Of a DNA stretch of 62,201 bases, positions 1 through 62,201 are shown in pieces. Positions within the stretch are counted from its first letter, which is position 1. Each line of letters begins with the position of its first letter. A model generated the notes under the pieces. That model was not told where the DNA came from. It saw only the letters and a program-made list of their open reading frames with translations, and made no database searches. The stretch lies in the sequence record SRR31156797_5248. One strand, 5' to 3'. The translations under genes and the position numbers were made by a program.

Positions 1-29
1 TTGCTTCGTCGTTCCTCCTCGCAATGACG
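1..29. repeat. Right arm of a REP-like palindromic intergenic repeat (truncated by window edge)
   Basis: TTGCTTCGTCGTTCCTCCTCGCAATGAC matches the widespread GATTGCTTCG...CTCGCAATGAC repeat arm; the left arm would lie upstream of the window. Confidence 0.6.
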
Positions 30-95
30 TTTCTATTGATTTTTATTCATCCCTTGCTACCCATTCACTAAACAAACTCACTTAAACTAATTACA

Positions 96-2264
96 ATGAA
101 AAAGCTTTTTACGATTGCTTTTGTACTTTTTTTGAATGTAGCACTTCTAAATGCACAGGATAGCTATGTAACATCCGGAAATGGCTATATGGCCGTAGAC
201 ATTTTACCTACACAGGACATGTTTTCAACGTTTGACATCGCCGGAAATTACTTGTATGGACATGATGGCGATACAATTCACAAACTAGACATAGAAACCG
301 GGGAAACGCTTGCCAAATATGGAAAACCTGCAGGATATGGGTCATACCCTAGTTTTTTGCATGTTGATGAAGCCAACAATGAAATGTGGGCCGGCTTTAC
401 CGTTTCTGGAAATACCGACGATCGTATTTATCTAATTGATCTCGCATCAGGTACATGGACACATGAAGCTACATTGGCCGGCAATTTCGATTTAGTAAAA
501 CTTAACGGTCATTTATTGGTTAGCGGAACCGTTTATGGCACACCAAATAACATTTTCTTGTTGGATACCACAGGAAATAATAACCATAGAGCTATTATTG
601 AAACAGGCGGAAACTCAGCAGGTATAGATGTTGATCAATCTGAAAACCTATACTATGCCACATCTTTAGGCGAAAACGAAAGGCTTGTACGCTGGAAGTA
701 TTGGGATATCATGGAAGTGATTGAAAATGAATCGGCAGATCCACTCCAATTAACCGATGCTATGAAACTCTCAAACCTTGCAGCTGGAGCATATGACTGT
801 GTGGTTGATGAGGCCAATAATGTTTTTATGACTATTAATGATTATTCATCAGAAAAGGTCTTAGCGAGATGGAACGGAGCTTATCATGACGACATGAACT
901 ACGATACCGTAGCATCTACTGATGGTGATTATGACTGGTTTACAATGGTCAAAGCTCATGGAGATGCATTAGAACCTGGAGATGAAAATGGCATTTTCAC
1001 CCTTTCATACACAAGGCCTGTAGTAAAGGCAAATGGAAACAATTATACACCGGTACTAACTGTGCCATTTGAAAACATTCAGGTTTCTATAGAGAACGAG
1101 TACATTCTTTTAGATATGAACGGGCATTTTACAGACCCGGATGATCCTGATTCATTTACCTACTGGGCATATAGTAATAATGAAGGTGTTGCAATAGCTA
1201 ACTTATTATATGACACAATATTAGAAATTTATTTTTTTAATACAGGACAAACTACAGTTAGCATTTATGCTACCAATGCAGGTAGAACTGTAAAAGCAGA
1301 ACTCATTGTGGGTGTTTATCAGGAAATTACAGGTAATTACACAATTGCCGATTTCGAAGATTTAAGTTTACCATCAAACAGTTATTGGAATGGGTCTACA
1401 GGCGAAGGACAATTCACCACTGGTAATGCGATTTTCAAAAATAGTTATAATGCTGATTATAGTTCATGGAGTGACTGGGCTTATACAAATATGTCTGATG
1501 ATACTACCGCAGGATATGATAATCAATTCAGTGCAATTACAGCTCAAGGGTTTGAGCCGGTGGTTTCAGAAGGATCAACCTATGGTGTATCTTATCCATC
1601 AAACTGGGGAGCAACAAATATTAAATTTAATGATAATAAAGCTCATTTAGTTAAAGGGTTTTACACAACCAACAGCACTTATGCTGCACTGGCCATGAAG
1701 AATGGAGATGCTTTCTCGAAAAAATTTGGAGGTGGTAATGGAAACGATCCGGACTGGTTTAAACTTTCAATCTGGGGACATTATAATGGTGGGCAAACCG
1801 ATACGATTGATTTTTATTTAGCCGATTATCGTTTTAATGATAACGAAATGGATTACATCATTGAAACATGGCAATGGGTTGAACTTACTTCCCTTGGTTA
1901 TGTTGACAGCTTACAAATGAGCTTAAGCTCTTCCGACAATGGCCAATGGGGAATGAACACTCCAAATTATTATTGTGCCGACAATTTCTATGTGGGTCCA
2001 GCCGAAGTTGGTATTGAGGAATCTATTACATCAACTGGAGTAAATGTATATCCAAACCCAACTCAAAATAGCGTTACATTACAAATCGCATCAAATGAAA
2101 ACTTTGATGCATCTTTAATGGATTATACAGGTAAAACGATTACCCAATTGAATAACGTAACTGACTGTCAAACAATAAATCTCACAGGATTTGCAAACGG
2201 ACTTTATATACTTCAGCTAAAAACTGAAAATAACGTAATTACCAAAAGAATTATAAAACAATAA
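96..2264 (+). CDS. DUF4465 (BtuJ-like, putative cobalamin-binding) protein with N-terminal beta-propeller-like region and T9SS type A C-terminal domain
   Basis: SpI signal (LLNA-QD); DUF4465 motifs YWNGS, WSDWAYTN, DNQFSAI, YLADYRF, WGMNTPNYYCAD; CTD VYPNP...GLYILQL...KRIIKQ; located upstream of a BtuB-like receptor. Confidence 0.8.
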   Translation: MKKLFTIAFVLFLNVALLNAQDSYVTSGNGYMAVDILPTQDMFSTFDIAGNYLYGHDGDTIHKLDIETGETLAKYGKPAGYGSYPSFLHVDEANNEMWAGFTVSGNTDDRIYLIDLASGTWTHEATLAGNFDLVKLNGHLLVSGTVYGTPNNIFLLDTTGNNNHRAIIETGGNSAGIDVDQSENLYYATSLGENERLVRWKYWDIMEVIENESADPLQLTDAMKLSNLAAGAYDCVVDEANNVFMTINDYSSEKVLARWNGAYHDDMNYDTVASTDGDYDWFTMVKAHGDALEPGDENGIFTLSYTRPVVKANGNNYTPVLTVPFENIQVSIENEYILLDMNGHFTDPDDPDSFTYWAYSNNEGVAIANLLYDTILEIYFFNTGQTTVSIYATNAGRTVKAELIVGVYQEITGNYTIADFEDLSLPSNSYWNGSTGEGQFTTGNAIFKNSYNADYSSWSDWAYTNMSDDTTAGYDNQFSAITAQGFEPVVSEGSTYGVSYPSNWGATNIKFNDNKAHLVKGFYTTNSTYAALAMKNGDAFSKKFGGGNGNDPDWFKLSIWGHYNGGQTDTIDFYLADYRFNDNEMDYIIETWQWVELTSLGYVDSLQMSLSSSDNGQWGMNTPNYYCADNFYVGPAEVGIEESITSTGVNVYPNPTQNSVTLQIASNENFDASLMDYTGKTITQLNNVTDCQTINLTGFANGLYILQLKTENNVITKRIIKQ

Positions 2265-2336
2265 TACCGATTAGGTAATGACATTAGCGTTAAAATTGCT
2301 TCGCATTTAACGCTGTCATTTCTCTATCGGCATTAT
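2261..2336 (+). other. Long imperfect intergenic stem-loop without U-tract
   Basis: ATAAT/ATTAT, CCGAT/ATCGG, AATGACA/TGTCATT and AGCGTTAAA/TTTAACGCT pair around a TGCTTCGCA loop. Confidence 0.7.
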
Positions 2337-2371
2337 ACCAAACGATAATTTTAAAGTTAAAATGGTATAAG

Positions 2372-3760
2372 ATGCAAAAATCACTTCTCATATTATTGAT
2401 TGTATTTGGTTTTTCCTTCATCGGAAAAGCACAATATATTTCAAATGTATTGGAATACAAACCAGCACCGGGGCAGCTCATAAACGAGTCGCCCTGGGGT
2501 ATTCCCTCTGCTGCTCAAAGTATTATTGGTGGGATCGATGGGCATTTGTCTTTGGGTGCCTGGGGCGGATATGTGATATTTGAATTTGCCAACCCCGTTG
2601 AAAATCATCCCGACAATCCATACGGTGTAGATTTTACCATTTTTGGTAATCCTATGCCCGATTGGAGTGAACCTGGAATAGTCTGGGTTATGAGAGATGA
2701 AAACAATAACGGACTAGCCGACGATAGCTGGTATCAACTGGCAGGTAGCGATTATCATTTTTCAAACACAATTCGCAATTATGAAGTAACCTACACTAAT
2801 CCCAATCAGGATTCAGCTATAAATGTGCCATGGATCGACAATTTAGGCAACTCAGGGTACATTTTAGCAAACTCAATCCACACACAACCTTATTACCCAC
2901 TGGCTGATAGCTTTCCAAACATTTCAAATACAAGTTACCAATTAAACGGAACACGTATTCTCCCGGAAGTAGACAGCACCTCTTTTATGATCAAGGTACT
3001 CAAACGAGGATTCGGTTACTCCGATAACCAATTAAAAGGAAGTGCTCCCTGGACTACCCCGGACAATCCATATACCATCGAAATGGAAAACTCCGGCGGA
3101 GATGGGTTTGATATCAGTTGGGCTATAGACCAGGATGGAAATTCCGTTGCGCTTGATGAAATTCATTTCATCAAAGTACAAAATGGAATGTTGGCAAATG
3201 GAGCTTGGTTAGGAGAAATCTCTACAGAAATAACCGGAGCCGTTGATGTAAGTCCGAATAGCTCCATATCAGGTGAAAACCAAATGATTGTTATTAAGGA
3301 TTTACCTCCACTCATTCAACAAGAAAGTATTAACCTGGAAGCCCTGGCATTTGAAAATGGTCTATTGCAGACATCTGAAAATATTCTGTGGTCCACAAAT
3401 ATGGAAGGAGCTTCAGTTGATGAAGATAACATATTACACCTAACACAATCCGGAACACTGGAAATAACAGCTACACTGGAGAGTAATCCTCAGATAACTG
3501 CCACAGCGAGTGCTGAAATAGATTTAGGGAATGCAATTAAACAACCAGAAGAAAAACAGCAGCTTAGTATATATCCGAATCCTGCAATAGATTTTTTAAC
3601 TGTACAGGAGAATGGAACTTTACAAATATTTACCCCACAGGGACAAGTCATTTATGAAAAACCTGTAAACAAACATACGCGATTACAAATTTCGCATTTA
3701 GTGCGAGGAATTTACCTGATAAGTTTAAATGGTAAAACGGCTAAACTTATCAAACAATAA
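2372..3760 (+). CDS. BtuH-like cobalamin-binding protein with T9SS C-terminal domain
   Basis: Signal peptide; motifs VLEYKPAPGQLIN, SLGAWGGY, SEPGIVWVMRDENNNGLADDSWYQLAGS, GDGFDISWA, GWLGEISTE-like; CTD IYPNPA...GIYLI...KLIKQ. Confidence 0.7.
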   Translation: MQKSLLILLIVFGFSFIGKAQYISNVLEYKPAPGQLINESPWGIPSAAQSIIGGIDGHLSLGAWGGYVIFEFANPVENHPDNPYGVDFTIFGNPMPDWSEPGIVWVMRDENNNGLADDSWYQLAGSDYHFSNTIRNYEVTYTNPNQDSAINVPWIDNLGNSGYILANSIHTQPYYPLADSFPNISNTSYQLNGTRILPEVDSTSFMIKVLKRGFGYSDNQLKGSAPWTTPDNPYTIEMENSGGDGFDISWAIDQDGNSVALDEIHFIKVQNGMLANGAWLGEISTEITGAVDVSPNSSISGENQMIVIKDLPPLIQQESINLEALAFENGLLQTSENILWSTNMEGASVDEDNILHLTQSGTLEITATLESNPQITATASAEIDLGNAIKQPEEKQQLSIYPNPAIDFLTVQENGTLQIFTPQGQVIYEKPVNKHTRLQISHLVRGIYLISLNGKTAKLIKQ

Positions 3761-3768
3761 CCCGATCT

Positions 3769-5754
3769 ATGTTGAGAATCGGCAAACTTTTAAAATATGC
3801 GCTGCTTTGCATATTGGTCTGTTTTAATTACATGATATCCTCTGCTCAGGGAATTCAGGATTCGCTTTTCCTGATCCCTGAGGTGGAGGTATCCGGCCAA
3901 CGCATTTTTCAAAAAGAAAAAGCGGGCATGAAAGAAACTCAAGTAGATTCTATGATTCTTATGCAAAAAATAAATGCCAATTTATCCACCTTACTTGCAG
4001 AAAACACACCTATATACATTAAAGATTATGGCCGTGGCGCTTTGGCAACCACCTCATTTAGAGGGACAGCCCCATCACATACCCAAGTAAGCTGGAACGG
4101 AATTAACATCAACTCTCCCATGCTGGGAATGGTAGATTTTTCTTTAATTCCTGTTTATATTATTGATAATTTAAGTTTAAAACATGGAGCTGCCTCTACT
4201 AGTGAGCAAAGTGGTGGATTAGGTGGCCATATCAATCTGGAAAATAAAGTCAACTGGCTTGACACGCTTAGTGGAAGGTACATTCAGTCAGCGGGAAGTT
4301 TTTCAACCTTCGAAGAATTTGGCCAACTGAATATTGGCAATAAAACACTACAATCTAAAACACGCGCATACCACTCTTACTCTAAAAATAATTTCCCTTT
4401 TACCAATAGAAGCATTCTTCCGCATCAAGATCAACGAAATAAAAATGCTGATTTTGGGAAATATGGATTGATGCAGGAGTTGTATTACCGACCTATGGGT
4501 CATATGATTATTTCTGTCAAAACATGGGGTCAAAAAGCATATAGAGCTATTCCTATTGTAAATAGTGATCAAAGCGGCGATGAAACCAAAGAGAAAATCA
4601 ATGAACAAAACGATAACACTTTTAAAGCTATTGTCGATTTAGAATACTATATGGATAAGCTTTCATTAAAAGCCTTCACCGGGTTTGATTATCAGAAACT
4701 AAACTATCTATACGGATTTACCACAAGCGGAATAGAAACTATTTTCATCAATTCCAACAGCGAAATGTCCAGTTGGTACAATTTTGTAGCTACTGACTAC
4801 AAATTATCGACAAATATCTCATTCAAAGCCCATGTTAAGTTCAACCGGTTTGATATTACTAGTAGCGATAAATATCTCCAAACAGGATACGATGTAATAA
4901 GGCATGAAGGTTCTCTTTTTTTGGGTACTTATTATGAACTCAATCGAATTGTGCAATTTAATGGTAATGTGCGAAAAGACTATGTGGAAAATCTAAGCAC
5001 ACACCTTATTTACACAATTGGAACCAGCATCAAGCCTTTCAAAAAGCAAAACCTGATACTAAAAGCTAATGCGGTTCGAAATTTTCGCAATCCTTCACTT
5101 AATGATCTATACTGGCAACCCTCAGGTAATCCAAACCTAAAACCAGAAAAAGGTTATACTTACGAAAGTGGCTTGGTATATGGCTATGGCACAAAAATAT
5201 GGTCCATAAATACAGAAATCACAGGATATTATTCTGAGATCAATAACTGGATTACATGGTTCCCTTCTACGTCTGGACCATGGTCACCATTAAATCTTAA
5301 AAAAGTAGAGTCAAAGGGTATTGAAATCAGTTTTCAGGGAAGTTTAAAGGTAAATAAAACACAGTTTTATGCCAATGGAAACTACGCTTACACAAGTACG
5401 GTCAACAAAGGAGAAGCATTAACCGAACAAGATATTTCCATTGGAAAACAACTGCCGCTTATACCTAAACATTCAGGTAATCTTTTTCTGAAAGCTGAAA
5501 ACAGAGGTTTCTATATTGGATTTCAGCATAACTCTTACAGCCGTAGGTATGCTGTTTACACCAATGATGATTCAGAATCGATAATTCCTTATTACCTGAA
5601 CCATGCATCTGCCGGTAAGCACTGGAGATGGAAGCGTTTCCATTTTGATGCCTCACTCAAAGTCAATAATTTATTCGACGAAAACTACAAAAGTGTATTG
5701 AAGCAATACATGCCGGGCAGGAATTATATGGTGATGTTGAAAGTTGGGTTTTAA
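3769..5754 (+). CDS. btuB: TonB-dependent receptor, BtuB-like cobalamin transporter
   Basis: Plug motif YGRGALATTSFRGTAPSHTQVSWNGININSPMLGMVDFS resembles Bacteroides BtuB; NLFDENY...PGRNY and terminal Phe; neighbours are BtuH/BtuJ-like. Confidence 0.7.
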   Translation: MLRIGKLLKYALLCILVCFNYMISSAQGIQDSLFLIPEVEVSGQRIFQKEKAGMKETQVDSMILMQKINANLSTLLAENTPIYIKDYGRGALATTSFRGTAPSHTQVSWNGININSPMLGMVDFSLIPVYIIDNLSLKHGAASTSEQSGGLGGHINLENKVNWLDTLSGRYIQSAGSFSTFEEFGQLNIGNKTLQSKTRAYHSYSKNNFPFTNRSILPHQDQRNKNADFGKYGLMQELYYRPMGHMIISVKTWGQKAYRAIPIVNSDQSGDETKEKINEQNDNTFKAIVDLEYYMDKLSLKAFTGFDYQKLNYLYGFTTSGIETIFINSNSEMSSWYNFVATDYKLSTNISFKAHVKFNRFDITSSDKYLQTGYDVIRHEGSLFLGTYYELNRIVQFNGNVRKDYVENLSTHLIYTIGTSIKPFKKQNLILKANAVRNFRNPSLNDLYWQPSGNPNLKPEKGYTYESGLVYGYGTKIWSINTEITGYYSEINNWITWFPSTSGPWSPLNLKKVESKGIEISFQGSLKVNKTQFYANGNYAYTSTVNKGEALTEQDISIGKQLPLIPKHSGNLFLKAENRGFYIGFQHNSYSRRYAVYTNDDSESIIPYYLNHASAGKHWRWKRFHFDASLKVNNLFDENYKSVLKQYMPGRNYMVMLKVGF

Positions 5755-6563
5755 TTACTAAACCTAAAGTTTATCGGTACTTGATATCTAACAAAAACCG
5801 GTTCTCCCTCTTTTGTGCCTGGAATCCATTTTGGCATTAGTTTTAATACTCTAATGGCTTCTTCGTCAAGTAATCTATGAACACTTTTAAGTACTGTAAC
5901 ATTTGTAATGCTACCATCTTTCCCAACAATAAACTGAAGTAAAACCTTGCCTTGAATACCTCGATATTTAGCTTTCATTGGATATCTTATATTATTCGAT
6001 ATAAACCTGAACAATGCTTCCTGGCCTCCTGGAAAATCCGGCATTACCATATAATTGCAATAATCTGCAACGACACCTAGACTATCCCAAACTGTTCCTG
6101 AAATAAGGGAGTCTTTTTCATAAAAATCTTTTCTGCGCATTTGTCCATTCTTCCAAAATGTAGTAAACTCTCCATGGTATTTTCCGTACTGGTAATTAAT
6201 AAATTCATGTGGTGTTCCGTCCTTATACCAACGCTTAGACATTCCATGGTGTGACCCGCGCATAAAATTCTGTTGTGATTCAACCAGACCTACCTTTGAA
6301 TAATATGTAAAAAGGCCATGCTTAACATCTTTCTTCTGTGTCTCATAAAAACCTGTCATTTGAATTTGTCCTGACATATAATAATCATTCACAGCCCAAA
6401 GTTTCTTATCATTGTCATAATACTCTTTGCGATAAAACTGTGCATTTTTCTTTTTTGAAACAACTTCCCAATCTTTATCAAAATAAGAGATAAGGGTATC
6501 CTGAGCCTTCGCATAACTCAAAGTGGCACAAATAATTACTCCTAATAAAAAGATTTTTCTCAT
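5751..6563 (-). CDS. TonB C-terminal domain protein with MORN-variant repeats
   Basis: Signal peptide; repeats HGLFTYY, HGMSKRWY, HGEFTTFWKNGQ; TonB_C MPDFPGG...IRYP...IQGKVLLQFIV...KWIPG...VPINF; convergent 4-bp overlap with the btuB stop. Confidence 0.85.
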   Translation of the reverse strand: MRKIFLLGVIICATLSYAKAQDTLISYFDKDWEVVSKKKNAQFYRKEYYDNDKKLWAVNDYYMSGQIQMTGFYETQKKDVKHGLFTYYSKVGLVESQQNFMRGSHHGMSKRWYKDGTPHEFINYQYGKYHGEFTTFWKNGQMRRKDFYEKDSLISGTVWDSLGVVADYCNYMVMPDFPGGQEALFRFISNNIRYPMKAKYRGIQGKVLLQFIVGKDGSITNVTVLKSVHRLLDEEAIRVLKLMPKWIPGTKEGEPVFVRYQVPINFRFSN

Positions 6564-6772
6564 AGCTGAAAACTTTAATCTGCGTGCTCAAAAGTAATAA
6601 ATATTTTCCCAACAACAATTACCTTATTTAATTACCGGGTGAGCAATAAAAATCTCCATTATGAATGAGGTTTCAGAAAAAAAACAGCATTTCTCAAAAT
6701 CATTTTATGGAATTTGAATTAATCGTGCATCCTATTAGTGAAAAACGATTAAAAAACTAAACCACAATCACG

Positions 6773-8434
6773 ATGAAATACTTAAATCTATTTATTGCAG
6801 CAATGTTCATAATAACAAACCTGCAAGCAGCCAACGAAAAAAAGGTGAACTCAAAAATCAAACATGTTACGATCTTCACGTCAGGAGCACAAATTGAGCG
6901 TTCAGCTTCTTTTAATATCAATGCCGGGCTTTCAGAAATCATTTTTGAAGGTGTTTCCCCTTACATCAATACCAAAAGCATCCAGGCAAAGGGATTAGGA
7001 GATTACATCATTCTTGATGTTCAGTTCAGAGTAAAGCAGCCAGAACCAATTCCTCCACATAATGAACCTTTACCACCAAGAATTGTAAGAGATATCGCTT
7101 TACTTTCTGACTCAATTTCACAATTAAATTTTGACATAGAAGACCTTACAAACAAAAGGGAATTCATAATGCTCGAAAAGAAAGTGTTGCTCGGAAACAA
7201 ATACATGCAAGGAAATGTAGATACCATTACTGAGTTAAAATTTGCAATGGATTACCTACGCAAACAACTTTCTGATATCAATACTGCACTTATGAAAATT
7301 AAACGGGAAGAATTCGTTTTAAATAAGAAGCGCACTAAAATGCAAAATCGTTTGACTAAACTGCAAGCATATAATTCAAAGGTAAATCCGGTTAAAAAAC
7401 CTGAAGGACCAAAATACCAGGTTGTGGTAAGTGTACAGTCAAAATCAGCAGTAAGTGGCAAAATGGAAATAACCTATATGGTTAATAATGCGGGTTGGAC
7501 TCCAGCCTACGATATAAGAGCAAATGGTGTTGGACAACCAATACAATTAGTTTATAAAGCTAATGTATATCAAAACTCCGGTGAAGAATGGAAAGATGCC
7601 AAACTTACTTTATCGACCATGATGCCAAACCAAAATTACACCAAACCCTTACTCCCTGTTTTGTATGCTAGTTACTACATTCCAAATGTGTATAAAAGTA
7701 GCAGAAAACTTAACCGTTCCTACAGCTCCGCCCCTGCCGAAGCTATTACTGATGATATTTTGTATAAAGAAGACTTCGAATCTGCGAAAACGGCAGCTGC
7801 TTATGCTCAAGCAAACTATACCATGACAAATGTTGAGTATAACATAGATTTACCTTACACCATTCCATCTGATGGTCAGTACCATATGGTAGCCATTCAA
7901 GATAATGAGCTCAATGCTGAGTATTTTCATTACCTGGTACCAAAACTGGACAAACAAGCATTTTTAGTTGCCAAAATCACAGAATGGGGATCACTTGATT
8001 TGTTACCTGGAGCAGCAAATATATATTTCGAAGGAACATATGTGGGAGAAACCAACCTCAATACTAATATCATGGCTGATACACTTGAGCTGGCACTTGG
8101 CAAAGACAGAGGAGTGTTTGCAGAGCGTACTAAGAAAGATGAAAAAGTTCAAACCCAAAAACTGGGTAAAGATGCTGCCAAAACCATTACCTATTCGATT
8201 AAAATTAAAAGCAATAAACTCACCAATATTAACTTGATTGTAGAAGACCAAATGCCAATATCACAAAACGAAGAAATCACAATCAGACCATTGGATATTG
8301 GAAAAGCTAAATTTGCAGAAACAACCGGTATGCTCACCTGGAATATGAAGCTAACCCCTAAAACCACCAAAACACTCGAATTCAGCTATGTAATTGGTTA
8401 TGATAAGAATAAACAATTAGCAAACGTATACTAA
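6773..8434 (+). CDS. DUF4140/DUF4139 (MuiA-like) exported protein
   Basis: SKIKHVTIFTSGAQIER, YMVNNAGWTPAYDIR, VYQNSGEEW, LPGAANIYFEGTYVG, LALGKD, IVEDQMPISQNEEI. Confidence 0.85.
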   Translation: MKYLNLFIAAMFIITNLQAANEKKVNSKIKHVTIFTSGAQIERSASFNINAGLSEIIFEGVSPYINTKSIQAKGLGDYIILDVQFRVKQPEPIPPHNEPLPPRIVRDIALLSDSISQLNFDIEDLTNKREFIMLEKKVLLGNKYMQGNVDTITELKFAMDYLRKQLSDINTALMKIKREEFVLNKKRTKMQNRLTKLQAYNSKVNPVKKPEGPKYQVVVSVQSKSAVSGKMEITYMVNNAGWTPAYDIRANGVGQPIQLVYKANVYQNSGEEWKDAKLTLSTMMPNQNYTKPLLPVLYASYYIPNVYKSSRKLNRSYSSAPAEAITDDILYKEDFESAKTAAAYAQANYTMTNVEYNIDLPYTIPSDGQYHMVAIQDNELNAEYFHYLVPKLDKQAFLVAKITEWGSLDLLPGAANIYFEGTYVGETNLNTNIMADTLELALGKDRGVFAERTKKDEKVQTQKLGKDAAKTITYSIKIKSNKLTNINLIVEDQMPISQNEEITIRPLDIGKAKFAETTGMLTWNMKLTPKTTKTLEFSYVIGYDKNKQLANVY

Positions 8435-8449
8435 GGAAATAAATCTCTC

Positions 8450-8483
8450 AAAAAGCAGCTCTCAAGATGGGAGCTGCTTTTTT
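8450..8483 (+). terminator. Rho-independent terminator (likely bidirectional)
   Basis: AAAAAGCAGCTC...GAGCTGCTTTTTT just after the DUF4139 stop. Confidence 0.85.
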
Positions 8484-8534
8484 CATCATTTAGCTGCAAT
8501 AATGTCTATATTTATAAAAAACTGATATTAAAAA

Positions 8535-9296
8535 ATGCGTTGGATTATATTAATTATTTTCACTGTTTTGTTTTCAACTGATATACTGAGTCAAACCAGA
8601 TTGATTCATGTTTTTGTTGCCTTGTGTGATAATGAGCATCAGGGAATTGTTCCGGTTCCGGCATCTATTGGAGATGGTACAAAACCACATGCCAATCTAT
8701 ATTGGGGCGCAGGATATGGTGTTCGGACTTTCTTCGATAAAAAAACCACCGATTGGGAATTAGTAGCTGACCTAAAATCAAAATCTCCAGTTGTGCTGGA
8801 TCGAATTCTTTTCAAGCATAAAACCGAAGATATTTACCTTTTAGCCGATGCATATGAAGGAGAGCATATTAAAAAATGTATTGAAGACTTTCTGTTAAGT
8901 TCCAATGGGCAAATTCCGGATACTGTCTCTTATAAAGATAAAAACCTAATATTTGGCGGAGGTGCTGATCTGATATCCTATATTGGCCACAATGGTTTGA
9001 TGGACTTTGAGGTGGATATGTCATATAATTTAAATGAAGATAAAAAAGATGTAATCATACTGGGTTGCTATTCTAAATCATACTTTACTGAAGATATTCA
9101 ACGCGCCAATGCTAACCCTGTTCTTTGGACCACCCATTTGATGGCCCCAGAAGCTTATACACTCCACTCAGCCATTGAAGGTTGGATTAATAATGAAACG
9201 GGTAAGCAGATTGATGAGCGAGCCGCACAAACTTACAATGCTTACCAAAAATGTGGAATCAAAGGGGCACGAAATTTATTTACAACCGGATTTTAA
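8535..9296 (+). CDS. Exported conserved hypothetical protein, possible caspase/gingipain-fold His-Cys hydrolase
   Basis: 253-aa ORF with signal peptide; SYIGHNG and IILGCYS motifs. Confidence 0.6.
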   Translation: MRWIILIIFTVLFSTDILSQTRLIHVFVALCDNEHQGIVPVPASIGDGTKPHANLYWGAGYGVRTFFDKKTTDWELVADLKSKSPVVLDRILFKHKTEDIYLLADAYEGEHIKKCIEDFLLSSNGQIPDTVSYKDKNLIFGGGADLISYIGHNGLMDFEVDMSYNLNEDKKDVIILGCYSKSYFTEDIQRANANPVLWTTHLMAPEAYTLHSAIEGWINNETGKQIDERAAQTYNAYQKCGIKGARNLFTTGF

Positions 9297-9309
9297 CCAA
9301 CCAAAAAAC

Positions 9310-9317
9310 TAAATTTG
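9310..9317 (+). promoter_or_regulatory. Bacteroidota sigma-A -7 promoter element
   Basis: TAAATTTG (TAnnTTTG) about 40 nt upstream of the flavoprotein ATG. Confidence 0.55.
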
Positions 9318-9358
9318 TATCAATAAGCGAATGGTTATAAACCAATAAATCTATCATT

Positions 9359-9994
9359 ATGAAAGTAGTAGCATTTAACGGAAGCCCCCGTCAAGAGGGA
9401 AATACATACGAAGCCTTAAAAATTGTTTGTGAGCAATTAGAATTAAAGGGTATTGATACGGAGATTATTCAGGTTGGAATTAAAAATGTGAGAGGCTGCG
9501 CTGCTTGCGGTACTTGTGCCAGAACCAAAAACGAAGAGTGCATCATTAAATCAGATGATGTAAACCTTTGGATTCAGAAAATGAAAGTAGCTGATGGCAT
9601 TATTCTGGGTTCGCCAGTACATTATGCATCAATGGCTGGAAATATGAAATCATTTCTGGATAGAGCATTCTACGTGGCTGGAGCAAACAAATCTATATTT
9701 CGCCATAAAGTTGGAGCTTCAGTTGTTGCCGTGCGCCGATCAGGAGGTTTGCCGACTTTCAATGAGCTAAACAATTATCTACATTATTCCGAAATGATGC
9801 TTGCCTCTTCTAATTATTGGAATGTAATTCATGGTACCATGCCAGGGGAAGTGCATAAAGACGAAGAAGGTGTGCAGATTATGAGAGTGCTGGGTAAAAA
9901 CATGGCTTACTTACTTGAGTTGGTTAAAAATGGAAAAGATAAAGTCACTCCTCCTGAAAAGGAGAAAAAAGTATACACGCATTTTGTTCGATAA
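9359..9994 (+). CDS. Iron-sulfur flavoprotein / NADPH-dependent FMN reductase (flavodoxin-like fold)
   Basis: FNGSPRQEGNT, Cys cluster CAACGTC...C, GSPVHY, RRSGG. Confidence 0.9.
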   Translation: MKVVAFNGSPRQEGNTYEALKIVCEQLELKGIDTEIIQVGIKNVRGCAACGTCARTKNEECIIKSDDVNLWIQKMKVADGIILGSPVHYASMAGNMKSFLDRAFYVAGANKSIFRHKVGASVVAVRRSGGLPTFNELNNYLHYSEMMLASSNYWNVIHGTMPGEVHKDEEGVQIMRVLGKNMAYLLELVKNGKDKVTPPEKEKKVYTHFVR

Positions 9995-10002
9995 CAGATA
10001 AT

Positions 10003-10587
10003 CTATTTCTCATACCGATAATGCCCTATAATCTTAAAATCAAACAAGCAATCTTCCAAAACCTGACCTGCCCCTATGTTGTGAATGATTAGGTAACGCT
10101 TTCCATCTCGGGATTTTTTATTGGACACAATGCCAATATGGGTTACAGCACCTCCCAGATTCCAGCATACAATATCACCGGGTAAATAATCATTGGGATC
10201 ATTGGTTACATTTAGCACCTTCCCAAAACGCTCAAAAAACTTCATTTGGTTCGGCACACGTCGGTGATCAATGTTTTTGTCAGTGCGGGTTAACCCCCAT
10301 TTGTTTGGGTATATGGAAAAATTGGCCGTCATGTCTTCGTGTATAAGCTTTTGAAGATCCACACCGAACATGCGATAGGCGCGAATCACCACATCTGTGC
10401 AAACACCTTTATGTGCAGGTACATCACCATTGGGATAAGCTATGCTAAAATATGACGGATCATAGACAACCTTATCGTTGGTTAATGTTAATGCTGAATC
10501 AGCCAACCGATCATAAAAAGTAGCTTGTCCAATCGCAGAAAAAGCAAATGAAACTAGCAATAATATATAAATGAACCTTCTAATCAT
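10003..10587 (-). CDS. DUF1287 (YijF-like) protein, papain-like Cys/His fold
   Basis: YDPSYFSIAYPNGDVP, GVCTDVVIRA, DKNIDHRRVPN, HIGIVS, HNIGAG. Confidence 0.9.
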   Translation of the reverse strand: MIRRFIYILLLVSFAFSAIGQATFYDRLADSALTLTNDKVVYDPSYFSIAYPNGDVPAHKGVCTDVVIRAYRMFGVDLQKLIHEDMTANFSIYPNKWGLTRTDKNIDHRRVPNQMKFFERFGKVLNVTNDPNDYLPGDIVCWNLGGAVTHIGIVSNKKSRDGKRYLIIHNIGAGQVLEDCLFDFKIIGHYRYEK

Positions 10588-10710
10588 TTTCCAATATTTG
10601 TAAAACCATAAGTTTAAAAACGTATTTTTTAGTCAAACAGACAATTTATTAAATCAAAGTTAATTGCATTGGTCTTAAAAATGTAATTTTACTTAGAAAT
10701 TAATATTGCA

Positions 10711-11658
10711 ATGGTATTAAAATTAGCCCTCACCTTATCAGTAATTTTACAATTTGCAACAGCAATTGTAGCATTAAGCCTGATAAAAAAAACCCGCACA
10801 AATATAGCGTGGTGGCTTATTTCTATTGGGTTCCTTTTAATGGCATTTCGCAGGTTGTTTGAACTTTACCAGGTTTACGACACCGAAAATTTTTTCATTA
10901 ACGACCTAACCAACAGCTGGATTGGAGTTTTCATTTCCATTGTAATGCTTTTGAGCCTAAGTTTTATTCGTCGTATTTTCAATATCCAAAAAAGATTAGA
11001 TGAACTAAAAAAAGCCAATGAGGCAAAAGTATTTTCTGCCATTGTAAAGACTGAAGAGAAACAAAAACAACAATTTTCTAAAGAATTACACGATGGACTG
11101 GGACCGTTGCTCGCTTCTGTTAAGATGTCGCTTTCTGCAATGAACCACAGAAAATCAGAAACAATTAACTCCACTATTTTAAAAAACGCTGAACACCAGA
11201 TTGATGAATCAATACGAACCGTCAAGGAGATTTCTAACAGTTTAAGTCCACACGTATTAAATAATTTTGGCTTGCAAAAAGCAATAAAATCATTTATTGG
11301 AAACTTGCAATACATTGATAAACCTACAATCTCTTTCAATCACAATATTCAAGATAAACGGTTTCCCTACAACATTGAAGTTGTTGCATACAGAGTTGTT
11401 TGCGAACTTTTTTTCAACACCTTAAAGCACGCGGAAGCGCAAAATATTTATCTGGATATTTTTTATGATGAACACATACTTTCTATCAAATATATGGACG
11501 ACGGTAAAGGGTTTGAAACAAATGATGAAAATCGTGAAACGTATGGTATGGGACTTACAAACATTCAATCGCGTGTGAAATCAGTCAATGGGTCTGTACA
11601 AATATTTTCTGCGCCGGATCAGGGCTTCAATTTACATATTGTTGTCAATGTAAACTAA
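10711..11658 (+). CDS. Membrane sensor histidine kinase (HisKA_3 / NarX-DegS type), three TM helices, no extracellular domain
   Basis: H-box KELHDGLGP; N-box ELFFNTLKHA; DDGKGF; GMGLTNIQSRV. Confidence 0.92.
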   Translation: MVLKLALTLSVILQFATAIVALSLIKKTRTNIAWWLISIGFLLMAFRRLFELYQVYDTENFFINDLTNSWIGVFISIVMLLSLSFIRRIFNIQKRLDELKKANEAKVFSAIVKTEEKQKQQFSKELHDGLGPLLASVKMSLSAMNHRKSETINSTILKNAEHQIDESIRTVKEISNSLSPHVLNNFGLQKAIKSFIGNLQYIDKPTISFNHNIQDKRFPYNIEVVAYRVVCELFFNTLKHAEAQNIYLDIFYDEHILSIKYMDDGKGFETNDENRETYGMGLTNIQSRVKSVNGSVQIFSAPDQGFNLHIVVNVN

Positions 11659-11660
11659 TT

Positions 11661-12302
11661 ATGGAACAATTAACAATTATTTTGGTAGACGATCATCAAT
11701 TGTTTCGCGAAGGACTTAAAAGCCTTCTTGAAAGTTTTAACTATGTTAAAAAAGTGGAAGAGGCTCCAAACGGGAAAGCTTTTATACAAATGCTTGAAAC
11801 CATTCAACCTGATATAGTTTTTATGGACATTGAAATGCCTGAGATGGATGGCATTACCGCCACTCAAAAAGCCCTCAATAATTACCCTTCACTAAACGTT
11901 ATTGCGTTATCGATGTACGGCAACGAAAACTACTACACACAAATGATTAATGCCGGAGCCAAAGGTTTTATACTTAAAAACTCCGGAATACAGGATGTGG
12001 AAAATGCCATTCAAAATATAATGTCGGGCAATAATTACTTTTCGCAAGAAATCTTCCAAAGATTGATACAAGGTCTGGGACGCAAACAGCAAAAAAAGGA
12101 AAATACGGAACTCTCAACCCGCGAAGAAGAAATTGTTTACTTAATATGCAAAGGTTTATCAAACCAGGAAATTGCGGATAAACTATACCTTAGTAAGCGA
12201 ACCGTAGATAAGCATCGAGAGAATATTCTGCATAAAACCCAATCAAAAAACACTGCCGGAATTGTAATGTATGCCGTTAAAAATGGAATTGTTGAGGTGT
12301 AA
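11661..12302 (+). CDS. NarL/LuxR-family response regulator
   Basis: REC motifs VDDH, FMDIEMP, GAKGFILK; LuxR HTH LSTREEEI...GLSNQEIADKLYLSKRTVDKHR. Confidence 0.95.
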   Translation: MEQLTIILVDDHQLFREGLKSLLESFNYVKKVEEAPNGKAFIQMLETIQPDIVFMDIEMPEMDGITATQKALNNYPSLNVIALSMYGNENYYTQMINAGAKGFILKNSGIQDVENAIQNIMSGNNYFSQEIFQRLIQGLGRKQQKKENTELSTREEEIVYLICKGLSNQEIADKLYLSKRTVDKHRENILHKTQSKNTAGIVMYAVKNGIVEV

Positions 12303-12370
12303 ATATCCATTCAACAGTTGACTACCATACTCCTGGCAAAAAATTCCCATTCCACAATTCACAATCATAC

Positions 12371-12421
12371 CATACGCTTTTACACGTATGAATAAGCAAT
12401 TAAGCGTATTTTGAAATTACG
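12371..12421. promoter_or_regulatory. Candidate response-regulator boxes (TACG-N8-CGTA, NarL-like 7-2-7)
   Basis: CATACGcttttacaCGTATG at 12371-12390, TAAGcaattaagCGTA at 12393-12408, and a half-site TACG at 12418-12421. Confidence 0.5.
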
Positions 12422-12455
12422 TTTTTAGGCTGTTTTACAGGCAATTGCCCTCACC

Positions 12456-12463
12456 TACATTTG
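12456..12463 (+). promoter_or_regulatory. -7 promoter element of the porin-pst operon
   Basis: TACATTTG, 28 nt before the ATG at 12492. Confidence 0.65.
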
Positions 12464-12491
12464 CATCAGAACCTTTTTAAACTGATGTATA

Positions 12492-13766
12492 ATGAACTTC
12501 TGTAAAACAATCACTCTATTTCTTGGCATATGGGTTTTATTCCCTTCATTTTCATACTCACAATTTCAAATTGATGCCCAATTCAGACCTCGCTTTGAAT
12601 TACGAGATGGTTACCGTGAATTGGTTGCTGATAATAATACACCTCCAGCATTGATTTCTCAACGCACTCGATTAAAACTAAGTTACAATACCGACAATCT
12701 AAAAATCGTTTTTTCGCCACAGGATGTCCGTGTTTGGGGCGATGAAAATCTGAGCAGCTCAACCGGTGTGTACGGCGACGAATCTTCGCTTGCACTTTTC
12801 GAAGGCTATGCTGCCATTAAACTGGATAATATCGGGTGGATTTCAATTGGCAGGCAGCAACTAGTTTATGACAATCAACGACTTTTAGCTGCCCGCAACT
12901 GGAACCAGAATGGGTTGGCCTATGATGCTGTTGTTTTCAAAAAAGAGTGGGATAATTTGAAAATTCATGCTGGTGGATCATGGAACAACACATTAGAAGC
13001 AACTTCAAATAATTACTACTTACCAAGCCGTATAAAAACATTAAATTTTGTGTGGCTGCAACATCAGCTCACCAACGAATTTCAAATATCCATACTCCAT
13101 ATTGCAAGTGGTAAAACCCGAACTGACACTACAAACCGAATCTATTTCAGGCAAACAAGTGGGTTTTACAGTGAATACACAAATAACAGGATAAAAAGTA
13201 AAGCAAACTTGTACTACCAATACGGGATCAACACTGAAAAGCAAGATATTAGTGCGTTACTCTGCGACATCGATATAATGTTTCAAACAGGAAAAGTTAA
13301 CCCGGGTATTGGATTCAGCTATTTATCGGGTGATAAAAACGTCTCCAACAATCAGGATAACCTGTTTGATTTATTATATGGAGCTCGTCATCGGTTTGGT
13401 GGACACATGGACTATTTCCGAAACTATGCCAACCAAACTAAAAATGGAGGGTTAGTTGACGGATATGCTTATTTCGACATAAAAATAACTGACAAACTAA
13501 AAATCACAAACACGGTTCATTACTTCTGGTTAGCGCAAACAAATTCAAGTACGCCTGACAACAAAAAACTTGGTTTCGAAAATGAGTTACTATGTCAATA
13601 TAAGTTCAACCAATGGGGTAGCTTCAAAACAGGATATCTGATGTTTGTAGCTACCGACAATATGCGACAATTACAAAGTGCCGCCAATGCAAGCAACTAT
13701 CAACAATACTTTTTTATCGAACTCAATATTGCCCCAACATTATTCCATCATAAACCACAAAATTAA
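12492..13766 (+). CDS. Alginate-export-family outer membrane porin
   Basis: Signal peptide; FRPRFELRDGY, SQRTRL, QDVRVWG, IGRQQLVYDNQRL, YGARHRFGGHMDYF. Confidence 0.85.
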   Translation: MNFCKTITLFLGIWVLFPSFSYSQFQIDAQFRPRFELRDGYRELVADNNTPPALISQRTRLKLSYNTDNLKIVFSPQDVRVWGDENLSSSTGVYGDESSLALFEGYAAIKLDNIGWISIGRQQLVYDNQRLLAARNWNQNGLAYDAVVFKKEWDNLKIHAGGSWNNTLEATSNNYYLPSRIKTLNFVWLQHQLTNEFQISILHIASGKTRTDTTNRIYFRQTSGFYSEYTNNRIKSKANLYYQYGINTEKQDISALLCDIDIMFQTGKVNPGIGFSYLSGDKNVSNNQDNLFDLLYGARHRFGGHMDYFRNYANQTKNGGLVDGYAYFDIKITDKLKITNTVHYFWLAQTNSSTPDNKKLGFENELLCQYKFNQWGSFKTGYLMFVATDNMRQLQSAANASNYQQYFFIELNIAPTLFHHKPQN

Positions 13767-13771
13767 ATCAC

Positions 13772-14713
13772 ATGAAAAATACTGCAATTACACTACTCAT
13801 ACTGGCTGTACTATTAATATCCGGCTGTGTATCAAAAAAACAAAAAGATAATACCCTCAACTTTTCAGGGGCATTTGCCCTCTACCCATTAAACATTAAG
13901 TGGGCAGAAGAATATAAAAAAAATCATGATGATGTACGTTTTAATATATCAGGAGGTGGCGCCGGAAAAGGCATGGCTGATGCATTAGCCGGAACTGTGG
14001 ATATGGGAATGTTTTCGAGAGAAATAACACAGGCAGAAAAAGATAAAGGTGTATGGTGGGTCGGACTTTGCAAAGATGCTGTAATTCCGACAATTAGCAT
14101 AGAAAATCCATATTTGAGTGAACTTAAAAAACGTGGAATTACCAGAGAAGAGTTTCGCAAAATCTTTATTAATAACAGTATTAAAACATGGAAAGAAATC
14201 ATACCTGCTGCCCCAAATGAAGCTATCACGGTTTACACCCGTTCTGATGCTTGCGGAGCTGCAGGAACATGGGCCAAATACCTTGGCGGAACACAAGAAA
14301 ACCTAAAAGGAGTTGGTATTCATGGTGATCCGGCTTTAGCTCAAGCTGTATCACAAGACAAATTCGGAATTGGTTTCAACAACACTGTTTATATCTACGA
14401 TATTAAAACCAATAAAAAAAGACCCGGAATGGAGATAATACCCATCGATCAAAATGAAAATGGAACAATTGATCCGGAAGAAGAATTCTATGATACATTT
14501 GAAAATGTACTTGCAGCCATTTCTAACGGGGCCTATCCGTCACCGCCTGCACGAGAACTCTATTTTGTATCCAAAGGCAAACCCGAAAAGAAAGCCACGC
14601 TCGACTATCTCAGATGGACACTAACCGAAGGGCAAAAATTTGTAAAAGAAGCCGGTTATGTGCCTATATCAAACGAGAAACTAGATAGTTACATTAAAAA
14701 ATTGCAACAATAA
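13772..14713 (+). CDS. pstS: Phosphate ABC transporter substrate-binding lipoprotein
   Basis: Lipobox ISGC; SGAFALYP, GGGAGKGM, TRSDACGAA, YPSPPARELY; upstream of pstCAB. Confidence 0.9.
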   Translation: MKNTAITLLILAVLLISGCVSKKQKDNTLNFSGAFALYPLNIKWAEEYKKNHDDVRFNISGGGAGKGMADALAGTVDMGMFSREITQAEKDKGVWWVGLCKDAVIPTISIENPYLSELKKRGITREEFRKIFINNSIKTWKEIIPAAPNEAITVYTRSDACGAAGTWAKYLGGTQENLKGVGIHGDPALAQAVSQDKFGIGFNNTVYIYDIKTNKKRPGMEIIPIDQNENGTIDPEEEFYDTFENVLAAISNGAYPSPPARELYFVSKGKPEKKATLDYLRWTLTEGQKFVKEAGYVPISNEKLDSYIKKLQQ

Positions 14714-15600
14714 TGCATTTAAAAAGGTACATAACAGATCGAATAAATAATATCTGGATGGTAATCACCTTGTCTATCATTCTAATATTACCTTTAATTA
14801 TGGGAATTGCATTATATACCAAATCAATTCCCATATTTGAAGCACAGTCTTTATCAAGCTTACTAGGCTCATCTGATTGGTCTCCTACTGAGGGGAAATT
14901 CGGATTTTGGCCATTCATCTTCAGCTCATTGTATGTTACGCTATTATCTTTCCTTTTAGCAGCTCCACTTTGTCTGTTCGCCGCAATTTACTTAACTCAA
15001 TTTGCTTCACGTCGCCTGATCCATTTTATGCATCCGGTAATTGACATTCTGGCCGGAATACCATCTGTAGTTTATGGAATGTGGGGGATTTTGGTAATTG
15101 TTCCGTTTGTTAGTGAAGTATTAGCTCCTGTTTTTAACATAGAAACTTCAGGATATTCAATTCTCGCTGGTGGTATTGTACTCGCTGTAATGTGTATTCC
15201 ATATATGCTCAACATGCTGCTGGAATCATTTAACGCAGTACCCACCGGACTTAAAGAAGCTGCGCTGTCGCTGGGTGCAACGCGGTGGGAAACTGTAAAA
15301 CATGTAATTGTAAGGAAAGGCTTTCCGGGTATTATTTCATCTTTCGGACTAGGTTTAGCCAAAGCATTTGGCGAAACACTTGCCGTGATGATGGTGGTTG
15401 GAAATATGGTTCAAATATCAGGCAACCCATTCAAAGCAGGATATCCATTACCAGCATTAATTGCCAACAATTACGGTGAAATGATGTCAATTCCTTTGTA
15501 CGATTCTGCACTTATGTTTGCCGCACTGATATTACTTATTGTTATACTGGGAATCAACATATTTTTTAGGTATTTCATCTACAAATCTCAAAAAACATGA
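14713..15600 (+). CDS. pstC: Phosphate ABC transporter permease
   Basis: LAGIPSVVYGMWG, EAALSLGATRWET, AFGETLAVMMV; TAATG coupling with pstS. Confidence 0.93.
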   Translation: MHLKRYITDRINNIWMVITLSIILILPLIMGIALYTKSIPIFEAQSLSSLLGSSDWSPTEGKFGFWPFIFSSLYVTLLSFLLAAPLCLFAAIYLTQFASRRLIHFMHPVIDILAGIPSVVYGMWGILVIVPFVSEVLAPVFNIETSGYSILAGGIVLAVMCIPYMLNMLLESFNAVPTGLKEAALSLGATRWETVKHVIVRKGFPGIISSFGLGLAKAFGETLAVMMVVGNMVQISGNPFKAGYPLPALIANNYGEMMSIPLYDSALMFAALILLIVILGINIFFRYFIYKSQKT

Positions 15601-16451
15601 ATAAGCAAAAACATATAGAAGAAAAGGTTTTTATATTTTTGACAGGAGCTGCCACATACTCGCTAATTGCCATTCTTGGGTATATTATTGCTATAATTTT
15701 CATAAATGGATTCAGCTCACTTTCAATTGATATGGTCACTAAAACACCTACCGGTGGATATTACTATGGCGGCGAAGGAGGTGTGCTTAATGCTATTATG
15801 GGCTCACTATACATTGCACTGGGAGCTACTCTAATTGCCATTATAATTGGAATACCAGCCGCACTTTTCATTAATGTACACCTTATTCGCTATAAACGTA
15901 CACAAAACACTATCCGCTATATTCTTGATGCACTTTGGGGTATTCCATCTATAGTTTATGGAGCTTTTGGATTTGCATTGATGCTCTATTTAGGAATGAA
16001 TGCATCACTTCTGGCAGGCATCATAACTGTGTCGTTACTCATTACACCCATCATTATTCGCACTTTCGATGAAGTATTAATTACGGTGCCTAAAGGCCTA
16101 CATGAAGCATCGCTGGCTATGGGGTCAACAAAAACAGAAACGGCATTCAAAATATTATTCAGACAAGGATTTTCTGGATTCATTACGGCTGTATTATTGG
16201 CATTTGGCCGTGGTATTGGTGATGCTGCTTCTGTTTTGTTTACCGCAGGATATACAGATCTTGTTCCAAAATTTCTGGATGAACCAGCCGCTACACTACC
16301 TCTGGCAATTTTTTTTCAACTTACATCTCCCATTCCTGAGGTAAGAGAAAGAGCATACGCAGCTGCAGCTATTCTTACAATTATCATATTGATTATAAGC
16401 ATTTCTGCAAGAGTTTTATCGAGAAATTATTCAAAAACAAACCTAAAATAG
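15597..16451 (+). CDS. pstA: Phosphate ABC transporter permease
   Basis: GVLNAIMGS, GIPSIVYGAFG, EASLAMGSTK, GRGIGDAA; ATGA overlap with pstC. Confidence 0.93.
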   Translation: MNKQKHIEEKVFIFLTGAATYSLIAILGYIIAIIFINGFSSLSIDMVTKTPTGGYYYGGEGGVLNAIMGSLYIALGATLIAIIIGIPAALFINVHLIRYKRTQNTIRYILDALWGIPSIVYGAFGFALMLYLGMNASLLAGIITVSLLITPIIIRTFDEVLITVPKGLHEASLAMGSTKTETAFKILFRQGFSGFITAVLLAFGRGIGDAASVLFTAGYTDLVPKFLDEPAATLPLAIFFQLTSPIPEVRERAYAAAAILTIIILIISISARVLSRNYSKTNLK

Positions 16452-16458
16452 TACAATC

Positions 16459-17280
16459 ATGAACGCACAAAACATTCACCAAATGAGCACACAGGAAATA
16501 CATCCCCAACAATTTAACGTGAAAAAGCAAGTCTCAATCCTTGAAATAAAAAACCTAAATGTTTATGCCGAAAAACAACACATACTCAAAGATGTCAATT
16601 TGAGTATTCCTAAAAATAAAGTTACCGTGCTGCTTGGCCCTTCGGGCTGCGGCAAAACAACCCTGCTTAAATCACTGAACAAACTCACAGATCTTTATAA
16701 AGAGTTGCATGTATCAGGTCAAATTTTTATAGAAGGTGATGATATTTTAAACACCAATAAAAATGTACCATTGATAAGACAAAAAATGGGATTGCTCTCA
16801 CAAAAACCCTTTCCACTGCCAGTATCTATTTATAAAAACGTTGCTTATGGTATTAAGCTAAAAGGGGTTAAAAATAAATCGCTGATTGATTATAATGTGG
16901 AAAAAAAACTCCGCGAAGTAGGATTATGGGACGAAGTAAAAGACCGATTACACAAATCAGCTGACAGTCTCTCAATTGGCCAGCAACAAAGACTTTGCCT
17001 TGCGCGCGGACTGGCGGTTAAGCCCCGTATTATTCTGGTCGATGAACCTACGTCTGCACTCGATCCTGTATCAAGCAAAATTATTGAGAACCTGTTTCGT
17101 GAGCTTAAAAAGCACTATACAATTATTCTTGTAACACACATCTTAAGACAAGCCCAACGCCTTGCCGACAATGTGGTTTTTATGCAATACGGAAGAATAA
17201 TTGAGCAGGGAAGCCCTGAAAAATTATTTAAGAGTCCTCAAAGTATACAATTAAGAGAATATTTAGTTGAAGGAAATTAA
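16459..17280 (+). CDS. pstB: Phosphate ABC transporter ATP-binding protein
   Basis: Walker A GPSGCGKT, QKPFP, LSIGQQQRLC, DEPTSALDP. Confidence 0.93.
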   Translation: MNAQNIHQMSTQEIHPQQFNVKKQVSILEIKNLNVYAEKQHILKDVNLSIPKNKVTVLLGPSGCGKTTLLKSLNKLTDLYKELHVSGQIFIEGDDILNTNKNVPLIRQKMGLLSQKPFPLPVSIYKNVAYGIKLKGVKNKSLIDYNVEKKLREVGLWDEVKDRLHKSADSLSIGQQQRLCLARGLAVKPRIILVDEPTSALDPVSSKIIENLFRELKKHYTIILVTHILRQAQRLADNVVFMQYGRIIEQGSPEKLFKSPQSIQLREYLVEGN

Positions 17281-17295
17281 TATAAAATTAGTTAT

Positions 17296-17724
17296 TTATT
17301 CACCCTTTGCTTTTAGTTGTGCTTCCAACTCTTTTATGCGTTTTGTTTTCATTTTATTGTCAATAGAACTAATCACAGTACCAACAACAAACCCTACACC
17401 CATCAAAATATACGCACCATTTATATGAAATATCACCATATAAGCTCCAACTAATACGGCAACAGTCGAAAAGAAAAATAATATAGCAATTAATGATTTC
17501 TTTAATGACTTAGGTTCCTTATTCTTATCTCCGCATTGGGCTTCGAGGGTTTTAATTCGTCTAGTTTCAAAATAACTATAAACAATGCTAATAATCGAGC
17601 CAACTATAAATCCAGATGCTAAAAGTATCATCGCTCCCTCGAAATGCATAATCTTCATTAAAGCTCCAAGCAAAACTGCTGTAGCAGACAGTCCATATAA
17701 AATACTAAAAACTGATTTTTTCAT
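17296..17724 (-). CDS. Four-TM protein made of two tandem GldL/PorL N-terminal-like helical hairpins
   Basis: Repeat 1 YGLSATAVLLGALMKIMHFEGAMILL...RIKTLEAQ; repeat 2 FFFSTVAVLVGAYMVIFHINGAYILM...RIKELEAQ. Confidence 0.7.
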   Translation of the reverse strand: MKKSVFSILYGLSATAVLLGALMKIMHFEGAMILLASGFIVGSIISIVYSYFETRRIKTLEAQCGDKNKEPKSLKKSLIAILFFFSTVAVLVGAYMVIFHINGAYILMGVGFVVGTVISSIDNKMKTKRIKELEAQLKAKGE

Positions 17725-17732
17725 AAAATATT

Positions 17733-18350
17733 CTAAAATTTTAAATGCATGGTTTGATGCTCATTCTCAGAAACAACCATTGAATTCTTTGAGACAGTAT
17801 CATAAAGTACCATCCTTGTATCTTTTAGTTTCACATCTAAAGAATCTGTATTAATAAAAACCCATTTTCTCGATATGCTAATCCTAAATGCTTCAAGTTT
17901 TATTGGTCTTTTATCATATAAAAGTACTAAAGAAGAGTCATTTATGGTAATTAGCGAAATTGAATCAAATACATATTTATGTGAATTCCATTTCGCCAAA
18001 GTTGAATCAATTAAAGGTTTATAAACTAAGTCCAAAAAAGGTCCGTTTAAATAATCGATGGAGCTTTTATCTTTAAGTTTGAAAATTGAAGTATCTATAT
18101 CCACTTCCATCTCGCGTTTTACTTCAATTTTTTCAAGATCATTTATATTAAGAGGTAATTCATCCTCAAGAAAAAGATTTATTGCAACTAATGAAAGTAA
18201 ACTCATTTCGGCGCTGTCAACATTTAGTTGATTATTCAAGAAATCTTCAGCACCATCTAATGCTTTAAATACACGATTAGAAGTATTCAATATTGAGCAG
18301 CTGCTTAAAGTCAATAAACCTATTATGACAATAATAATTCTTGTGGGCAT
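17733..18350 (-). CDS. Hypothetical lipoprotein
   Basis: Lipobox LSSC; likely ATG at 18350; TAATTTTG -7 element at 18421-18428. Confidence 0.6.
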   Translation of the reverse strand: MPTRIIIVIIGLLTLSSCSILNTSNRVFKALDGAEDFLNNQLNVDSAEMSLLSLVAINLFLEDELPLNINDLEKIEVKREMEVDIDTSIFKLKDKSSIDYLNGPFLDLVYKPLIDSTLAKWNSHKYVFDSISLITINDSSLVLLYDKRPIKLEAFRISISRKWVFINTDSLDVKLKDTRMVLYDTVSKNSMVVSENEHQTMHLKF

Positions 18351-18446
18351 TGCTTTATTTAACAAATAAAAACCTTGTATTAATTAATAATTTATGTTTG
18401 GTCACTTTCGGAATTGATCTCAAAATTAGTGTTTTATAATAAAAGA

Positions 18447-20417
18447 CTAATTTAAATACTTGTACAAATAGTTCTCAAGCTCTTCCTTAGTATCAATCCA
18501 GTTAGGCAACTCTTTTATAATAATTGTATTTTGATCATATGTTGAATCAACTATTGCAAATTCAATTTGAGAATCAAGATTTGAATAAAACTCCCTGTTT
18601 TTAACAGTTTCCCTGCTCCAAAAATATGCTACATTAGAATCATTAATTACTAACCGTCCTAAAGGTATGCAAATAGGGCAATAGGCTTCAGAAGGTTTTC
18701 CGTAAAACTTGGCATGATGAATAAATTGAGAAAGCATTTTTTCTTTTGACCCAAACTCATATTCACCTATTTGATAGCTGCTCAACCATTCCAACCTTAA
18801 TGTGTCTGTCTCATTATAAAAATCAGTCCATTTTTTATTAGAATCGTAAGTTTCAACAGCCAACACATTTCTATTAGAAAAACCATAATTGGTTAAAAAC
18901 AAAGTATCTTTCGTATTACCCGGATCACCTGAAATCTCATCATTCACATGTTCATGAATAAGTAAGCTCCCATCAAAACTGCTCTCAGTTAGTTCATTTG
19001 CATCTGAAAACATCATATAGTATTTAGCACGTCCCTGATATAAGCCAGTTTCCTTATCGAATACCTTACCAAACACATCTTCAGAGTATGAATGAGAACC
19101 ACTTGTAATCTCTCCTCCATCATATACAAGCACAATACGTTTAGTCTTCGTTTCAATTTGACCCATAATGCTTCGTGTACCAAAAACACCAATATCTTCC
19201 ATTTTTTCTTGTGTTTTCAGCCATTCTTGGGTAATATTAAGTGGAGTAGATAATTTCTCATACTTTGAGAATTCCTTTAGTATAAATCCATCATTATAGT
19301 CAAATCCTAATTCAGTAATTCTCCATGAGTTTATATTACTTTTACCTTTGATAGACGTATTAAAAAAAACCTTATCACCTCTAACAGTAATATCATTTTG
19401 TATTTTATCGTTATATGGAACAGAAATCGTTTCAATTTCGTTGTCAAAATCCTTGAATAAACATAGATTTAATTCATGTGAGTCAAAGTCTTTTAAGCCT
19501 TTCCATATGATTAAATAAATTGAATCAGATAAAACTTTTCCTCCAAGAAAATTTAAAATAGGTACAACTTCTTCCTCATCATTTATATATTCACCTGTAA
19601 ATTTTGTTTTCAAATGAAAATATGCCGATAATTCACGATTCAAAGAATCTTTCTTAGCAGCATCCTCTTTTAAAGCTTTTGCTGTAGACCAACTATCATC
19701 AATACTGGAGACTAATGAAAAAACCTCATCTATTGAATAATTATGAATAGCTTTCTTATTGGAAAGTATCATACTATTTTTCACATTGAAATAATCAAAA
19801 CCGAAAAACTGCAAATTGATAGACTCCTCATTTTCATTATTTAAATTAATCCTATCAGGATCATTATCTACAAAATGAAATGTTTGTAATATTTTATCTT
19901 CTTGTCTGATGCCAATAGTAATTGGCTGAAATTTCATTCCAATTTGTCCGGAATATTTCTTACCCCAGCGTGTAAATACAAAATCTTCTCGATATACTCG
20001 CGCTTCTTGCTGATATTCCTCCGGCTCATAACGTACCATAAAAAGAAAATAGTCTTCACCAACTTTCACTTTATAAAGAGGCTTGTATATCCACTGAATA
20101 TCAGAATAGTTTCCGCATAAAGATTGCTGATAATACCAGCCAAAATTCCGGTAGGCATCAACTGAATCTTCGGTTAGTTTACTTTTAAACAATTCTTCTG
20201 AATCCGGTAGTGACTTTCTCTCTCTAAATAACCCAATAAAATCGTCCAAACTAGATACTTTAAAAACCGTATCTGATTTTTTTGTGTCTACCTTTGATTC
20301 TTGATTTTTGGTTTCTGTTTGATTATCACTCTTTTTAATTTGAGGGGACTTTTGCTGACAACCAATTAATAACAATATGATTATCGCAAAGTAAAGGCCT
20401 GCATTTTTAATACTCAT
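18447..20417 (-). CDS. Large hypothetical lipoprotein
   Basis: 656-aa ORF with lipobox LIGC; no recognised domain; AT-rich. Confidence 0.7.
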   Translation of the reverse strand: MSIKNAGLYFAIIILLLIGCQQKSPQIKKSDNQTETKNQESKVDTKKSDTVFKVSSLDDFIGLFRERKSLPDSEELFKSKLTEDSVDAYRNFGWYYQQSLCGNYSDIQWIYKPLYKVKVGEDYFLFMVRYEPEEYQQEARVYREDFVFTRWGKKYSGQIGMKFQPITIGIRQEDKILQTFHFVDNDPDRINLNNENEESINLQFFGFDYFNVKNSMILSNKKAIHNYSIDEVFSLVSSIDDSWSTAKALKEDAAKKDSLNRELSAYFHLKTKFTGEYINDEEEVVPILNFLGGKVLSDSIYLIIWKGLKDFDSHELNLCLFKDFDNEIETISVPYNDKIQNDITVRGDKVFFNTSIKGKSNINSWRITELGFDYNDGFILKEFSKYEKLSTPLNITQEWLKTQEKMEDIGVFGTRSIMGQIETKTKRIVLVYDGGEITSGSHSYSEDVFGKVFDKETGLYQGRAKYYMMFSDANELTESSFDGSLLIHEHVNDEISGDPGNTKDTLFLTNYGFSNRNVLAVETYDSNKKWTDFYNETDTLRLEWLSSYQIGEYEFGSKEKMLSQFIHHAKFYGKPSEAYCPICIPLGRLVINDSNVAYFWSRETVKNREFYSNLDSQIEFAIVDSTYDQNTIIIKELPNWIDTKEELENYLYKYLN

Positions 20418-20440
20418 CTGATTAACTTAAATTTACAATA

Positions 20441-21433
20441 CTAAGATTGCACTATTTGTTTTTCAATTATTTCCAATTCACTATCCCAATTCTGATTAGG
20501 GAACTTTTGTAATACAGTGGTAATCCCTTGTTTTGTATTCAAAAGAAACTTCTGATGCGCTTCAGTTTCCGGATTAAATGGCTTGTGAGCAATTGCTTTC
20601 TGCAACTTCTCTATATGTTTCATTTGACTAAGCGTTTCCGTGTTGAAAAAAGTCTGACTAAAACGTTGAAATATATAATCAACTGCTTTTGGAGATAAAT
20701 GGGTCATATCTTCCGCATAAAAGCGATAATCACGCAAATCGTCCATCACTAATTCATAGGATGGGAAATAACTACACTGTGTAAATGAATCCACAAGGTT
20801 ATGAATTGAGATATTCAAAATAGATTTTGACAAAGTATTTTCAACCGCACCATCTTTTAAATGCCTGATCGGACTTAATGTGAAAATGACTTTTAAATCC
20901 GGATTTAACTCTTCGAGTTTTTGCAACAGCATTCCAATTTCATCAGTAATATCGCATGAGGCCAACCTAAAGCGTTTAAACGCTTTAGCAGGAACTTTAT
21001 GACAATTGCTTACTATTCTGCCGGAAGATTTCAATTCATATACCCAGGAAGTGCCAAAGGTGACAAACAGAAAATCTGCTTTTTTCAAAAAGTCAATAGA
21101 TTCTTGTCTTACTTTTTCAATTTTATCTAAAAGCAAGGCTTTGTCAGGTTCAGAAAAGCTGCTATGATGCAAATAACTATGCCATAAACCTCCATGTTGC
21201 ACTAAATCATTTTCGTCAAGCACACGATGTCCCAATAAATGGTTAAATACCTCTTGAATGGAGTATGGGTTATACAACACACCATAAGGATTTGACATCA
21301 CATTAAATTTCAGTTTTTTCAGCTTTTGGCCTATATTATCACTAAAACATGATCCAATTAGCATTACTTTCGAATCGTAATGAATGGATGACTCAAACTC
21401 GGGAATATCAAATGTGGTTCTGAAACTTGTCAT
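20441..21433 (-). CDS. GSCFA domain protein (SGNH-like)
   Basis: IGSCFSDNIG, NPYGVLYNP, VSNCHKVP, SPIRHLKDG, YFPSYELVMDDLRDYRFY. Confidence 0.92.
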   Translation of the reverse strand: MTSFRTTFDIPEFESSIHYDSKVMLIGSCFSDNIGQKLKKLKFNVMSNPYGVLYNPYSIQEVFNHLLGHRVLDENDLVQHGGLWHSYLHHSSFSEPDKALLLDKIEKVRQESIDFLKKADFLFVTFGTSWVYELKSSGRIVSNCHKVPAKAFKRFRLASCDITDEIGMLLQKLEELNPDLKVIFTLSPIRHLKDGAVENTLSKSILNISIHNLVDSFTQCSYFPSYELVMDDLRDYRFYAEDMTHLSPKAVDYIFQRFSQTFFNTETLSQMKHIEKLQKAIAHKPFNPETEAHQKFLLNTKQGITTVLQKFPNQNWDSELEIIEKQIVQS

Positions 21434-22257
21434 AATACCTTGCTTATATGCGCTTTTATAGCTTCCATTGCCTGGTTACTTTCCTTTTCTTTATGAATTT
21501 CGTGCAAAAATCCCTCAAATAGCTTCAGTTCAATAAAATCAGGATTCTTCTGAGCTAAATATTTTGATCCTTCCGGACTGGCTATTGGGTCGGCAGTTCC
21601 ATGCATTAATAATAATGGAACGTGTAATTTCTCTATATGCACTTTTGCATAATTAGCAGCAGCATCCAACTCAAAATAAGTTCGCACTGTTATTTTTCCA
21701 TGCAATAAATCATCCTTATCATACTTTTCCAATTCTTCTTCATTACTAGTAAGCTGATCTCGCTTAATACCAGAATGTTGTGTATAAGATGGATAAATAG
21801 CATCAACCAGGCGAGCGAATGAAACCAATAGTTTTGAAGGTGGTTTTCGCAAAACAACCCATGGAGAAGACACAATAGCTCCTTTAACTTTTGGTAATTT
21901 TCTAAGCAGATAATTTAAAGCAATGTTGCCTCCCATACTATGTCCGTAAATTAGCTTTGGCAAATGAGCAAATAGTTCATCAGCTTTATCAAACAACATA
22001 GAAACAAAATCCAGCGGTTCACAATAACTATTAAAATGCCCAAGCTTTCCTTCAGAACGTCCGTGTCCATGATGATCAGCAGAAATTACCGCTAATCCCA
22101 TATCGCAAAAATGAGCAAACCAATCATCATAACGCCTGCAATGCTCACCAATACCATGTACAAAAACTATTACACCTTCAGGCTCATCATCTGGTATCCA
22201 GGTAGCTCCATAAACCTCTTTTTCACTGGATTTCCATTGATATTCTGTAATCTTCAT
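21430..22257 (-). CDS. Alpha/beta hydrolase, lysophospholipase/monoglyceride lipase family
   Basis: HGIGEH, GHGRSEG, GHSMGG, HGTAD, HEIH; start placed at MKITEY (22257) because the longer ORF overlaps yjbQ and a minus-strand TAAATTTG lies at 22272-22279. Confidence 0.9.
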   Translation of the reverse strand: MKITEYQWKSSEKEVYGATWIPDDEPEGVIVFVHGIGEHCRRYDDWFAHFCDMGLAVISADHHGHGRSEGKLGHFNSYCEPLDFVSMLFDKADELFAHLPKLIYGHSMGGNIALNYLLRKLPKVKGAIVSSPWVVLRKPPSKLLVSFARLVDAIYPSYTQHSGIKRDQLTSNEEELEKYDKDDLLHGKITVRTYFELDAAANYAKVHIEKLHVPLLLMHGTADPIASPEGSKYLAQKNPDFIELKLFEGFLHEIHKEKESNQAMEAIKAHISKVL

Positions 22258-22271
22258 ATTACCAATTTTTT

Positions 22272-22330
22272 CAAATTTACTAAAAACGAGGAAAGTGAAT
22301 ACCAAGCGGTGCTCTTTTTGGTTAAATTTG
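22272..22330. promoter_or_regulatory. Divergent -7 promoter elements for the hydrolase and yjbQ
   Basis: TAAATTTG on the minus strand at 22272-22279 and on the plus strand at 22323-22330. Confidence 0.55.
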
Positions 22331-22345
22331 TATAAATGTTTAACC

Positions 22346-22762
22346 ATGCAACAGACCATTCGCATACGCACTGATAAACATAACGCTTTGTACGACATCA
22401 CTTCTGAAGTTGCTGACATTGTAAATACCTCTGGTGCGAAAAGTGGCATAGCCCACATTTACGCTCAGGGAGCAACAGCAGCTATTATGATTCAGGAAAA
22501 CTGGGATCAAAGCGTACAAAATGATGTGGTGAATTTGCTCAAAAAATATATTCCACAAGGTTTATGGGAGCATGATGTGCAGGATGGAAATGGTGATGCC
22601 CACTTAAAAGCAGGGTTGGTAGGTCCGTCAGAATCAGTTCCCATTCAAAATGGAGAGCTTGCTTTGAGCACCTGGCAAAATATCTTTTTCTGCGAATTTG
22701 ATGGCCCACGCAGTGAACGAAACATTTTAGTAACAATAATTAACAATTGCGATATTGAGTAA
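22346..22762 (+). CDS. yjbQ: UPF0047 / secondary thiamine-phosphate synthase YjbQ family protein
   Basis: ATAAIMIQEN, HD...GNGDAHLKA, LSTWQNIFFCEFDGPR. Confidence 0.9.
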   Translation: MQQTIRIRTDKHNALYDITSEVADIVNTSGAKSGIAHIYAQGATAAIMIQENWDQSVQNDVVNLLKKYIPQGLWEHDVQDGNGDAHLKAGLVGPSESVPIQNGELALSTWQNIFFCEFDGPRSERNILVTIINNCDIE

Positions 22763-22774
22763 CACAAAAATACA

Positions 22775-23521
22775 ATGACAAAAAAATTCCTTGCTTTAAT
22801 CCCAGCCCGTTACGGATCCACTCGTTTTCCCGGAAAACCATTGGCCGACATACATGGAAAACCGATGATACAACATGTTTATGAAAAAGCACTTGAAGTA
22901 TTTGATCATGCTTACGTAGCTACAGATGATGTAAGAATTGAAGAAGCAGTAAAATCCTTTGGCGGTCATGCTGTAATGACATCAGAAAATCATAAAAGTG
23001 GAACAGACCGATGCGTGGAAGCATTGAATAAAGTAGAGAAAATATTAAAAACAAAGTTTGATGTGGTAATCAACATTCAAGGTGATGAGCCATTTATTCA
23101 GTCATCTCAGCTAAAATTAATATCGAGTTGTTTTAAAGATAAATCAACTCAAATAGCCACTTTAGTTAAAAAGATTGAATTACAAACAGATCTATTCGAT
23201 ATCAATAAACCCAAAGTTGTATTAACGGCAGATCAAAAAGCTATTTATTTCAGCAGGCAACCAATCCCTTATTATCGGGGTTTAGAAGAATCAAAATGGT
23301 TGAAACAACACACCTATTTCAAGCATCTTGGACTTTATGCATATAAGACAAAAACACTAAGAGAGATTACTAAACTTTCACAATCTAGTTTGGAGCTTGC
23401 AGAATCATTGGAACAACTTCGCTGGCTGGAAAATGGATATCAAATAACTGTGCGTGAAACAGAGGTAGAAAATATGGCAGTCGATACTCCTGCTGATTTA
23501 CAAAGAATTTTGAGGAGTTAA
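22775..23521 (+). CDS. kdsB: 3-deoxy-manno-octulosonate cytidylyltransferase
   Basis: IPARYGSTRFPGKPLA, SGTDR, NIQGDEP, YFSR, ESLEQLRWLE, VDTPAD. Confidence 0.97.
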   Translation: MTKKFLALIPARYGSTRFPGKPLADIHGKPMIQHVYEKALEVFDHAYVATDDVRIEEAVKSFGGHAVMTSENHKSGTDRCVEALNKVEKILKTKFDVVINIQGDEPFIQSSQLKLISSCFKDKSTQIATLVKKIELQTDLFDINKPKVVLTADQKAIYFSRQPIPYYRGLEESKWLKQHTYFKHLGLYAYKTKTLREITKLSQSSLELAESLEQLRWLENGYQITVRETEVENMAVDTPADLQRILRS

Positions 23522-23593
23522 CACAGCCATTTCGATTCATTTTTACCAACCCACAAGCCACTTAATGGCTCAGGTAGGTGATTTAATAAAACC

Positions 23594-24571
23594 CTACTCA
23601 ATCACTAAATAAACAAAGGTTTGGTTTACAACATGATAGGCGATTTCGCCAAATGTTACCGGTCCACTAACATTTGCAATATTTTTACCTTCTAACCCAA
23701 AATTGACATAATTAAAAAGACATGTACAGGAGAAAATCATGTTGCCGGCATCTCTTCCTGATAACTTTTCTTTAAACTCTGCAGCATAGTCAATATTTCG
23801 GTGTTTAGCTACACGATATACCGTCTCAGGAAATACCGGAGCAAACAAATCTGCACGCTTTTTCTCTTTATCCCATATTGACCCAACATTTAATCGTGCA
23901 CCTGCATAATTAGCTACTAATGGTAAAGTTTCATCAATATCATTTTCAATCAAATATTCATATAGATCTCTTTTTTCACCATTGATTAAGCATTCATTAT
24001 TTCCAAAACCTCTTTTTTCAAAAAAGATATTATCGCCGTTGCCTTGCTCATACACATTAATAATTTCAGCACGAGCAACTTTATTTATTGGAATACTGGC
24101 ATGCAACACAGCTGCTTTATTTGCAGATGATTTATTACCTACATATGTTTTAGGTAAAAGCTTGCCAAAATCTTCATATTTTACACCTGACACCCAACCT
24201 ACTATCGGGTTCACATACAAGTTTTGCCACTGGGGAGATTCCAATGCATATTTTGACCACACATCAGTCAATGCTGGCAATATTAAAAATGAAAATCCAT
24301 TCTCAAAACTATCATTTACTATTTGGTTGATGCTTTGTTCATCATATGATTCGATCGTGAAATCTACAATCACATCAGAAATATCATTTACGTAAATCTT
24401 ATCCTGGGTAAATAATCCTCCACCGGTAGTCATAAAATATGGAATTGTTCCTCCTATCCAATTCCCATCTGGCAACTGATTAAGCAAACTTTCATCGCCT
24501 GACAGCAATAATGTCTTTCCGACGGAAATAAAAGTGGTAACCTCTTCTACAGTATATAAATGTTGTGACAT
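23594..24571 (-). CDS. FIST-like protein (DUF6976-type)
   Basis: LPDGNWIGGTIPYFM, PLVANYAGARLN, FSCTCLFNY, GPVTFGEIAY..VNQTFV (FIST_C-like ending). Confidence 0.7.
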   Translation of the reverse strand: MSQHLYTVEEVTTFISVGKTLLLSGDESLLNQLPDGNWIGGTIPYFMTTGGGLFTQDKIYVNDISDVIVDFTIESYDEQSINQIVNDSFENGFSFLILPALTDVWSKYALESPQWQNLYVNPIVGWVSGVKYEDFGKLLPKTYVGNKSSANKAAVLHASIPINKVARAEIINVYEQGNGDNIFFEKRGFGNNECLINGEKRDLYEYLIENDIDETLPLVANYAGARLNVGSIWDKEKKRADLFAPVFPETVYRVAKHRNIDYAAEFKEKLSGRDAGNMIFSCTCLFNYVNFGLEGKNIANVSGPVTFGEIAYHVVNQTFVYLVIE

Positions 24572-24585
24572 CTCAATAATTTTTG

Positions 24586-24876
24586 TTAGTTGGTGCTGAA
24601 AATAACCTTCATATCTTTCACCACGGCATGCTTATATTTTGCGCAAAGCTCATAAATTTCATCCACAGCTTTTTCTACAGTTAATTTCCCATTTTTAATA
24701 TCTGTAGCTGTTTGACTTACTTTGAGCTGAAGTACAAAATTGGTTAAAGGGTATTGCTTCTCCCCCTTCACCAATAATTTCCATTCTGGTCTTTGTTTAT
24801 CAGGTAACAATGGTTCAGATAATCTATGACTATTTTCATTTTTCATAACTATTGCTAAGATAAATTGATTATTCAT
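24586..24876 (-). CDS. Small helical hypothetical protein, co-transcribed with the FIST-like gene
   Basis: P.K.RPEWKLLVKGE...AVDEIYELCAKY...DMKVIF; 14 nt from the downstream gene; true start may be 24846. Confidence 0.65.
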   Translation of the reverse strand: MNNQFILAIVMKNENSHRLSEPLLPDKQRPEWKLLVKGEKQYPLTNFVLQLKVSQTATDIKNGKLTVEKAVDEIYELCAKYKHAVVKDMKVIFSTN

Positions 24877-24942
24877 AAAAAACCAATAAAAACCTTAAAC
24901 ATTATTTAATATGTAATTTTTTCAAAAGAAAAATAAAATTTT

Positions 24943-24958
24943 ATGCAATCGTTTGCAT
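24943..24958. promoter_or_regulatory. LacI/GalR-type operator-like palindrome
   Basis: ATGCAATCGTTTGCAT (TGCAAnCGnTTGCA) in a divergent intergenic region. Confidence 0.55.
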
Positions 24959-25053
24959 TAAATACAATATTTTTACCAACTTTCCGTATATATAATACCC
25001 TTTTATGACTGTGTATTATAGAAAATAGCAATCTTAAATACCTGTAAATTACT

Positions 25054-25356
25054 ATGAAAGAAGAGATTAAGCAAGAAAGAAAAGTTATAATAAAACGTCA
25101 TTCCAAACTTCAAAAAGAGATCAAACAGAATGCATTTTTCGATTTAGCCAGTTTGGGTAATTGCACAATTTGTAAATTAAGCATAGCACTGCTTATTATT
25201 ATGAGTTTCATAGTAGTTAAGCCTCAACCTCAAACAAAGTATGATAAAGTAATTCAACAAGACTCATTGATTTCAAGCAAAAAGGACACGGTACGCAATG
25301 TTAACATCATGGGTTTGTCTCCAACCGGTCTAATTTCTAGCTCTGATCAACAATAA
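25054..25356 (+). CDS. Small hypothetical single-TM protein
   Basis: 100-aa ORF with one hydrophobic stretch preceded by CxxC; 20-bp convergent overlap with the next gene. Confidence 0.4.
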   Translation: MKEEIKQERKVIIKRHSKLQKEIKQNAFFDLASLGNCTICKLSIALLIIMSFIVVKPQPQTKYDKVIQQDSLISSKKDTVRNVNIMGLSPTGLISSSDQQ

Positions 25357-25876
25357 TATAACCTATTTCTTCAGGATGATCCTGAATAAATGAATTACTA
25401 TTGGCTTTTCTTAACATCCAAAGTCCATAAAGATCGCTTCCTGCTCCAATACTGAAAAGAATTCCTGTTAAAAGTAATACACCCTCTCCGATAAATATTG
25501 CCCCAATTATTGGAAGCAATCCTAAAACTAAAAATGGCATTATTGTTCCCAATACATAATGAAATTTCCTTATTGGCTCCTTACAATGGCTATATGGTGT
25601 TAAACTACTCCATTTAAACCCAAACTGTATAGATTTCCAACCACTTTTTGCAAATAAACTCCATATGATTCCATGTAAAAATTCATGCAATATTACACCT
25701 GAAATTATTATGGGAACTACCCATATTAGCAGTAAATCAAAAGCTGCAACCAACTCATCAAGTGGCCAAAACAATAGAAAAACAAAAACTGAAAGACTAA
25801 TAATTGGTATAGATAGCAACAGTGCTGCGAGATTTCCTCGCAGCACTGACACAGTATATACTTTTTCTTGTTGCAT
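25337..25876 (-). CDS. DUF3267 putative membrane zinc metallopeptidase
   Basis: ILHEFLHG (HExxH), PYSHCKEP, GAGSDL, DHPEEIG. Confidence 0.85.
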   Translation of the reverse strand: MQQEKVYTVSVLRGNLAALLLSIPIISLSVFVFLLFWPLDELVAAFDLLLIWVVPIIISGVILHEFLHGIIWSLFAKSGWKSIQFGFKWSSLTPYSHCKEPIRKFHYVLGTIMPFLVLGLLPIIGAIFIGEGVLLLTGILFSIGAGSDLYGLWMLRKANSNSFIQDHPEEIGYIIVDQS

Positions 25877-25879
25877 TTC

Positions 25880-27409
25880 TTATTCCAGGCTTCCAACTAC
25901 CTTTTCCACTTCCTCCAATATTTCCGTTGACTTCACTAATGCTTTCATTGTGGTATGATCATCATATAGCGGACGGTCAATGTCAAGAAAATCAACATGC
26001 TTTCTCACTGTTTCCCAGGCTTTCTGGACTCCTTTTCCGAAGCTATATTCCTCTTTTCTGAAGTCTAAAGCTTGTGCAGCAGCCATAATCTCAATTCCCA
26101 AAACTCCATATGCATTATCTAATATTTGGAAATTCTTAATGGCTGTATTCATACCCATCGATACAAAATCTTCCTGATCAGCAGCAGCAGGAATAGACTG
26201 TATTGAAGCAGGTGTAGATAAAATTCTTTGTTCTACAATTTGCATATCAGCTGTGTACTGACTAAGCATTAACCCGGAAAACATTCCTGCACCTTTCGTT
26301 AAAAAAGCCGGTAATCCAACATTTAATGCCGGGTGGTTTAATCTGTTCATGCGTCGCTCAGACATTACACTAACCATGGTGATGCAAGAACCAATCATAT
26401 CCATAGGCACAGCTACAGGAGTTCCCTGGAAATTTGCTCCTGATAATTGTATCTTCTCATCAGGGAAAAATATTGGATTATCTCCAACTCCATTTAATTC
26501 TATTTCAACCTGAGAGCGCGCATAAGCTAAAGCATCGTGTGCAGCTCCAATAACTTGTGGAGTAGAACGCATTGAATAAGCATCCTGTACCTTACATGTG
26601 ATTTTTCCTTCTTTTAAATCACCTCCAGATACAAGCTTATTTATGGCGTTGGCACTTCGAACAGCACCTTTAAAACCGCGCACTTCATGCAGTTTTGCTG
26701 TATATGGCTTCATATTAGCTTTTAGTGCCTCTAATGACATAGCTGCACCAATTTCAGCTTGTTTCAGCCAATTGTTAGCATCATATAGAAGAATAGCACT
26801 CATTGCTGTTAATACATTAGAACCATTGATAGTTGCTAAACCATCACGTGCCTGTAAACCCGGAATTGGGATCTCGGCAGCATCCATGGCTTCTTTCCCA
26901 CCCATTAATTGTCCTTTATAATAGGCTTTCCCTTCGCCCATCATTAAAAGAGCAATTTGAGACATTGGCGCTAAATCGCCACTGGCACCAACAGATCCTT
27001 TTTGGCAAACAAAAGGTGTAACACCTTTATTCAACATTTCAATCAATGTTTCGGTTATTTGCAACCTAACGCCTGAGTTTCCATGGGCATGTACATTGAT
27101 ACGTCCAAGCATTGCTCCACGCACATACTCTAATGGAGCAGGATCGCCAATACCGGCAGCATGGTTATAAATTAAATATTTCTGAAAATCTTTAACTTGC
27201 TCATCAGAAAGTACTACTTCTGAGAATTCTCCAATACCGGTATTTACGCCATACATAATTTCATTGGCCTGGATTTTCTCTTCCAGCATTGCGCGGCATT
27301 TATTAATTCTGGCTTTGGCATCTTCATGCAACTCTACTTTGCGATGATGACGAGCAACTTCAACTACATCTTCAATGGTAAGTCCCTTACCTTTAATTAT
27401 TAGTGTCAT
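25880..27409 (-). CDS. hutH: MIO-dependent aromatic amino acid ammonia-lyase, probably histidine ammonia-lyase
   Basis: YGVNTGIG, GSVGASGDLAP (ASG/MIO), VQDAYSMRSTPQV, DNP, GANFQG, QEDFVSMG; start at MTLIIK. Confidence 0.85.
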   Translation of the reverse strand: MTLIIKGKGLTIEDVVEVARHHRKVELHEDAKARINKCRAMLEEKIQANEIMYGVNTGIGEFSEVVLSDEQVKDFQKYLIYNHAAGIGDPAPLEYVRGAMLGRINVHAHGNSGVRLQITETLIEMLNKGVTPFVCQKGSVGASGDLAPMSQIALLMMGEGKAYYKGQLMGGKEAMDAAEIPIPGLQARDGLATINGSNVLTAMSAILLYDANNWLKQAEIGAAMSLEALKANMKPYTAKLHEVRGFKGAVRSANAINKLVSGGDLKEGKITCKVQDAYSMRSTPQVIGAAHDALAYARSQVEIELNGVGDNPIFFPDEKIQLSGANFQGTPVAVPMDMIGSCITMVSVMSERRMNRLNHPALNVGLPAFLTKGAGMFSGLMLSQYTADMQIVEQRILSTPASIQSIPAAADQEDFVSMGMNTAIKNFQILDNAYGVLGIEIMAAAQALDFRKEEYSFGKGVQKAWETVRKHVDFLDIDRPLYDDHTTMKALVKSTEILEEVEKVVGSLE

Positions 27410-27488
27410 TATTTTAGGTATTTTTTCATTATGCAATCGAGTGCAAATTAGAAAAAATTAGTCTAAAAGCAGAATACAACTAAGGATA

Positions 27489-28565
27489 TTATTTAAAAGA
27501 AAAATATGTGGGAATTATACCCACTTTGAAGGTGTCCATTGCTATACCTGAGGGATGAATTCTGTAAACAGTTCCTGCTTGCACATTATCAATAGCGTCA
27601 GCCAAATAAATATTATTATTCTCGGGATCAACTCCCAGTGCTGAAAACCCCCTCGTATAAGCTCCAGTATAGGGTGTCTCTATGAATAATTCGGGATCAT
27701 TATCGCTAAGAACAGCATATCGGTATAAATCTCCATTTATAAAATAAAGGGTGTCTCCAGTATTATTAATTGCGATATCAGCAGGTGAAGTTTCAATGTC
27801 AAATCGAATCTCTTTTACAATTTCTCTGGTTTCAGGATCAATGGCCAATAATGCAGGTGTTTCATGACCATAAGGGTTTCCTTCATAAGCACCATCTGTA
27901 ATTATCCAAATATTGTCTAATTTATCCTTAACCATTGCTTTTGGTTGAATTGGAACTTCAATGGAATCAACCAGTTCATCTGTATCTGAATTAATGATCA
28001 ATATTTGATTGTCATAGCTCCAACAGTTAACAAATACAAACTCATTGTATTGAATCATTTGCTCGGTAGAATGCTGGTAAAAATCATTTGAATGATTGTC
28101 AACTGAAATGTTTCCAGTTATTGTGAAAGTGGTTGGGTTGACTATATAAATTGTTTTTCCATACAGGTCTGTTACATATGCTTTGGTGTCATTAATGAAA
28201 TGCATATAACGAGGTGAAATAAGTCCCGTAATTTTACCTAAAAATTTGAAAGTTTCAGTATGGACAGCAATTATTTTCCCACTATTATTAATTACGATAT
28301 AAGCAATGGTATCATTAATAAGCATAGATTGAGCTACGTCTCCAAGTGTTTCAACTTCATTTGCATATTGAAACACATTATTTTGAACTGTTAAACTATC
28401 GGGGTTATAATATGATAAACTTGCTTCATCTTGCCAGAATCTACCTTCGTTTAATATAAATACTCCATGACTTGTTTCATTATATATGTAAGAAACTGTT
28501 TCTTCTTTCATACAGCTGTTAAACAAAATAAACATGGAAGCTATGGTTAATAGTAAATATTTCAT
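27489..28565 (-). CDS. BtuG-like (YncE/DUF5074) beta-propeller surface lipoprotein
   Basis: Lipobox FNSC; GVFILNEG, ASLSYY, LGDVAQSM, IVINNSGKI, SPRYMHF, KAYVTDLY, IYLADAID, FKVGIIP. Confidence 0.8.
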   Translation of the reverse strand: MKYLLLTIASMFILFNSCMKEETVSYIYNETSHGVFILNEGRFWQDEASLSYYNPDSLTVQNNVFQYANEVETLGDVAQSMLINDTIAYIVINNSGKIIAVHTETFKFLGKITGLISPRYMHFINDTKAYVTDLYGKTIYIVNPTTFTITGNISVDNHSNDFYQHSTEQMIQYNEFVFVNCWSYDNQILIINSDTDELVDSIEVPIQPKAMVKDKLDNIWIITDGAYEGNPYGHETPALLAIDPETREIVKEIRFDIETSPADIAINNTGDTLYFINGDLYRYAVLSDNDPELFIETPYTGAYTRGFSALGVDPENNNIYLADAIDNVQAGTVYRIHPSGIAMDTFKVGIIPTYFSFK

Positions 28566-28695
28566 GATGTAAAAATACAAAAGATTTAATTTCAAAATTT
28601 TAATTAATAATAAGAAATAATATATTCATAACATTGTTTTGATTTTAAAATTATTATCTTTGATATACATTGTGTTACCAAAATCATTAATAGCT

Positions 28696-30150
28696 ATGAA
28701 GCAACTCTTTTTACTAGTGTTTGTAATTGGGTTTTCTTGCTCATTATCAAAAGCTCAAGATAACTCAGCGTACAGACCAATCAAATCAGAAGGAAAAATA
28801 CCTGAGGAATTTTTCCTTAATCCAAATGAAAAAGCTGATCTGGATGCAAAGAATCAAGACATCTTAGATTATGAAGAAGCAAAGTCATTTTTCTATGTGT
28901 TAAATATTGACAGAGAAAGGTGGCTAAGAAGTGGTGATATATATTTTGAAGGACCTTTAACAAAATATGTTAATTATGTTCTTGATAATCTATTAAAATA
29001 TGATCAAGAATTAAGAAAGAAAATCACTGTTTTTGTCACCCGATATCTTACTACAAATGCCTACATGCTTGCAGATGGGAGCTTATTTATCAACTCAGGG
29101 ATTCTTTCAAAAGTTGAAAATGAAGCACAGCTTGCCTTTATTTTAGCCCACGAGATATCACATTTTGAAAAAAAACACAGCCTTACAAACTATAAAAAAG
29201 CGCTAAACTCTAATGATAATAAGGGGTTTTATGTATCTAATGCATTTAATACTATCATTCTTTCAAAAGAAAGTGAGTTTAATTCAGACAATCATGCCTT
29301 AGATTATCTAATAAAAGCCAATTATGACCCCCGTGAAAGTTTGTCAAGTTTGGAACTGCTTAAGGATACATTAACCTTTAAATATAACAAAAAAGTAGAT
29401 TTTGAAAAATGGTTTGGAAAGGCAGAAAAAACTCCTGAAGATATTGCAGATGAATATGCCCAACATGCATTGAAATACTACAATGCATCACTAAAAACGG
29501 CTGCCATACTATATGCCCGTGCGCAACAGCAAAAAACTGAAAATGATCAAAGTGAAAGTGACCTATTTGATTCTCACCCTTCTATTGAAAAAAGAATGGC
29601 TGCTGTAGGAGAATATATATCAATGAAAGATTTTGATACAAATAAATTGGTAAAAAACACCAGTTATGAATTAAGCATAAAAGAAATAAACAAAATTGCA
29701 ATGTATGAAGCAGTAAATACTTATTACCTCTACAGAAATTATGCAGTTAGTTTATATTGCGCCTTGCAGCTAGATGAAGAATATCCTAATGATTATTATT
29801 TACAAGAAATGATTATTAAAAATCTTTATTGGATTGCTTATTACATGAACACAAAAAATCTAGAAAGTGTAGTAAAAAATGAAACTTTCGCAAAAGAAAG
29901 TATCTTCAAAGACCTACTATTCCATATTGAAAAAAGTGAGGCAAAAAAAATTAACAATAATCTTTATGAATTCGTGAAAGACTTCGTGAAAAAAAATGAG
30001 AACACTACTGAGGACACCTACCTCTATTATATCCAATTAGCTGAAGACTATGTAGGAAAAAACATTGCTAAAATGATCTCAGAGGAGTATTTAAAAAAAT
30101 ATACAAACACCCCAATGTCTGAACTAATTAGAGCAAGATTTGACCTTTAA
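28696..30150 (+). CDS. Peptidase M48 family zinc metalloprotease (exported)
   Basis: Signal peptide; NAYMLADG, NEAQLAFILAHEISH, ESEFNSD, SHPSIEKR; TATCTTTG -7 element at about 28655. Confidence 0.88.
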   Translation: MKQLFLLVFVIGFSCSLSKAQDNSAYRPIKSEGKIPEEFFLNPNEKADLDAKNQDILDYEEAKSFFYVLNIDRERWLRSGDIYFEGPLTKYVNYVLDNLLKYDQELRKKITVFVTRYLTTNAYMLADGSLFINSGILSKVENEAQLAFILAHEISHFEKKHSLTNYKKALNSNDNKGFYVSNAFNTIILSKESEFNSDNHALDYLIKANYDPRESLSSLELLKDTLTFKYNKKVDFEKWFGKAEKTPEDIADEYAQHALKYYNASLKTAAILYARAQQQKTENDQSESDLFDSHPSIEKRMAAVGEYISMKDFDTNKLVKNTSYELSIKEINKIAMYEAVNTYYLYRNYAVSLYCALQLDEEYPNDYYLQEMIIKNLYWIAYYMNTKNLESVVKNETFAKESIFKDLLFHIEKSEAKKINNNLYEFVKDFVKKNENTTEDTYLYYIQLAEDYVGKNIAKMISEEYLKKYTNTPMSELIRARFDL

Positions 30151-30171
30151 TAATTATTCAATTTATACAAA

Positions 30172-30882
30172 ATGAGAACAATACTAACTATAACATTCAT
30201 ATCAATCTCAATAGTTTTATCTGCTCAATATCGTGTTATGAAGAAAGCAGATCATCACATAAACCTTAAAACTGAGAAAATTGTGCTTCTTGAGCCTTAT
30301 CAAAAACTATTTATTAAATCAGCTACAAAAACTGAAAATTATGAAATAAATAAGAAACGCAATGAATACTTTAATCAATTACTGGAAGCATATTCAAAGA
30401 AACAAGGAATTAATTTTGATATTATAAAACTTGACAGTGCAGACAAAAAAATTCTAGAACACTACAATACACTGGTTCAATTTGATAACCATTGCTATAA
30501 TGTGTTTACAGGACAATACCATTTATTAAATAAAAACTTAAGTGGTGAAAAGAAAAGTAGATATAAAAAGCTAATCTACAATGTACCACCCAAGATTCAT
30601 CCAGAGTATGCTTACCTCAAAAGAGTATTCAATTCACGCTATGTGGCTACTATGGGAGCAATTACATGGCAAAATAAAGACAACATGAATCTTTTCAAGA
30701 GTTTTGTAGGTCCATTAATCGGTAAAAAAGAGTCTTATATGTATCTGCTCATAACTGATTTACTTACAGGAGAAATTGTATACAATATAGTTAAAGGTGG
30801 AAAATTTGCTTTTAATGATAATACGCTACCTCCAATTATATTTGAAACATTAAATATTTTTAAAGAGACATGCCAAAACTAA
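30172..30882 (+). CDS. Exported hypothetical protein
   Basis: 236-aa ORF with signal peptide, in the same gene run as the M48 peptidase. Confidence 0.7.
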   Translation: MRTILTITFISISIVLSAQYRVMKKADHHINLKTEKIVLLEPYQKLFIKSATKTENYEINKKRNEYFNQLLEAYSKKQGINFDIIKLDSADKKILEHYNTLVQFDNHCYNVFTGQYHLLNKNLSGEKKSRYKKLIYNVPPKIHPEYAYLKRVFNSRYVATMGAITWQNKDNMNLFKSFVGPLIGKKESYMYLLITDLLTGEIVYNIVKGGKFAFNDNTLPPIIFETLNIFKETCQN

Positions 30883-30904
30883 AAAACATCAAAGATTTAG
30901 AAAA

Positions 30905-31642
30905 ATGAAAATACATTATAAAACCATTCTTATCGTAATCTTTAGCCTCTTTGTTCAAAACTCATTCAGCCAAAATTGGGGATATGGATATGATGGTAAA
31001 AAATACCTTTTAAAAGCCGATCTTTTAAATGGAAAAAAATCAGTATTATCTGGAATATCAATTGAAACAATTTTATTTCAAAGAAGTACCATAAGTGGCG
31101 GATTAACATGGATTAGAAATAGTAATACTGAACAGCTCTATAGCACTTCAGACTATGAATCAGGAACCCCTGACAAAAAAACTGAAATGAAGGACGATGC
31201 TGAAGTTGAAGAAAGAAGTATAAATATTGAATACCGCTATTATTTAGGATCCTTACCTGCACCAAATGGTTTACACCTATATGGACGAGTAACTTTTGGA
31301 CAACTTTTTATTAATGGCCAATATTATTCCACCATAAATGACACTTATGAAAGCAGAGAGTATGTAGATTATAATTATGATGGTTTAAAATTTACTTCGT
31401 TCTCTGGGGGTATGGGTTACCAAAAATTTATATATAAATCAAATATAAGTTTAGGAGCCCATATAGGTTTTGTTTATACCAAAGCCATACCAGGTTTAGT
31501 CACTGAATTTAGTCAAAAGGTTTCCGGAGTTACTCGAAACTATGGATCAAACCTAAAATCTTTTGAGCCAAAAGATGAAAGCGAAGTACATACAAATTTT
31601 GGAATGCAAGCATTTGTTCAACTCGGATTTTTAATTTTTTAA
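30905..31642 (+). CDS. Putative outer membrane beta-barrel protein
   Basis: Signal peptide; amphipathic strands IEYRYY, GMGYQKF, LGAHIGF; C-terminal VQLGFLIF. Confidence 0.7.
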   Translation: MKIHYKTILIVIFSLFVQNSFSQNWGYGYDGKKYLLKADLLNGKKSVLSGISIETILFQRSTISGGLTWIRNSNTEQLYSTSDYESGTPDKKTEMKDDAEVEERSINIEYRYYLGSLPAPNGLHLYGRVTFGQLFINGQYYSTINDTYESREYVDYNYDGLKFTSFSGGMGYQKFIYKSNISLGAHIGFVYTKAIPGLVTEFSQKVSGVTRNYGSNLKSFEPKDESEVHTNFGMQAFVQLGFLIF

Positions 31643-31652
31643 ATTAGATAAA

Positions 31653-32099
31653 ATGAAAACAATATTTAAATCAATAGTTTTTTTAATTATAATAAGTACA
31701 ATAATAATTTCCTGTGAAGAGGAATACACTGAAGATTATACAAGCTCTGGTGGAGGTGGAGGTGGTGGTTCTTCTACTACAGACTTAACCTTAACAATTA
31801 CATTTGACAACTATCCGGAAGAGACTAGCTGGACATTAGTAAATAGTGTTGGGACAACAGTTGCTGAAGGCGGAGTTTACGCTTCACAAGCTGATGGCTC
31901 TACATTGGTAATTCCTATAAACGGTTTAGCTGATGATTGCTATGATTTCTCCTTCTTAGATTCATATGGTGACGGAATCTGCTGTTCAAATGGAAATGGC
32001 TCATACACTTTGAAAGTGACAGATGGAGTAACATTAGCATCAGGAGGTTCATTTGATTACATTGAACTGACAAACTTCTGCTTACCTTCACTTCCATGA
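31653..32099 (+). CDS. Lipoprotein with Gly linker and a beta-sandwich module typical of T9SS-secreted proteins
   Basis: Lipobox IISC; SSGGGGGGGSS linker; TITFDNYPEETSW...CYDFSFLDSYGDGICCSNGNGSY. Confidence 0.75.
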   Translation: MKTIFKSIVFLIIISTIIISCEEEYTEDYTSSGGGGGGGSSTTDLTLTITFDNYPEETSWTLVNSVGTTVAEGGVYASQADGSTLVIPINGLADDCYDFSFLDSYGDGICCSNGNGSYTLKVTDGVTLASGGSFDYIELTNFCLPSLP

Positions 32100-32136
32100 G
32101 TTTTGTATCAACCACTCCAAAAACTAACAGAGTTAG

Positions 32137-32382
32137 ATTGAAAGTTCATTTAATGTGTATCCAAACCCAGCTCATAACACATTAAACTTTAATGCTACTA
32201 ACTACGAAAAGAGTGCAATTATTACTTTACTTGGTGTAAATGGAGAAGTAAGTATTTCAACTACACTTGGAGAAGTTGATATGGATGGATTAGATGTTAC
32301 AGCGTTAGAAGCCAATTTCTATTTAATTCCTCTATTTGAAAATGAGTCGAAAGTAAGATGCATTAAGTTTATTAAAGAATAA
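32137..32382 (+). pseudogene. Detached T9SS C-terminal sorting domain remnant
   Basis: Frame reads IESSFNVYPNPAHNTLNF...LDVTALEANFYLI...KFIKE after an in-frame TAG at 32134; out of frame with the upstream lipoprotein; no ATG start or signal peptide. Confidence 0.65.
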
Positions 32383-32397
32383 CTATAATTGAAAATC

Positions 32398-32432
32398 AAA
32401 AAAGGCTGCTTCATATGAAACAGCCTTTCTTT
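32398..32432. terminator. Bidirectional intrinsic terminator
   Basis: AAAAAAGGCTG-CTTCATATGAAA-CAGCCTTTCTT between convergent genes. Confidence 0.85.
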
Positions 32433-32447
32433 GTATATCGATGATGT

Positions 32448-32825
32448 TTATTCAACTTCTTTTTTGTAATCATCAGCTGACATTAGTTCATCTAGTTCAC
32501 CAGCATCAGAAATTTTTACTTTAATCATCCACCCTTCTCCGTAAGGATCTTCGTTTACAGTTTCAGGAGCGTCTTCCAACTTAGGGTTAACTTCTGTAAC
32601 TTCACCAGAAACTGGCATATACATATCTGATACAGTTTTCACTGCCTCAATTGTACCAAATACATCTCCTTTACCTAGGTTTTCGCCTTCGGTTTCAATT
32701 TCAACAAAAACAACATCTCCAAGTTGTTGTTGTGCAAAATCAGTCACACCAATTGTAGCAGTGTCACCATCAACTTTGATCCATTCGTGATCTTTTGTGT
32801 ACTTAAGGTTCTCAGGAATATTCAT
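32448..32825 (-). CDS. gcvH: Glycine cleavage system H protein
   Basis: LKYTKDHEW, GVTDFAQQQLGDVVFV, IEAVKTVSD (lipoyl Lys), DPYGEGW; -7 TAAATTTG at 32853-32860 supports the 32825 start. Confidence 0.97.
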   Translation of the reverse strand: MNIPENLKYTKDHEWIKVDGDTATIGVTDFAQQQLGDVVFVEIETEGENLGKGDVFGTIEAVKTVSDMYMPVSGEVTEVNPKLEDAPETVNEDPYGEGWMIKVKISDAGELDELMSADDYKKEVE

Positions 32826-32905
32826 GATTGCAATCTTTTTTATTGTTTTGGGCAAATTTAGTTAATTTTTTGGGCCATAAAATGATTCTTATCTGTTTTT
32901 AGACA

Positions 32906-35290
32906 TTAATCCTCATTTTTTAGCTCACTTACTTTATTCATTAATTGTGTAATTTCTTTATCTAATTCAACTTTATGTGTAATATCTGTAGCAATATTCA
33001 GCACACGATCTAATTCCTCGTTTTCATATATCGGTAAATATGTTTCACTTAAATAAATGGTTTTATCTCGTTTAATGATTTCATGTATTCTTTTCTTAGT
33101 GACACCACTTATTACTTCTTGCCAGAATTTTAAGAAATTTCTACGAGATGCATCATCTTGTGTAACAAATGCATCCTGAAATTTACCTACCATATTTTCA
33201 GTTGAATGCCCATAGGCACTTGCCATTAATTCATTAATTTTTAGAATACGACCCTCCAGATCATACTCTGCCATCATTAGTGTATTCTGGAAAGTTGTTT
33301 TAATAGCAGAAAGTTCTGACTCTCTTTTTTGAGCTTCTTCCTGCGTAGCTTGCATCTCCTCAAGGTTTTGACGCATTTCTTCTTCTTGTTGTGAGAGCTC
33401 ATCTTTTAGTTCTTCTGACTGTCGCAATAACTGTGCAGTACGAATATTTGTTTTCACACTTGCCACAGTCGCAGCAATACTTTCTGCCACGCTTTCTGCA
33501 AATTTTACTTTATGCTCTTCAAATGGCTGTACAGACATTAACTCCAATACACCATAAGGTACATCATTCATTAACATTGGTACAATTAAAAGATGCTTAG
33601 GTTGCTTATCTTCTACTCTACCGGTTGTAATATTTACGAATGTTTCCGGTGTATTCTCAAGATGTATTCTTCTTTTTTCACTTATTGCCCTACCAACTAA
33701 TTCTTCGCCCTCATAAACTCGTTTCTCAATAATTTTTGCACTACCAAAGGCGTACACAGATTTTAGATCATAAAAAGTACTATTATCCTCTTCCTCCACA
33801 ATAAAAATGGCACTTTGCTCTATCTCCATATAATCACAAAGGTTTCGGGCAATATTGTTAGAGAATTTTTGCATGTCATCATTATCCTGGCGCAATATTT
33901 CGCTAAACTTACCCAATCCTTGCGTTACCCATGCTTGTTTTTGATCTGCCTCTCGTTTTATCTTTTCAAATTCATTGGCTTCTTTCAGGCTTTGTCGCAT
34001 ATCAACCAAAGACCTGCCCAAAAAATCATTTTTGCTGAGTAGTTGATGATCAACTTCTAAATCTCCTTCTCCAATCTTTTTCGCAAAAACTGCTGTAGAA
34101 TTTAAACCATCAATCAACTTATTTAAGCTAACAGCCATATCATTGATCTCATCATTGTAGCGATTTTTGTATTTTAGGGTTTCATCAATATTACCCAATG
34201 AAATCTCTTTGAGAATTTCAGTAATACGCACAACAGGTCGGGTTATTGATCTGGCAATAAAATAAATAAATATACTAAAGATGGCCAGTCCAAATATAGC
34301 AGCTAATATACTGACAATAAATATTTGATCTGCGGTATCATCTAAAAGGGCTTTAGGGACTGCAATACCAAATGCCCATCTATCAAATGAGTCACCAACT
34401 TTGAAGGATGTAAATGAGAAATATGTTTCTTCACCGGTTAAAGGATCCACATCAAAAAATCCGTAATTATCTTGCCATCTGATTTTTTCAAGCAAATCTT
34501 GGGAATTGATGGAACTGTATTTCAGGGTATCAATATTCTTTCCAATCAAAGCCCGGTCTTTATGAGCCACAATGGTTCCTTTATTGGCAATAAGAAAAGC
34601 ATAGCTATTCTCCAAAGGTTTTATTTGTTCAACAGAATCCTGCAATGTAGCTAAAGAAGCGTCAGTTCCTACTACTCCTAAAAATTGACCATTATAGATT
34701 ATAGGCACAATCATGTTGGTTTGGATGATTTCATCCATACCTTTTTCATACGCATAATAATATGGTTCAAGTAAGGTTTGCTTTTGTTTTTCTTTAGGTA
34801 TGGTATAGTAACTTCCCTGGAACAATGGCCCAGTTGACATTCCTTCAATTTTTATACTATCTCCAACACGATAATAAGTTGATGAAAAGTTACCTAAATA
34901 TGTATTACCAATTATGTATTCATACAAACTATCGCGTCCATCAATTGCATTTGGCTCCCAAATTGTCCATGCTCCTAGAAAATGAGGGTTTTCTTTTAAT
35001 ACTGTTTGTAAAATCAACTGAAAATCAGCACGGCGTTGCTCAGGGTCTAAACTTTCAAAAGCAAGGTACATACTGGAAATTGCCTGAGAGGTATTCATGT
35101 ATTCGCTCATAATACCCTGAATCTTTCGAGAATTTGATTCAGTGGCAACATTTATAAATTCTTGTGTGTCCTCCAGTGCCTTTTGTTTAATCTTTAAGCC
35201 AATAACCACAATAGATACTCCAAAAATAACAATCGAGATTGTTAGAATATAGATGAGCATTTTTGCATATAATCTGATTTTTAGCCTCAT
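32906..35290 (-). CDS. dCache-HAMP-GAF-coiled coil-PAS membrane receptor, array member 5 (no catalytic output domain)
   Basis: Two TMs; dCache WEPNAIDGRD...YYTIPK...EPYYY...VVGTD; HAMP SITRP...DEINDMA; GAF GEELVG...VPML; QQEEEMRQNLEEMQATQEE; C-terminal PAS. Confidence 0.85.
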   Translation of the reverse strand: MRLKIRLYAKMLIYILTISIVIFGVSIVVIGLKIKQKALEDTQEFINVATESNSRKIQGIMSEYMNTSQAISSMYLAFESLDPEQRRADFQLILQTVLKENPHFLGAWTIWEPNAIDGRDSLYEYIIGNTYLGNFSSTYYRVGDSIKIEGMSTGPLFQGSYYTIPKEKQKQTLLEPYYYAYEKGMDEIIQTNMIVPIIYNGQFLGVVGTDASLATLQDSVEQIKPLENSYAFLIANKGTIVAHKDRALIGKNIDTLKYSSINSQDLLEKIRWQDNYGFFDVDPLTGEETYFSFTSFKVGDSFDRWAFGIAVPKALLDDTADQIFIVSILAAIFGLAIFSIFIYFIARSITRPVVRITEILKEISLGNIDETLKYKNRYNDEINDMAVSLNKLIDGLNSTAVFAKKIGEGDLEVDHQLLSKNDFLGRSLVDMRQSLKEANEFEKIKREADQKQAWVTQGLGKFSEILRQDNDDMQKFSNNIARNLCDYMEIEQSAIFIVEEEDNSTFYDLKSVYAFGSAKIIEKRVYEGEELVGRAISEKRRIHLENTPETFVNITTGRVEDKQPKHLLIVPMLMNDVPYGVLELMSVQPFEEHKVKFAESVAESIAATVASVKTNIRTAQLLRQSEELKDELSQQEEEMRQNLEEMQATQEEAQKRESELSAIKTTFQNTLMMAEYDLEGRILKINELMASAYGHSTENMVGKFQDAFVTQDDASRRNFLKFWQEVISGVTKKRIHEIIKRDKTIYLSETYLPIYENEELDRVLNIATDITHKVELDKEITQLMNKVSELKNED

Positions 35291-35331
35291 ATCTTTGTGT
35301 TTTTCAATACAATAATTTTTAATACTAAGTT

Positions 35332-38115
35332 CTACCTAACTATTAATCTTCTAATTTCCTTCAAGGCACTATTCCATATGGTTGAAATCTCATCCAATAA
35401 ATCTATAATTTCTTCGCTATCGCCACCGGAATTAATAAGGGCTTCAACTTCTTTTGACATTTCTACAACGCTTGAAAGCCCCAAATACACCATTTTTGTT
35501 CTGAAACTTCCGATTTTAGTTTTCAACACACTTTTATCCTCTTCAACAAAAGAATAAAGTTCTTCAATTTGATTAGGAATTGTTTTCACATAAATACTTA
35601 GTATGTTCTGTATCTTACTAAAATCATCCTTATAAACCTTTTTTAAGTGTGTTAGATCCAAGTATTCAAAATAGCTATCCTGAGCTAATACCTCATCGAT
35701 ACTAATTTTAGGTTTAGCTTTTTTCTTCTTAGCATTCACTTTATCAGATAGCTTTTTATATTCTTCTTTTAAAGATGCCAATTGTTTCTCTTTTCTTTTC
35801 TCATCAGAAATATCGATAGCAATATTGACAACCTTGTAAGGCACACCAACTTCATTCATTATTGGGAAATAATACTCTTTTAAAAAGAATTCCTTCCCTG
35901 CATACTTAGAATAAAAATCGTTGGTGGCAGGTGCACCACTTCTTAATTTTTCCCAAATATTATCATATCGATCTCTTACAGTTGATGATGTAAACTCATA
36001 AGACCCAATTTTTTTATCAACCACCTGCTCGCGTTTCAAATTGAATAGGTGAATCATATTGTCATTAATATCTGTGATGCGGGCATCCATGTTATACTCT
36101 ATGTACAGAATTGTACTTTTAGCCGCAGTAATGAATTTCTGAATGCTATCCTCGCGATTAGTTGCCTCTTCTTGCATAGCTTGCAACTCTTCCATGTTTT
36201 GCCTCATTTCTTCTTCCTGCTGTGCTAATTCATCAGCTTGCTCTTTTGACTTTTCTAATAGAAATGCTGTTTGTGCATTAATTTTAGCAGCAGAAGTCGT
36301 TGATGCAATAGGTACGGATATTTTTTCTACAAATTCAATTTGGTAATTTTGCATTGGTTGCAAAGAAGCTACTTCAATTATGCCAACAACTTGCTCATTT
36401 ATAAGCATCGGTACAATTAATAAACTTCCCGGAACTGTTTTGCCTAAACCAGATAAGATTGGAGAATATCCTTTTGGAATATCATCTCTATAAATTCGCT
36501 CTTTTTCAAGAAAACATTTACCTACAAATCCTTCGTTTGGATAAATCGTTGTTTTCCTCATTTTATCCTTTTCATACCCGATAGAAGCAACCAGTTCAAG
36601 ATACTTATCGTCGCCTTTTCCCTCAACCAAATACAATCCACCCTGATGAGCATTCAGATAATCTACCAATGTAGAAATTATATGCATTGATAGCTTATTT
36701 AGATTATCATTGTCTTGCCTTAGAATTTCACCAAACAAGTTAATCCCTTGCGACGCCCAATTACTTTGCTCATCTTCTTTATTCCGAATCTCTTCTTCCT
36801 CTTTCGCACTTTTTAATGAGTTACGCATTTCCAGCACAGCATTTCCTAATACATCTTTCTCGCTAAGTGGAGTGAACTCTTGATTGAAGTCTCCATTTTT
36901 AATGTGGTTTGCAAAATCAACTGTTGCCTTAAATCCATCAATAATCTGATTTACAGAGCGACCCATTTGTTCAATTTCATCTCCCGATTTAATGGTAATT
37001 TGCTTAATCCCTTTTATTTCTCCACGAGATAATTGATATAATACCTGTGTAGTTCTTCGTAATGGTCTAATAATTTGATATGCAATGAGCAAAATGACAA
37101 TTACTAATGCCAATAACCCATATAAACCAACTTTTTGTGATTCATCAAAATGACTGCGTGCTTCTGTAATTATTTTATCTAATGGGGTATTAATAGCAAC
37201 TCCCCAATAATCTTTACTAGTGCCAAATGTTATGGGTACAATACTTGTAAAGTACTGTTCCTGACTCGATATATCGTATATTTCAAATGAATTAGTTACA
37301 CCACTCTGAATGTTAGATAGTACATTATAATTAATGTTAAACAAACTATCTGCAGTTCTAATATTTTTTCCTAAGAAGGCAGTATCCGGATGTGCAACAA
37401 ATGCACCTTGATTTGATAAAATATAGGCAAATCCATCAAAGGTTTGGTTCAAACTATCCACTAAATCTTTCAATTGCATTAAACTAATATCTGCACCAAC
37501 CATTCCCATAAATTCACCATCATTCAGCAATGGCACTATAATAGAGGACATCAATACATCATCTCCCTCAATTCCAGAAAAGTTATCAAAATAAGGCTCT
37601 GAGAATCCTTCTCTAGGATTTACTTTATAATCATAGTAAATACTTAAGGTATCATCTCCTTCAATATTTTGTCTCTCTGTGGCTGTAATAATCTCACCAT
37701 ATTCTCTTAGCATGGTATGAGAAATCCTTCCATGATTCTTAGTCCAATTATCATCAATAAACTTCAACTCCCAAGAATCCCATGTCGCAAAATATCTCGA
37801 ATTTTGTTCTAAAACTTTCTGCAGTGAAGCATCAAAGTAAGCTGTTTGAGTATAACCATTCTTTTTATAAAGTTCTTCAAAGGAATTTGCATATACTCTA
37901 AACTGCTCAAAATCACTATTAAACAGATTTTGTATGTTCAATGCAAGGTTTTCTGCTTGTTGAAGAGCTGTTTCTTCAGCCATTTCGATTGCCGACTCCT
38001 CATAATCAAAATTTATATAACGAATTGTTAGAAAGTAAATAAAGCTTGCTACAATTATAACTCCCAAAAGCAGCCTTATACTTAAACTGATACGTATTTT
38101 ACTAAGTATTCCCAT
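35332..38115 (-). CDS. dCache-HAMP-GAF-coiled coil-PAS receptor with C-terminal degenerate HPt domain, array member 4
   Basis: Same architecture; C-terminus LDLTHLKKVYKDD...KIGSFRTKMVYLG is HPt-like but lacks the phospho-acceptor His. Confidence 0.85.
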   Translation of the reverse strand: MGILSKIRISLSIRLLLGVIIVASFIYFLTIRYINFDYEESAIEMAEETALQQAENLALNIQNLFNSDFEQFRVYANSFEELYKKNGYTQTAYFDASLQKVLEQNSRYFATWDSWELKFIDDNWTKNHGRISHTMLREYGEIITATERQNIEGDDTLSIYYDYKVNPREGFSEPYFDNFSGIEGDDVLMSSIIVPLLNDGEFMGMVGADISLMQLKDLVDSLNQTFDGFAYILSNQGAFVAHPDTAFLGKNIRTADSLFNINYNVLSNIQSGVTNSFEIYDISSQEQYFTSIVPITFGTSKDYWGVAINTPLDKIITEARSHFDESQKVGLYGLLALVIVILLIAYQIIRPLRRTTQVLYQLSRGEIKGIKQITIKSGDEIEQMGRSVNQIIDGFKATVDFANHIKNGDFNQEFTPLSEKDVLGNAVLEMRNSLKSAKEEEEIRNKEDEQSNWASQGINLFGEILRQDNDNLNKLSMHIISTLVDYLNAHQGGLYLVEGKGDDKYLELVASIGYEKDKMRKTTIYPNEGFVGKCFLEKERIYRDDIPKGYSPILSGLGKTVPGSLLIVPMLINEQVVGIIEVASLQPMQNYQIEFVEKISVPIASTTSAAKINAQTAFLLEKSKEQADELAQQEEEMRQNMEELQAMQEEATNREDSIQKFITAAKSTILYIEYNMDARITDINDNMIHLFNLKREQVVDKKIGSYEFTSSTVRDRYDNIWEKLRSGAPATNDFYSKYAGKEFFLKEYYFPIMNEVGVPYKVVNIAIDISDEKRKEKQLASLKEEYKKLSDKVNAKKKKAKPKISIDEVLAQDSYFEYLDLTHLKKVYKDDFSKIQNILSIYVKTIPNQIEELYSFVEEDKSVLKTKIGSFRTKMVYLGLSSVVEMSKEVEALINSGGDSEEIIDLLDEISTIWNSALKEIRRLIVR

Positions 38116-38127
38116 CAGCTATATCGT

Positions 38128-40878
38128 TTAATTTTTTTTCTGTTTAATAGTTTCAGTGATATCAATCGCAAGATTAATGACTTTAAATATTTCTCCATTT
38201 TCATCTTTTACAGGAATATATACTTCAGAGAAGTACAGGTTTTTTCCTTTAGCCAAAATATGTTGAATAATCTTACGAGTTTTGCCCGCTTTTAAATCAT
38301 CCCATAACTTGTTAAACTCTTTCTTTTTCTCCGGATCGGTTTCAAAAGCTCCCTGCTCAACACCTATCATATCATCTTTTTTAGTATCAAGAAGCTTTAA
38401 GAAATTATCATTAATATCAATTATTTTACGTTGCATATTGTACTCAACATACAATGAAACCTGTTTCACTCCATTAATCAATAATTCCATTTCAGCTTTA
38501 GAAGCTTCTGTATGTTTGTTCATATCCTCCATCTCTTCTATTCTGCTTTTTAACTCGTTCTCAGATTTTTTTCTATCCTCTATATCTCGCAGAACACCAA
38601 TGAATTTAACTTCATTACCCAGTTTTCCTTCTTCTAATCGCAATTCAATATGAAACTTTTTGCCGGATTTATCCATGCCCAACACCTCACGGGCTTTACC
38701 CAACACATGTCGCTGACCAGTTTTTAAATATCGTTCTATATATTTATCATGCTCACGTGCATCTTCACCGTACATAATCATTTTAATATTTTGCCCAATA
38801 GCTTCTTTTGCACTATAACCAAATAGTGTTTCGGCAGCTGGATTCCATAGTTCAATAATACCACGAGAATCAATGGTTATAATAGCATCAACCACATTAT
38901 CGAAAATCATTTGGTTTTTAGCCTGGTTCTCCTTCAGAGATTCTTGGGTAGCTTGAATCTCTTCCATATTTTGTCGCATCTCCTCTTCTTGTTGAGCTAA
39001 CTCTTCAGCTTGTTCCTGTGATTGTTTTAATAATATCTCAGTTCGTTTGTTAATTTTAGATGCAGACAAATCACTAGCTATACTTTCACCAGCTTTTTCA
39101 AGAAATTCAATCTGGTAATCTTCAAACTCACTAAAAGAAACTAGTTCAAGTACACCAAGAACATCTTCATTTACGGTTAATGGAATTAAAAGCAAGCTTC
39201 GAGGATTGCTTTCACCCAAACCAGAAGTCACTTTAATATAGTTCTCAGGTATCTCTTTAAGATAAATTGTTAAACGCTCATGGGCACACCTGCCGACCAA
39301 ACCTTCTTCTGGTTTTACTTTAGCTCTTAATAACTTCTCTCTTTCATATGCAACAGCGGTAATCATCTCATAATGAACATCCGTTTCTTCACTATCATTA
39401 AGTACGTAAATAGCTCCCATAGCCGCATCTACGTATTTAATAATTTGTGAAAGTATAGAGTAAGAAAGTTCATCGAAATCCTTGGCTTGTCGCAGTAAAT
39501 CATTAAGCATTGCCTGTCCGTCAGCTGACCATCTTCTAATGTCTTCTTCACGTTTTCTTTTTGCTTCTTCCTCATTAGCTTTAATGAGATTATTGCGCAT
39601 ATCTAACAATGCACTACCCAACATGTCTTCATCACTTAGCAACTGAAAATCACTGTCATAATTTCCTTTCCCTACCTCTGAAGCAAACTCGGTAGTTCTA
39701 TGCAATCCCATAGTAAGCTGATTGACTGATTCTGCCATAACGCCAACCTCATCTCTGGTCTTTATTTCAATCATATTATCGCGGTCAAATATACCTTGAG
39801 CCAGTTCTTTCAAAATATTAGTGGTTTTAATAATAGGTCGGCTTATACTTTTAGCTATAAACAGGATAATAAAAGCCATAATAATTATTCCAAAAACACC
39901 TATCATTAGACCTGTTCGAAGAAAGGTTGTTGTTTTTTCCAGAATTAAAGAATTAGGAATAGCAATGGCCAATGTCCAGAATTTATCATTCCCGGCTAAG
40001 TATATTGGAGCAAAAGTATAGTGATATTCTTCATTAGTGAGGGTATCATATTGCAAATATGTAAAAGTTTCTCCAGCTTGTATTTTTTCAACCAAATCAA
40101 TTTTATTGGTCAATGCTGTATCTACTTCTTCCAAATGCTTACCTACCCAGTCTGATTTTGGATGAGCTACAACGGTAGAATTATTTGACAAAATAAACGA
40201 ATAGCTTCCGGGATATGGTTTAATGCTATCTGTGATTTTTTGGAAAAAGCTCATGTCAATATCAGCACCAGCCAAACCAGCAAACTCTCCATTACGCATA
40301 ATAGGGACTGAAATATTTGTATTCAGCACTGCATCTTCTTCTTCTCCTGTATAAGAGAAAAGCTCAGGATCTGATATCCAATTTATAATATTAGATTTAA
40401 TCGTATAATAATTACTATTTACATCATCTCCTTCCAGATTTCTACGTGCTTGAAATAATTTAATTACGCCATTCTCACGATAATATCCCTTCATCAATCT
40501 TCCATATTTTAAATCCCATGCACTATCAATAAAACGTATCTCAAAACTTGTGGCAACAGACAAGTAATGCTTATTCCGCTCTAAAATCTTCTTTTGTTGT
40601 GCCAAAAATATTTCTTCCCAACTTTCAAAATCATCAGTCGAGAACGTCATTCCAATATCAGCAATTACCTCAATTGCCTTGAAATCAGCATCTATAGCTG
40701 CTTTAATCAAATTAGCCCGCTCACCTGCTGTTTGTTCCACAATTTTATAGGTGTCAGCACGAGTTGACTGAATTGTTTGATAAATAACTACACCAAGTGA
40801 AACAATATATATTAATGCTGCTCCACTTAATAAGTAAACAAGCATCCGGGTATTAATATTGAACTTTATCTTCATCAT
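38128..40878 (-). CDS. dCache-HAMP-GAF-coiled coil receptor with an extra FixL-like heme PAS plus terminal PAS, array member 3
   Basis: Same architecture; inserted PAS DAIITID...NPAAETLFGY...EHDKYIERYLKTG...GKAREV...RDI. Confidence 0.87.
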   Translation of the reverse strand: MMKIKFNINTRMLVYLLSGAALIYIVSLGVVIYQTIQSTRADTYKIVEQTAGERANLIKAAIDADFKAIEVIADIGMTFSTDDFESWEEIFLAQQKKILERNKHYLSVATSFEIRFIDSAWDLKYGRLMKGYYRENGVIKLFQARRNLEGDDVNSNYYTIKSNIINWISDPELFSYTGEEEDAVLNTNISVPIMRNGEFAGLAGADIDMSFFQKITDSIKPYPGSYSFILSNNSTVVAHPKSDWVGKHLEEVDTALTNKIDLVEKIQAGETFTYLQYDTLTNEEYHYTFAPIYLAGNDKFWTLAIAIPNSLILEKTTTFLRTGLMIGVFGIIIMAFIILFIAKSISRPIIKTTNILKELAQGIFDRDNMIEIKTRDEVGVMAESVNQLTMGLHRTTEFASEVGKGNYDSDFQLLSDEDMLGSALLDMRNNLIKANEEEAKRKREEDIRRWSADGQAMLNDLLRQAKDFDELSYSILSQIIKYVDAAMGAIYVLNDSEETDVHYEMITAVAYEREKLLRAKVKPEEGLVGRCAHERLTIYLKEIPENYIKVTSGLGESNPRSLLLIPLTVNEDVLGVLELVSFSEFEDYQIEFLEKAGESIASDLSASKINKRTEILLKQSQEQAEELAQQEEEMRQNMEEIQATQESLKENQAKNQMIFDNVVDAIITIDSRGIIELWNPAAETLFGYSAKEAIGQNIKMIMYGEDAREHDKYIERYLKTGQRHVLGKAREVLGMDKSGKKFHIELRLEEGKLGNEVKFIGVLRDIEDRKKSENELKSRIEEMEDMNKHTEASKAEMELLINGVKQVSLYVEYNMQRKIIDINDNFLKLLDTKKDDMIGVEQGAFETDPEKKKEFNKLWDDLKAGKTRKIIQHILAKGKNLYFSEVYIPVKDENGEIFKVINLAIDITETIKQKKN

Positions 40879-40901
40879 TCGTCAATGCTTTTTAAACGCC
40901 T

Positions 40902-43247
40902 TTATTTCTTTAAATGAGTAATATCCATTGCTATGTTTATCACCCTTACAGGAACACCTTCGTTATCTTTTATTGGGGTGTAAACTTCTGACAACCAGCG
41001 TTCTTTATTATTTATTTCAATACGTTGCTCTTGCTTATGGGGTATACCTTTTCTCATTTTAGCCCAAAGTTGCTCAAATGCTTCTACACGGGCTTCATCT
41101 TCGCCTATTTCAAAAAAGCCTTGTCTTTTACCAACAATTTGTTGCTTTGGTAATTCAAGAAGCTTAGCATAAGCATCATTCACGCTTGTAATATAACCAT
41201 CCATTGAAAGTTCTGCTACATAGGCAATAGAGTTAATGGCAGTAATCATTCCAGTCATCTCAGCTTCCCGCTTCGCAGCCTCCTCTTGAGTTGCTTGCAT
41301 CTCTTCCATTTGTTGCCTCAATTCTTCCTCCTTCTCAGTCAATTCACCCGCTTGAGATTTAGTTTGATCTAATAACCTTGAAGTTCGTTGACTAATTTTA
41401 AGCGAAGCAATTGATGATGCAATACTTTCTGCTGCTCTCTCAACAAAATCAATTTGATGTTTTTCGAATACATTAAATGAAACAATTTCCACAACTCCCA
41501 TTACCTCTTCATTCAAAATTAATGGAACGATAAGCAATGCTCGTGGAGTTGACTTACCTAGACCCGAAGTAATATTTACATAATCCTCTGGAATTTCAGT
41601 CATGCATAGTGTCGATTGTTCAAAAGCTGCACGACCTACCAAACTTTCACCCATTTTTATAGTTCGGTGATGAGGCTTTTTTCGACCCCAAGCTAATGCT
41701 GAAGTAGCTTCAAATGATCTATCGTCGATAGTCTTAGCATCATCATCTACTAAAATATACATTGAACCCTGATTGGCGTCAAGATAGTTGACAATCAACT
41801 CAACAACTTTATAAGATAACTCTTTCAAATCATTGTATTGACGCAGTAACTCATTTACTTTTGCGACACCATCAGCAATCCATCGTTGAATTTCATCTTG
41901 TTTTTTACGCAATTTTTCGTCTTCTTCTGCTTTTACCAGGCTTTCGCGCATATTAAGTAATGCATTACCCAAGACATCATCATCACTTAACTTATCAAAC
42001 TTTACATTCAGGTTGCCTTTACCAATTTCTTCAGCAAACTCAGCAGTTTGCGAAAGATTTACCCGCAATCCGTTCATAGCCAGAGCAATAGACCCGATCT
42101 CATCTTTTGTTTTAATTGAAATAGTTTGTTTGGTATTAATTTTTCCTTTTGATAATTCTTTTAGCATTGCCGAAATATGTAATAAAGGCCTGGACATATT
42201 TCTGGCAATTAAAAAGAGTACAATACCTAAAACGACGATACCTAATAATCCAATAAGCATAGTTTCAAGCATATTTCTATTTGCTTTTGCAACCATCTGC
42301 TCATGAGGAACAACAACACTTAAATACCATGGAGTGTCTGTGTCTCCCACATAAACCGGAGCGAAAGTCACGAAAAATCTTCCATCTCCATCATTTCTTT
42401 CAAATGAGAATTTTTCTCCATTTTGCATATATAGATCGAAATGATATTTTTCATTGGCTTCGGGATTATCTTCAATTAAACTTTTACCAATGTTTTTAGC
42501 ATCGGGGTGATATATAAAAGTTCCTTCATTGCTCACAAAAAATGCATAGCTCCCTTTATATGGTCTAATTGATTTTACAAGCTCTTTAAAGCGACCTATT
42601 TCCATATCAATTCCCATTAATCCCAAAAACTTGGTGCTCTGCAACACAGGTACGGCAATACTAGCCACAAATACTAATTCATTTTCATTATTAGTGTATG
42701 AATCCCAATATGGTTGAGTTATGATAGATCTTTTATATTTTCTGGTATAGTAGTACAAGCCTTCATCTTTCGTTTTATCAACATCAAGTGTTTCTATTTT
42801 AAGTTTAATCTCATTATTCGCCCTAAAATAATTGGTTCTGACTCTACCATATTGTTTTGTGTAAGTCTCATCAATTGCACTCAATTCCCAATTCATCCAA
42901 ATCGATTGAATATGGGCATTATGTTCAAAAACTCTTTTCAGTATACTTGGTACAACTACCTCTCTGACGGTATCCGGAAACAAGACAAAATCTTCAAAAC
43001 TTTTTGCTAGTGTATGTGTCAAAGAGAAATCTTTATTCAATTCTCCTTCAATTTTATTAGCCTGATTCAGAGCCATTTGCTCTGTCATGCGCTTGGCGTC
43101 ATTCAAGGCCATTTTTCTGGTAGTGAAACTTATATACAAAATTATAAGCATGAACACAATCAAAGCGCTACTCAAAACAAAGATTTGTAGCTTTATTTGA
43201 ATACTCTCTCTTATTTTTTTCAATAACCCCTTCATTCGCAGTGGCAT
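40902..43247 (-). CDS. dCache-HAMP-GAF-coiled coil-PAS membrane receptor, array member 2
   Basis: Two TMs; dCache TQPYWDSY...MGID; HAMP; GAF GESLVGRAAFE...TSGLG; EEELRQQMEEMQATQEE; PAS. Start could also be 43235. Confidence 0.85.
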   Translation of the reverse strand: MPLRMKGLLKKIRESIQIKLQIFVLSSALIVFMLIILYISFTTRKMALNDAKRMTEQMALNQANKIEGELNKDFSLTHTLAKSFEDFVLFPDTVREVVVPSILKRVFEHNAHIQSIWMNWELSAIDETYTKQYGRVRTNYFRANNEIKLKIETLDVDKTKDEGLYYYTRKYKRSIITQPYWDSYTNNENELVFVASIAVPVLQSTKFLGLMGIDMEIGRFKELVKSIRPYKGSYAFFVSNEGTFIYHPDAKNIGKSLIEDNPEANEKYHFDLYMQNGEKFSFERNDGDGRFFVTFAPVYVGDTDTPWYLSVVVPHEQMVAKANRNMLETMLIGLLGIVVLGIVLFLIARNMSRPLLHISAMLKELSKGKINTKQTISIKTKDEIGSIALAMNGLRVNLSQTAEFAEEIGKGNLNVKFDKLSDDDVLGNALLNMRESLVKAEEDEKLRKKQDEIQRWIADGVAKVNELLRQYNDLKELSYKVVELIVNYLDANQGSMYILVDDDAKTIDDRSFEATSALAWGRKKPHHRTIKMGESLVGRAAFEQSTLCMTEIPEDYVNITSGLGKSTPRALLIVPLILNEEVMGVVEIVSFNVFEKHQIDFVERAAESIASSIASLKISQRTSRLLDQTKSQAGELTEKEEELRQQMEEMQATQEEAAKREAEMTGMITAINSIAYVAELSMDGYITSVNDAYAKLLELPKQQIVGKRQGFFEIGEDEARVEAFEQLWAKMRKGIPHKQEQRIEINNKERWLSEVYTPIKDNEGVPVRVINIAMDITHLKK

Positions 43248-43255
43248 ATTTAAGG

Positions 43256-45556
43256 TTAACTATTTTTACTATGTGTTATATCTATTGCAATATTTATGAC
43301 CTTATATGGCTGTCCCTCAGCATTAAGGATTGGCCTGTACGTTTCGAGCAATGTTACTTCACCTGCACCAGCTCTCACACTTTGCTCTTTCTTAACTGTT
43401 TCACCCATTCTCAACAATGACCATGTTTCTTCAAACTCATCCTGATCAAAGCTATCAGAAAAACTACCTTGCTGCATTCCAATAAGCTGGTCTTTCGGTT
43501 TGGCAAGCAAGACTTCAAGATTTTTATTCACTTCAATTAAATGTCCGTCCATATCAAATTCTGCCACAAAAGCCACATCCATAACTGCCTGATGAAGGGC
43601 GTTCATCTCCATTTGCTTACTTTGGGCTTCCTCCTGAGTAGCTTTCATTTCTTCTACATTTTGCCTCATTTCCTGCTCCTGCCTTGAAAGTTCATCAGCT
43701 TGCTTTTGAGACTGATGAAGTAATTTTTCTGTTTTTTGATTGATACGCACATTAGAAATAGTGGCGGCAAGATTCTCACCTATACGTTCCACAAGGTTTA
43801 TTTCATGTTTCTCTAGTTCCTGAAATGAAATCAATTCAACTACACCTAATATTTCTTCATTACTTCGCAATGGTACCAATAAAATGGTACTTGGATTTGC
43901 ACCTCCTAGACCTGACTTAATATCAACATAATCCTGAGGAATTTCAGTCAAGTAAACGGTAAGTCCTTCATACGCACATCGGCCAACTAAACCTTCCTCA
44001 TCTTTAATCTTTCTTTCTATTAATTTGCTTCTTCCAAAAGCTATTGCTGAGGTAAGTTCGTAAAACACCTCTTCTTCCTCATCATTCTTTACATAAATAC
44101 CTCCCTGATTAATACCCAAATAATCAAGCACATACTGAAGAATTTTAAATGTGAGTTCCTTTACATTGTGATTATACATTCTAAGCAGATCACTTGTTTC
44201 AGTGATAGCTTTAGTAGTCCAGTTAGCAATTTCATCTTCTTTTTTGCGTTTCTCTTCTTCTTCTCTTGCTCTTTGAAGATTGTTTTGCATCTCGATCAAT
44301 GACTTTCCAAGCTCATCTTCCTCATCTGTAATTTTGAATTCATAATCCAATTTCCCTTGTCCTAGATTTTTTGCAAACTGGTTTTTAAGATTTAACTTAT
44401 CAATGGTTTTATTCAAAGCTTCAGCCATTTCCTGTATTTCATCTCCTGTACTTAGTTTTAGCTGATTCTTTGTATTAATTTCACCTTTTGCCAGTTTGTG
44501 CAACTGATTTGTCACAGCGTGTATAGGTCTGGAAATATTGAGACTTACAAAATAGATCACAATCCCTAATAGTAACAACCCAATAGCGCCAACAATAAGT
44601 GAAATATATAAATTGTCGTTAACCTGCCGGATGATGCTATTCTTAGGTACTGTAATTCCGAGGTACCAATATGTATCTGTGCGGCTTATTTTAATAGGTT
44701 GATAACTAACAAATCGTGGCTCATCCTCTCTGGTATCAATTAAAGAAAATGTTTCACCAAGCTTCATTTTTTGATAAAGATTAAAATCTTTATTGCTAGT
44801 TGGATTGGCATCTACATATGTATTAAGCTTTTCATTATCGGGATGACCAGCATATTTACCATTATGTGATATTAAAAAAGCATAACTACCGTCAAGATTT
44901 TTAATTTTTATGCGATTTACAATTTGTTGAAAACGATCCAGGGTAACATCAACACCAATAAGCCCGACAAAAGTTTTTTGATCCATTATTGGAGCCTCAT
45001 AAGTGGTCATGAGCTTTTGTTCTGATTTTTGCTCAGTAAAAGCATCAGCGTAAAGTTCCGAAATTAATTCCCGCTTTAAAGCTTTATCTTTAGCATAATA
45101 CTCATTATCACCATCTAAGCTTCTGATGTCTACCAATCTTTTCATTTCACCCTTTTCACGCAATCGAGTATTCGTAATTCTTCCTGTTGGTCGTGTCCAG
45201 GAACTATCAACAATATTTAGCTCCCAACTATCCCAAAGTTGGTAAAACTCCGGGTTGCCCATAAATACATAATCATAAATCTCATTAACAAGTTTTTGGT
45301 ATTCATCTTTTGGAAGAAACTTATAAGTTTTAAAAGTTTGAGATAGGGTCCTGACAACTGCAAAGTCTTCATTTATCAATGAACCAATTTCATTGGCATA
45401 TTTTTCGGTTTGAGATTCAATAAGTCGGGTTTGTGTCAAATAAGAAGACGCTCTGTCTTTGAAAGCAATATAACTTATAGCACCGGCAAAAACCAATACA
45501 GATAAACTCGTAATAATAAATTGTATCTTATGTCGAAGTTTTAATCTTATTCTCAT
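43256..45556 (-). CDS. dCache-HAMP-GAF-coiled coil-PAS membrane receptor, array member 1
   Basis: Start MRIRLKLR; dCache WDSWEL...IGVD; HAMP; GAF EEGLVGRCAYE...KSGLG; QEQEMRQNVEEMKATQEE; PAS. Confidence 0.85.
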   Translation of the reverse strand: MRIRLKLRHKIQFIITSLSVLVFAGAISYIAFKDRASSYLTQTRLIESQTEKYANEIGSLINEDFAVVRTLSQTFKTYKFLPKDEYQKLVNEIYDYVFMGNPEFYQLWDSWELNIVDSSWTRPTGRITNTRLREKGEMKRLVDIRSLDGDNEYYAKDKALKRELISELYADAFTEQKSEQKLMTTYEAPIMDQKTFVGLIGVDVTLDRFQQIVNRIKIKNLDGSYAFLISHNGKYAGHPDNEKLNTYVDANPTSNKDFNLYQKMKLGETFSLIDTREDEPRFVSYQPIKISRTDTYWYLGITVPKNSIIRQVNDNLYISLIVGAIGLLLLGIVIYFVSLNISRPIHAVTNQLHKLAKGEINTKNQLKLSTGDEIQEMAEALNKTIDKLNLKNQFAKNLGQGKLDYEFKITDEEDELGKSLIEMQNNLQRAREEEEKRKKEDEIANWTTKAITETSDLLRMYNHNVKELTFKILQYVLDYLGINQGGIYVKNDEEEEVFYELTSAIAFGRSKLIERKIKDEEGLVGRCAYEGLTVYLTEIPQDYVDIKSGLGGANPSTILLVPLRSNEEILGVVELISFQELEKHEINLVERIGENLAATISNVRINQKTEKLLHQSQKQADELSRQEQEMRQNVEEMKATQEEAQSKQMEMNALHQAVMDVAFVAEFDMDGHLIEVNKNLEVLLAKPKDQLIGMQQGSFSDSFDQDEFEETWSLLRMGETVKKEQSVRAGAGEVTLLETYRPILNAEGQPYKVINIAIDITHSKNS

Positions 45557-45580
45557 TCGAGCATTTTTTACAGTCAATAA

Positions 45581-45628
45581 CAAAAATACGCAGTTCTGAA
45601 GATTAAATAAACCTCAAAACTGCGTATT
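45581..45628 (-). terminator. Terminator-like hairpin directly upstream of the receptor array
   Basis: Minus strand AATACGCAGTTTTGAGG-TTTATTTAAT-CTTCAGAACTGCGTATT followed by TTTG. Confidence 0.7.
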
Positions 45629-45715
45629 CTATATTCTTTGAATCGAAACACCCGGACAATTTTTATTCACCCGAGCTAATTTCATTACCGAATAAAAACT
45701 GAACTGTGTTCCCAT
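45629..45715 (-). CDS. Putative 28-aa small ORF / leader peptide MGTQFSFYSVMKLARVNKNCPGVSIQRI
   Basis: ATG at 45715 after A-rich CACAAAAT; TAG at 45631-45629 abuts the hairpin; -7-like TGTCTTTG upstream. Confidence 0.35.
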   Translation of the reverse strand: MGTQFSFYSVMKLARVNKNCPGVSIQRI

Positions 45716-45796
45716 ATTTTGTGATTTTCAGTTAAAATTTATTTCATTCAAAGACATATCTAAACGTTTCTAAACTTAATAAAATCAATCAAAAGC

Positions 45797-46786
45797 TCAA
45801 AATTTTTTAAAGCCTATAATTTCTCTTACTTCTTTTACTGTTTTTTGAGCACTTTCCCTGGCCTTTTCAGCTCCCATTTTTGCAACTTTCTGCAAATAAT
45901 CTGAATCATTTGCCAGTTCCTGAATACGCTCATATATAGGTTCCACAAATTTTATAATATCAGCCGCTATTTGTTTTTTAAGATCTCCATATCTAATGGT
46001 GCATTTGGCATACTCTTCTTTGAAAAATTGTAATGCAGATGGTTCTGAAACCACTTCCATGATTGTAAACAAATTCTGAATTGGCTCTGAAACAGGAGAA
46101 TTAGGTTCAGTTGGACCTGAATCAGTTACCGCACGCATTACCTTTTTCTGTATTTGCTTTGGGGTATCAGCCAGATAAATACCATTACCTTCAGATTTAC
46201 CCATTTTTCCTGAACCATCAAGTCCTGGAATTTTAATTAGCTCATCACCAAAATTAAATGGCTCAGGAGCTTTGAAATATTCCGTTTTATACATCCCGTT
46301 AAAACGACGTGCATATTTACGACACATTTCAAGATGTTGCTCCTGATCTTTCCCTACAGGCACTTTCGTGGCATGGTGAATTAAAATATCAGCTGCCATA
46401 AGCACAGGGTAAGTCAATAAACCTGCATTAACATTATTAGGATTTTTTCTTACTTTTTCTTTAAAACTAGCAGTTCTCTCCAACTCCCCGATATAAGCAT
46501 TCATACTAAGTAATAAATTCAGCTCTGCTATTTCAGGCACATCACTTTGTACAAATAGGGTAGCTTTTTCAGGATCAAGCCCTGCCGCCAAATATTCAAC
46601 TAATACTTGTCTAACGTTACTGTGTAAATCTTGTGGATTAGGGTGCGTTGTCAAAGAATGGTAATCTGCAATAAAGAAAAAACAATCATGATTTTCCTGC
46701 ATTTTCACAAAATTGCGTATCGCTCCAAAATAGTTCCCAAGGTGCAAATTACCTGTTGACCTTATTCCACTAACAACTCTTTCCAT
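45797..46786 (-). CDS. trpS: Tryptophan--tRNA ligase
   Basis: SGIRSTGNLHLGNY (HIGH-like), YPVLMAADIL, VPVGKDQEQH, KMGKS; -7 TACATTTG at 46817-46824. Confidence 0.98.
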   Translation of the reverse strand: MERVVSGIRSTGNLHLGNYFGAIRNFVKMQENHDCFFFIADYHSLTTHPNPQDLHSNVRQVLVEYLAAGLDPEKATLFVQSDVPEIAELNLLLSMNAYIGELERTASFKEKVRKNPNNVNAGLLTYPVLMAADILIHHATKVPVGKDQEQHLEMCRKYARRFNGMYKTEYFKAPEPFNFGDELIKIPGLDGSGKMGKSEGNGIYLADTPKQIQKKVMRAVTDSGPTEPNSPVSEPIQNLFTIMEVVSEPSALQFFKEEYAKCTIRYGDLKKQIAADIIKFVEPIYERIQELANDSDYLQKVAKMGAEKARESAQKTVKEVREIIGFKKF

Positions 46787-46890
46787 ATCAAATAATTTCG
46801 CTTTTAATCAATCAGACAAATGTACGAAAATATTTGCATCAGACGATTGCCTGAAAACTCATTTTGGGTCAAGATAATACTAGAAAATCA

Positions 46891-48231
46891 CTATTGTTCG
46901 TTATTATCAGAGAACTCCTCGATAATACCACCGGTTGAACGCATTATTTCAGTATAGGTATCCATTAAATCATAGATAGATTGCAATCTTGATAATGCCG
47001 CATTTAGGTAAGCTAATTGAACTTCTCTTAAGTTAATAGAGTTAATTGTACCTAACCTATATCTATCTTGTGCTAAGTCAAAATTCATTTTAGTCAAAAC
47101 CACATTCTCCACAGCTACATCGTACAATTGCTTACGCACATAATACAAATCAAAGGTTGATACTAGTTGCATCTTTATCTGCTTTTCAAGCTCACTGGTC
47201 TCTAATTGTGTTTGCTCTAATTCGATACGCGCATTTTGAATGGACCGTTTGACATTTCCACCATTGAATAAATTAAAACTCAAAGTAAAGTTCCCATAAA
47301 GATTTAATGGGTCAATAGTACTTCTTGCGCCATTGTCTACTTTTGTGGAAGATAAAGTATAACTAGAACCTGCATTTAGAGAAAAAGTAGGATAAAGCTT
47401 ACTTTTGCTTTGTTCTAAATCATATTGAATCAACTGCTGGTTAATGTATTGATTTTTGAGAGTTTGGCTGTTGTTTTCTAATTTGGCAAACAATTCATCA
47501 AGCTTAAAAGTATTGTCAATCGGCTTGAAACTATCTGTAAGTGTATATTGCACACTATGCTCTTCACCCATAATCAAATTAAGATTACGCATTGCATTTC
47601 GGTAGTTAATACCTTGTAGTATAAATGATGATGAATCCTCCAAATATGCCGTTTGGGCTTGTTGCAAATCAAAAGTAGTCCCACTACCCGTACTTTTTCG
47701 TGTTTGCTCATAGCTATATTGATCAAAAGACAACCTCATGACTTCTCTCGTTAATTCTAATCTTTCTTTTTCTAGAAGTGCTTTTTGATAAGCTAAAATG
47801 ACTGCTTGTAAGGTATTTTCGACTACCACTGCCATCATTCCTTCAGAAAGATTGACCAATTCAGCCAAACGCTGTCGGTTAATCTTAACAGAAAAACCAC
47901 CAAAAAGTAACCAATTTAGGTTAACAGAAGGAATAATGCTATTAGAAATAGTTGATGAACTTGCCGGTTTTGTTTGTTCTGTTAAACTGTTGTTTTGATT
48001 AGCCGACAAAGTAATTGTTGGCCACATTCCTGCAGCTCCTGGATTATTGTTGTTTTCAGCAATTTCAAGGCTTTTTGCTGCAATTTGTATTTGGTAATTA
48101 TTCTCCAGGGTTTTGTTTATAGCCCCATAAAAAGAAAGTGGCTCCTGACCAAGGGCTGGCCCGGAACCACCAATCCAAATGAAAACAGCTATGAGACTGT
48201 AAATATAAAAATATTTTTTTGAAACAACCAT
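46891..48231 (-). CDS. TolC-family outer membrane efflux protein
   Basis: LENNYQIQIA, LYPTFSL, FNLFNGG, RYRLGTINSINLREVQ; follows the RND permease. Confidence 0.9.
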   Translation of the reverse strand: MVVSKKYFYIYSLIAVFIWIGGSGPALGQEPLSFYGAINKTLENNYQIQIAAKSLEIAENNNNPGAAGMWPTITLSANQNNSLTEQTKPASSSTISNSIIPSVNLNWLLFGGFSVKINRQRLAELVNLSEGMMAVVVENTLQAVILAYQKALLEKERLELTREVMRLSFDQYSYEQTRKSTGSGTTFDLQQAQTAYLEDSSSFILQGINYRNAMRNLNLIMGEEHSVQYTLTDSFKPIDNTFKLDELFAKLENNSQTLKNQYINQQLIQYDLEQSKSKLYPTFSLNAGSSYTLSSTKVDNGARSTIDPLNLYGNFTLSFNLFNGGNVKRSIQNARIELEQTQLETSELEKQIKMQLVSTFDLYYVRKQLYDVAVENVVLTKMNFDLAQDRYRLGTINSINLREVQLAYLNAALSRLQSIYDLMDTYTEIMRSTGGIIEEFSDNNEQ

Positions 48232-48257
48232 ATTTTTTTTAAAGTTTTTTTACTTTT

Positions 48258-51200
48258 TTATTGAATTTTTTTCTTCTCATTTACTAAAACTATTTCAACT
48301 TCTTCAGGGGTAGGTAATTCTTTCCTATTGGAAGTCAGCCAGATAACCGCTCTTCTGAGATCATTCAAAACACCTAATAAAACAGGGAAAAATATTAAAA
48401 TAAATCCTGTTCCAACAAAAACTCCATATGCTAATGCCACAGCCATTGGAATTAAAAATTGCGCCTGAAATGAATTTTCCAGAATTAAAGGATATAATCC
48501 TATAGTAGTGGTTATAGTTGTAAGAACAATTGGCCTAAAACGAACCAATCCTGCTTTTGTAATTGCTTCTTTAACTTGCATGCCCTCCAGTAAGAACCGA
48601 TTATATTTGGCAAGAAATACGACCGCATCATTCACAATTACCCCCGAAACGGCTACCATACCCCAAACACTCAACATAGAAAGTGGAATGCCTTCAAGTC
48701 CATGTCCCCATGCAGCACCTAACCATGCCAACGGAATCATAAGCAATACGATAAAAGCTTGCTGCCAAGATTTAAAATGCAGCATTAAAATCAATACAAT
48801 TACCAGAAATGCAATAATATAATATTTTTGCACCTCTGCAACGGACTCTCTACTTCGTCTTTCCTGTCCTTGATATTCCACATCAACACCAGGGTAAGAT
48901 GCTTTCATCTCAGGAATAATATTCTTATTAATTCGCTCAATTATAGCAGGCACCGGTTCCAATGGATCTTTTGTATCCGCCTCAACTCTTATTTCTCTTT
49001 TACTATTGTACCTTTTTATGCTTACCGGACCACGATCAATTTTATAATCTGCCAATTCTGTCAAAGGATAATAGCCAGCAGGGGTTTTAATCTTCATATC
49101 CTCAAGTTGACCCAATCGCATACGATCTTCTTTTGGATAACGCACATATACACGCAACTCATCTTTTCCTTTCTGCAAGCGCTGTGCCTGGCCTCCAAAA
49201 AATGCTTGTCGTACTTGTGTTGCAATATAATTCTGAGTCAATCCTAAGAAATATGCTTTAGGTTTTAATTCTAATTGTACTTCTTGTTTACCCGGGCTAT
49301 TATTATCTGTAATATCTTTCAACTCTGAAAACTCTTTTAACCTGTTCTCCATAAAATCTTTGGCTGCAGCAAGTTCTTCAATGTTCTGCCCGAGCAATGA
49401 AATAGCAACTGGTTTTCCAAAACGACTATTTCCTCCTACGGCAAACTTTTGTGCTTCCGGAACCTCGCCAATTTTATCCCTAATCATATTTATAATCTGG
49501 AAAGAATTCACAGGGGCTCCTTCCATATCTCTCAAAATTACTCTGATATTACCTGAGTGACTTCCAACCTCTTGTCCATTAAATGCATTACCGACATTTA
49601 AAAACGTGTATGTAACAAATTCCTCATCATCATTATATTTTTCCTTTAGCTCCTCATTTACTTCCCAGGTTAAATCTTCAAATTTCTTTAAAAAACTTAC
49701 GGTTTGAGCCTCACCTTCACCTGGTTTAAATGCTAAATCGATATTGAAAAAGTCAAATGATACCGGGGGAAAGAATGTTACTTTAATAAAACCTCCTCTT
49801 ACAAGACCTACTGTAAAAAAGATTACGAAAATTGGAAGAAATACGAAAAACCAACGATAGCGAATCACAATCTTTAGTACTTTTCCATAAATGCGATCGC
49901 GCATAAAAAACACAAATCGATCAAAAGTTTTTCTTAATCGTTGTCCTGGACTTTTTCCATCAAGTGGCCTTAAAACCCTATGATTACCAAGGTGGGCTGG
50001 TAACACAAAAAATGCTTCAAATAACGAAACAATCAAACTGACTGCCACTACAAAAGCCATCTCAAACATGAAATCCAGACCTCCCTCGCGTACAAAAAAC
50101 AATGGTGAAAAAGCAACAACTGTTGTTGATATTGAAGTTAATACAGCAGGCAGCACCTCCATTGTACCATCTATTGCTGCTCGTTTAGGCGTTTTGCCTT
50201 CTTCAAAATGGGAATAAATATTTTCAGCAATAACAATTCCATCATCTACCAGAATACCAATCACCAGTATCATCCCAAATAAACTGATCATGTTAATCGT
50301 AATGCCGTACATTGCTGCAATAACAAACATTCCTAGAAAAGATGCAGGTATTCCCCATGCTACCCATAATGATAATCTAAAACTCAAGAAAAAAGCAAGG
50401 GTAAGCACAACTAACAGCAAACCAACACCACCATTTCTATACAATAGTTCTAACCTGCTATGCAGTACTGTAAGAAAATTGAATGTCTCTTTTAGGGTAA
50501 TGTGGTCATGCTGAGCATTAAAATCCTCTACATATTGATCAACATACTCCGTTATTTTATCCAAATCTTCTTCAGGAAGCTTTTGAATAGAGATAGATAC
50601 AGCTTGCTTTCTGTTCAATGTATATTCAATTGGGACGTCTTCAAATTTTGTCTTTACCTCGGCTACATCTCTAATTCTGATAAACTCTCCCGACTCACCC
50701 GCTCTCAGAATAATATCTCCAATTTCATTAGGATCAACCGAACGATTTCTGATTCGAACTAATATTTCTTCTTGAGGCGACTTAACCAATCCTGCAGCAA
50801 CATCCTGATTAGTAGAAGCAATAGCTACAACCAAATCATTCATTGTGAGGTTATACCGCATTAAATTTTCTTCACTAATCTCCACCGAGATTTCCAAACC
50901 TGGGTAACCAAAAATTCCCATCTGGGATATTATGCCACTGGAAAGAAAATCATCTTCTATCTGGTCTGCATATTTTTTAAGTGTAAGCACATCTGTTTCG
51001 CCGGATAAACTTAAAAACATAGCCTGCGATACAGAACGCTGTTTAAATACAATTGGTCGTTCTGCAGCTGAAGGGAAGGAACTAATTCCATCTACAGCAT
51101 TTTTAACCTCCATTAAGGTTTCATCGAGATCGTACTCTCCGGTTGTAGTGATTTGTACACGTGAAAAGTTTTCAGAAGATGTACTTGAAAATTCTTTAAT

Positions 51201-51431
51201 ACCTACAATTCCACGTATAGCTTGCTCAATACGGGTAGTTACTCCTTCCTCCATCTGCTGAGGGGAAGCACCCGGGTAAAATACTGAAATAGTAATTTCT
51301 CTTGAAGTTCTTTCGGGGAAGAAAGATTTTTTCATGCTTAAGTAGCCAACAGTTCCAGCCACAAGCAAGAAAACGATAAATATATTAGCGTAAAAAGGAT
51401 ATTGAACGAACTGTTTAATTATTCTGCGCAT
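48258..51431 (-). CDS. RND efflux transporter permease (AcrB/AcrD/AcrF family)
   Basis: 1057 aa; YPGASP, INMISLFGMILVIGILVDDGIV, RFRPIVLTT, PMAVALAYG. Confidence 0.95.
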   Translation of the reverse strand: MRRIIKQFVQYPFYANIFIVFLLVAGTVGYLSMKKSFFPERTSREITISVFYPGASPQQMEEGVTTRIEQAIRGIVGIKEFSSTSSENFSRVQITTTGEYDLDETLMEVKNAVDGISSFPSAAERPIVFKQRSVSQAMFLSLSGETDVLTLKKYADQIEDDFLSSGIISQMGIFGYPGLEISVEISEENLMRYNLTMNDLVVAIASTNQDVAAGLVKSPQEEILVRIRNRSVDPNEIGDIILRAGESGEFIRIRDVAEVKTKFEDVPIEYTLNRKQAVSISIQKLPEEDLDKITEYVDQYVEDFNAQHDHITLKETFNFLTVLHSRLELLYRNGGVGLLLVVLTLAFFLSFRLSLWVAWGIPASFLGMFVIAAMYGITINMISLFGMILVIGILVDDGIVIAENIYSHFEEGKTPKRAAIDGTMEVLPAVLTSISTTVVAFSPLFFVREGGLDFMFEMAFVVAVSLIVSLFEAFFVLPAHLGNHRVLRPLDGKSPGQRLRKTFDRFVFFMRDRIYGKVLKIVIRYRWFFVFLPIFVIFFTVGLVRGGFIKVTFFPPVSFDFFNIDLAFKPGEGEAQTVSFLKKFEDLTWEVNEELKEKYNDDEEFVTYTFLNVGNAFNGQEVGSHSGNIRVILRDMEGAPVNSFQIINMIRDKIGEVPEAQKFAVGGNSRFGKPVAISLLGQNIEELAAAKDFMENRLKEFSELKDITDNNSPGKQEVQLELKPKAYFLGLTQNYIATQVRQAFFGGQAQRLQKGKDELRVYVRYPKEDRMRLGQLEDMKIKTPAGYYPLTELADYKIDRGPVSIKRYNSKREIRVEADTKDPLEPVPAIIERINKNIIPEMKASYPGVDVEYQGQERRSRESVAEVQKYYIIAFLVIVLILMLHFKSWQQAFIVLLMIPLAWLGAAWGHGLEGIPLSMLSVWGMVAVSGVIVNDAVVFLAKYNRFLLEGMQVKEAITKAGLVRFRPIVLTTITTTIGLYPLILENSFQAQFLIPMAVALAYGVFVGTGFILIFFPVLLGVLNDLRRAVIWLTSNRKELPTPEEVEIVLVNEKKKIQ

Positions 51432-51443
51432 GGGTCCTGAAGT

Positions 51444-52577
51444 TTACTGCTTTTCTGATTCATATACTTCCACACTCATATTCTCATTGGCATTTATAAG
51501 CGCTTCTATTACTATTGTATCTCCTTCTGGCACCCCGCTAAAAAATAAAGATTTCTCCGTTATTTTATTTATATCTATTGTGCGCTTGGCAAGCTTACCC
51601 TCTTTTACTAAGAATACCTCATTATGGTTAAATACAGCACTTCGCAATATTTCCATTGAGTTTTTCACCTTGATGTCATCAAATATGCAATTGTAATAAT
51701 CACCCTCAAATGTCAATCCCTGAACAGATGGAATTCGCACATAAACAGGTATGGTTTGAGTTTGCATATCAATAAATTGCGCAATTCGAATGATTTTACC
51801 TTTCAATGTGTCTGTATAACCTGATTCAGCAATAACTTTTACATTTTGGCCAATCTTTAACCAACTAATATCATTTTTCTCAACAGGAACTTCAACCTCA
51901 TAATATCCGGTATTTATAATAGTACCTATTACAGATCCCGGATTTGCTACTGAACCTTCCTGCAGATTAACAGAGGTAAAGTTTCCTGTAAAGGGCGCTA
52001 CAATAACTTGTTTATTAACCCGCTCCTCGAAACTCTTTATCGAATAATAATTTCCAAGTATATTTCTAGATGATAAAAATATCTTTAATTGTTCATCTGT
52101 TATTTTAGGTAGCTCTGGTAGCGGCTCCTCTACTTTTATATTCACAAAAAAATTGTACCAGGTATCATAAGCGTTCTTATAATCCAGTTTTAAATCTGCT
52201 AGAGCATTAGCCAGAAGATTTAAAAAATTACTTTTTTGAGATTTTAAATTATAATCGTTTTCGGGATTAATGATTCTAACTAAAATCTGACCCTTTTTAA
52301 ATGCAGAGCCTTTTCTTAATGGCACATCGCCCTCTGCAATTCTTCCTTGCAATTCACTACTCACATTAACTTGTTCAGCAGACATTACGCGCCCCGATGC
52401 AACAATATTAGTCACATAATCTTTGTATTTAACCGGGGATGCTTCAACATATCTTTTGGGAGTAATGGGTTTCTCTTTTGGTTTCTCTTCTGCCATAGAA
52501 GCAAATATTTCCATTAAAAAGAAACCACCTGCAATCATTATTACTACTGCAGCTGCAATTTGGTAAAATTTCTTCAT
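51444..52577 (-). CDS. RND periplasmic adaptor (membrane fusion protein)
   Basis: N-terminal TM; lipoyl-like SSELQGRI...FKKGQIL; IVAPFTG. Confidence 0.9.
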   Translation of the reverse strand: MKKFYQIAAAVVIMIAGGFFLMEIFASMAEEKPKEKPITPKRYVEASPVKYKDYVTNIVASGRVMSAEQVNVSSELQGRIAEGDVPLRKGSAFKKGQILVRIINPENDYNLKSQKSNFLNLLANALADLKLDYKNAYDTWYNFFVNIKVEEPLPELPKITDEQLKIFLSSRNILGNYYSIKSFEERVNKQVIVAPFTGNFTSVNLQEGSVANPGSVIGTIINTGYYEVEVPVEKNDISWLKIGQNVKVIAESGYTDTLKGKIIRIAQFIDMQTQTIPVYVRIPSVQGLTFEGDYYNCIFDDIKVKNSMEILRSAVFNHNEVFLVKEGKLAKRTIDINKITEKSLFFSGVPEGDTIVIEALINANENMSVEVYESEKQ

Positions 52578-52608
52578 GCTAAATAATTCTCAAATTTTTC
52601 AAAACATT

Positions 52609-52636
52609 AAAAGGGTTTGCATCAGACTTAAACCCC
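52609..52636 (-). terminator. Weak terminator-like hairpin
   Basis: Minus strand GGGGTTT...AAACCCT followed by TTT, between the hypothetical gene and the MFP gene. Confidence 0.4.
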
Positions 52637-52652
52637 ATAAATTATAAAATGT

Positions 52653-53024
52653 TTATTGTTCCGGTTTGTAAATCTGCCTAAACAATACCTTCTCAGCTTC
52701 ACGTTGTATTATTAAAAAAGTAAGTACATCTCGATATGGCATATGTGGATCACTTTCACTAAACCGAACAATTTTCTTTTCACTAATATCAATACGATAA
52801 AGTAAATTCATAAGCTTCTCCATTCCTGTTTCCAACAACCTTTCTAAATGAGATTGCATTTGAGGAATAACCTCAGGATTTTCGATGTCAATTTCAAGCT
52901 CTAATTGCACAAAATCTTTTCGAATTTGCTCTAAAACTTTACGGTTAAACCCCGGATCAACCAGCTCGTTCTTTAGGTCTGCTAATGAGTTACTATTTTG
53001 AAGCCTCTTGAGTTGATTTTGCAT
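52653..53024 (-). CDS. Conserved hypothetical protein
   Basis: QIRKDF...LMNLLYRIDISE...IIQREAEKV motif pattern seen in small Bacteroidota proteins. Confidence 0.7.
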   Translation of the reverse strand: MQNQLKRLQNSNSLADLKNELVDPGFNRKVLEQIRKDFVQLELEIDIENPEVIPQMQSHLERLLETGMEKLMNLLYRIDISEKKIVRFSESDPHMPYRDVLTFLIIQREAEKVLFRQIYKPEQ

Positions 53025-54015
53025 TTTCTATTTCTTCAGGAAACTTTAACATATATCCAATTGCTTCTAACCACCTTACATGTTTGCGTTTATCTCCACT
53101 TGGGTTATACACATAACCATCAAAGGTAACAACTCTGTTTCGTTTTTCATCTAATCTTGTAATATTAATAAATGGGCCTCCCATATAATCATTTACAACA
53201 GTCCACAAACCTCTAATTTCAGTATAGTATTTATCCTCAACCATCAATTCCGTAAATTGCGGGGGGATGTAATTATACTCTGTTGTCATATAAGTTTCCC
53301 TTGTTTTGCTTAATGGTCCTTCCACATATAATTTGAGTAGAGAATCTCTTTTATGTAATAAATAGTTCTTGGTGAAAGTACTATCATCAGTATATGGATA
53401 ATAATAAATAAACACGCCTGAACTTAATTGATTTGTCTCGAATGAAAGCCATACAAAATTATTAGTATCCAACCTAACATTATAACCATCAGGGAAAATA
53501 GCATTTAATTCATGATTCTTTTCAAAATAATTTGTCAACGATTTTTTCTTTCCAATATCTATTTTATAACTAGCATATTGCTTTTCGTTATAATTAAGAA
53601 GATCAATTAATCTTTGCTGATTTTTTATAATAAGTTTAGCAAATTCATCCTCAGATGGAGCCTTAAAATGAAACACTACCTGCATTCCTTTTCTTTTCAC
53701 AGTTACATCTGCCTTTGACACACTACTTGATATAGTTACTTTTACGATATTTCTAAAAGCTTTAAAAGTATTTGAAAAAGCAGTCCATGGAATTACATAG
53801 AGTTTGAACATTGGCTCATATTGGGGTAACCCATAAACTGGTGCGCGCAGCACACTGTCAATATAGTCTCCTGCTTTTGTTTCTTGAAATTTCTTATCAA
53901 GCACAACTACAACTTCACCTTCACCACCTCCGCCATAGGCTGTGCTCATGGTATCTGTACAGGATGTATAAATACCAAAACTTAAAACTACCAATACCAA
54001 AAATAAATGTCTCAT
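52993..54015 (-). CDS. DUF4837 family lipoprotein
   Basis: Lipobox YTSC; GLPQYEPMF, RDSLLK..VEGP, EIRGLW...MGGPF, DGYVYNP..KR. Confidence 0.85.
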   Translation of the reverse strand: MRHLFLVLVVLSFGIYTSCTDTMSTAYGGGGEGEVVVVLDKKFQETKAGDYIDSVLRAPVYGLPQYEPMFKLYVIPWTAFSNTFKAFRNIVKVTISSSVSKADVTVKRKGMQVVFHFKAPSEDEFAKLIIKNQQRLIDLLNYNEKQYASYKIDIGKKKSLTNYFEKNHELNAIFPDGYNVRLDTNNFVWLSFETNQLSSGVFIYYYPYTDDSTFTKNYLLHKRDSLLKLYVEGPLSKTRETYMTTEYNYIPPQFTELMVEDKYYTEIRGLWTVVNDYMGGPFINITRLDEKRNRVVTFDGYVYNPSGDKRKHVRWLEAIGYMLKFPEEIENAKSTQEASK

Positions 54016-54272
54016 AGTTATATTTTTTACTGTTAACATAAATAGTCGTTTATAAATTGTAACAAATTCATAATCATAACGTTTTTAGTCACGAAGTATT
54101 TTACGCAAATGATTAAGCTATAAAGTTAAGTAAATTAATTATTAAGCATACAATTAAATACTTTTTGGATGAAAATGAATAAAAAAAAGCAAAGCAGGTA
54201 CAATATCCATGGTATTTAAAGAGAATATAATTGATATCCTTAATGCAGAGTGGTTTTTAAGAAGTGAAATAT

Positions 54273-54280
54273 TATCTTTG
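54273..54280 (+). promoter_or_regulatory. -7 promoter element of the M23-dxr-rseP operon
   Basis: TATCTTTG, 44 nt upstream of the ATG at 54325. Confidence 0.6.
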
Positions 54281-54324
54281 CAGGATATTGTTTTCTGAAA
54301 AAGCGCAATTAATAATTCCGTTTC

Positions 54325-55188
54325 ATGGCAAAAAAGAAGAAAAAAGTAATCTCAAGATTACGGAGAAGATACAGGTTGGTTATTATGAATGACCAAACTT
54401 TTGAAGAAAGATGGTCATATCGTCTTACCGGATTAAATGTTGTAACTGCATTTAGTGCTTTGGCTATGGTATTGATATTTATTGGAATTATGTTGATCTC
54501 CTTCACTCCATTAAAACAATTGCTTCCCGAATATCCTGATGCTGAATTTCATCAGCAAATGCTTAACAATGCTGTTCGTCTGGATAGTGTTGAACGAGAA
54601 ATTGCACTAAGAGATCAATATATTAGAAATTTGAAACATATATTAATGGGTGATACAAGAACAAGAGTTGAAGATGTTCCTGACACCCAGGAATTATATT
54701 CCAATCTTAATGTAAAACCATCAAAAGAAGATTCATTACTGCGACGCAGGGTTGAATTGGAACAACAAGCAAGTATTTTGGGGAAAAAGATGAATCAAAA
54801 AAGCGACAATATTCGTGAGATGCATTTTTACCCCCCTGTAAAAGGTCTAATTAGCAATAAATTTAACTTCTCAGAGGGTCATTATGGCATCGACCTTGTA
54901 ACTGAAAAATCATCTGCAGTTCATGCAACATTGAGTGGTACAGTTATTTCAAGCTCATGGTCGCTAGAAACAGGTTATACTTTGCAAATTCAACATTCAA
55001 ATAACCTGATTTCTGTATACAAACACAATGAATCGTTACTTAAAGAGCAGGGTGATCTGGTTTCCACCGGCGAACCTATTGCATTTGTCGGTAACACAGG
55101 CGAATTTAGTACAGGACCACATTTACACTTCGAATTATGGCACAATGGATTACCTGTTAATCCAGAAATTTTCATAAAATTTGAATAG
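54325..55188 (+). CDS. M23 family metallopeptidase
   Basis: HYGIDL, YKHN, GNTGEFSTGPHLHFELW; N-terminal TM; usual Bacteroidota position before dxr. Confidence 0.93.
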   Translation: MAKKKKKVISRLRRRYRLVIMNDQTFEERWSYRLTGLNVVTAFSALAMVLIFIGIMLISFTPLKQLLPEYPDAEFHQQMLNNAVRLDSVEREIALRDQYIRNLKHILMGDTRTRVEDVPDTQELYSNLNVKPSKEDSLLRRRVELEQQASILGKKMNQKSDNIREMHFYPPVKGLISNKFNFSEGHYGIDLVTEKSSAVHATLSGTVISSSWSLETGYTLQIQHSNNLISVYKHNESLLKEQGDLVSTGEPIAFVGNTGEFSTGPHLHFELWHNGLPVNPEIFIKFE

Positions 55189-55225
55189 CCTCATAAGTCA
55201 CAACAAAGCTAAAAACCAGTAATAG

Positions 55226-56383
55226 ATGAAATATTTAAGCATTTTAGGAAGTACAGGTTCTATTGGGACGCAGGCACTTGATGTTGTCAGAAAATTTCCA
55301 GGAAAATATAAGGTTGTTGCACTTTCGGGTTATAGAAATATTAATCTACTAATTGAACAGGTTAGAGAATTTAAACCCGAAATAGTACATGTTTCATCAG
55401 ATAATAATTTAGAAGATCTTAATTATGCCATAAAAACCTCGGGTGTAAAACTATATACTAAAGAAAAAGATTTAATTAAGGTTGCCACGCATCCAAAAGC
55501 AGACATGGTTATTTCAGCAATTGTGGGATTTGCAGGACTTATTCCAACCATGGAAGCTATCAAAGCTGGTAAAGATATTGGGTTGGCTAACAAAGAAACA
55601 CTAGTTGTTGCTGGCGAATTAGTAATGGATTTGGCTAAAAAGCATAAAGTAAATATTATTCCGGTTGATAGTGAACACAGCGCTATTTTTCAATGTATGC
55701 AAGGCGAAAACTATGATATGATTCGTCGGTTAATCCTAACAGCCTCAGGAGGACCTTTTAGAAAAACAAGCTTACGAAAACTGCAGCGTGTTACTGTAAA
55801 AGACGCTTTAAATCATCCAAACTGGGAAATGGGTAATAAAATCACAATTGACTCTGCCACACTTATGAATAAAGGTCTTGAGGTTATTGAAGCCTATCAC
55901 TTATTTAAGATACCTCCCTTTAAAATTGAAGTGATTGTGCATCCTGAATCAATTGTCCACTCATTTGTGGAATTTAAAGATCGCTCAATGAAAGCACAAT
56001 TGGGATTGCCAGATATGCGATTACCAATTCAATATGCCCTTACTTATCCAGAAAGGGCTAAGAATGACTTTGATGAATTTAATTTCATAGATTATCCATC
56101 ATTAAATTTTGAACAACCAGATCTAAAAAGATTCCCTGCACTTGGCATTGCATTTGAAGCCATTCGTAGAGGAGGAAACACACCTTGTATTATAAACGCA
56201 GCGAACGAAATTGCTGTTAATGCGTTCTTAGAAGAACAGATTAAATTTATGGACATACCAAGAATTGTTGAGCAAACCATGGAAAAGGCCACGCCAATAG
56301 TAAATCCAGACATCGACAATTTATTGGAAACCGATAAAGAATCAAGAAAAATTGCAAAAGAGTTGATTAAAAAATCAAATTAG
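55226..56383 (+). CDS. dxr: 1-deoxy-D-xylulose-5-phosphate reductoisomerase
   Basis: LGSTGSIG, LANKETLV, PVDSEHSAIFQ, TASGGPF, HPNWEMGNKITIDSATLMNKGLE. Confidence 0.98.
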   Translation: MKYLSILGSTGSIGTQALDVVRKFPGKYKVVALSGYRNINLLIEQVREFKPEIVHVSSDNNLEDLNYAIKTSGVKLYTKEKDLIKVATHPKADMVISAIVGFAGLIPTMEAIKAGKDIGLANKETLVVAGELVMDLAKKHKVNIIPVDSEHSAIFQCMQGENYDMIRRLILTASGGPFRKTSLRKLQRVTVKDALNHPNWEMGNKITIDSATLMNKGLEVIEAYHLFKIPPFKIEVIVHPESIVHSFVEFKDRSMKAQLGLPDMRLPIQYALTYPERAKNDFDEFNFIDYPSLNFEQPDLKRFPALGIAFEAIRRGGNTPCIINAANEIAVNAFLEEQIKFMDIPRIVEQTMEKATPIVNPDIDNLLETDKESRKIAKELIKKSN

Positions 56384-56392
56384 AGGAGAAGA

Positions 56393-57706
56393 ATGGAAAT
56401 ATTAGTAAAAATTGGACAATTCCTTTTAAGTTTATCTATACTTATTGTGCTTCATGAATTTGGGCACTATTTTTTTGCCAGGTTATTCAAAACGCGCGTC
56501 GAAAAGTTTTATCTATTTTTTGATGCAGGGTTTTCGCTTTTTAAATTCAAAAAAGGAGAAACAACCTATGGTATTGGTTGGTTACCACTGGGCGGTTATG
56601 TTAAAATATCTGGAATGATTGATGAATCAATGGATAAAGAGCAAATGAAAAAACCTGCTCAACCATACGAATTCAGATCGAAACCAGCCTGGCAAAGACT
56701 ATTGATTATGCTTGGTGGGGTAATGGTAAACTTCTTTCTTGGCTTTTTCATTTATGCTATGGTTTTATTTGCCTGGGGTGAAGATTACCTTCCGGTAAAA
56801 AACATGGAATATGGCGTAATGGTTGACAGCGTAGCTGCTGAAGCCGGTTTCATGGATGGAGATAAGATCATTAGCCTCAATAATCAAAAAGTAGAGCGCT
56901 TTAGTGAAATAGTGCCAACCATTTTACTTGAAGATATCCATACAGTTCAGGTCGAAAGAAATGGATCTTTGAAAGACATAACACTTCCTCCCCATATTCT
57001 CAAGAAAATTATACAGGGAGATAAACTATTTACACCACGATATCCATTTATTGTGGGTCAATTTGGTGAAAATAGTGTTGGGAAAACTGCAGGACTCAAA
57101 GAAGGTGACAGAATTATTGGAGTTGATACTATTCAAACTTTAACCGCTGATCAATTATCACCGGCGCTAAGAAAATATAGAAATCAATCGGTTGATATCC
57201 ATTTTGTGCGAAGTGGAATGGAAGAAACAATTAATGTTCAACTAGATTCGACAGCGTTATTAGGAATATATGTTGATCCAACTAAAGCATTAAAATTTGA
57301 AACCAGATACTATACATTTTCAGAATCATTTCCAGCAGGTGTAGCCAAAACTTATGATATGGGTAAAAAATACCTGCAGCAATTTAAGCTTATTTTCTCC
57401 CCTGAAACAGAGGCGTATAAGGAGATTGGAGGCTTTATTGCCATAGGTAATATATTCCCTGGCGATTGGGATTGGAGAGCTTTCTGGAACCTGACAGCAT
57501 TTTTGTCAATTATGCTTGCAATACTAAATCTATTACCCATTCCTGCGCTTGATGGAGGACATGTCACATTTTTATTATACGAAATAATAAGTGGGCGTAA
57601 ACCTGGTGAAAAGTTTATGGAATATGCTCAGATTACAGGTATGGTAATCTTATTAGCACTGCTCATATTTGCCAATGGCAACGATATCATAAAATTATTC
57701 AATTAA
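56393..57706 (+). CDS. rseP: RIP metalloprotease RseP
   Basis: HEFGH, PLGGYVKI, PDZ region, NLLPIPALDGGH. Confidence 0.96.
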   Translation: MEILVKIGQFLLSLSILIVLHEFGHYFFARLFKTRVEKFYLFFDAGFSLFKFKKGETTYGIGWLPLGGYVKISGMIDESMDKEQMKKPAQPYEFRSKPAWQRLLIMLGGVMVNFFLGFFIYAMVLFAWGEDYLPVKNMEYGVMVDSVAAEAGFMDGDKIISLNNQKVERFSEIVPTILLEDIHTVQVERNGSLKDITLPPHILKKIIQGDKLFTPRYPFIVGQFGENSVGKTAGLKEGDRIIGVDTIQTLTADQLSPALRKYRNQSVDIHFVRSGMEETINVQLDSTALLGIYVDPTKALKFETRYYTFSESFPAGVAKTYDMGKKYLQQFKLIFSPETEAYKEIGGFIAIGNIFPGDWDWRAFWNLTAFLSIMLAILNLLPIPALDGGHVTFLLYEIISGRKPGEKFMEYAQITGMVILLALLIFANGNDIIKLFN

Positions 57707-57969
57707 ATTGAATCATAATTTTATCAAAAACCCTTGATTTACATTTTCATAAAGGATTCAGCATTGAAAATTACAGAAATTATGATAAAATAATTAATTT
57801 CGCAATGAGCAGATTTTAACTCGATTTATTATCATTGCTTAATTATAGTGAAAAGATTAGTATTTAGAGTGATATATAATCAATTTAGTGTTATTTTAGT
57901 GATTAATTATTCGAGTAAACATAAATTGCTTGTTTATACGTTATAAAGCAAAAAGAAAAGAGAATTACT

Positions 57970-59982
57970 ATGCAATATCTCAGAATACTTGGCTTATTAT
58001 TAGCTATCTTCTTAATGGCAGAAACTGCCAATGCCCAACGGAAAAAAATCGAAAAAGCTGAGAGTGCCTACGAAACAGGAAAGTACTTTGAAGCCATTGA
58101 TCTATTCAAGTTTGCCTACGGAAAAGTAGAAGATAAGGAGGTAAAAAAAGAACTTATCTTCAAAACTGCCATGTGTTATCGATACATTGATGATGTTAAA
58201 CAAGCAGAAATATGGTTCCGAAAAGCCATCAAACGTGAATATGAAAATCCAATCATATACCTGTATTATGCTGATGCATTGCTTGCCAATGCCGAATATG
58301 AAGAAGCCAAGCAAAACTATGAAAAATACAAACAGTTAGTCCCAGGTGATAAACAAGCTGAGAAGGGGATTCAATCTTGTGATTTTGCCATTGAAGCCAC
58401 TGAAAACCCAACAAGACATAACGTAACACCCATGTATTTTTTTAATACACGTGAAAGTGAGTTCAGTCCTTGTTTTGGGAAAGACAACTACACAACTGTA
58501 TACTTTACAACTACTACCGAAGGTACAACCGGAAACGAAATAAACCCGGTTACTGGACAGTACTATGCTGATATTTACAAATCAAGAGTTGACCGTAAAG
58601 GTGACTGGTCTGACCCTGAACCGCTGGGAGAAAATATTAATACTGAGTTTGATGAAGGTGTTGCCTGCACCAATGAAAAAGCTAACACAATGTATTTCAC
58701 CGCTATTCGCGAAAATAAAGATGGCGATATGGTAACTCAGATTTATATGAGTAAAAAAGAAGGTATTAATTGGGGCGAAGCAACACGAGTAGTGATTTTT
58801 GAATCAGACTCTATCATGGTTGCCCATCCTGCAATTAGTATCGATGAAAAAACGCTATATTTTGTAAGCGATAAAAGTGGAGGACAAGGAGGTAAAGATA
58901 TTTGGAAGGTTACTGGTGGCGAGGGTAGTTGGAGCTCTCCTACAAATCTGGGACCAGCAATAAATACTGAAGGAAATGAGGTTTTCCCATTTGTACACAA
59001 AGATGGCACATTATATTTTGCCTCAGATGGACATGTGGGTATGGGTGGACTGGATATTTTTATGGCCCGCCCTCAAGGTACAAACTGGGATGTGTCAAAT
59101 TTAGGTTATCCTATGAACTCTCCACGCGATGATTTTGGAGTCGTTTTCGAAAGAGAACTGGAAAGAGGTTACTTATCATCAAATCGCGAAGATGCCCGTG
59201 GCGAAGATGATGTATTTCAATTTGCTTTACCACCGCTCGAATTTTCTTTGATTTTAACAGTTAAAAACGAAACAAACGGTCAGATTATCCCCGATGCATC
59301 TGTCAATTTGATTGGATCAGATGGTACAAATGAAATCAACACAAGTGAAGCTGATGGTACTGTAAAATATGACCTTAACCCTAATACAGATTATCGTCTT
59401 ATTACCCGAAAAGGAGGATTCCTGGCAGGTAAAGGGAAATTATCTACTAAAGGTTATACAGAAAGTCAGGAATTGCAGGTTGATGTAATGATGCAGCCAA
59501 ACAACGAACCAAAACTTGTGAAGGTATTTTACGATTTTGGGAAATGGGATCTGAAACCGGAATCAATGATTGCACTTGAAGAATTGGTTGAACTTTTGCG
59601 TGACGATAACCCTAACATTACCATTGAGCTGAGTTCTCATACCGATTTTAGAGGAAGTGATGCAGCCAACCAGGAACTTTCTGAAAAACGTGCCCAAAGT
59701 GTAGTAGATTTCCTAATCTTATATGGAATTGATGCAGAAAGACTGGAAGCAGTAGGATATGGTGAGAAAAAACCTAAGAAAATTACGCCTCGCGAAGCTC
59801 AGGCATTTGATGCCAGACCAGGATGGCGTTTCCTTAAAGCTGGAGATGTATTAACTCCGGATTATATCAATAATTTGGAAAGTGAACAGCAAAAAGAAAT
59901 TGCTCACTCATTGAATCGTAGAACAGAGTTCCGCGTAACAGGAACGGACTACGTACCAAGAATCCGACGTAAAAACAATTAA
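57970..59982 (+). CDS. porE: PorE-like TPR-PD40-CRD-OmpA_C peptidoglycan-binding protein (T9SS-associated family)
   Basis: TPR N-terminus; PD40 repeats (YFASDGHVGMGGLDIF); OmpA_C SSHTD...LSEKRAQSV...NRRTEF with the FLKAGDVLT insertion; SpI-type rather than lipoprotein signal. Confidence 0.65.
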   Translation: MQYLRILGLLLAIFLMAETANAQRKKIEKAESAYETGKYFEAIDLFKFAYGKVEDKEVKKELIFKTAMCYRYIDDVKQAEIWFRKAIKREYENPIIYLYYADALLANAEYEEAKQNYEKYKQLVPGDKQAEKGIQSCDFAIEATENPTRHNVTPMYFFNTRESEFSPCFGKDNYTTVYFTTTTEGTTGNEINPVTGQYYADIYKSRVDRKGDWSDPEPLGENINTEFDEGVACTNEKANTMYFTAIRENKDGDMVTQIYMSKKEGINWGEATRVVIFESDSIMVAHPAISIDEKTLYFVSDKSGGQGGKDIWKVTGGEGSWSSPTNLGPAINTEGNEVFPFVHKDGTLYFASDGHVGMGGLDIFMARPQGTNWDVSNLGYPMNSPRDDFGVVFERELERGYLSSNREDARGEDDVFQFALPPLEFSLILTVKNETNGQIIPDASVNLIGSDGTNEINTSEADGTVKYDLNPNTDYRLITRKGGFLAGKGKLSTKGYTESQELQVDVMMQPNNEPKLVKVFYDFGKWDLKPESMIALEELVELLRDDNPNITIELSSHTDFRGSDAANQELSEKRAQSVVDFLILYGIDAERLEAVGYGEKKPKKITPREAQAFDARPGWRFLKAGDVLTPDYINNLESEQQKEIAHSLNRRTEFRVTGTDYVPRIRRKNN

Positions 59983-59993
59983 ATGAAATAATT

Positions 59994-60030
59994 AAAAGAG
60001 CTCCGGTGTTATAAAATGCCGGAGCTTTTT
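59994..60030 (+). terminator. Rho-independent terminator
   Basis: AAAAGAGCTCCGG...CCGGAGCTTTTT. Confidence 0.88.
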
Positions 60031-60081
60031 GCATATAAGTAATGAAAAAATACTAATTTTGTCGACCAATAATTTTTAGAG

Positions 60082-61254
60082 ATGCAACAAGATAACAGGT
60101 ACGCTCAAAGAGGAGTTTCTGCAAGCAAAGAAGACGTTCACAAGGCCATTTCAAAACTAGATAAAGGGATTTTTCCAAATGCTTTCTGCAAAGTTATACC
60201 GGATGTATTAGCCGGCGATGCCGATTATTGCAATATCATGCATGCCGATGGCGCCGGAACAAAATCATCTTTAGCCTATATGTATTGGAAAGAAACAGGT
60301 GACTTGTCGGTTTGGAAAGGTATTGCACAAGATGCAATTGTTATGAATATTGACGACTTACTTTGCGTGGGTGTAACTGATAATATTTTAGTATCATCAA
60401 CTATTGGAAGAAATAAAAACCTCATTCCGGGTGATGTAATTAGTGCTATTATTAACGGTACAAATGAAGTACTCGAAAACCTTACAAAACTTGGTGTTAA
60501 TACGGTTTTTACAGGAGGAGAAACAGCCGATGTTGGAGATTTAGTACGTACTGTAATTGTTGATTCAACTGTTACGGCAAGAGCCCGTAGAGATGAAATA
60601 ATTACAAATGAAAAGATCCAGGATGGTGATGTAATTATTGGTTTAAGTTCATATGGCAAAGCAACTTACGAAGATGAGTATAATGGAGGTATGGGTAGCA
60701 ATGGATTAACTTCAGCACGTCATGATGTTTTTGCTAAATACCTTGCTGAGAAATATCCAGAAAGCTTTGATCCATTAGTTGATAACTCACTAATTTATAG
60801 TGGCACACAGAAGCTTACCGATAAGATTGAGGACTTAGGTATTGATACGGGAAAATTAGTATTGTCGCCAACCAGAACTTATGCACCAGTAGTTAAAAAA
60901 GTATTGGACAAGTATAGAAATGAAGTTCATGGTATGATTCATTGCAGTGGTGGAGCACAAACTAAAGTATTGAACTTTGTAAATGATCTACATATTGTAA
61001 AAGATAACATGTTCCCTACACCGCCTTTATTTGAACTCATTCAAAAAGAGTCGAATACTGATTGGAAAGAGATGTACAAGGTATTTAATATGGGACATCG
61101 CTTTGAGTTTTATGTGCCTGAAAACATAGCTCAAGAAATAATTGACATAGCAGCAACTTTTAATATTGAAGCACGTAAAGTAGGTTACGTTGAAAAAGCT
61201 GCACAAAAGCAACTCACGATTACAAGTGAGCACGGAAAATTTGAATATCAATAA
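60082..61254 (+). CDS. purM: Phosphoribosylformylglycinamidine cyclo-ligase (AIR synthase), Bacteroidota type
   Basis: [42 protein letters not shown]; -7 TAATTTTG at 60054-60061. Confidence 0.95.
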
Positions 61255-61265
61255 GAGGAGATATT

Positions 61266-62201
61266 ATGAGTAATTTATTGGAAAAAATTGAAGGGATTAA
61301 AATACGATTTGAAGAGGTATCGCAATTAATTACCGATCCAGAAGTTATTGCGGACGTTAAAAGATATATCAAGCTTAATAAAGAATATAAAAACCTGGAG
61401 CCAATCATTGAAACCGGTAATGAATACAAACTGGTTGTAGAAAACATTGAATCATCAAAAGAAATTCTTAGTAATGAGAGTGATGAAGAGATGAAAGAAA
61501 TGGCCAAAATGGAGCTTGAAGAACTTGAGGAGAAAAAAGAAGAATTAGAAGAAAAAATTAAAATATTGCTTGTTCCTAAAGATCCGGAAGACGACAAAAA
61601 CGTTGTTCTGGAGATTAGAGCAGGTACTGGTGGTGACGAAGCAAGTATTTTCGCTGGAGACCTTTTCAGAATGTATACCAAGTTTTGTGAATCAAAAGGC
61701 TGGAAAATTCAAATGACCAGTAATACAGAAGGTACAGCAGGTGGTTTCAAAGAAGTAATTGCCACTGTTAGCGGAAATGGCGTTTATGGCATTCTAAAAT
61801 ACGAATCTGGAGTACACCGTGTACAGCGTGTACCTCAAACTGAAACACAAGGCCGTGTTCATACTTCAGCCGCAACTGTTGCCGCTTTGCCGGAAGCAGA
61901 AGAGTTTGATATTGAACTGAATCCGAACGACATTCGAAAAGACACATACTGTAGCTCAGGGCCTGGCGGACAATCTGTGAATACAACTTACTCTGCTATT
62001 CGATTAACACACGAGCCAACAGGAATTGTAGTGACTTGTCAGGATGAAAAATCACAGCTTAAAAACTTAGACAAGGCCATGAAAGAATTGCGTACCAGGA
62101 TCTATAATTTGGAGTACCAAAAACACATGGACGAAATTGCATCACAACGTAAAACACTGGTATCATCAGGTGACCGCTCTGCTAAAATCAGAACATACAA
62201 C
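61266..62201 (+). CDS. prfA: Peptide chain release factor 1 (3' end beyond window; absent from the ORF track)
   Basis: ATG at 61266 ([12 protein letters not shown]...); [25 protein letters not shown] (PxT), SGPGGQSVN. Confidence 0.97.

Follow-up and report, generated by a model that had tools for sequence, protein, structure and literature searches.

Five tandem output-less membrane receptors of a Bacteroidales family as candidate methyl-accepting inputs to a PP2C partner switch

Five consecutive genes in the window (the whole stretch of DNA analysed here, 62,201 nucleotides of record SRR31156797_5248) encode membrane receptors without an output domain, and in relatives a SiaA-type PP2C phosphatase bears the same HAMP-like/GAF/helix module. 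By analogy with characterised systems it is quite possible, though somewhat short of probable, that the five are methyl-accepting receptors that feed a PP2C partner switch. Sensors without an output tend to be left aside unexplained, the members of this family run to thousands, and signalling beyond two-component systems has been little studied in the Bacteroidota. Reversible glutamate methylation is a hallmark of chemotaxis adaptation; if the proposal were true, it would here be put to use in a Ser/Thr partner switch, a testable role would open up for the orphan CheR/CheB genes of genomes without MCPs and CheW, and the single characterised case of RsbK/RsbM would be extended to a widespread design. 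The sequence-only reading of the cluster had foreseen part of this, namely the missing output, a conserved GAF/coiled coil part (here it is this part, and not the sensor, that forms the common core of the family) and a link to cheR/cheB, whereas its kinase partner, its output through the PAS and its description of the system as undescribed did not stand. No observation made here pointed towards the gliding or T9SS role that it had offered as an example.

The five minus-strand ORFs (cluster 32906-45583) have open frames throughout, and the gaps between them, first read as 8-41 nt between five same-strand genes, measure 41, 12, 23 and 8 nt (Table 1). For the fifth receptor the in-frame ATG at 45556, already chosen at first reading, is a likelier start than the TTG, and upstream of it lies the candidate -7 box TATTTTTG, which fits what we take to be the Bacteroidetes consensus, TAnnTTTG; a sigma-70 promoter scan, whose model is ill-suited to Bacteroidota promoters, gave 42 sites versus 63 in shuffles. 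At the other end gcvH may be on the same transcript as receptor 1, and the hairpin directly after it is the sole strong terminator-like one on the minus strand within 32000-47000. Scans of the window for tRNAs and Rfam families returned no matches, the cluster's neighbours in the window are housekeeping and efflux genes with no signalling partner among them, and no match to CheR, CheB, SiaB or SiaC was found anywhere in the 62 kb.

Table 1. Positions of the receptor genes, their signalling-helix cores and associated features in the window.
Feature	Position	Strand	Description
Terminator-like hairpin	32398..32431	minus	15 pairs and a T run; directly after gcvH
gcvH (glycine cleavage H protein)	32448..32855	minus	50 nt downstream of receptor 1
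Receptor 1 (P0001)	32906..35290	minus	794 aa; TM-dCache-TM-HAMP-GAF-signalling helix-PAS
Signalling-helix core, P0001	33338..33400	minus	residues 631-651; Glu-Glu pairs spaced 7 residues
Receptor 2 (P0002)	35332..38115	minus	927 aa; common architecture and C-terminal HPt-fold bundle (predicted)
HPt-like bundle of P0002	35335..35793	minus	residues 775-927; helical bundle of ~150 residues (predicted)
Signalling-helix core, P0002	36169..36231	minus	residues 629-649
Receptor 3 (P0003)	38128..40878	minus	916 aa; common architecture and extra FixL-like PAS
FixL-like second PAS of P0003	38569-38907	minus	residues 658-770; between helix and terminal PAS
Signalling-helix core, P0003	38941..39003	minus	residues 626-646; Glu-Ser in place of third acidic pair
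Receptor 4 (P0004)	40902..43247	minus	781 aa; common architecture
Signalling-helix core, P0004	41283..41345	minus	residues 635-655; most conserved 20-residue stretch among 49 family members
Receptor 5 (P0005)	43256..45583	minus	775 aa counted from TTG; common architecture
Signalling-helix core, P0005	43631..43693	minus	residues 631-651
TATTTTTG, candidate -7 box	45581..45588	minus	25 nt upstream of ATG 45556; putative

The order TM-dCache-TM-HAMP-GAF-coiled coil-PAS, ascribed to each protein from the letters alone, was borne out by Pfam searches and by the hydrophobic segments. Two such segments (about residues 12-40 and 323-349) flank a dCache_1/MCP-like PDC sensor, and the second is followed in all five by HAMP, GAF_2 and PAS_4/PAS_9; the GAF domains are akin to those of the PtsP and cNMP types. 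The lack of an output domain was likewise upheld, since HMM searches of the five proteins (Pfam E ≤ 1, NCBIfam E ≤ 0.1) found no HisKA/HATPase, GGDEF, EAL, SpoIIE, cyclase, REC or MCPsignal domain. Such kinase and MCP models as had matches cover HAMP or PAS parts only and score far under their own cut-offs; the CtpM MCP model, whose cut-off is 900, meets the five proteins in the HAMP region only and reaches 21-34 bits there. For P0004, AlphaFold2 modelled residues 400-781 (mean pLDDT 85) as a helical linker, a GAF domain, a single helix of 79 residues and a PAS domain, a predicted arrangement that would leave no room for a concealed domain, and its Foldseek matches were of GAF, PAS and phytochrome type only. 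The copies are, as had been remarked, strongly diverged yet intact, with 30-31% pairwise identity to P0001 and five intact frames.

These receptors belong to a large, uncharacterised Bacteroidales family (6,507 cluster representatives at E ≤ 1e-30) that is nearly always output-less, with an output domain in none of 47 sampled members; some genomes may have several dozen copies. A search of the article literature returned nothing relevant on the family or on a link between CheR, PP2C and SiaC, and no experiment on any member. Tandem arrays of two to five family genes occur in 29 of 78 related loci, and each of the five proteins has nearer relatives in other genomes than among its cluster neighbours (top identities of 51% in GTDB loci and, in metagenomes, of 81% for P0004 and 73% for the P0002 tail). 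Across a sparse, phylum-wide set of 201 genomes, strong matches were confined to the centre genome of the sample and one other (G115).

The most conserved element of the family is the post-GAF helix with its three exposed Glu-Glu pairs at heptad spacing (E641/E642, E648/E649 and E655/E656 in P0004), not the PAS: among 49 members conservation was highest in the helix core (0.84) and lowest in the terminal PAS (0.47). Related helices are found in enzymes. The P0004 module, compared by blastp with ten hybrid kinases of RsbK-type architecture (a set that lies outside B. cereus RsbK itself and implies no orthology to it), showed 26-35% identity across 235-267 residues, with the helix reached in nine of the ten, and post-GAF QQEEL..NEEL repeats were present in all of the compared HAMP-GAF hybrid kinases except P0105. 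A 971-aa CheB-CheR fusion of Perlabentimonas has five NEEL heptads straight after its CheR domain that resemble the window helix, although such Bacteroidota fusion sensors, unlike the window receptors, are enzymes with CheB and CheR domains of their own.

A further comparison is with the MCPs, whose ten-residue methylation consensus we take to be [ASTG]2-x2-[EQ]2-x2-[ASTG]2. This had no match in P0001-P0005 or in the phosphatase P0127 and four in each of two true Perlabentimonas MCPs; a short form, EExxA[ST], matched in four of the five window proteins. Like MCPs, all five have a dCache_1/MCP-like_PDC_1 plus HAMP front end and a long helix with heptad-spaced acidic pairs, and the family shows tandem paralogue repertoires and a genomic association with CheR/CheB. 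Unlike MCPs, the five have neither the MCPsignal hairpin (PF00015, at E ≤ 1) nor the full consensus, and the family is kept in genomes without MCP or CheW matches. In JGI annotation, relatives are called 'methyl-accepting chemotaxis protein'.

In relatives the module was found joined to an output in the phosphatase. Residues 96-360 of P0127 (linker, GAF and helix) are 34-37% identical to P0002-P0005, and a longer stretch, residues 96-485, is 29% identical to P0001 (tblastn E-values against the window proteins of 1e-34 to 1e-47). The phosphatase gene stands in an operon, CheR-CheR-CheB-TM/GAF-[module-PAS-PAS-SpoIIE]-SiaB family-SiaC, which was present in all four of the Bacteroidales genomes first examined (G001, G003, G004 and G005); the cultured relative Perlabentimonas gracilis carries it. 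Its CheB has 186 aa and no REC, its phosphatase a SiaA-type PP2C domain (NF038263, E 2.5e-49), its kinase is of the SiaB family (NF038262 above cut-off; PDB 6kko_A, E 5e-12) and its phosphoprotein is SiaC/DUF1987 (PDB 6kko_C, E 5e-16); in G004 the gene after siaC is a TerB-ABC transporter. That the window's organism has this CheR, CheB and PP2C operon is something we infer by extrapolation from other Salinivirgaceae and Bacteroidales.

Set beside the SiaABCD system of P. aeruginosa (PMC8457831), the relatives' operon has the same SiaA-type PP2C, SiaB-family kinase and SiaC/DUF1987. It differs in having no diguanylate cyclase SiaD, in a phosphatase that bears GAF, helix and two PAS domains, and in its additional CheR, CheR, CheB and TM-GAF proteins; the window, unlike SiaABC, has no PP2C-SiaB-SiaC set, and no Sia domain occurs in the five proteins. 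SiaC or SiaB-like genes adjoin two of the 78 loci (L001 and L025), an observation given no weight. SpoIIE genes beside seven of the 78 loci were considered as partners and rejected: the two that were scanned are unrelated (TPR-SpoIIE and Reg_prop-Y_Y_Y-GAF-SpoIIE), and such neighbours are probably due to chance because there are dozens of SpoIIE genes per genome.

The earlier proposal was of signalling by protein contact, either via the terminal PAS or in heterodimers with a kinase whose gene lies elsewhere; methylation would then have no role. PAS domains often mediate dimerisation, all five proteins end in one, and the HAMP-GAF-helix hybrid kinases are distant relatives. We nevertheless consider this explanation unlikely. 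The terminal PAS is improbable as an output because it is the least conserved part and because in G003 two members stop some 30-35 residues past the helix motif, others having extra sensor domains instead. As for a kinase, in a Salinivirgaceae genome the module was seen with an output only in the SiaA-type PP2C phosphatase; among the G003 members, ten were output-less by Pfam and one had the PP2C (one more match, with an internal stop, is unclassified), and no module-bearing kinase came up at E ≤ 1e-20. The CheR/CheB neighbourhoods would also be left unexplained.

Those neighbourhoods give substance, in relatives, to the suspected link to cheR/cheB, as module genes lie inside or beside CheR/CheB clusters. 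A 792-aa output-less member lies between the two cheR genes in Perlabentimonas, and one of 714 aa directly upstream of cheR-cheB in Fulvivirga; a module gene is about 1-2 kb from a CheR match in four of five MCP-less genomes, with the PP2C orthologue on the same contig, and among the matches listed the spacing from cheR to module is 3-6 kb in G425, G357, G302, G363 and G310. No CheR or CheB gene lies within 10 kb in any of the 78 loci nearest to the dCache-type receptors of the window. Among 251 Bacteroidales genomes, CheR was found in 92 of 92 module-positive and 62 of 159 module-negative genomes and SiaC in 90 of 92 versus 24 of 159, counts that are confounded by shared ancestry and large signalling repertoires and in which the PP2C itself scored as a module match. 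An MCPsignal match is missing from 16 of the 92, all of which keep CheR, and CheW had no match in G004 and G005, where the family and the CheR-CheB-PP2C operon are still present; because of these genomes the suggestion of a non-CheA pathway holds to the extent that the system can run without CheA.

The same genomes bear on whether the receptors are accessory inputs to CheA/CheW chemotaxis, competing for or recruiting CheR, CheB and CheD and thereby biasing the adaptation of true MCPs. In G003 and G001 a soluble GAF-helix-PAS3 member closes the classical cheY-A-W-R-x-D-B cluster, and MCPs occur in 76 of the 92 module-positive genomes, as such a role would have it. We judge it distinctly unlikely, however, given the module-positive genomes that lack MCPsignal or CheW and the fact that the receptors have no MCP hairpin that would let them enter arrays. 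Very unlikely, in our estimation, is a role as small-molecule-binding regulators, with a nucleotide or metabolite bound by the GAF (alone or together with the PAS) and action by sequestration or through a partner unrelated to CheR, CheB or PP2C. The likeness to PtsP-type and cNMP-type GAF domains and the lack of a direct CheR link in the window itself would suit it, whereas conservation peaks in the helix and not in the GAF pocket, and the same module heading a phosphatase in a CheR/CheB operon would have no explanation. The view that the genes are decaying, functionless leftovers of kinases or MCPs whose outputs have been lost is most improbable, as it has nothing in its favour but the missing output domain and has against it five intact frames at about 30% identity, closer relatives in other genomes, recurrent arrays and thousands of output-less relatives.

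The closest characterised analogue is RsbK of B. cereus, in which, according to PMC4574943, the post-GAF signalling helix is methylated by the CheR-like RsbM, termed an orphan methyltransferase without an esterase, and a PP2C phosphatase connects the pathway to a partner switch. To call the present system undescribed was, in the light of that account, too strong, as a methylated HAMP-GAF-helix protein with a PP2C switch has been characterised. As in RsbK-RsbM-RsbY, a membrane sensor, HAMP, GAF and signalling helix follow one another in the window proteins; their post-GAF helix and the one in HAMP-GAF hybrid kinases are homologous, and in relatives a CheR gene is adjacent to other family members. 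The differences are also considerable. RsbK is described there as a hybrid histidine kinase with HK, CA and REC and RsbY as a separate REC-PP2C (PMC4574943), whereas none of the five window proteins has HisKA, HATPase_c or Response_reg, and the PP2C of relatives is joined straight to the module. Where that account has RsbM, the relatives' operon has two CheR and a CheB; their switch is of SiaB/SiaC type and not RsbV/RsbW/sigma-B, the family has many output-less paralogues, and no CheR gene lies beside the receptors in the window or, with 10-kb flanks, in the 78 related loci.

The methyl-accepting partner-switch system may be pictured as follows. Each gene would give rise to a dimer-type membrane receptor with a dCache domain for ligand binding in the periplasm; the signal would pass from TM2 through HAMP and a second, HAMP-like helical linker to the GAF domain and the long signalling helix, with a variable PAS at the end. 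On the precedent of RsbK, the helix would be the methyl-accepting site for the CheR-type methyltransferases and the REC-less CheB esterase, and the receptors would act through one paralogue per genome, that in which the HAMP-like/GAF/helix/PAS module is fused to the SiaA-type PP2C, most simply in mixed complexes formed through the common module. How far the SiaC-like switch protein is phosphorylated would depend on the PP2C and, opposing it, the SiaB-family kinase. It may be, however, that the CheR/CheB enzymes of the operon modify the phosphatase alone. More doubtful, though possible, is a generalisation in which environmental Bacteroidales would have a CheA-independent, chemotaxis-like apparatus, with up to dozens of output-less methyl-accepting dCache/Cache/PAS receptors in each genome converging on a single, receptor-like SiaA-type PP2C with the HAMP-GAF-helix module of its own, adaptation by a dedicated CheR pair and a REC-less CheB, and a SiaB/SiaC Ser/Thr read-out where a His-Asp relay would be usual. 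In that scheme one ligand-specific receptor battery would be formed by the five window genes.

Two domains are additions to what had been described for the cluster, the second PAS of P0003 and the HPt-like tail of P0002. The predicted structure of the tail (AF2 pLDDT 84.5) is a four-helix bundle of the HPt fold, and its ten best Foldseek rows in the PDB are HPt domains throughout (e.g., 3myf with TM 0.79 and 7c1i with TM 0.80), at weak E-values of 4e-3 to 7e-2. The phospho-accepting His in a helix of H-x-x-K-G type is missing: where the HPt of hybrid kinase P0136 has its His, the aligned residue of the tail is Gly95. A Gly occupies that position in nine of ten aligned sequences, and the tail is probably a degenerate, His-less HPt-like domain.

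Five receptor genes, P0001 to P0005, lie head to tail on one strand of the window with spacers of only 41, 12, 23 and 8 nt (see table), as an earlier sequence-only reading of this DNA had described, and the in-frame ATG on which that reading began P0005 is most likely its start. A dCache_1/MCP-like PDC, HAMP, GAF_2 and a C-terminal PAS were matched in all five by Pfam, and the Cache domain of each is flanked by two hydrophobic segments, which bears out the TM-dCache-TM-HAMP-GAF-helix-PAS architecture. Histidine-kinase, GGDEF/EAL, SpoIIE, cyclase, REC and MCPsignal domains were all absent from the five at Pfam E<=1 and NCBIfam E<=0.1, the kinase and MCP models matching in the HAMP or PAS parts only and far under their cut-offs. 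Modelled with AlphaFold2 (pLDDT 85), residues 400-781 of P0004 formed a helical HAMP-like linker, GAF, a continuous 79-residue helix and PAS, with zero residues to spare for a hidden domain, and their structural neighbours were GAF, PAS and phytochrome-type proteins only. The array is therefore output-less, and the observation that had been made from the sequence is confirmed.

Coordinates of the receptor genes and other features in the window, and of the small TM-GAF protein at three loci in related genomes
Feature	Sequence	Coordinates	Strand	Basis
P0001 receptor ORF	window	32906-35290	minus	ORF call
P0002 receptor ORF	window	35332-38115	minus	ORF call
P0002 C-terminal HPt-type bundle, 150 residues	window	35335-35793	minus	predicted fold and structural matches
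P0003 receptor ORF	window	38128-40878	minus	ORF call
P0003 extra FixL-like PAS	window	38569-38907	minus	NCBIfam FixL model, E 1.8e-31 over this part
P0004 receptor ORF	window	40902-43247	minus	ORF call
P0005 receptor ORF	window	43256-45583	minus	ORF call; in-frame ATG at 45556
656-aa ORF	window	18447-20417	minus	no Pfam match at thresholds used
Three adjoining ORFs (236, 245, 148 aa)	window	30172-32099	plus	no Pfam match at thresholds used
Small TM-GAF protein	L099	11525-12298
Small TM-GAF protein	L102	12231-13028
Small TM-GAF protein	L103	3676-4560

Two of the receptors carry additional domains. The extra PAS of P0003 contains an E-H-D-x-Y stretch, which we take to resemble the heme-pocket region of FixL and which would suggest a possible O2 or heme input. 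In the tail of P0002, for which all ten best structural matches were HPt domains, Gly occupies the position of the phospho-accepting His, a replacement kept in eight orthologues at 56-73% identity, and the tail may be a docking rather than a phosphotransfer domain. The array is flanked upstream by trpS and an RND efflux operon and, 50 nt downstream, by gcvH, after which comes the sole strong terminator-like hairpin of the minus strand between 32000 and 47000. CheR, CheB, SiaB and SiaC had no tblastn match in the window, there were no other candidates for signalling partners elsewhere in its 62 kb, and tRNA and Rfam scans of it found no tRNA or Rfam family.

The closest proteins, one with a Salinivirgaceae label, are 80-81% identical, and remoter relatives are annotated only as 'GAF domain-containing protein' or, at JGI, 'methyl-accepting chemotaxis protein'. 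A one-genome-per-species scan gave more than 532 related stretches, nearly always from Bacteroidales MAGs; the sources also included two cultured organisms, Perlabentimonas gracilis and Fulvivirga lutimaris. Tandem arrays of two to five copies occur in 29 of 78 loci, and because each window paralogue has its nearest kin in other genomes (up to 51% identity), not among its array neighbours, the duplications are old. The A2 profile, built on the linker-GAF-helix module, matched 6,507 cluster representatives among 1.84 billion at E<=1e-30 and, at E<=1e-60, 92 of 251 sampled Bacteroidales genomes (up to 54 first-look candidates per genome, of which 10 were scored). Outputs were surveyed in 47 members, every third protein in a run of 141 from the 150 best representatives: all had GAF, 37 PAS and 25 HAMP, alongside assorted Cache domains and single cases of hemerythrin and PilJ, and kinase, cyclase, phosphatase, REC and MCP domains were absent from all 47 (Pfam E<=1e-5). 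By this survey, the missing output is a rule of the family and not an oddity of the window's five.

Less regular carriers of the module were also seen. Giant proteins of 1,900-2,400 aa (P0137-P0140 and P0142) contain six to nine module-profile stretches each, and G095, G047, G163 and other genomes of Flavobacteria/Cytophagia type have weaker module matches (E ~1e-50) in frames of ~2,000 and ~1,200 aa. A match at locus L113 (G003:C8:121000-127500), whose 665-aa frame is interrupted by a TAG, may be a pseudogene copy of the receptor family. The closest relative of P0001 in genome_contigs is on two contigs (L001, L057) of a MAG labelled Thiohalospira, a gammaproteobacterial genus, where its neighbours are SiaC and a TonB-dependent receptor; the contigs are probably mis-binned Bacteroidota.

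Across 49 members, the helix core after GAF is the most conserved 20-residue stretch (majority fraction 0.84) and PAS the least conserved part (0.47), and two members in the Bacteroidales genome G003 stop ~30-35 residues past the helix motif, without any PAS. Judged by sequence conservation, the common functional end of the receptors is the helix, not the PAS. The sequence-only reading had the receptors signal by contact through the terminal PAS, a domain that all five possess, or by heterodimerising with a kinase encoded elsewhere. The PAS data speak against the first route; as to the second, G003 has no module-bearing kinase at E<=1e-20, and its 12 module matches comprise ten output-less proteins (Pfam), one with an internal stop and a PP2C phosphatase, the output-bearing carrier. 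We consider either route unlikely.

The phosphatase belongs to an operon, CheR-CheR-CheB-TM/GAF-PP2C-SiaB-SiaC, kept in the relatives G001, G003, G004 and G005. In G005 and G004, which have neither MCPsignal nor CheW matches, its order is CheR, CheR, CheB (186 aa, without a REC domain), TM-GAF protein (257 aa), an 868-aa protein (P0127), a DUF6272 protein and a SiaC-family protein. P0127 has a membrane anchor, HAMP-like linker, GAF, acidic helix, two PAS and SpoIIE/PP2C; its module matches the window receptors at E 1e-34 to 1e-47 (tblastn), with 34-37% identity to four of them over residues 96-360 and 29% to P0001 across residues 96-485. By NCBIfam, its phosphatase domain is nearest SiaA, the DUF6272 protein falls in the SiaB kinase family, over its cut-off, and the last gene is nearest SiaC, and chains A and C of PDB 6kko match operon proteins at E 5e-12 and 5e-16. 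The gene for the small TM-GAF protein (257-294 aa), which lacks the helix motif, always has cheB on one side and the phosphatase gene on the other or, in Fulvivirga, simply follows cheB.

We tentatively propose that these are methyl-accepting receptors feeding a PP2C partner switch. Ligand at dCache would act through HAMP, linker and GAF on the signalling helix, possibly with further cytoplasmic input from the FixL-like PAS, hemerythrin (in relatives) or the His-less HPt, and CheR and CheB would reversibly methylate and demethylate the helix. The receptors would modulate the sole PP2C-bearing paralogue, most simply in mixed complexes formed via the common module, and the phosphatase versus the SiaB-like kinase would set the state of the SiaC-like protein. 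Of this scheme, the anatomy, homology, neighbourhoods and co-occurrence are observed; methylation, the coupling of receptors to the phosphatase and an operon in the window's own organism are inferred.

CheR and CheB were present in all five related genomes examined. Perlabentimonas encodes a 792-aa HAMP-GAF-helix-PAS-PAS protein between the operon's two cheR genes, and Fulvivirga (Cytophagales) a 714-aa member directly upstream of cheR-cheB-TM/GAF. In four of five further MCP-less genomes (G249, G281, G229 and G285; the fifth is a fragmented assembly), the PP2C orthologue has a CheR match 1.3-1.5 kb away, and on that contig a module gene lies no more than ~1-2 kb from a CheR match. CheR was matched in 92/92 module-positive and 62/159 module-negative genomes of the 251, SiaC in 90/92 and 24/159, and MCPsignal in 76/92 and 24/159, which leaves 16 module-positive genomes that have retained the family and CheR but show no MCP match. 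Since these counts ignore shared ancestry and the PP2C phosphatase itself scores as a module match, the neighbourhoods were weighted above the Fisher values. A point against the link is that CheR and CheB were absent within 10 kb of all 78 loci closest to the window's dCache-type receptors; the co-occurrence with cheR/cheB raised by the sequence-only reading holds in relatives and fails beside the dCache-type loci.

Receptors might also be an accessory input to classical chemotaxis, competing for CheR, CheB and CheD. A soluble GAF-helix-PAS3 member does end the classical cheY-cheA-cheW-cheR-x-cheD-cheB cluster of G003 and G001, and among the matches listed the 3-6 kb between CheR and module seen there recurs in G425, G357, G302, G363 and G310; set beside the MCP-less genomes, we find this account quite unlikely. 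These clusters (L104, G003:C13; L105, G001:C100) are complete, with CheY, CheA, CheW, CheR, a 299-aa HisKA-like/HATPase protein, CheD and CheB. MCPsignal genes occurred, contrary to our expectation, in 100 of the 251 sampled genomes of this mostly non-flagellated order.

As to methylation, the helix core of P0004 (residues 635-655) has a Glu-Glu pair at each of relative positions 7, 14 and 21, a spacing of exactly one heptad that is found in four of the five window receptors. A homologous QQEEL..NEEL helix follows GAF in HAMP-GAF hybrid kinases distantly related to the module, and Perlabentimonas locus L084 (G001:C17:25611-29180) encodes a 971-aa CheB-CheR fusion with five consecutive NEEL heptads directly after the CheR domain, a motif related to the receptors' helix. 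According to PMC4574943, B. cereus RsbK (CHASE3-HAMP-GAF-S-helix-HK-CA-REC) is methylated on its signalling helix by RsbM, a methyltransferase, and the pathway runs on through the PP2C RsbY to a partner switch. The heptad-spaced pairs, the RsbK-like homologous helix and the NEEL heptads of the fusion together point towards helix methylation. Two methylation motifs are known from the literature: the 10-residue MCP consensus had no match in P0001-P0005 or P0127 (four in each of two real Perlabentimonas MCPs), and the short form EExxA[ST], the sole motif matched, was in four of the five window receptors. That the receptors are GAF-ligand regulators in which methylation is uninvolved appears very improbable: conservation peaks in the helix, and the module's presence in a phosphatase encoded with CheR and CheB would go unexplained. 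Decayed genes are hardly credible, all five frames being intact at 30-31% identity to P0001, strongly diverged yet open as had first been read.

The window receptors are not MCPs, as they have neither the hairpin domain nor consensus methylation sites; nor are they RsbK-type kinases, since kinase and REC domains are both missing, or members of the Sia proteins. In the way they work, their closest counterpart would be the sensory half of RsbK, and that of their presumed partner would be SiaA-SiaB-SiaC (PMC8457831). What seems new is the combination of a large output-less receptor repertoire with a receptor-like PP2C that shares the module and with two CheR plus an esterase, together with CheA/CheW independence in some genomes; the literature searched contained no description of output-less receptors, module-PP2C and CheR/CheB combined. 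SiaC-family genes reached at least 16 matches in a Bacteroidales genome (16 candidates scored in each; up to 46 at first look), and SpoIIE-domain genes are massively expanded in genomes including G003 and G005 (in G272 the SpoIIE part was matched ~40 times), which suggests that environmental Bacteroidales possess a very large repertoire of PP2C partner switches.
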